Origin: Candidatus Fraserbacteria bacterium
GTDB lineage: Bacteria; Bipolaricaulota; Bipolaricaulia; RBG-16-55-9
Assembly: GCA_037442925.1 (NCBI GenBank)
Contig: JBBIPG010000023.1
Location: forward strand, 1-29,702
Direction: 5' to 3'
DNA length: 29,702 nt
Shown: one piece after another, positions 1-29,702 of the stretch
How the letters are laid out: every line of letters begins with the position of its first letter
How positions within the stretch are numbered: position 1 is the stretch's first letter
The notes under the pieces: model-generated
The model's input: only the letters and a program-made list of their open reading frames with translations
Told to the model about the DNA's origin: nothing
The model's database searches: none
Program-made: the position numbers and the translations under genes

Positions 1-66
1 CACCTGCTCAGTTGCCAGTTGCATACAGGCCTCGGTAAACTGCAGCAGCTGGGAGGAATTCTTCAT
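1..66 (-). CDS. Probable IS5-family transposase, N-terminal fragment (runs off the window edge)
   Basis: Manual translation from ATG at 66 gives MKNSSQLLQFTEACMQLATEQV. From memory this resembles the N-termini of ISH1-type IS5 transposases (S.LL.F.E.A..LA...V). It lies just inside an IS903-like end. Only 22 aa are visible. Confidence 0.5.
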   Translation of the reverse strand, partial: MKNSSQLLQFTEACMQLATEQV

Positions 67-127
67 TGAGGGTCACCGGCTTACCATAGGCGGTGACTCC
101 TCCCAGCTCAAGGATGTCTACAAAGCC
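1..127 (-). mobile_element. Left end of a putative IS5-family insertion sequence; terminal repeat candidate 112-127
   Basis: The minus strand reads GGCTTTGTAGACATCC from 127, similar to the IS903 terminus GGCTTTGTTG. A transposase-like ORF starts about 60 nt inside. The other end is outside the window. Confidence 0.5.
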
Positions 128-206
128 AAAAACGTTAAAAGCTTATCTCTCTACCCTATTCTAGCCCCCCAATGTCCGATAGATGTGCGATGACGGAAAT
201 GCATCA

Positions 207-235
207 TTGACATGACGGACATAAGAGCCTAAAAT
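207..235 (+). promoter_or_regulatory. Sigma70-type promoter of the antitoxin-toxin pair
   Basis: TTGACA (207-212), 17 nt, TAAAAT (230-235). TGACGGA repeats at 191 and 213 flank or overlap it. Confidence 0.75.
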
Positions 236-271
236 TGGCCATAGAGGCTACGACGGATGCAGAGGAAGGCT

Positions 272-559
272 ATGAATCAAGCGATGACGCTCTATACACC
301 GAAAGAAGTAGCAGCCTTGCTGAAAGTGAGCGAGCGCACGGTGCGCCGCTGGATCGAGGAAGGGAAGCTCTCAGCCCGGCGATTTGGTCGGCAACTGCGC
401 ATTCCCAAAGAAGCTCTCGACACCTTTGGGCAACCGCCGAAGTCTGGGGATCGCGACTGGCTCGCTCTAGCTACCGATAGCTTCGCTAAGGATTGGGAGA
501 ACGAAAAAGACGCTGAGTACGATCGCTGGAGGGAGCATTATGCCATACCAGAAGGGTGA
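272..559 (+). CDS. Excisionase-type HTH protein with an acidic antitoxin-like C-terminal tail (putative antitoxin)
   Basis: YTPKEVAALLKVSERTVRRWIEEGKLSARRFGRQLRI is an Xis/HTH_17 pattern. The tail DWLALATDSFAKDWENEKDAEYD resembles small proteins found upstream of mazF genes. The ORF overlaps the toxin start. ATG 272 follows GAGGAAGG; ATG 257 is an alternative. Confidence 0.75.
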   Translation: MNQAMTLYTPKEVAALLKVSERTVRRWIEEGKLSARRFGRQLRIPKEALDTFGQPPKSGDRDWLALATDSFAKDWENEKDAEYDRWREHYAIPEG

Positions 560-746
560 TGTGGTGCTGGTGCCCTTCCCCTTCAGCGACCTGAGTGCCA
601 CCAAGACGCGCCCGGCGCTGGTGCGGTTTCGGCCGGGCCGGTTGAGCAAGGGCGATTTGGCGGAGGTGGAGCAGCGGCTACGGCGCGCGTTGGACATGCG
701 AAGACGAGCAACTGATCGAAGTCAGCTGCATTCTGTCAACGGATGA
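540..746 (+). pseudogene. mazF: PemK/MazF toxin remnant with an in-frame internal deletion
   Basis: The N-terminal KGDVVLVPFPFSDLSATKTRPALV (typical PemK/MazF) joins directly to the C-terminal helix GRLSKGDLAEVEQRLRRAL. It is 68 aa, against roughly 110 aa for a typical MazF. Confidence 0.75.
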
Positions 747-815
747 GGTGAACGGATTAGCGGATACCTAGGGCGTGGGTCGTGCAATCCGTTAATCCGC
801 TCGTGATCCACTGAC
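735..815. repeat. REP-like imperfect palindrome built from A(A/G)CGGAT units, between convergent genes; possible bidirectional terminator
   Basis: AACGGATTAGCGGAT (751-765) pairs with ATCCGTTAATCCGCT (787-801). Outer arms are GTCAACGGAT (735-744) and ATCCACTGAC (806-815). Confidence 0.6.
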
Positions 816-1655
816 TGATCCCTTGATAAGCGGCAAGAGCGCGCGAATCAGCTTGGCCAAGTCTCTTTCACGCTGCTTCGTCACTTGCAGAACTTCCTCG
901 TGAGTAGGGACGGCATCAGGTTTGACACCCGCCGCCAGGTTCGTCACGCACGAAATCCCCAACACTTCTAGACCACAGTGACGCGCGGCGATTACTTCAG
1001 GCACCGTGGACATCCCCACTATATCTGCGCCCATCATGCGATACGCCCGAATCTCAGCTGGGGTCTCATACATCGGACCCGGTGTGGCCACATAGACACC
1101 CTCTTTGAGGGCAAGTCCAACTTGCGCAGCTGCTTGATGAGCCAGCTTTCTCAGCTTTGGGCTGTAGGCATCGTTGAGGGGCGGAAACCGCGGCCCGAGT
1201 TCTTCCAGATTCTCACCTCGTAGTGGGCTTTCTGGGATCATGTTGATGTGATCGCGGATCAACACGAAATCTCCTACTTGAAAAGCCTCGTTGATCGCGC
1301 CGGCGGCATTTGTGATGATGAGAGTTTTCACACCCACCAGCTTCATCACCCGCACGGGAAAGACGAGTTCGTCCATCGAGCGACCTTCGTAGTAATGAAC
1401 CCGGCCGCGCTGCATAAGCATCTTTTTGCCATCGAGCTCCCCAAAAACGAGTTCACCGGCGTGCCCCTCTACAGTGGGCTTCGGGAAATGAGGGACCTCC
1501 GTCCATGGAAATTTCTGCTCGCCTCTCAGACTTCCCAGGGCTGCCGATAGTCCGGAGCCAAGTACGAGTCCAACCTCTGGATCTTCCTTGAGATATTTTC
1601 CCAGATACGCTGCTGCGGCTTGTAGCTTTCGCCACTCGTCTCGTGCACTCAGCAT
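792..1655 (-). CDS. punA: Purine nucleoside phosphorylase (trimeric PNP-I/PunA type)
   Basis: Motifs LVLGSGL, TVEGHAG, GRVHYYEG, TNAAGAIN, GPMYETPAE, GMSTVPE and VTNLAAG. Start reassigned to ATG 1655 (MLSARDEW), immediately after the disA stop. Confidence 0.93.
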   Translation of the reverse strand: MLSARDEWRKLQAAAAYLGKYLKEDPEVGLVLGSGLSAALGSLRGEQKFPWTEVPHFPKPTVEGHAGELVFGELDGKKMLMQRGRVHYYEGRSMDELVFPVRVMKLVGVKTLIITNAAGAINEAFQVGDFVLIRDHINMIPESPLRGENLEELGPRFPPLNDAYSPKLRKLAHQAAAQVGLALKEGVYVATPGPMYETPAEIRAYRMMGADIVGMSTVPEVIAARHCGLEVLGISCVTNLAAGVKPDAVPTHEEVLQVTKQRERDLAKLIRALLPLIKGSVSGSRAD

Positions 1656-1659
1656 TTCC

Positions 1660-2727
1660 CTACTCCCACAATAAGAGACTGCGCTTGAGCCGTTGCAATC
1701 CCAATCGAATCGCCCGCGCACGCACCTCGGCGACTCCCTTGACCTCCATGAGTTCCTCTTCGGTGGCATCCATGATGCTCTGTAGATCATGGAACACTTC
1801 GACCACGTTTTCGATGACGGAGATCGGAATGCGCGGGATTTGGCTCAGCACACGATACCCCCGCGAGGCGATCGTCACATCCAGAGCCTCCTCTTGTGGC
1901 TCATACCCTAGAGATTCCATGACTTTTTCAGTTGAGAGCAGCTCATCCGGGGAGAGCGAGCGAATCTCCGCAATGATCTTCTCTGGGTCGCGATCGTTCG
2001 CTTGAAAATCGCGGATCACCAACACGAAAGCTTCCCGTACATCCAGCATGAGCCAATCGAGCTGGAGTTCCATGAGTTCTTTCTCCGCACCCAGCTCGAC
2101 GAAGATCTGCTCGATCTCCTCCTCAATGGCCAGCATCTGCACAATCGTCTGGATCAGATTGGCAATGTGGTAGGGTAGCACGCGCTCCTCAAACTCCAGT
2201 GCGGTCAGCTCCCGTGAGAGATCATCAAAGGTGGCTCGGTACTGCTCCAGAATGCGCAAGGCTTGATTGGTTCGTGCCGTCAGCGTGATAATATCCTGCA
2301 AGAGGTGCTTGAAGGGTCCATAGTAGACCGTGACGCGACCCCGACTGGCCGAGATGGCGATGGTTGCCACTGCCAGCTGTCGGGCTACTTTCTCGGCTGT
2401 GAGGTGGCGCGTGCCCGTTTCCTCCGAAGGGATTGCAGGGTCAGGTACAAGATAGGCGTTGGCGTAAAGTATGGTCTGAAGATCTTCATCCAGGACGATA
2501 GCACGGTCCATCTTCGAGAGTTCTACCAGTCTCTGCGGCGTCAGTTTCGTGCGCAATTCGAAGCCGCTTCGCACCACCGTCTGGGCTTTCTCCTCGTTGG
2601 CAATCACCAGAAGTCCCCCACGCCGTAGATCAACGATATTATTGATTGCCTCTCGCAGAGGAGTCCCCGGCGCTGTGGCCTTGAGGATCTTAAGCAGGGC
2701 TTCGTCTTTGTATCGGGTGCTGGCCAT
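1660..2727 (-). CDS. disA: DNA integrity scanning protein DisA (DAC domain, linker, HhH) with atypical catalytic motifs
   Basis: TAPGTPLREAI, ELSKMDRAIVL, LVPDPAIPSEETGTRHLTAE, RGYRVLSQIPRIP and the HhH motif EELMEVKGVAEVRA. Canonical position after radA. Confidence 0.92.
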   Translation of the reverse strand: MASTRYKDEALLKILKATAPGTPLREAINNIVDLRRGGLLVIANEEKAQTVVRSGFELRTKLTPQRLVELSKMDRAIVLDEDLQTILYANAYLVPDPAIPSEETGTRHLTAEKVARQLAVATIAISASRGRVTVYYGPFKHLLQDIITLTARTNQALRILEQYRATFDDLSRELTALEFEERVLPYHIANLIQTIVQMLAIEEEIEQIFVELGAEKELMELQLDWLMLDVREAFVLVIRDFQANDRDPEKIIAEIRSLSPDELLSTEKVMESLGYEPQEEALDVTIASRGYRVLSQIPRIPISVIENVVEVFHDLQSIMDATEEELMEVKGVAEVRARAIRLGLQRLKRSLLLWE

Positions 2728-2733
2728 AGGGGA

Positions 2734-4065
2734 TCACGAGAGTCCCAAGGACCGAATCGCTTCCTCAATGCCCGTGGCCGAGAGCACTTCCAAGCCCAAG
2801 CCATCCATGCCCTCATGGCTTGGGACCACAGCTCGCCGATACCCTAGCTTGGCAGCCTCAGTGAGCCGTTCCTTGAGCTTGCGTACTCTTCTTAGCTCTC
2901 CCAATAATCCCAACTCGCCCATGACAACCGTATCCGGATCGATGGCCTGCTCCTGGTAGCTCGAAACCACAGCCACAGCAATCCCGAGGTCGATGGCAGG
3001 CTCCCGCAAGGTCAGGCCCCCCGCCACGTTCAGATAGACATCGTCTTGGCTGATGTGCAAGCCGAGGCGTTTCTCCACGACGGCCAAGAGCAAGGCCACT
3101 CGATTATAGTCTAGCCCAGTAGCTCGCCGTTGAGGCATCGTGGCGCGGGACGAAGTCACCAAGGCTTGGATCTCAACCAGAATTGGCCTCGTGCCTTCCA
3201 GGCTGGGCACGATGGCCGAGCCGGGTTTCGCCACTCCCGTCCGCTCCGTAAAGAACGCCGAAGGATTGACGATCTCTTGCAAGCCCGCCTCGCCCATTTG
3301 GAAGACACCGATCTCTTCTGTAGAGCCATAGCGATTCTTGACGGCCCGTAGAATTCGTATGTCACTATCTCGTCCGCCTTCAAGATAGAGGGCCACATCC
3401 ACGAGGTGCTCGATCGCTTTGGGTCCGGCAAACTCCCCGCTCTTCGTGATGTGCCCAATGAGATAGACGGGGATGTTCTCGGATTTGGCCAACTGGCTCA
3501 GCTGAAACGCGGCTTCACCCACTTGCTGGGTTGTCCCCAAGCCCTCTTTCATCGGGCTGGAGAAGACGGTTTGAATCGAATCCACAATGAGAGTGGACGC
3601 GGGTGCTTCACGAGCCGCTGCACAGACTGCGCTCAAACGCTGCTCATTGAGCACCCAGAGATTCTTCTCTCCCGCCAACCCCAATCGCTGGGCGCGCAAC
3701 TTGATTTGCGTCGGAGCCTCTTCGCCTGACACATAGAGCACGGGTGTCTTCGCGCTGCGTGCGAGGCGGCCTGCGGCCTCGAGCATGAGGGTGCTTTTCC
3801 CAATGCCCGGTTCGCCCCCGATGAGAACGGTAGAGCCAAAGAGCGCGCCACCGCCAAGAATCCGATCGAACTCGCTGATCCCCGTGGGGCAACGCCCTCC
3901 CGACTCCAAAGGGATTGCGACGATGGATTGAGGAGAAGCGGGAGGGAAGGCGCTGGATGCGAGATCGGATTGGATCTCTACGAAGCTATCCCACTCTCCA
4001 CACTGCGGACAGCGGCCCAGCCACTTGGGAGACTGATATCCGCAGTCACGGCAGCGGTAATACAT
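2734..4065 (-). CDS. radA: DNA repair protein RadA/Sms
   Basis: C4 zinc finger (CRDCG...GRCPQC), Walker A GEPGIGKST, VDSIQT, KNRYG motif and a Lon-like C-terminal domain. Confidence 0.96.
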   Translation of the reverse strand: MYYRCRDCGYQSPKWLGRCPQCGEWDSFVEIQSDLASSAFPPASPQSIVAIPLESGGRCPTGISEFDRILGGGALFGSTVLIGGEPGIGKSTLMLEAAGRLARSAKTPVLYVSGEEAPTQIKLRAQRLGLAGEKNLWVLNEQRLSAVCAAAREAPASTLIVDSIQTVFSSPMKEGLGTTQQVGEAAFQLSQLAKSENIPVYLIGHITKSGEFAGPKAIEHLVDVALYLEGGRDSDIRILRAVKNRYGSTEEIGVFQMGEAGLQEIVNPSAFFTERTGVAKPGSAIVPSLEGTRPILVEIQALVTSSRATMPQRRATGLDYNRVALLLAVVEKRLGLHISQDDVYLNVAGGLTLREPAIDLGIAVAVVSSYQEQAIDPDTVVMGELGLLGELRRVRKLKERLTEAAKLGYRRAVVPSHEGMDGLGLEVLSATGIEEAIRSLGLS

Positions 4066-6521
4066 TATGGGGATTCGGAGTGAATCGCTTTCTCTTCAGT
4101 CTGCTTCTCGATGTGGAGCGTACCCGCTTCGGCTCGAATGATGATCCGATCTCCTTTGGTGATCGTGCCTTCGAGGATCTTGTCCGAGACGGGATTCTCG
4201 ACGAGCTTCTCGAGCGTGCGTCGGAGCGGTCTGGCTCCATACTTGGCGTCGAATCCTTGCTCGATGAGCAGCTGTTTGGCTTCGGGGGTGATCTGGATGC
4301 GGATTTCCCGCTCGGCAAGCCGTTGCTCTAGTTCCACGATCATGAGGTTGGCAATGGCGTCGACTTCCTTCTGGGAGAGGGGCTGGAAGACGATGATGTC
4401 GTCCAAGCGGTTTAAGAACTCCGGGCGGAAGACCTCCTTGACTTCGCTCATCACGCGGCTGCGCATCTCTTGATAACTTAGAAGGCTTCCGGTTGCTTCG
4501 CTCGTGCTGGCACCGAATCCCAGAGAAGTGCGGTCGGTGATCATCTTGCTGCCGATGTTCGAAGTCATGATGAGCACGGTGTTGCGAAAATCCACCCGTC
4601 GTCCCTGCGCGTCCGTCAGCACGCCGTCGTCCATGACTTGCAAGAGGATGTTAAAGACGTCGCGGTGAGCCTTTTCGATCTCGTCGAAGAGGATGACGGA
4701 GTACGGCCTGCGGCGCACGGCTTCGGTGAGTTCGCCTGCTTCGTCATAGCCCACATAGCCCGGCGGCGCTCCGATGAGCCGGGAGATGGCGAAGCGCTCC
4801 ATGTACTCGCTCATGTCGATCCGCACCATCGCTTCTTCGTCTCCGAAGAGGAACTCGGCCAGAATCTTGGCGAGATACGTCTTGCCCACACCCGTTGGCC
4901 CTAAGAACAAGAAACTGCCGATCGGGCGCTTGGGATCCTTGACGCCGGCGTAGGCGCGCCGTACGGCACGGGCGAGCGAGGCAATGGCTTCCTCCTGATT
5001 GACGTAATGCTTGTGAACCTCATGCTCCATGAAGAGCACCCGCTTCGATTCCTCCATCTTCATGTGCCCAACGGGCACACCCGTCCAGACGGAAGCCATG
5101 GCCGCAATGTCATCCGCGGTGACAACCCCTTCATACTCGCGGAACTCCTGGCGCAGTTCCGTGAGTCTCTCGCGCAATTCATCCTGTCGATCGCGTAGCT
5201 GAGCAGCTCGCTCGTAGTTCTGTTCTCGTGCTGCCTGTTCCTCTTGCTCCATGAGCGTCCGCAATTCGTCTTCGAGCGCGCGAATCTCCGGGGAGGGTGC
5301 CGTGCTCTGCAGCTTGATCTTAGCAGCCGTCTCATCGATGAGGTCGATGGCCATGTCCGGCAGGAAGTGATCGCTGATGTAGCGATCGGAGAGCTTGGCT
5401 GCGGCCCAAAGGGCCTCCTCCGTGATCTTGACCCGGTGGTGGGCTTCATAGCGCGGTTTCAGTCCCTTGAGGATTTGTACCGTCTCCACGATGGAAGGTT
5501 CTTCAATGAGGATCTTCTTGAAGCGCCGTTCGAGCGCCGGATCTTTCTCGATGTACTTGCGATACTCGTCAAGGGTCGCTGTGCCAATGCACTGGATGAG
5601 TCCCGACGCGAGCGGCGGTTTGAGAATGGAGGAGGCATCGATCGCACCCTCCGCGCCGCCAGCGCCCACCACCGTATGCAGTTCGTCAATGAATAGAATC
5701 ACGTTTCCGTCCTCGACGACTTGGTTGACCAGTGTCTTTAGTCGCTGCTCGAACTCTCCGCGGTATTTGGTGCCTGCCACCATGGAAGCCATGTCTAGCT
5801 CAACGATCTCTTTATTGAGAAGGGGAGCCGGCACATCTCCTGCGGCGATCCGTTGGGCGAGCCCTTCGACGATGGCCGTCTTACCGACACCGGGCTCACC
5901 GATGATCGCCGGGTTGTTCTTCTTGCGTCGGGAGAGTGTCTGAATGATCTGGCCAATCTCCTTCTCGCGGCCAATCACCGGGTCGAGACGACCCTCGCGG
6001 GCTTCTCCCACGAGACTTCGGCCAAATTCCAGGGATTTCCAACGCTTCTCCTCGCGGCGCGTCCGACTGCCCATCAAACTGCGCTCCGCAGGGGAAAGAT
6101 ACCTCCTTACTTTCTGTGCATCGATGTTGAACCGTCGCAAGATCTGAGTGGCAACGCTCTCCCCTTCCTCCAACAAGGCGAGCAAGAGATGCTCGGAGTT
6201 AATAAGCGAATAGCCGTAGCGGCGTGCTTCGTCATAGGCAATTTGAATGATGCGTTTGAGTTGCGGGGTGGGTCGTAGTTCGGAACTGGCGAATCGTGAA
6301 TCTCCTTGACCGATCTCTTTCTCGATCTCGCGCGCGACCCGAGGGTAGGTCACCCCATTGATCTCCAAGAACCGGTAGACACCGCTTCCCTTAAGCTTCG
6401 TGAAGGCCAAAAGCAGGTGCTCGGTTCCGACGTAATCGTGCTTCCAACTCTCGGCCTCTTGAGTGGCAAACCCCATGATCTGTTGCGCTTCCCGCGAGAA
6501 CAGATCATACATATCGTTCAT
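4065..6521 (-). CDS. clpC: ATP-dependent Clp protease ATP-binding subunit ClpC
   Basis: Two Clp-N repeats (GTEHLLL, NSEHLLL), NBD1 GEPGVGKT, a UVR coiled coil ([12 protein letters not shown]), NBD2 GPTGVGKT and a ClpP-docking LGF loop. Confidence 0.96.
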
Positions 6522-6571
6522 GGCCGGACCACTCCCTCATCATGACATTCTGTCCTGACGTGACCGCTCGC

Positions 6572-6600
6572 ATTATAGAGAGGTCCAAAAACACTGTCAA
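6572..6600 (-). promoter_or_regulatory. Perfect-consensus sigma70 promoter of the clpC-radA-disA-punA operon
   Basis: Minus strand TTGACA (6600-6595), 17 nt, TATAAT (6577-6572). Confidence 0.85.
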
Positions 6601-6687
6601 GGAACTGCTGTACCGTAGCGTCCTCTCCATTTCTCATGCTGGGGGAGGCTCTGGTATGATAACATGACCAAAGCACAAGGGGGTTCT

Positions 6688-7269
6688 ATGAGAGCGGTCG
6701 GGAGTCGTCTGATGCTGGCACTGCTATGCATGAGCTTCATCACTGGCATCACGGGGTGTTTTCTAAACGTCTTTCAAGCGGCAGATACGGTCGATCCGGG
6801 AGCATTCGTCTTCTGGTCTGGACTGGGAACGTTACTCAGTTCATCGCTTCAGTTTGAAGGATTGGCCCCTCAGCTACACGTGCGATACGGCCTGACCCCT
6901 CGGCTGGACATCGGCCTAGGGAGTGGGGTTTCCGTCGACAAAGACTTCCAAGCGCAGTTTCTGGGAGTCATGGGAGATCTACGCTATCAGTTGAATGCCT
7001 CTCCGGCGATTTCCATAGGGATGACGTCGGGCAATTTCCCCTGGGGAGACGTCCTCAGTGGGGGGGCTGTCTACGTGAGTCAAGGCTTTGGCGCCTTGAC
7101 TCCTTATGGCGTCTATCGCTTCTGGTTTCTCCTCGAGGGAGGAGCTCTGGGATTCAGCCATCAAGTGACCCTCGGCGTGGAGATCTTCAATCGCCCTCGA
7201 ATGCCAGCAATCTTTGAGGCCACCTGGCGAGACGGACGCTTCCTGTTGGGGTTTGCTCTTCGCTTATAA
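6688..7269 (+). CDS. Hypothetical exported protein; possible lipoprotein or outer-membrane beta-barrel
   Basis: Hydrophobic signal ending ITGC (lipobox-like), alternating Gly/aromatic beta-strand pattern and C-terminal FLLGFALRL. ATG 6688 follows AAGGGGG; ATG 6664 is an alternative. Confidence 0.6.
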   Translation: MRAVGSRLMLALLCMSFITGITGCFLNVFQAADTVDPGAFVFWSGLGTLLSSSLQFEGLAPQLHVRYGLTPRLDIGLGSGVSVDKDFQAQFLGVMGDLRYQLNASPAISIGMTSGNFPWGDVLSGGAVYVSQGFGALTPYGVYRFWFLLEGGALGFSHQVTLGVEIFNRPRMPAIFEATWRDGRFLLGFALRL

Positions 7270-7338
7270 CAACCCCATGAATGATCGTGTGCTCGCAGGT
7301 CTGCTGCTGGGTACAGTGCCTGGCCATGGTGCAATGAG

Positions 7339-8454
7339 TCACTCCCGCGCCAGCACCCGCCAGAGCACGCTGTAGTTGCCTTCCGGATTCCAGAAGAGAT
7401 AGCCAGTAAAACCCAGTTCTCGCGCCGCCCGGATCTGCTCCATAATATATTGCTCTTGCGTCATGCCCGTAGGCAAGCGCAACTCAAAGGCCTGTAAGAA
7501 AGGCCTCATTCTCAGCTCGCGCTTAAGACCACTCTCCAAACTGAGCTGGATCGTCCCATAGGGATCATCCCAGTAGCGTTCGCTCTCGTAATGCGACGGA
7601 TAGACCATGGGCGAGAGCACATCGACATAGGGCATCAAGTCCTCCAAAGACTGGCCAATGGGGTCGATCTTCTTCGTGTTCCACTCCCACAGCGTCCGCC
7701 CAAATACGTCGGCGGAGAGATTGATTTTCTGATGCAATCTCTCATGCGCCTGTCTCACGAAGTCGGCGATGGCCATATAGCGTGCTTGATAGCTGCCTTG
7801 AAGTTTTCCATCATCAGGATAGCGAATGTAGTCGAATTGGATCTCGTCGAAACCCGCAGCCGCCGCCTCTTCGGCAATGGCCAGATTGTAGGCAACAGCA
7901 CGCGGGTCTGAGGGGTAGACCCAAGGTGCAATACGGCTTTTCACATGGGCTGCCAACTTCGGGTCATAGAAGACGACTTGGCGGGCGATCACGTACAGAC
8001 CGCGTTCTTGGAGACGGCTCACGAGCGTCTGTAAATCCAGGCGGACTTCGCGCGCGCCGATGGTCCGCGCCAGGGGGATCTGTGTATCGTATGCCACAAT
8101 GCCACTGTTATCCTTGATGTCGATCACAACCGCATTGAGACCATGTTGCAGGGATTGCTCTACAAGCTCATCGAGACGATCGCGCCGCGCGGCGATGTTC
8201 GATGTCAGGTAGATGCCGCGGCGTCCCTGCCAATCGGCGCGCGGAGTCACTGCTGGCTTCTCGTTCCGCTTCCCAGCAGATTCTTCGTTTCGCCCCCCGC
8301 TTCCTAAGGGGATGGCTTCGAGAAAGAGCAGATTGCCCGTCAGCAGGGCAACTACAGCCAACATTATAAGCAACCAGAGTCGTCTTCGGGATTGGCGCTT
8401 ACGACGTGGAGTTGAGAGTTTGCCTGCGGGGTATCGATCACGAGAGAAGAGCAT
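7339..8454 (-). CDS. Membrane-anchored putative glycoside hydrolase (DUF4015-like TIM barrel)
   Basis: N-terminal TM segment; RGIYLT, NAVVIDIKD, GFDEIQFDYIRYP, SADVFG, IGQ and SPMVYPSHY motifs. Confidence 0.8.
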   Translation of the reverse strand: MLFSRDRYPAGKLSTPRRKRQSRRRLWLLIMLAVVALLTGNLLFLEAIPLGSGGRNEESAGKRNEKPAVTPRADWQGRRGIYLTSNIAARRDRLDELVEQSLQHGLNAVVIDIKDNSGIVAYDTQIPLARTIGAREVRLDLQTLVSRLQERGLYVIARQVVFYDPKLAAHVKSRIAPWVYPSDPRAVAYNLAIAEEAAAAGFDEIQFDYIRYPDDGKLQGSYQARYMAIADFVRQAHERLHQKINLSADVFGRTLWEWNTKKIDPIGQSLEDLMPYVDVLSPMVYPSHYESERYWDDPYGTIQLSLESGLKRELRMRPFLQAFELRLPTGMTQEQYIMEQIRAARELGFTGYLFWNPEGNYSVLWRVLARE

Positions 8455-8568
8455 GGCGTGTACTCTAACTGCTGCCTTGCATTTTCAACAAGGCCGGGTG
8501 TCTGTCATTCCAGAGGAGAAATGTCTGAATCCAGAAGGGACAAAGCCTAGAGCAGGGAGGAAGAGGTT

Positions 8569-9531
8569 CTAGGCTTCGTCTATCACAGGGACGGGGATGG
8601 AGCCAACAATGGAATCGATGATCTCATCTGTGGCGTGCCGCTTCATCCAGAGATCCGGCTCTAGAATCAGGCGATGAATGAGGACCGGTTTGGCGAACGC
8701 TTTCACATCGTCCGGGAGCAGGTAGCTTCGTCCTTCCAAGGCCGCGCGAGCCCGTGCCAGCTTGAGAAGCGCTAATGATCCGCGCGGGCTCGCACCCACG
8801 GAGATCCGTGTATCCCGACGCGTCTCTGCGATCAAGGCGACGATATAACGTTCGAGATCAGGTTCCACATGAATACTCTCAATGATCTGTCTCATCTCCA
8901 GAATCTCCTCTGCATCGGTCACTTGCTCCAACTCGAATTCATCGCTTCGGCGTTCGCGCCGGCGTCGTAAGATCTCCTGCTCCTCTTCCGGTGAGGGATA
9001 GCCCACGGAGAGCTTCATCAAGAAGCGATCCAGCTGAGCTTCAGGCAGCGGGAACGTCCCCTCGTACTCGATGGGGTTTTGAGTGGCAATCACGATAAAG
9101 GGCTCAGGGAGCTTCATCGTTTCGCCTTCCAGCGAAACTTGGTGCTCTTGCATGGCCTCGAGAAGAGCCGATTGTGTCTTTGGGGAGGCGCGATTGATCT
9201 CATCGGCTAGGATGATGTTCGCAAAGATGGGACCTTTGCGTAGCTCAAAGCGCCCCTGAGCACGGTCGTAGATGTAGCTACCCGTGATGTCTCCGGGCAA
9301 GAGATCCGGGGTGAACTGAATGCGCTTGAAATCGAGTCCTAAAACAATCGCCAGGCTCTTGGCAATCAGGGTCTTGGCCAGCCCCGGATAATCTTCCAAC
9401 AGAATATGTCCGCTGGCGAGCACAGCGGCCATGATCTTCTCTAGCAGGAGCCGTTTGCCTACGATGACTCGCTCGACTTGCCCAATGACTCGGTTCCCTA
9501 GGGCAGCGACTTCTGTGATCTCAACGCTCAT
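8569..9531 (-). CDS. moxR: MoxR-family AAA+ ATPase
   Basis: GHILLEDYPGLAKT, RIQFTPDLLPGDITG, LADEINRASPKTQSALLEAM, ATQNPIEYEGTFPLPEAQLDRF and GASPR. Start at 9531 or 9537. Confidence 0.93.
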   Translation of the reverse strand: MSVEITEVAALGNRVIGQVERVIVGKRLLLEKIMAAVLASGHILLEDYPGLAKTLIAKSLAIVLGLDFKRIQFTPDLLPGDITGSYIYDRAQGRFELRKGPIFANIILADEINRASPKTQSALLEAMQEHQVSLEGETMKLPEPFIVIATQNPIEYEGTFPLPEAQLDRFLMKLSVGYPSPEEEQEILRRRRERRSDEFELEQVTDAEEILEMRQIIESIHVEPDLERYIVALIAETRRDTRISVGASPRGSLALLKLARARAALEGRSYLLPDDVKAFAKPVLIHRLILEPDLWMKRHATDEIIDSIVGSIPVPVIDEA

Positions 9532-10147
9532 GTGCACTCCCGCGGCTTGGAAGCGAACCGCGAAGCAGATCTTCCAAGAACTGTACGATACGCTCTGGAT
9601 TCAGTTGGAGAGGCGGACTCTTTCTAGCCCATGGGACTTGATGCCCCCTCTCTGAGAGAGTGGGTCTCGCATCCATGGCTAGTCCAGTCTGCAGATAGGC
9701 TTGAATGTCTTCAGGAATTCGTAGCATTCCGCTCTCCAGCCGTCTTCGGATCTTGTCTGGAGCCAATCGCTCACGGTAGGCAAGCACTTCCAGCGAAATC
9801 TCCGCCAGCCGCCGCGCCAGGCGCAATGTAAAATAATCTCCGCGTCTGGCAAGGCGAATCCTCTCTGCCCACTCCTCGATCTTCTGCCGATGCTCCATCG
9901 GCACGCCATGGCGTGCCCGCCTTGTCTTTTCCCGCTTGACGAAGCCCCTCCCAATGATGACGATAGCAACTCCGATGAAGAGGGCCCAAAGAAGCGACTG
10001 AGGAAGGCTCTCGATGTAAAGACGCACGAACCAGTACGCATACAAGAGGGGCACGACAATGGCCTCGCGTAGGAAATCCTGAAACGCGAGAGCCAGAAGA
10101 CTTGAAAGAAGCACTACCAGTCCCAAGGGAATCCAATATTTCTTCAC
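9521..10147 (-). CDS. Hypothetical membrane protein of the MoxR locus
   Basis: Two to three N-terminal hydrophobic segments plus a soluble helical domain; overlaps both neighbours. Confidence 0.75.
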   Translation of the reverse strand: MKKYWIPLGLVVLLSSLLALAFQDFLREAIVVPLLYAYWFVRLYIESLPQSLLWALFIGVAIVIIGRGFVKREKTRRARHGVPMEHRQKIEEWAERIRLARRGDYFTLRLARRLAEISLEVLAYRERLAPDKIRRRLESGMLRIPEDIQAYLQTGLAMDARPTLSERGHQVPWARKSPPLQLNPERIVQFLEDLLRGSLPSRGSAHER

Positions 10148-11013
10148 GAGGGTCTCCCGTAGGCTTGCGCAATGGCCTCCAGACAGAGCATGGCTTCGCC
10201 TTCTTCACGCTCACTGGTAGTCTTGGCTCCATAACGCACGCCTTCAAAGAGTCGCGTGAGCCTCTGGATGTGTTCGCTCCGAAGACCTGTTTGCTCTAGA
10301 TAATGCTCGAACTCCCTTGGAGTCATAGCGCGGTGACGTCGCAGGCCACGGCGCTCGCTCAAGATGCGGCTCATCTCGCGATAACAGCGCAGGACGGTAT
10401 CTGTGAGGTCCTGCCCCGCACGCAGCTCATTGACAGCTTGCTGGGCTTCTTGTGCCAGCAACTTAAGCGGGCTCTCAGGAGGCCGGTGGGAGCGTTGCCA
10501 TAGATACCAGAGCAATCCCAGTGCTAAAGCGATGAGGCCCACACTGATGGCAAAGACAAGCCATGGCGGCGTGTGGGAGACGAACTCCCCCATCTCTAGT
10601 GACCCTTCCCCAGGAGCAACAGACCCTGCTTCCCCCATCTCTCCTAATTGAGGAAGAGATACTAAGGGCTGGAGTACACGAATGATGAGATAGATCATGA
10701 ACATCGTGGAAGCGACCCAGAGGATGTCTCGCAGTATTCGCTTCCTCGCCTCCCGAGAGAGGATGACGTACAGAAGCGATAGGGGAAAGAGCAACCAGAC
10801 CGTGATAGCGATCACCGTCTTCCAGAAATCGCTCAATTCAAAACGGTGAGGCGAAGAGGCTATTTGGGCCTCTGCTGTTGCTTGACTCTCCGGCAACGAG
10901 AACGGGTGGCCGGGGAGGAGCTGAAGTTGAGAGAGGCCTCCTGCCAACAGGACGACTGCGCCGATGGCAAGGCCGAGGATGAGAATCGTCTCGATCTTCT
11001 TACGTTTCGTCAA
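10144..11013 (-). CDS. DUF4129 domain-containing membrane protein
   Basis: About four TM segments. The C-terminal VLRCYREM...RHRAMTPREF...LTRLFEGVRYG fits the DUF4129 pattern. TTG start. Confidence 0.82.
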   Translation of the reverse strand: MTKRKKIETILILGLAIGAVVLLAGGLSQLQLLPGHPFSLPESQATAEAQIASSPHRFELSDFWKTVIAITVWLLFPLSLLYVILSREARKRILRDILWVASTMFMIYLIIRVLQPLVSLPQLGEMGEAGSVAPGEGSLEMGEFVSHTPPWLVFAISVGLIALALGLLWYLWQRSHRPPESPLKLLAQEAQQAVNELRAGQDLTDTVLRCYREMSRILSERRGLRRHRAMTPREFEHYLEQTGLRSEHIQRLTRLFEGVRYGAKTTSEREEGEAMLCLEAIAQAYGRPS

Positions 11014-11085
11014 GTTCTAAATACAACGTCGCTCCTGATCTGCCTACTTCAGTAGTATATGTCCGAGCCAGGAAAGTTCAACTCA

Positions 11086-11295
11086 TCACTCCGTCATGGC
11101 CGCTTTGTGAGCTTGAGTTTCCGCAATGAAATCGCCTTCCCACCAGATTTCCACGTACGGTGCGCGATCCCGAGGACAACGCAGTGCAATGATCCAACCG
11201 GGCACCGACTCGGCATCGATGGCGATAGGTTGATCCTCAGAGATTTCGTTGAAAGACAGCTTCTCCCAGAAAGTGACAGCCTCTTTGAGCTCCAT
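11086..11295 (-). CDS. Small hypothetical protein (69 aa)
   Basis: ATG preceded by AAGGGGG; protein-like composition; fills the gap co-directionally with the DUF4129 gene. No family recognised. Confidence 0.5.
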   Translation of the reverse strand: MELKEAVTFWEKLSFNEISEDQPIAIDAESVPGWIIALRCPRDRAPYVEIWWEGDFIAETQAHKAAMTE

Positions 11296-11482
11296 CCGGC
11301 CCCCTTTTGCTGGTGCTTTTTGTTCAGAATGATCTTACTATCCTCCTTTAGGGAGCTGTCAAATCGTTCCGTAATGGCGAATACAGCCACCGGATTTTCA
11401 CCAGCCTTCCATGGATTTTCCACCAAACCTGTCACCATAATCTACCGAAACAAGGGGAAGAAAACCGAGAGGAGGACTCAGA

Positions 11483-12733
11483 ATGAAATCGTCTTTCGCG
11501 TTTAGTCCGATTCGTACAGCGATTCTCTTCGTCTTGCTGCTCACCCTCATCGGGCTGCCTCGTACGCTCGCCCAGCAGGGAATCCAGAGTGGATATGTGG
11601 ACGAGGCCCCATCACGGCTCCCAGGCGGGCTCTTTCCGGGCTTGGCTATCGCTGTCGGTGACGTCGATAACGATAATGACATAGACGTCTACGTGGGTAC
11701 GGATGTCGGACCCGCGCGGGACATCTTGCTCATCAACAACGGCCAGGGACGCTTCGAGAACGACGCCGTCCGCCGGTTGCCCCCCAAGGAAGCGGATGCG
11801 TTCACCCGAGGCGTTCGGTTGGTCGATCTTGACGGCGATGGGGACGTGGATGTCCTGGTGGCTCTCGCCCGCCAGATCTCAGGGACCACCCAGGTTGCCG
11901 GAGAAGGGAATCAGGTCTTCATTAACAACGGCCAGGGTTTCTTCAATGACGAGTCGACCGTGCGAATGCCGGGACTGACCCTCTTGGAGCGCGACGATCG
12001 TAGCTATGACGTGGCTGCCGGCGATGTCAACGGGGACGGAGCTGCTGATTTCTTCTTCGTCAATCTGGCCGAGGCCAGCCGCCTGTGGATCAACAACGGC
12101 AGAGGTGTCTTCAGTAATGCACCCGACTTCCTGCCCACCACAATCGACTCACTCAACAGCACGAGCACCGATATGGGGGACGTGGACGGAGATGGCGATC
12201 TGGATCTCATCATCGGGGTAGGCGTCGTGCGTGAGGGTCTTCCTCACCTGCTGATCAACGATGGTCAAGGACACTTTGATGACCAGACGACCTTCCGCCT
12301 AGCACAAGAGATCGCAGTCAATGCCTTAGACAGCCGCTTTGTCGATGTGGATGGAGACGGTGATCTCGATCTATTCTTCTGTAACTTCCCCACTCGAGCC
12401 GTGCTCCTCATCAACAACGGCCAGGGCTTCTTCTCGGACGAGACAAGCCTGAAGCTTCCGATTGAGGCAGCCTCGTGCACTGGACTTGACGTGGGTGACT
12501 TTGATAACGATGGAGATCTGGATATCGCTCTTGGGCGTAATCCCAACGATCCGATCACGCGTCGCAATGTTCTTTTGATCAACAGCGACGGGCAGGGGCA
12601 CTTCATTGCCACCCCCTTGTCCGGTGATGGAGGTGCCTTTGACGTTGCCTTCTTCGATGCCGATGGCGATGGTGATCTCGATCTGATCGGGGTCAACAAG
12701 GGGGAACACCATCTCTGGATCAACAAGCGCTAG
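11483..12733 (+). CDS. Secreted FG-GAP/VCBS repeat beta-propeller protein
   Basis: Signal peptide followed by seven DxDxDGDxD-type Ca-binding repeats, most followed by LINxG.G.F. RBS GAGGAGG. Confidence 0.9.
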   Translation: MKSSFAFSPIRTAILFVLLLTLIGLPRTLAQQGIQSGYVDEAPSRLPGGLFPGLAIAVGDVDNDNDIDVYVGTDVGPARDILLINNGQGRFENDAVRRLPPKEADAFTRGVRLVDLDGDGDVDVLVALARQISGTTQVAGEGNQVFINNGQGFFNDESTVRMPGLTLLERDDRSYDVAAGDVNGDGAADFFFVNLAEASRLWINNGRGVFSNAPDFLPTTIDSLNSTSTDMGDVDGDGDLDLIIGVGVVREGLPHLLINDGQGHFDDQTTFRLAQEIAVNALDSRFVDVDGDGDLDLFFCNFPTRAVLLINNGQGFFSDETSLKLPIEAASCTGLDVGDFDNDGDLDIALGRNPNDPITRRNVLLINSDGQGHFIATPLSGDGGAFDVAFFDADGDGDLDLIGVNKGEHHLWINKR

Positions 12734-12750
12734 ATTCTAGTCGCTGAGGC

Positions 12751-12821
12751 AAGAAACGGAGGCGGGGTCCCCGGAGGATGGGAGAGGGCATTGCTTTACG
12801 GGACCCCGCTTCTTCGTTCTT
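12751..12821. terminator. Large-loop hairpin; possible bidirectional terminator or small RNA
   Basis: GCGGGGTCCC (12762-12771) pairs with GGGACCCCGC (12800-12809), with extended outer pairing and T-rich tails on both strands. Confidence 0.55.
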
Positions 12822-12862
12822 CGGCCCGTTTCCCGATGGAACCTTCTGAGCTATATGTCCAC

Positions 12863-12891
12863 TTGACAATCTGTCACAGCTTCTGTATATT
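12863..12891 (+). promoter_or_regulatory. Sigma70 promoter of the metal operon
   Basis: TTGACA (12863-12868), 17 nt, TATATT (12886-12891). Confidence 0.8.
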
Positions 12892-12906
12892 TAGCCTCAC
12901 CTAAAT
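12889..12906. promoter_or_regulatory. DtxR/MntR-family operator
   Basis: Palindrome ATTTAG-CCTCAC-CTAAAT. The core TTAGCCTCACCTAA resembles TTAGG-N4-CCTAA-type DtxR/MntR/SirR boxes. It overlaps the -10/+1 region directly upstream of a DtxR-family gene. Confidence 0.8.
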
Positions 12907-12926
12907 TTGTCTTTCGGAGAAACGAA

Positions 12927-13607
12927 ATGCACACGCAAGCTGTAGAAGACTACCTGAAGGCCGTCTATGAGATCCAGCGGGAACAAGGCGAAGTCACCAC
13001 CACGGCCTTGGCAGAACGTCTGGACGTCTCGCCAGCGTCCGTCACCGGCATGATCAAGAAACTGGCCGACATGAAACTGTTGACTCACGAACCCTATCAA
13101 GGAGTCACCCTCACCAGAGCCGGACTCAAGATCGCCCTCGAAGTCATTCGTCATCACCGACTGGTCGAACTGTATCTTACGGAAGCTCTGGGTGTGCCGT
13201 GGGATCAAGTCCATACAGAAGCCGAGAAGTGGGAGCATGTGCTATCGGAAGAGTTGGAAGAGCGCATGGATGCTCTGCTCGGCTACCCAACCGCCGATCC
13301 ACATGGCGCGCCGATTCCCAGGCGCGATGGTACGCTCACTCAACCCGCTCGCCTGCGTTTGGCGGATATGCAGGCCGGCCAGTCTGCTGCCGTCGCGGAA
13401 GTCAGCGATCACGATCCGGCCCTGCTTCGATATCTGGGCGAGCTGGGGCTCTACCCCAAAGTGCACGTGACGGTGATGGCCGTAGCGCCCTTCCACGGCC
13501 CGTTGACAATCCGCATTGGCGAAGTGGAACACAGTATCGGTCATGAAGCCGCACAACACGTGTATGTGACGAGATTCTCGAATCGACGACCGGGAGGAGC
13601 CCGATGA
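12927..13607 (+). CDS. mntR: DtxR/MntR-family metal-dependent repressor with a C-terminal FeoA domain
   Basis: EDYLKAVY, VSPASVTGMIKKL, RHHRLVELYL, EAEKWEH and DPHGAPIP; FeoA-like C-terminus. Confidence 0.92.
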   Translation: MHTQAVEDYLKAVYEIQREQGEVTTTALAERLDVSPASVTGMIKKLADMKLLTHEPYQGVTLTRAGLKIALEVIRHHRLVELYLTEALGVPWDQVHTEAEKWEHVLSEELEERMDALLGYPTADPHGAPIPRRDGTLTQPARLRLADMQAGQSAAVAEVSDHDPALLRYLGELGLYPKVHVTVMAVAPFHGPLTIRIGEVEHSIGHEAAQHVYVTRFSNRRPGGAR

Positions 13608-14626
13608 AAGCGAGAATCTCACGGCGGAAATTCTTGCGCCTGGGAGCGATAGGGACAGCAGGTCTTACAGGCGCAGCAGCCCTGGCTGCCACCCAATGGA
13701 CGCGCGATACATCCACACTCGAGACAAATCAGTCACGCTTGGAACACGATCATGCGGGCGTCGTTGGCCGAGTCGATCACGTACGCAATGGCTTCGATCC
13801 CATGGCACTGCTCACGGATTTCGATTACGGGCGGGTGAGCACGCTCGCCACCGGTCAGCCCCTACGCGAGTATGTAGTGGTCGCCTCGGACAAAGAGATC
13901 GAAGTCGCACCAGGGATATTCTTCCCTGCCTGGACGTATAATGGCCGCGTCCCCGGCCCGACCATACGGTGCACCGAAGGCGACAGAGTTCGCGTGAGAT
14001 TCGTGAACGGAAGCGCACACCCTCACACGATCCACTTTCACGGCATCCATACTGCTGAGATGGACGGCGTACCAGGGATCGGGGCGGGAATGATCGCACC
14101 CGGCGAGAGCACCGTCTACGAGTTCGATGCTGAACCCTTCGGCTGCCATCTCTATCATTGCCACGCGGTCCCCCTCAAGCGGCACATTCACAAGGGGCTC
14201 TATGGGGCCTTCATCATCGATCCCAAGTCGGGCAGGCCCCCGGCTCGTGAGCTGGTCATGGTCATGAACGGTTTTGACACCAACTTCGATGGCGAGAACG
14301 AGATCTACGCCGTGAACACCGTAGCCTTCGAGTACCTGCAACGCCCTATTGCGATCAGGCTCCATGAACTCGTGCGGGTCTACTTGATCAACATCACAGA
14401 GTTTGATCTCCTCAACTCCTTCCATCTCCACGGAGAGTTCTTCTGGTGGTATCCCACAGGCACGAGCCTTCAACCAGCAGAATATACAGATACCGTGATG
14501 TTGACGCAGGGTCAGCGGGGCATTCTGGAGCTCAAATATAAGTTCCCCGGCAAGTACATGTTCCACGCTCATCAGAGCGAGTTTGCCGAGCTGGGCTGGG
14601 CCGGATTCTTCGAGGTGACACCGTGA
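13604..14626 (+). CDS. Tat-exported two-domain multicopper oxidase
   Basis: SRRKFL Tat motif; WTYNGRVPGPTIR; Cu motifs HTIHFHG, YHCH...HIHKGL, NSFHLHG and FHAH. Confidence 0.9.
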   Translation: MKARISRRKFLRLGAIGTAGLTGAAALAATQWTRDTSTLETNQSRLEHDHAGVVGRVDHVRNGFDPMALLTDFDYGRVSTLATGQPLREYVVVASDKEIEVAPGIFFPAWTYNGRVPGPTIRCTEGDRVRVRFVNGSAHPHTIHFHGIHTAEMDGVPGIGAGMIAPGESTVYEFDAEPFGCHLYHCHAVPLKRHIHKGLYGAFIIDPKSGRPPARELVMVMNGFDTNFDGENEIYAVNTVAFEYLQRPIAIRLHELVRVYLINITEFDLLNSFHLHGEFFWWYPTGTSLQPAEYTDTVMLTQGQRGILELKYKFPGKYMFHAHQSEFAELGWAGFFEVTP

Positions 14627-15846
14627 AAGCTGTCACACAAAAACGAGAAGCAGCAGAGACTCAGACAAGAAGACTCCGTCTGCCCGCTTGGCTTCTCACC
14701 CTACTACCCTTGCTCACTCTGGCTATGCTCTTGTGGGCTTTTGTTGCGCTTGATCCACTCCGCTCCCTGACGGGCGATCTTCCGCCCATCGAACTATTGA
14801 CCATCGAGCGAATTGAGCTCAGGCCGGAGGGAATGATCGCACACGTGGTCAACGGCGGCCCGCAGCCTGTGACTCTCGCTCAAGTTCAAGTAGATGATGC
14901 CTACTGGCCCTTCGAGATCCAGCCTAGTTCTGAGATTCCCCGACTTGGCCGAGTCACAGTGACAATCCCGTATCCGTGGGTTGAAGGAGAGGCTCACACT
15001 GTACGACTCGTCGCCAGCACGGGCTTGACATTCGATAAGACCGTCGAGGTGGCCGTCGAGACGCCGAGGTCCGATCTCAGCTTCTGGCTCATGTTCGCTT
15101 TGCTTGGTTTCTATGTGGGCATCGTGCCCGTTTCTTTGGGATTGATGTGGTTCCCACTGCTTACGCGATTGAGTCAGCAGGGCTTGAATTTCATCCTGGC
15201 TCTGACTGTTGGCTTGCTCGTCTTCTTGTTGGTAGACACGGTGCTCGAAGGTGTTGAGGTCGCACAGCAGATTCCCAACGTCTTTCAAGCCGTACCGTTG
15301 ATCTTCTTTGCCGGCATGCTGAGCTTTCTGGCGTTGCTCGCTGTCCGTTGCAGTCGGGATGCGACCGATCGCTCGACAGGCTCTGGGAGACTCTGGCTGG
15401 CAACGATGATTGCCTTGGGCATTGGTTTACACAACTTGGGTGAAGGCATGGCAATTGGTGCAGCCATCGCCCTGGGTGAGGCAGCTCTGGGTTCGTTTCT
15501 CGTGATCGGCTTTACGCTTCACAACATCACAGAAGGCATCGGCATCGGAGCCCCGATGACGCGAGACAAGCCCAGTCTCCTCCAGCTGGCAGGACTGGCG
15601 ATGCTCGCAGGCGGTCCGGCAATTGTTGGAACGTGGATCGGGGGGTTTTCGTATTCTCCCATCTGGGCTGTGTTGTTTCTGGCTATTGGCGCCGGTGCGA
15701 TTCTACAGGTCATTTATGAGGTCACTCGACTGTGGGTGATTCAGGAGACTGACGCTGCGCTGCCAGCGGCATCTTGGGTGAATGTAGGTGGATTGGCCGC
15801 AGGCATCGCCATCATGTATCTCACAGCGTTCTTGGTGAAGTTCTAG
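14623..15846 (+). CDS. ZIP-family metal transporter with an N-terminal extracytoplasmic domain
   Basis: ZIP motifs GLHNLGEG and TLHNITEG; an N-terminal TM plus a soluble beta-rich domain of about 110 aa precedes the membrane core. GTG start overlaps the oxidase stop. Confidence 0.88.
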   Translation: MKAVTQKREAAETQTRRLRLPAWLLTLLPLLTLAMLLWAFVALDPLRSLTGDLPPIELLTIERIELRPEGMIAHVVNGGPQPVTLAQVQVDDAYWPFEIQPSSEIPRLGRVTVTIPYPWVEGEAHTVRLVASTGLTFDKTVEVAVETPRSDLSFWLMFALLGFYVGIVPVSLGLMWFPLLTRLSQQGLNFILALTVGLLVFLLVDTVLEGVEVAQQIPNVFQAVPLIFFAGMLSFLALLAVRCSRDATDRSTGSGRLWLATMIALGIGLHNLGEGMAIGAAIALGEAALGSFLVIGFTLHNITEGIGIGAPMTRDKPSLLQLAGLAMLAGGPAIVGTWIGGFSYSPIWAVLFLAIGAGAILQVIYEVTRLWVIQETDAALPAASWVNVGGLAAGIAIMYLTAFLVKF

Positions 15847-15863
15847 CGAGGAATCTGGTTGGA

Positions 15864-17153
<1,290 letters not shown>

Positions 17154-17155
17154 GG

Positions 17156-18073
17156 ATGTTCAAGAGACTACTGGTGCCGCTCGATGGTTCACGTCTCGCC
17201 GAGAGCGTTTTGCCAGCAGCGGTCTACCTCACCGAGCGTTTCAGCGCGACGATTGTGCTCTTTCACGCTGTCGAGGCAGGTGCCTCTTCGACCGTTCACG
17301 GTCAACGGCATCTGTTAAGTGCCGATGAGGCACAGGCATACCTCGATGAAGTCGCTAAGAGCTTGTCAAACACGAGCGCACCCATTGAAACGAATGTACA
17401 CACAGGCGGCGAGCTTCATGTGGCACAATGCATCATCGATCACGTCGCTGAGTTGAAGGCGGACTTGGTCGTGCTTTGCGCCCATGGACGCGGAGGCTGG
17501 CGCGATCTGGTCGTGGGGAATATCGCGCAACAGGTGATTCAGGGTGGCACGACACCAGTCCTATTCGTTCGTCCCGAGCAGGCAAATCAGGCACCGTCGT
17601 TCGCTTGCCGCCAGATTCTCGTGCCGCTCGATGGAACACCAATTCATGAACCGGCGCTACCGGTTGCGGCAGAGATTGCCCGTGTCTGTCGCTCCGCGAT
17701 ACACTTGCTCACGGTCGTGCCGACGCTCAGCACGCTCTCGGCGGAACGAGCAGGGACAGGGTTGCTTCTGCCCACGACAGTCGCTGCCGTGCTGGAGCTG
17801 GCCGAGCGCGGAGCTATCGAGTATTTGCAGAGCAAAGCGAAAGAAATTATGTCGGATGATCTCGTGGTATCCACAGAGGTGGTGCGAGGTGATCCAGCGT
17901 CCTCGCTTTTAGACAAAGCAAAGCATGTGAAGGCAGATCTGATTGTGATGGCTACCCATGGACGACCGAGTATGGACGCGTTCTGGTCTGGTAGCGTGAC
18001 TCCCAGGGTCTTATTCCGATCCACAACACCGGTCTTGTTAATACGTGTGTCTGGGGAAGAATCAGCCCGGTAA
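17156..18073 (+). CDS. Tandem-domain universal stress protein
   Basis: Two USP domains: LLVPLDGS...ADLVVLCAHGRGG...GNIA and ILVPLDGT...ADLIVMATHGR...GSVT. Confidence 0.92.
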   Translation: MFKRLLVPLDGSRLAESVLPAAVYLTERFSATIVLFHAVEAGASSTVHGQRHLLSADEAQAYLDEVAKSLSNTSAPIETNVHTGGELHVAQCIIDHVAELKADLVVLCAHGRGGWRDLVVGNIAQQVIQGGTTPVLFVRPEQANQAPSFACRQILVPLDGTPIHEPALPVAAEIARVCRSAIHLLTVVPTLSTLSAERAGTGLLLPTTVAAVLELAERGAIEYLQSKAKEIMSDDLVVSTEVVRGDPASSLLDKAKHVKADLIVMATHGRPSMDAFWSGSVTPRVLFRSTTPVLLIRVSGEESAR

Positions 18074-18091
18074 TCTCCAAGGAGGTCCAAG

Positions 18092-19003
18092 ATGCCCCAA
18101 CGCGATTATCTCATCGTGCTCAACAAAGACGAAGACACCGCATCGTTCATCGAGATCCCCAGCCATAAAACATTGAAAACGATCCCCGTAGGACACAATC
18201 CCCACGAGATCGGCCTCTCACCTGATGGGAAATTCTCCTATGTGTCGAATGCGGGTGGAAACAGCGTCTCCGTGATCGACAATGTCTCGATGAGCGAAGC
18301 AGAACGACTGGAACATCCGGAGTATCAATTCCCCCATGACATCAAGATCACGCCCGATGGCAAAAAGCTCTATCTGGCTGTGACGTACGCCAATAAAATC
18401 TTCGTCTATCGACGACCCTCTCACGAACTGCTCAAGATCATCCCGACAACTCAACGATTGTCGCACATGCTTGCTCCCACTCCTGACTGGAGGCGCATCT
18501 ATGTCCCGAACATTGGCTCGCACACGCTTTCGGTGCTCAGCACGCAGACGGACAAGATCGAGCTTCACATTCCTGTCGGCAAGGGTCCTGAGGGTGTGGC
18601 CGTACACCCCAAGGGGGAATTTCTCTACGTCGCAAATCAAGATGATAATAATCTGTATGTGCTCAGCACGGAACGCCATGGGATCATTGCCAAACATCCC
18701 TTGGGCACTTGTCCGGTGCGTGTGGTCTTCTCGACTGATGGAAAGTATGCCTTCATCGCCAACCGTGAGTCACACGATGTTTCCGTAGTAGATACATCGA
18801 GGCATTGGGAAATCAAGCGCATTCCCGTAGGACGCTGGCCGGGGGGCATCGTCTTCGATTCCCAGGGTGCACAGGCATATATCGCCAACAACAAAACCAA
18901 TGATATTTCGATCATTGATGTGGCTACTCTGAAGGAAGTCGGGCGTATTGACGCCGGAATCCACCCCGATGGCATCGCGTTCTTATCGACAGAGCCCATG
19001 TGA
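18092..19003 (+). CDS. YVTN/YncE-type beta-propeller repeat protein without a signal peptide
   Basis: Repeats such as IPVGxxPxxxxxSPDGKxxYVxN and VSVID; RBS AAGGAGG. Confidence 0.88.
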   Translation: MPQRDYLIVLNKDEDTASFIEIPSHKTLKTIPVGHNPHEIGLSPDGKFSYVSNAGGNSVSVIDNVSMSEAERLEHPEYQFPHDIKITPDGKKLYLAVTYANKIFVYRRPSHELLKIIPTTQRLSHMLAPTPDWRRIYVPNIGSHTLSVLSTQTDKIELHIPVGKGPEGVAVHPKGEFLYVANQDDNNLYVLSTERHGIIAKHPLGTCPVRVVFSTDGKYAFIANRESHDVSVVDTSRHWEIKRIPVGRWPGGIVFDSQGAQAYIANNKTNDISIIDVATLKEVGRIDAGIHPDGIAFLSTEPM

Positions 19004-19014
19004 GAAATCTCACA
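18999..19014. promoter_or_regulatory. TGTGA-N6-TCACA palindrome (CRP/FNR- or Rex-like operator) upstream of the benzoyl-CoA cluster
   Basis: TGTGAGAAATCTCACA, with a candidate -10 TACAAT at 19058-19063. Confidence 0.6.
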
Positions 19015-19114
19015 GTTTTCTTTGAGTCTTCTTACAGACAATCTCTCGTCTTGCGTTTACAATCACTTCGATCTGATTGGCGACCACTATTGGTCACCCG
19101 AGGAGAGGATCACT

Positions 19115-19834
19115 GTGACCCAAGTCAGTATGGAGTCGAAGCTCCTCGAACTCATGCGCCAGATGAGCGAAGGTGCCCATACGGAAGAGATCGCTGGACG
19201 TTTGGGCATCATGCGCCATACCGCGGCCAAATACCTCGAAATCCTCCGCGCCAAGGGCCTAGTTCGCTGTCGCAAAGTGGGCAATGCCAAGCTCTGGCAA
19301 CCCATGATAGCCGGGCTCGCCATCCGCCCCCTCACCATAGAAGATCTACCAGCCATCTTAGAGCTTCAAAACCAACTCCAGCCGATGGAGGAAGAGGCTC
19401 GCACCACCTTTGTCCAGACGCTGGAATACCACATCGAGTACGGTGACGCGGCATTGCGACTGGGTGCTGAACTCCAGGGCCAGCTTGTTGGATTCATCCT
19501 TGGGGAGATCCGCGTCTGGGAGTTCGGTGGTGGGGAGAAGACAGGTTGGATCAAAGCACTCATGGTCGCTCCGGAGTATCACCGCAGGGGAATCGGGCGG
19601 CAGTTGGGTGAGGCTCTCTTGGAGCATTTCCGCAGTCGTGGGATCGAACATGTGCGCACTCTTGTGAATTGGTACGCGGGAGATCTGCTTGCCTACTTCC
19701 GCTCCTTGGGCTTTGAGGTGATGCCCATGTTGCCTCTCGAAAGACGCATGAGCGGGCTCCATAGCCCTGGCACACACCGATCCTCGGCGACCATAGACCC
19801 TAGCAAACGAGAGAACGGAGGGGGTTCTCCATGA
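19115..19834 (+). CDS. HTH-GNAT fusion protein (putative transcriptional regulator)
   Basis: N-terminal wHTH TEEIAGRLGIMRHTAAKYLEILRAKGLV; C-terminal GNAT domain with the CoA-binding motif A YHRRGIGRQL and YFRSLGF. GTG 19115 follows GAGGAGAGGA; ATG 19130 is an alternative. Confidence 0.82.
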   Translation: MTQVSMESKLLELMRQMSEGAHTEEIAGRLGIMRHTAAKYLEILRAKGLVRCRKVGNAKLWQPMIAGLAIRPLTIEDLPAILELQNQLQPMEEEARTTFVQTLEYHIEYGDAALRLGAELQGQLVGFILGEIRVWEFGGGEKTGWIKALMVAPEYHRRGIGRQLGEALLEHFRSRGIEHVRTLVNWYAGDLLAYFRSLGFEVMPMLPLERRMSGLHSPGTHRSSATIDPSKRENGGGSP

Positions 19835-20691
19835 AGACGGACACCACGAAGATCGGGGCAATTGATTTCATGTACTACGTGGCCACAAAGGAGTTCATGT
19901 CAGAGTGGGACAAGGCCAAAGAGGGCGAACTCATCTGTCGGATGGAGCGGGCGATTGGGGGGCTTCCGCGCTACGAGAGCATGGAGAAGATGCTGGAGCT
20001 GATGGACGAGGCCGGCGTCGAAAAAGTCTTCATCACCCAATGCAAGATGTGGTCCTACTGGAACAAATGGATGTACATGGACACGAAGCTCGAAGACGTG
20101 CTGCAATACACTGAAAAATATCCCGATCGCTTTGTGGGGCTTGCAGGCTATAACCCGTTTCGCATCAAAGAATCTCTAAAAGAGATCGAAATAGCCATCA
20201 AGGATCACGGCTTCAAGGGCGTCTATGTGCACATCTACGGCTTTGACATTCCCTTGCACGACAGCAAGATGTACCCGCTCTATGCCAAGTGCGTTGAACT
20301 CGATGTGCCCGTCTCGATGCAAGTGGGGCATGTACTAGAATCCATGCCCAGCGACTGCGGTCGCCCCATCTATCTTGATCGCATTGCCTGCGATTTTCCC
20401 GATCTCAAGATCATCGGGGCCCACACGGGCTGGCCGTGGGTCGAGGAGCTCTTGAGCGTCTGTTACAAGTGGGACAATGTGTGGTTTGGTGTGGATGCTT
20501 GGCTGCCCAAGTATCTCAAGCCCGAGATCATTCAGTTCATCAACAGCCGGATGGGCCAGGATCGCTGCATCTGGGGGACGAACGGGTTGCCATGGAGAGA
20601 GAATCTGAAACAGATTGATGAGCTGGGCTTGAAAGAAGAGGCAAAGCGCAAGCTCTTGCGGGAGAACGCCATCCAGCTCTTCAAGCTCTGA
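19831..20691 (+). CDS. Amidohydrolase-2 family protein with atypical metal ligands
   Basis: MDEAGVEK, YPDRFVGLA, YPLYAKCVELDVPV, DFPDLKIIGAHTGWPW and KRKLLRENAIQLFKL. Confidence 0.85.
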   Translation: MKTDTTKIGAIDFMYYVATKEFMSEWDKAKEGELICRMERAIGGLPRYESMEKMLELMDEAGVEKVFITQCKMWSYWNKWMYMDTKLEDVLQYTEKYPDRFVGLAGYNPFRIKESLKEIEIAIKDHGFKGVYVHIYGFDIPLHDSKMYPLYAKCVELDVPVSMQVGHVLESMPSDCGRPIYLDRIACDFPDLKIIGAHTGWPWVEELLSVCYKWDNVWFGVDAWLPKYLKPEIIQFINSRMGQDRCIWGTNGLPWRENLKQIDELGLKEEAKRKLLRENAIQLFKL

Positions 20692-20693
20692 GC

Positions 20694-21470
20694 ATGAGTT
20701 CTCAAAGCGTATTCGTCGAGCGGACTGATGCTGTAGCCAAGGTGCTCTTGAAGCGCCCGCCGCTCAACATTCTTGACATCTCTGCCTTGAAGGAACTGAG
20801 TGCTGCTCTTGAAAGACTGCATCGAGACAAGAGTAAAGTCGTAGTGCTCGCGGCCGAGGGTAAAGCGTTCTCGGCAGGCGTGGACATCAAAGATCACACA
20901 CCTGACAAAGTGAACGCGATGATGCTCGTTCTGCGCGATGTGTTCGAAAAGCTCTGGGCCCTGGAGCAGCCGACGTTGGCCGTGGTGCAGGGCGCGGCGC
21001 TGGGTGGAGGCATGGAGTTGGCGATCGGTTGCGACTTCATTATTGCCTCAGAGAATGCGCAGTTCGGCCAGCCTGAGATCAAAGTCGGAGTCTTCCCCCC
21101 GATTGCGTGTCTGCTCCTGCCACGACTACTGCCTTGGCCCAAGGCACTCGAACTCATTCTGACCGGAGAATCCATCACAGCCCAAGAAGTGCATCGTTGG
21201 GGGCTGGTGAATCGCGTTGTGCCTTCTGAGCAGTTGGAGGCAGAAGCGAACTCTTTCGTAAACAAACTCACGAGCTTAAGTGGGCCAGCACTGAAACTGG
21301 CCAAGCGCGCTTCGCTCATCGGCTTCGGGCAAGAGTGGGGAACGCTGTGGGCGAAGACATACGCGCAAATCGAGCGTCTCTATCTCGATGAGCTGATGAA
21401 GCTTGAGGACGCGCACGAGGGCCTGAGGGCGTTCATAGAGAGACGCAAGCCGGTCTGGAAGCAACGTTAG
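20694..21470 (+). CDS. dch: Enoyl-CoA hydratase, probably cyclohexa-1,5-diene-1-carbonyl-CoA hydratase
   Basis: Crotonase motifs FSAGVDI, ALGGGMEL and FGQPEIKVGVFPP; Dch-like C-terminus ERLYLDELMKLEDAHEGL; adjacent to bzdN. Confidence 0.8.
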   Translation: MSSQSVFVERTDAVAKVLLKRPPLNILDISALKELSAALERLHRDKSKVVVLAAEGKAFSAGVDIKDHTPDKVNAMMLVLRDVFEKLWALEQPTLAVVQGAALGGGMELAIGCDFIIASENAQFGQPEIKVGVFPPIACLLLPRLLPWPKALELILTGESITAQEVHRWGLVNRVVPSEQLEAEANSFVNKLTSLSGPALKLAKRASLIGFGQEWGTLWAKTYAQIERLYLDELMKLEDAHEGLRAFIERRKPVWKQR

Positions 21471-21487
21471 AAAAGGGGGCTTACTCG

Positions 21488-22633
21488 ATGTTCGAGCAGT
21501 TTCGCCATTGGTATGAGCAACGCCATGACTACGCACGCGATTGGAAATCGCGCACGGGTGGGAAAGTCATCGGCTGTTTCTGCACGTATGAACCTGAGGA
21601 GATCCTCTATGCTGCAGGTATTCTGCCCGTGCGCGTCTACGGGAGCCATCAGCCCAATAGCGTCACGGAGGCGCACATTTTCGGGATGTATTGTCCTTGG
21701 ACGCGCGATGTGCTTGCTCAGGGCCTGCTGGGCAAATATGCCTATCTCAATGGAATCGCAATTTCGCAGAGCTGCTTGCACTTCCGACAGTGTTTTACAA
21801 GCTGGCAGAAGCACGTTCCCTGCGAGTTTTCATACTATTTGCCGATGCCGCATGGCACTCAAAGCCCTCATGGACTGAGATACTTCGCAGAAGAGCTCAA
21901 GAAGTTCAAACAAGCTCTAGAAAAGTGGGTCGGGCGGGAAATTACGGATGAAGCTCTCCGAGAGGGCATCGAAGTCATGAACGAGAGCCGCCGCTTGTTG
22001 ACACAGCTCTATGAGCTGCGCAAGTCAGAAAACCCACCGTTGACGGGTCAAGAAGCGCTCTGGGTAGTGGCCTCAGCACAGATGACCGACAAGCACGAAC
22101 ATAATCAAACACTTAAAGAACTGCTAGAGCGACTTCCCACTCGAAAGCTCGACAGGGCACCCGGCGTTCGGTTGATGCTCATCGGCAGCGAGAACGACGA
22201 TGTGGAATTCGTCGAGATGACCGAGAAGCTGGGTGCCACGTTTGTCGTGGATGAGAACTGCGTGGGCACCCGCTATTTCTGGCTTGAAGTCGACACCGAG
22301 CGTTTCAAGGACCCGCTCGAGGCGATTGCCGCACGCTATCTAGAAAGACCGGCTTGTCCTGCCAAGGATTGGCCTGAACTCTCGCGTTGGCCACACATTG
22401 AAAGGCTCGCCCACGAGTGGAAGGTCCAGGGGGCGATCTTGATGCAGCAGAAGTTCTGCGACCCCCACGAGCTGGACATGCTCACGATCAAGAAGCGTTT
22501 AGAAGAGATGGGCATTAGAACGCTCTTTCTAGAGTTTGATGTGACAACGCCGGTAGGTCAGTTCCGCACGCGGGTGGAGGCCTTCTTGGAGATGCTGAAA
22601 AGCGAAGAGCTTTTCGCGGAGGAATTGTTCTAG
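21488..22633 (+). CDS. bzdN: Benzoyl-CoA reductase, Bzd-type, subunit N
   Basis: HgdB/BcrC-type fold; RHDYARDWKSRTGGKVIG, HIFGMYCPWTRDVLAQGL, QQKFCDPHELD and GQFRTRVEAFLEM. Confidence 0.88.
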   Translation: MFEQFRHWYEQRHDYARDWKSRTGGKVIGCFCTYEPEEILYAAGILPVRVYGSHQPNSVTEAHIFGMYCPWTRDVLAQGLLGKYAYLNGIAISQSCLHFRQCFTSWQKHVPCEFSYYLPMPHGTQSPHGLRYFAEELKKFKQALEKWVGREITDEALREGIEVMNESRRLLTQLYELRKSENPPLTGQEALWVVASAQMTDKHEHNQTLKELLERLPTRKLDRAPGVRLMLIGSENDDVEFVEMTEKLGATFVVDENCVGTRYFWLEVDTERFKDPLEAIAARYLERPACPAKDWPELSRWPHIERLAHEWKVQGAILMQQKFCDPHELDMLTIKKRLEEMGIRTLFLEFDVTTPVGQFRTRVEAFLEMLKSEELFAEELF

Positions 22634-22661
22634 CATGGAGATTCTGAAAGCACGTACGACT

Positions 22662-23063
22662 TCAGATAACCAAAGTGAAGCTCATGACCCGGAAATGCTT
22701 ATCCACGGCCAGAGCTTGCGTCAACCCCAAGCGCTTCATGAGTGCGAAACTGGTGCAATCGGTGAAACTGAACTTCTGATCTTTGAACTTCTTAAAGATC
22801 TGCCAAGCTGCTTCGCGATCCTCAGCCGTCACCGAGACGAGCTGGGTCCGAGCGCTCCTCATCAATTCCTCACCGAACTGAACGGCTACACGATGGCCCA
22901 ACTCCACGCGGATAAGCGTGATCGTCTCTGCGAAAACGTAGTCGGTGGTGACCAGAGGGAGCGTGTTCCCTTCAAACCACGCTCTGGCGGCTTCATGGTC
23001 TGGGTCACGAGCGTCGGTCAGGGCATACCAGCCTCCCGTGTCAACGAAGACCCGTTCTATCAT
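22662..23063 (-). CDS. vapC: PIN-domain toxin VapC
   Basis: FVDTGGWYAL, TTDYVFAETITL, FSFTDCTSFALM and DKHF; the acidic catalytic residues are present. Confidence 0.9.
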   Translation of the reverse strand: MIERVFVDTGGWYALTDARDPDHEAARAWFEGNTLPLVTTDYVFAETITLIRVELGHRVAVQFGEELMRSARTQLVSVTAEDREAAWQIFKKFKDQKFSFTDCTSFALMKRLGLTQALAVDKHFRVMSFTLVI

Positions 23064-23069
23064 GGAGTT

Positions 23070-23312
23070 TCAATGCGACCTTTCCCTGCGGTAAAGGATC
23101 TCGTCGTGGCGTCGAGCGGCTCCGCGGCCCTTGCCCCGGCCCATACCGATGATCTTAAAGATAGAATCGCTCCTCATGTCTTCTTTAGAAGCACAGATCG
23201 AGGTTTCAATCAGTTCCCGCACCAGAGCCGACATGCTCTTGCCCTCGCGCTCCGCACGATCCTTCAAATACTGATACTGCGCTTCCTCCAACACGATGTT
23301 CGTCCGCTTCAT
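23070..23312 (-). CDS. vapB: CopG/RHH-type antitoxin
   Basis: [10 protein letters not shown]...[20 protein letters not shown] is a ribbon-helix-helix pattern; C-terminal [16 protein letters not shown]; directly upstream of vapC. Confidence 0.85.
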
Positions 23313-23328
23313 ACACCCTCCATTCGCT

Positions 23329-23362
23329 ATTACACATTACACAACAAGCCATGCGATGTCAA
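23329..23362 (-). promoter_or_regulatory. Candidate vapBC promoter with a tandem TGTGTAA operator
   Basis: Minus strand TTGACA (23362-23357) followed by TGTGTAATGTGTAAT (23343-23329). The -10 spacing is non-ideal. Confidence 0.5.
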
Positions 23363-23383
23363 GGAAGAGCTCAGGAGGTCGAG

Positions 23384-24715
23384 ATGAAAACACTGACGAA
23401 ACACCAGACGGAACCATTGAAGTGTTGGCCCAAAGCGAAAGAATTGAGATTGCGATACTACCAGAACTACGCGACGGCCCACGAGCGCGGGGGCTTGCGC
23501 TGGACCGGCGGAGCTTGGGCGTTTGATGCAATTCCAGCGGGCTTGGGTGATGACGTCTACCCGCTCACCGGAGAGCCCTACGGCGCTTCTATTGCACACG
23601 ATCAAAAATTCTCACTCGAGTGTATGGAGGCTGCAGAGCGTGTGGGTTTCGCCCGCGATCTGTGCTCCTATATGCGCAACTACTGGGGCTCGATCTTGTT
23701 GAATAAGTATGCCTTCGGTGGAGAGTTCCCCAAGCCCGACTTCATCTGGCAATCGCACATCTGCTGTAGTCATGCCAAATGGTATCAAGTCGCTAGTCAA
23801 CTCGAGGGCGGCATCCCCATGTTCTGCGTGGATGTCTCTGTTGGACCGTATGAATCGCTCACACAAGAGAAGCTCGACTATCTGGTGGCACAGATGCACG
23901 ATGGGATCACATGGCTAGAGAAGACGACGGGGCGAACGTACGACGACGAGAAACTCATTCAAGCTGTGAATAACGAGTGTCGTTCGACGAGCTTGTGGGC
24001 TGAAGTCTGTTGCTTGAATAAGAGCATCCCGGCACCCCTGGATGAGAAGACAATGTATTCCCTCTACGTGCTGGCCACGCTCCAGAAGAGCAGCAAGGAG
24101 GTCGCCGACTTCTACGAAGAGCTGCGCGATGAAGTCAAAGATCGAGTTGCGCGAGGGATTGCTTCTTCCGAGTATGAGCAGTGCCGAGTGATGACCGACA
24201 CCCAGCCGCCCTGGGCCTTTCTCGATGTGTTTAGATACTTGCAGAACACCTACGGCTGCGTCTCCATTGGTAGTCTCTACACCTTCGGGCTCTGCGGGAT
24301 GTTTGAAGTCAAAGCCGACGGCACGTGGGGTCCGCGGGCGACGCCACAACAAATGGGCATCAAAATTAAAACCCGCGATGAAGCACTTAAAATCTTGGCC
24401 GATTGGAATCTCTCTCGTCCGGAGTGGCAGCACTTCTACTCGCATGAGCTTAAGAGCGAGATGCTCGTTCGTATCGTCAAAGAATGGCAGGTGGACGGGG
24501 TGCTGTTGCACTTCAACCGCGGCTGCGAGGGGCTGTCGCTGGGCATCGCTGAGAATAGACTCGCATTACAGAAGGCGGGCATCCCGGTGACGCCCTTTGA
24601 AGGCAACATGGGCGACTGGCGGGAGTTTGACAAGACAAGAACCCTTGCGCGCGTGGATGCATTCATGGAATCGCTCCGGGTCCCACGCATCGAACGAGCT
24701 GCATCAGGAGCGTGA
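23384..24715 (+). CDS. bzdO: Benzoyl-CoA reductase, Bzd-type, subunit O
   Basis: [56 protein letters not shown] and FEGNMGD. ATG 23384 follows AGGAGG. Confidence 0.9.
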
Positions 24716-25515
24716 TGGACATGATTACGGCAGGCATTGATGGCGGCGCACGGACCATCAAAGTGCTGATCTTGCAAGACGGCAAAGTGCTAGCTAAGAG
24801 CTCTTCTGTTACGGGGTTCGATCAAGAGGCCTCGGTGGCCCAGGCGTTCCAAAGCGCTCTGCAACAAGCGGGCCTCGAACGCGAGCAACTTCAGCACACC
24901 ACAGCCACCGGCATCGGGCGTAAAGTGCTGCGCACGGCTTCAATGGCTCAAAGCGAGGTCACGGAGATGAGCGCCGACGCCAAAGCCGCAGTCTTTCTCT
25001 TTCCATCGGTACGCACGGTGATCGACGTCGGAGCCGAAGAGGGCCGTGCGATCCGTTGTGAGCCCGACGGACGAGTCAAAGACTTTGCTGTCAACGAAAA
25101 ATGCGCTGCCGGTGCGGGGACGTTCGTCGAGACGATGGCCCGCACACTGGAGATCCAGCTCGAAGAGGCGGGAGCACTCTCCCTCAAGGCCGAGAAAGTG
25201 ATCCCGATGAACGCCCAGTGTGCGGTCTTTGCCGAGAGCGAAGTGGTTTCATTGATCCACTCTGGAGCGGCGAAGGAGGAGATCATTCGCGCTGTGCACG
25301 AGGCGATGGCCGACAGGATTTCTGCGATGGCTCGGCGGGTGGGCGTCGAACGAGAAGTGGTACTCGTCGGCGGTGTTGGAAGAGATATCGGCTTCATCCA
25401 GGCTCTCACGGGAAAGCTCGAGATGGAACTACTGGTTCCTGAAGAACCGGAGTACGTCGGAGCCCTCGGCGCAGCCCTCATCGCGGCGGAACGGGCAAGC
25501 AGTCAAGGAGGTTGA
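24715..25515 (+). CDS. bzdP: Benzoyl-CoA reductase ATPase (activase) subunit P
   Basis: ASKHA motifs AGIDGG, ATGIGR, IDVGAEEGRAI, NEKCAAGAG and MNAQCAVFAESEVVSLIH. Confidence 0.88.
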   Translation: MDMITAGIDGGARTIKVLILQDGKVLAKSSSVTGFDQEASVAQAFQSALQQAGLEREQLQHTTATGIGRKVLRTASMAQSEVTEMSADAKAAVFLFPSVRTVIDVGAEEGRAIRCEPDGRVKDFAVNEKCAAGAGTFVETMARTLEIQLEEAGALSLKAEKVIPMNAQCAVFAESEVVSLIHSGAAKEEIIRAVHEAMADRISAMARRVGVEREVVLVGGVGRDIGFIQALTGKLEMELLVPEEPEYVGALGAALIAAERASSQGG

Positions 25516-25524
25516 AATCCCACT

Positions 25525-26436
25525 ATGGCAGAGGCAACTCTAACAGCTCCGAAGCGCGAATACTGGCGCTGGAAAGAATACAACTGGCGAGATGAATCTC
25601 TCGATTGGCGTCAAGCAAACGTGATCTCCGTCGGCATTGACGTAGGCTCAGTTAGCTCTCAAGCTGTCGTGCTCTGCGATGGAAAGCTTTTTGCGTACAG
25701 CAGCCTGCGCACGGGTTCCAATTCTCCGACGAGTGCGCAGCGAGCACTGGATACGGCCTTGCAAGATACGGCAATGCCCCGTGAGAAGATTCAGTACATC
25801 GTCGCAACTGGCTACGGGCGCGTGAACATCCCGTTTGCACAGAAGGCGATCACCGAGATCGCCTGCCACGCCCGCGGGGCTAACTTCATCTATGGACCCA
25901 GCGTGAGAACGGTCTTAGATATGGGAGGTCAAGATTGCAAAGCGATTCGTTGTGATGAACGAGGCAAAGTGACAAATTTCTTGATGAATGACAAATGCGC
26001 GGCGGGCACGGGCCGGGGAATGGAAGTGATGGCAGAATTGTTGCAAGTCCCCATTGAAGAGGTCGGTTCTGCTTCTCTTTCACCGCCCGAGGAGCCGCCG
26101 CCAGTGAGCAGCACTTGTGTTGTCTTTGCGAAATCAGAAGCGCTCGGTTTGCTGCGGCAGAACTGGTCGAAAGAGAAAGTGCTCGCGGCCTTTTGTCTGG
26201 CGATGGCCCATCGCACGGTCGAGCTTCTGTCGCGGATCGGAGTCGAGAAAGACTTCGCGATCACGGGTGGGATTTCCAAGAACGTCGGAATCGTCAAACG
26301 CATCGAAGCGGAGCTGGGAATACAGGCATTGAAGCCCACCATTGACCCGCAGATCGCAGGAGCATTGGGCGCGGCACTCTTTGCCAAGGCGCTCTATGAG
26401 AAAGAAGGTGCTGGGAAAGCTTCTTCTGGAGGCTGA
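25525..26436 (+). CDS. bzdQ: Benzoyl-CoA reductase ATPase subunit Q
   Basis: N-terminal EYWRWKE, GIDVGSVSSQAV, TEIACHARG, DMGGQDCK, MNDKCAAGTGRG and SSTCVVFAKSE. Confidence 0.9.
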   Translation: MAEATLTAPKREYWRWKEYNWRDESLDWRQANVISVGIDVGSVSSQAVVLCDGKLFAYSSLRTGSNSPTSAQRALDTALQDTAMPREKIQYIVATGYGRVNIPFAQKAITEIACHARGANFIYGPSVRTVLDMGGQDCKAIRCDERGKVTNFLMNDKCAAGTGRGMEVMAELLQVPIEEVGSASLSPPEEPPPVSSTCVVFAKSEALGLLRQNWSKEKVLAAFCLAMAHRTVELLSRIGVEKDFAITGGISKNVGIVKRIEAELGIQALKPTIDPQIAGALGAALFAKALYEKEGAGKASSGG

Positions 26437-26437
26437 G

Positions 26438-26725
26438 ATGCTGGCCAACTACGGCTACAAAGACGGTTCCGGCGAGTATTTCATCGCCATCGACACAGAG
26501 AAGTGCAATGGCTGCGGGGCTTGTGTGACTGCCTGCCCCATGGGCCTTTTCGAAGTTGTTGCTGACCCCTTTGATCCGTTGGCTGAGAACCAGATTGCCG
26601 TCGTCAAAGAAGAGCATCGCAAGAAGCTCAAGTATAGCTGTGCCCCCTGCAAGCCTACGGGCGAGCGCCCGCCGCTGCCCTGCGTGATGTCTTGCCAACC
26701 TACGGCAATCGCACATTCTTGGTGA
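26438..26725 (+). CDS. bzdM: 2x[4Fe-4S] ferredoxin, BzdM-type
   Basis: MLANYGYKDGSGEYFIAID; CNGCGACVTACP and CAPCKP...PCVMSC. ATG 26438 follows GGAGG. Confidence 0.85.
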   Translation: MLANYGYKDGSGEYFIAIDTEKCNGCGACVTACPMGLFEVVADPFDPLAENQIAVVKEEHRKKLKYSCAPCKPTGERPPLPCVMSCQPTAIAHSW

Positions 26726-26730
26726 GTGCC

Positions 26731-29154
26731 ATGCAGGTCGCAATTGACGGACGAGCTGTTTCTGCGTGTCGCGGAGCAACCGTCTTAGAGGCTGCGCGCG
26801 CGGCAGGCATCTATATCCCGGCGCTCTGTGCTCATCCCGACTTGATGCCCGGTCCTCGTGCGCAACCAATCTCGACCATCTATCGCAGCACAAACAAGCT
26901 CGAAAGCGATGGGAGTTCACGAACGCAGGGTTGCCAGCTTTGTCTTGTAGAAGTCAACGGAGAACTACATCGCGCCTGCGACACAGTCATCTCTGAGGGA
27001 GTGAGCGTTCAAACAGACACAATCCGAGTCCGCGAGGCACGCGGTTTGCATCTTAAAGAGATTCTTCAAGATCATCCCCATGCGTGCTTGATCTGCCCCT
27101 TGGCCTTGGGTTGTGATCGGCTGAGCTGTACGATGAATGTGCCTGTCGAGGAGCGGTGTTGCTCGCTCTTTGGTCGCTGCGAATTGCAGAAGATCTCTGA
27201 ATATATCGGCATCCCACCAGAGACGCCCCGCTATGCGCACAAGAAGCTGCCTATACTCAAGAACGAGCCGCTCTTTGATTTAGACTACAATTTGTGCCTC
27301 AACTGCCTGCGCTGTGTGAGTGCTTGCAACGATCTGCGTGGCGTGGGCGCCTTGGGCTTTGTCATCCGGGATAGTCGCGCTCTCTTCGGTACAGTTGGTC
27401 CAACGCTCTTAGAGTCAGGCTGTAAATTCTGTGGCGCTTGCGTTGCCGTTTGTCCCACGGGTGCTCTCATGGACAAGGGTGGTAAAAAACTCCAAGATGA
27501 AGACTCGCTTGTGCCCTGTCGTGCCGGTTGTCCGGCAGGCATTGACGTGCCACGCTACGTTCGTCTGATTGCGGAAGGCAAGTACCCTGAAGCCCTGGCC
27601 GTCGTCCGAGAGCGAGTGCCATTTCCCCATGTGCTGGGATACGTCTGCTATCACCCCTGCGAGACGGTCTGCCGACGAGGCGGACTGAATCAGTCCATCT
27701 CCATCTGTCGGCTCAAGCGGTTCGCCGCCGAGCATGATGACGGGAGCTGGAGATTGAAGGTCAAGCGAAGCTTGCCAACGGGCAAGCGAGTCGCCGTCGT
27801 CGGTTCCGGTCCGGCGGGATTGACAGCGGCTTACTATCTGGCGCGCAAGGGGCACGCTGTGACTGTCCTTGAAGCTCTTCCACAAGCTGGAGGGCTAATG
27901 CATTATGGCATCCCAGCGTATCGTCTGCCGCGTCAGATTCTCGATGCTGAGATCTCTGAAATCGAAGCCACGGGCGTCGAGATTCGAACCAATGTGAAAG
28001 TCAACTCTATCGAAGAGCTTTTCGCACAAGGCTTTCAGGCAATTTATCTCGCAGCAGGGGCAACACGAGCACGCAAACTGAACATCCCTGGCGAAGATCT
28101 TTCGGTCGATGGCCTCACATTCTTGCGGCGAGTCAATGCAAGCGAACGTGTCTCTGTAGGAGCGCGTGTGGGTGTCATCGGCGGCGGAAACGTGGCAACC
28201 GATTGCGCACGCACCGCTCTGCGTCTTGGAGCTCAGCAAGTGGTCATTCTCTATCGCCGCACCCGAGCAGAGATGCCTGCCTACCCTGAAGAGATCGAAG
28301 AAGCCGTATACGAGGGTGTCGAGATCGAATATCTGGTGATGCCTCGGCGGATCGAGAAAAGTTCCCCAGGCCTGCGTGTCGAGTGTGTGCGGACACAGCC
28401 AGGGCCTAGGCAAGCTGAACCAGAGCCAATCACAGGAAGCGAGTTTTCAATCGAGTTTGATATGGTACTCGTTGCCATCGGCCAAGAGCCGGAACCAAGT
28501 CTGCGAGCTGCTCTTGAGGCAAAGCAAGCAGGCGTGTTTGCGGGTGGTGATCTTGTGAGCGGACCCTCCTCGGTGATCGAAGTCATCGCGATGGGGCGAC
28601 GAGCGGCGAGCGAAATCGATCGCTATTTGGGGGGGGATGGAGATATTAGCGAATGCCTCACCATGCCTGATGAAGTTAACAATCGCCTAGGCCAGGAGCT
28701 TGATTTCGCGAGTTCAAAGCGCTATGAAGCTCCGTGCTTGTCCGTCATGGCACGGCGTACAGAATTCGCCGCTGTGGATGAGGGACTATCGGAAGAGGCA
28801 GCACTTGCGGAAGCAGCGCGATGCTTGCGATGCGATTTACGACTCAGACTGTCGAGTGTGCCCTTCCCTCCTCAGCGCACAGTCAACCCCCTCACAAATG
28901 AGGGGGTTACCAAAGTACCAGATCGCGCTGGGGTCTATCAGCTGTTCGATCAAGACCAGAACGTAATCCAGATCAAGGGTGTGCCTGATTTACAGACTGC
29001 GTTGAAAGAGCTATTGCCAAGCGTCAACTCTCGCTTCTTCGTCTATGAGTTGGTCGAGTTCTACACGCAGCGTGAGAGCGAACTGTTGCAGGAATACTTG
29101 CAGAAACATGGACGACTTCCCCAAGGCAATGACGAACTGGAAGATCTCTTCTGA
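26731..29154 (+). CDS. bzdV: BzdV-like NAD(P)H:ferredoxin oxidoreductase (NuoG-like Fe-S N-terminus, GltD-like flavin domain, small C-terminal domain)
   Basis: IPALC...CQLCLVE...AC (2Fe-2S), HPHACLIC, CLNCLRCVSAC, CKFCGACVAVCP, PCRAGCP, GSGPAG, GGGNVATD, YRR and EAARCLRC. Confidence 0.82.
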   Translation: MQVAIDGRAVSACRGATVLEAARAAGIYIPALCAHPDLMPGPRAQPISTIYRSTNKLESDGSSRTQGCQLCLVEVNGELHRACDTVISEGVSVQTDTIRVREARGLHLKEILQDHPHACLICPLALGCDRLSCTMNVPVEERCCSLFGRCELQKISEYIGIPPETPRYAHKKLPILKNEPLFDLDYNLCLNCLRCVSACNDLRGVGALGFVIRDSRALFGTVGPTLLESGCKFCGACVAVCPTGALMDKGGKKLQDEDSLVPCRAGCPAGIDVPRYVRLIAEGKYPEALAVVRERVPFPHVLGYVCYHPCETVCRRGGLNQSISICRLKRFAAEHDDGSWRLKVKRSLPTGKRVAVVGSGPAGLTAAYYLARKGHAVTVLEALPQAGGLMHYGIPAYRLPRQILDAEISEIEATGVEIRTNVKVNSIEELFAQGFQAIYLAAGATRARKLNIPGEDLSVDGLTFLRRVNASERVSVGARVGVIGGGNVATDCARTALRLGAQQVVILYRRTRAEMPAYPEEIEEAVYEGVEIEYLVMPRRIEKSSPGLRVECVRTQPGPRQAEPEPITGSEFSIEFDMVLVAIGQEPEPSLRAALEAKQAGVFAGGDLVSGPSSVIEVIAMGRRAASEIDRYLGGDGDISECLTMPDEVNNRLGQELDFASSKRYEAPCLSVMARRTEFAAVDEGLSEEAALAEAARCLRCDLRLRLSSVPFPPQRTVNPLTNEGVTKVPDRAGVYQLFDQDQNVIQIKGVPDLQTALKELLPSVNSRFFVYELVEFYTQRESELLQEYLQKHGRLPQGNDELEDLF

Positions 29155-29359
29155 ACAGCTCGAGAGTGAAAACTGGGAGCGGCGAGGGATCTTCACCGAG
29201 CCGAGACTTAGCGAGCTTGTCGCGCTTTACCAGGAATTGGGCTATGAGGTGCTGGTAGTGTCTCCCGATCCCTCAGAGATTGACGACGCGCCTTGTCGTG
29301 AGTGTTTCTTGCTCTTTCCAGAACGCTTCAAAGTGCTTTATACGCGTTTGACCGTTTAA
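29129..29359 (+). CDS. Small conserved-looking hypothetical protein with CxxC, closing the bzd cluster
   Basis: WERRGIFTEPRLSELVALYQELGYEV...CRECF...LYTR; overlaps the bzdV end. The start is uncertain. Confidence 0.65.
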   Translation: MTNWKISSEQLESENWERRGIFTEPRLSELVALYQELGYEVLVVSPDPSEIDDAPCRECFLLFPERFKVLYTRLTV

Positions 29360-29702
29360 CTGATCGGAAGACTGCACGTCCTGTATTCACAAGGAATAGC
29401 AACAGGGCGACAACATTGAGCAGCCCACCCCACTGGCGTCCCGGTAGCCAACTCAGCAAATCCCCCGCAACCCGCAAGAGCAGTGAAGCGTGTAAGAGAG
29501 CAACATGAGCATAGAAGACTTGCTGGAAAGATATGCCTCTTCCCAAGATCGCAGGGAAGATGATCGGCGCGTGCCCAAAGATCATGGAGAAGACGAAGCC
29601 CAAGAAGAAAGCGTGCAACATGGCATCATATTTTGGCCCCGTGATGACCTCACCAAATGTGAATGCCAAGATTCCACTTACTCCTAACCACACATAGCCT
29701 AC
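29328..29702 (-). CDS. Integral membrane protein, C-terminal part (NnrS-like or unknown)
   Basis: Hydrophobic helices with YDAMLHAFFLGFVFSMIFGHAPIIFPA; the frame appears to continue beyond the window end. Confidence 0.7.
   Translation of the reverse strand, partial: VGYVWLGVSGILAFTFGEVITGPKYDAMLHAFFLGFVFSMIFGHAPIIFPAILGRGISFQQVFYAHVALLHASLLLRVAGDLLSWLPGRQWGGLLNVVALLLFLVNTGRAVFRSVKRSNAYKAL

Follow-up and report, generated by a model that had tools for sequence, protein, structure and literature searches.

Few regulators of anaerobic benzoate genes have been described, and the available part of the BzdR work names BadM, BamVW, BgeR and BzdR (PMC6678401). According to the same part, BzdR of Azoarcus/Aromatoleum is a one-component repressor that is encoded directly upstream of bzdN, binds TGCA repeats in three operators and is released by benzoyl-CoA, while AcpR, an activator of the FNR/CRP type, acts at the BzdR-controlled promoter (PMC6678401). 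A GNAT protein has been linked to repression of a benzoyl-CoA reductase operon in Rhodopseudomonas palustris, where, in the accessible portions of that study, BadL (GNAT) is paired with BadM (Rrf2) and homologues of the two are noted in Geobacter metallireducens and Magnetospirillum (PMC6191541).

The window studied here, a stretch of 29,702 nucleotides from Candidatus Fraserbacteria, carries a gene for a 239-residue protein at the head of a reductase operon (Table 1). The gene is a single open frame with a GTG start and a ribosome site, GAGGAGAGG, ahead of it. A longer frame from a TTG codon at 19022 was rejected, since the homologues start near 19115 and the extension would cross the promoter and operator. 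In profile searches, residues 6-61 matched winged-helix families (FaeA, PF04703, E 1e-5) and residues 68-203 matched GNAT families (PF00583, E 8e-14), both above cut-off. The AlphaFold model (mean pLDDT 82.5, pTM 0.70) contains three helices and a two-strand wing, then a GNAT fold, then a low-confidence tail, and a Foldseek comparison aligned the GNAT part with YpeA and AAC(6') at a TM-target of 0.7-0.8. Motif A reads H156-R-R-G-I-G161 (HRRGIG), and the protein belongs to the GNAT superfamily by its fold and this CoA-pyrophosphate loop. The winged helix-GNAT fusion, the intact RRGIG motif and the position as first gene of the reductase operon, its stop sharing ATGA with the next start, had all been proposed in the preliminary description, and each was borne out by these analyses, with the ATGA at 19831-19834 and bzd genes downstream; the alignment adds that the second GNAT motif is non-canonical. 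Homologues numbered 181 at E<=1e-3, and the best 120 of them were 46-100% identical over 72-100% of the length; the nearest named ones came from Fraserbacteria and Acetothermia, followed by Aminicenantes and Acidobacteriota. The recognition helix (R34-H35-T36..K39-Y40-L41) is kept in 118-120 of the 120 aligned homologues. The family has its own Atlas cluster of 312 members (0.98), named merely acetyltransferase.

Table 1. Features of the regulator region and the operon that follows it in the window
Feature	Position	Strand	Evidence
TGTGA-N6-TCACA box, perfect palindrome	18999..19014	.	putative activator site; scores as a weak terminator too
Sigma-70-like promoter, CAGACA-17-TACAAT	19035..19063	+	9 of 12 matches; shuffles give 0.4, weak alone
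Candidate operator TGGCGACCACTATTGGTCACCC	19078..19099	.	family consensus TGGTAACCAATATTGGTTACCA; 12.7 bits
wHTH-GNAT regulator gene, 239 aa	19115..19834	+	domain matches, homologues, AlphaFold model
Winged helix domain, aa 1-63	19115..19303	+	winged-helix family matches, AlphaFold model
GNAT domain, aa 68-212	19316..19750	+	motif A at aa 156-161; family matches, fold, alignment
Amidohydro_2 metal hydrolase	19831..20691	+	85-90% identical across the window's lineage
Enoyl-CoA hydratase, Dch-like	20694..21470	+	below cut-off, 168.6 of 292.5 bits
bzdN, 250-aa ORF, bzdO, bzdP-type activase, bzdQ (class I benzoyl-CoA reductase)	21488..26436	+	profile matches
Ferredoxin and Fe-S flavoprotein oxidoreductase	26342..29154	+	profile matches
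Small Cys-containing ORF	29045..29359	+	no Pfam match; recurs near reductase/GNAT genes

The known regulators had been described beforehand as being of other design. By domain tests this holds for BzdR, BadM and BgeR, but the BadL(GNAT)/BadM pair, as given in the available portion of the study, had been overlooked (PMC6191541). The helix domain here spans about 60 residues against about 130 for the Rrf2 domain of BadM and BgeR, and the Rrf2 profile (PF02082) stayed below its cut-off (18.2 bits against 30, with only positions 12-56 of 132 covered). The BzdR sensor is shikimate-kinase-like; here a GNAT domain is present, no shikimate-kinase Pfam match was obtained, and a single 22-bp palindrome takes the place of the TGCA repeats, while the putative repressor ahead of bzdN, together with a candidate CRP/FNR activator, recalls the BzdR arrangement. 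The likeness to BadL/BadM lies in a GNAT and a winged-helix repressor on a benzoyl-CoA reductase operon, with a CRP-family activator, AadR, on top; the difference is that two genes are involved there and one here, and that the published model, in the portion available, invokes a diffusible acetamidobenzoate (PMC6191541). Unlike that pair, the fused family also serves class II reductases, and a stand-alone GNAT gene clustered with an Rrf2 gene, as for BadL, was not seen, the GNAT being fused here and following DUF2080 in the unfused members examined. The design is a one-protein variant of the known BadL/BadM logic, and the regulator would be at most a fused relative of BadL, with which it was compared by the primer-encoded ends of BadL. 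'Bifunctional' MarR/ArsR-GNAT fusions share the helix-turn-helix plus GNAT architecture, but their Atlas clusters, at 0.84-0.89 (under 0.9), are separate from the 312-member cluster, and no operator or pathway link for them was found in the literature searched. In that literature, mostly non-subscription, no paper was found on the present fusion or on DUF2080 in aromatic degradation.

The window operon is of the Bzd class I type, with BzdN (500.6 bits against a cut-off of 453.8), BzdO (698.9/448.6) and BzdQ (433/380.2) above the NCBIfam cut-offs and a second activase present. The amidohydrolase is presumably BzdT-like, and the ferredoxin and Fe-S flavoprotein are taken to be BzdM/BzdV-like. 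The 250-aa ORF between bzdN and bzdO (22635-23387) has no family match and was seen elsewhere only in L002. Relatives of the small Cys-containing ORF adjoin reductase or GNAT genes in L001, L003, L125, L126, L157-L159 and L161. Directly upstream of the regulator region, at 12927-19003, lie MntR, multicopper oxidase, ZIP-like, Nramp, Usp and YVTN propeller genes, a manganese-type operon that is not conserved together with the regulator.

The benzoyl-CoA pathway is incomplete in the genome of origin, which is 94% complete: besides the sub-threshold Dch-like hydratase, the best Had match is 33%, and Oah, the ring-opening enzyme, was found above cut-off in none of the six genomes of the window's lineage (own genome, G506, G511, G514, G525 and G529). 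Because of the missing Oah and the poor Had match, the substrate in this lineage is unsure and may not be plain benzoyl-CoA. It could be that the well-conserved amidohydrolase marks another ring-opening route. In the related locus L003, a Bcr-like reductase lies within the same operon.

Linkage to aryl-CoA reductase genes was examined across genomes. A genome scan gave 437 confirmed stretches, of which the best-scoring 80 loci, including non-independent kin, were kept. In the 70 of these with long matches (L068 did not cluster, and L067 and L070 begin at a contig edge with the helix domain unseen), the regulator was followed by BamB in 43 cases, BzdN in 14, an amidohydrolase-hydratase pair in 4, NifB in 4 and another gene in 4; BamB was identified by its 1259 bits to PDB 4z3w. 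Bam and Bzd are unrelated enzymes that catalyse the same reaction. In L038 and L040 (Bam) and L049 (Bzd), the upstream genes are common and the regulators sister, yet the reductases differ. On a quick tree of the regulators, built without L067, L068, L070 and the unfused rows, the reductase labels shift repeatedly, with at least four changes for Bam, three for Bzd and two for Nif (starred branches). Within 251 genomes of one class, a sample that contains kin and carries no completeness figures, the regulator was detected in 21, Oah in 36, BzdO in 9 and BamB in 14; Oah accompanied the regulator in 20 of its 21 genomes and BzdO or BamB in 17, while 6 of the 23 genomes with BzdO or BamB had no fused regulator. 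The proposal that the protein is a transcriptional regulator linked to operons for aryl-CoA reductases is supported by the gene neighbourhoods and the genome counts, and the candidate operator falls within the 18990-19115 probe that had been suggested. The preliminary description had named homologues mostly unlinked to aromatic or CoA metabolism as grounds against this proposal; the BamB and BzdN neighbours and the Oah co-occurrence clearly contradict such a lack of linkage.

Word counting over 66 upstream regions plus the window gave the 22-bp family consensus palindrome TGGTAACCAATATTGGTTACCA. Sites scored above the best of 330 shuffles in 57 of the 66 regions, on which the matrix was itself trained, so that the window, the paralogue on contig C2 and the later loci are the independent cases. 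With a matrix trained without the window, the window site was the second-best in its 2.07-Mb genome; the best (19.9 bits) precedes the C2 paralogue, and the top two sites therefore stand ahead of the two paralogues. The operators of the closest relatives are weak (L001, 6.2 bits; L002, 7.7 bits) and, with that of L014, lie slightly below the shuffle maximum of 8.9 bits. In L040 and L064, strong sites lie just beyond the stretch scored, and in L005 (masked), L009, L063 and L068 no operator was found upstream. In G001, G003 and G004 the site occurs once, beside the regulator. Second copies were seen before oah-had-dch (L050:6474) and in an acetyl-CoA synthase cluster (G002:C87:6675-6695). In 52 related loci the operator starts 27-33 bp after the TTGACA of the -35 box, a position that would coincide with the -10 box and transcription start, where repressors bind. 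This placement makes it very probable that the fusion binds the palindrome and acts as a repressor.

The box at 18999, which we take to be of the CRP/FNR type, lies 106-146 bp upstream in the window's lineage only. The upstream regions of L001-L004 and L033 contain it, another copy precedes the paralogue (C2:19835), and nine such boxes occur in the genome. As an operator of the regulator itself it was rejected, being restricted to one lineage.

GNAT domains of the same kind also occur without the helix domain. They were found in 76 of 251 genomes of another phylum, and in the best 30 unfused loci of those 76 genomes the GNAT gene was directly before BamB in 16 cases and stood behind a DUF2080 gene (60 aa, weakly similar to MazE/AbrB) in 24. 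Four archaeal loci contain the DUF2080 and unfused GNAT pair, three of them ahead of bzdN, and DUF2080 was present in none of the fused loci. TRTAGYTA repeats with an 11-bp period were detected in 23 of 29 distinct unfused loci but in none of the 67 fused ones, and shuffled sequences gave 2 in 580; the 22-bp palindrome was present in 0 of the 29. Operator type follows the DNA-binding module while the GNAT stays constant; the operator changes with the DNA-binding partner, because DUF2080 loci carry the repeats and never the palindrome. The BadL/BadM pair would make three DNA-binding modules on one kind of GNAT, if BadL is admitted by its primer-encoded ends.

The DUF2080-GNAT layout (L117:1290-1932, L132:1501-2124, L076:9804-10426 and about 25 more, before bamB or bzdN) resembles a toxin-antitoxin arrangement used as a regulator. 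In L157 and L159, Bzd activase genes and bamB share one cluster, and each block has its own unfused GNAT. In 4 of the 30 best unfused loci (L127, L129, L139 and L143) the GNAT gene stands behind a gene for a geranylgeranyl-reductase-like flavoprotein; in this side group of the GNAT, the flavoprotein either precedes the GNAT or is joined to it (P0259, P0323). Tandem GNAT-GNAT forms (P0249, P0250) and an activase-GNAT fusion (P0307) were also seen. The paralogue in the genome of origin (G000:C2:19928-22075; L081:7929-10076) is fused to a GltD-like flavoprotein, a fusion that occurs independently as P0240; in L033 the paralogue is unfused. Por and Kor operons follow it, and an operator, a CRP box and a Crp-family gene of its own lie upstream. 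Because of the paralogue's context and those with the geranylgeranyl-reductase-like flavoprotein, the GNAT domain is not confined to aromatic genes.

The interpretation of these data that we favour, with a probability of roughly 55% as a whole, is that the protein is an autorepressor with a GNAT domain that senses a CoA thioester. The fusion would bind the 22-bp palindrome and repress its own Bzd-type reductase operon; its GNAT domain would bind a CoA thioester, probably the aroyl-CoA substrate, whereupon the repressor would be released from DNA. Benzoyl-CoA, put forward in the preliminary description as the effector, is a candidate ligand. A further, anoxia-dependent input in the window's lineage probably comes from a CRP/FNR-type activator bound at the 18999 box, by analogy with AcpR beside BzdR in Azoarcus.

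The active site favours, with some reserve, a ligand-sensing over an enzymatic role for the GNAT domain. In the sequence alignment, Ala188 and Phe195 stand where Naa20 and Naa30 have Asn and Tyr, so that the regulator lacks the two canonical catalytic residues of the last-helix motif (N..A..xY..LG[FY]), the Asn and the Tyr that serves as general acid. Position 195 is Phe in 120/120 fused proteins; across all 256 rows of the alignment it is either Phe or Leu, and at position 188 Asn is outside the four commonest residues in every group aligned. The CoA loop is retained (G159 in 116/120 and G161 in 120/120 fused proteins), and W135-E-F-G and W145, an aromatic loop, are nearly invariant among them. 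Because the Tyr and Asn are lost while the CoA loop and aromatic loop are kept, the site would fit CoA-ester binding without efficient catalysis. Some GNATs do function without the Tyr. PanZ is a non-catalytic acetyl-CoA-binding GNAT, and the use of the domain as a CoA-ester sensor is proposed here likewise.

The same repressor could instead carry an active N-acetyltransferase of the BadL type, acting on an aromatic amine such as aminobenzoate, with the product or the catalytic cycle freeing the DNA and the neighbouring amidohydrolase perhaps removing the signal. In the portions of the BadL study available, the acetamidobenzoates formed by BadL homologues reduce the binding of BadM, BadL is dispensable once BadM is absent, and primers (Table S3) encode BadL ends IELEKPLD, FIQFEKDL and MEKNLD, like the family end motif FIxLEKxL (PMC6191541). 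An amidohydrolase gene adjoins the regulator in L001-L004 and is divergent in L030, L035, L064 and L150. We regard this as unlikely, though well short of negligible: the canonical Tyr and Asn are absent in the fused family, a diffusible product requires no fusion, and the unfused members examined had no Rrf2 gene immediately upstream. Moreover, as far as the accessible text goes, the activity of BadL did not rise above background in a kinetic assay, gel shifts required 10 mM product, and no acetylation of BadM was observed (PMC6191541).

It is less probable still that the repressor responds to free CoA, acetyl-CoA or succinyl-CoA as a general pool, and not to an aromatic ester, linking the costly low-potential reductases to the carbon and electron state of the cell. 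Such a role would suit the paralogue, which heads genes for the GltD-like flavoprotein and for pyruvate and 2-oxoglutarate:ferredoxin oxidoreductases, as well as the lack of Oah in the window's lineage and the unfused members in other contexts. However, pyruvate and 2-oxoglutarate:ferredoxin oxidoreductases are also known electron donors of class I reductases, and the main clade tracks Oah-bearing genomes (20/21).

Acylation of pathway enzymes by the GNAT domain had been offered earlier as an alternative to sensing; the targets would be the reductase or CoA ligase, and the helix domain would only autoregulate. Motif A is intact, and the best PDB sequence matches of the domain include protein N-acetyltransferases; the idea is nevertheless weakened to the point of being very improbable, as the catalytic Tyr and Asn are absent, the domain is always found with a DNA-binding module at the operon head, and BadL, in the part of the study available, did not acetylate BadM (PMC6191541). 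That the palindrome belongs to another, unlinked factor, the fusion having no role there, is hardly to be credited: the TGGT-N-ACCA half sites presumably resemble GntR/FadR sites and an extra site precedes the acetyl-CoA synthase genes in G002, but the site is single-copy beside the regulator in the three other genomes named above, stands ahead of both paralogues of the genome of origin and is absent where DUF2080 replaces the helix domain.

In four loci (L024, L026, L031 and L037), the operator and regulator lead directly into nifB, and the three longer of these continue with two nifH genes and a nifD-like and a nifK-like gene (L024:10640-16284). The regulator is single-copy in the four genomes concerned. 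They contain Oah (three above cut-off, one a contig-edge fragment) and a Had-like gene below cut-off; BzdN, BzdO and BamB were not found in them, nor was an adjacent HGD-D gene pair, one short G002 fragment being ambiguous. They are the only 4 of the 251 genomes of the class with the nifD-like gene, and the 21 regulators fall into three non-overlapping groups, 7 Bzd, 10 Bam and 4 nif-like. Identity among the nif-like genes of the four genomes is 91-96%, and a single spread may account for them, and 12 of 36 Oah genomes show none of the three reductases, so that absence from assembled genomes is common. A metagenome scan gave 12 nif-like loci, four with operator, regulator and nifB (L150, L151, L154 and L156) and seven too short upstream to judge. 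L153 (nif-like operon at 6773-13084) has no such regulator; there the gene order is oah, SDR, thiolase, Dch-like hydratase, nifB, nifH, nifH, nifD, nifK, Had-like dehydrogenase, acyl-CoA dehydrogenase and ETF. A homocitrate/isopropylmalate-synthase-like gene lies upstream of this oah.

The nif-like operon is not a Mo-nitrogenase: the D-like proteins scored 71-84 bits against 653 (TIGR01282) and the H-like proteins 284-300 against 394, and no nifEN was found in the nif-like loci. Cys 67, 92, 159 and 289 of the D-like chain align to Cys of PDB 9fmg/9d9u, which we take to be MarD, and the nearest solved chain gave E 1e-19 to 1e-20. The NifB, NifH and NifD/K-like set is shared with group IV nitrogenase-like systems (methylthio-alkane and isethionate reductase) and with DPOR/COR, but here there are two nifH genes and the neighbours are genes of the benzoyl-CoA pathway, not sulfur genes. 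DPOR and COR are nitrogenase-like enzymes able to reduce conjugated rings. The exact 7/10/4 split and the L153 set among ring-degradation genes suggest an undescribed nitrogenase-like aryl-CoA reductase, a candidate assignment that we narrowly favour.

Two other candidates for the reductase of the nif-like genomes were set aside. A single HGD-D gene with an activase beside had/oah occurs in 36 of 39 pathway genomes irrespective of which reductase they have, and the second HGD-D gene of G001 encodes a double-cubane protein beside selA/selD. The had/oah cluster at L104:2060-6196 (G004:C30) contains one such single HGD-D subunit together with an activase and an acyl-CoA ligase of the ADP-forming type. 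No proposal of a nitrogenase-like benzoyl-CoA reductase was found in the literature searched, mostly non-subscription and including the available parts of a 2026 review and a 2026 paper; the part of the review available has no occurrence of 'benzo', 'aromatic' or 'dearomat' (PMC13474568).

A bolder reading of the gene neighbourhoods, on which we place even odds, is that the regulator marks an aryl-CoA reductase slot, that the nif-like set would be an ATP-dependent benzoyl-CoA reductase performing a biological Birch reduction with a NifB-made cluster, and that the GNAT would be a portable aroyl-CoA sensor on three DNA-binding modules (fused winged helix, DUF2080 and Rrf2).

In several uncultured phyla, the fused family, with its ready candidate operator, is linked to reductases of both classes. 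DUF2080 gains a first functional handle from its pairing with the GNAT, which also hints at a possible mode of control for the class II (bam) operons of Desulfobacterota-like genomes. The fused family is also a clean test case for whether GNATs of the BadL type are enzymes or sensors.
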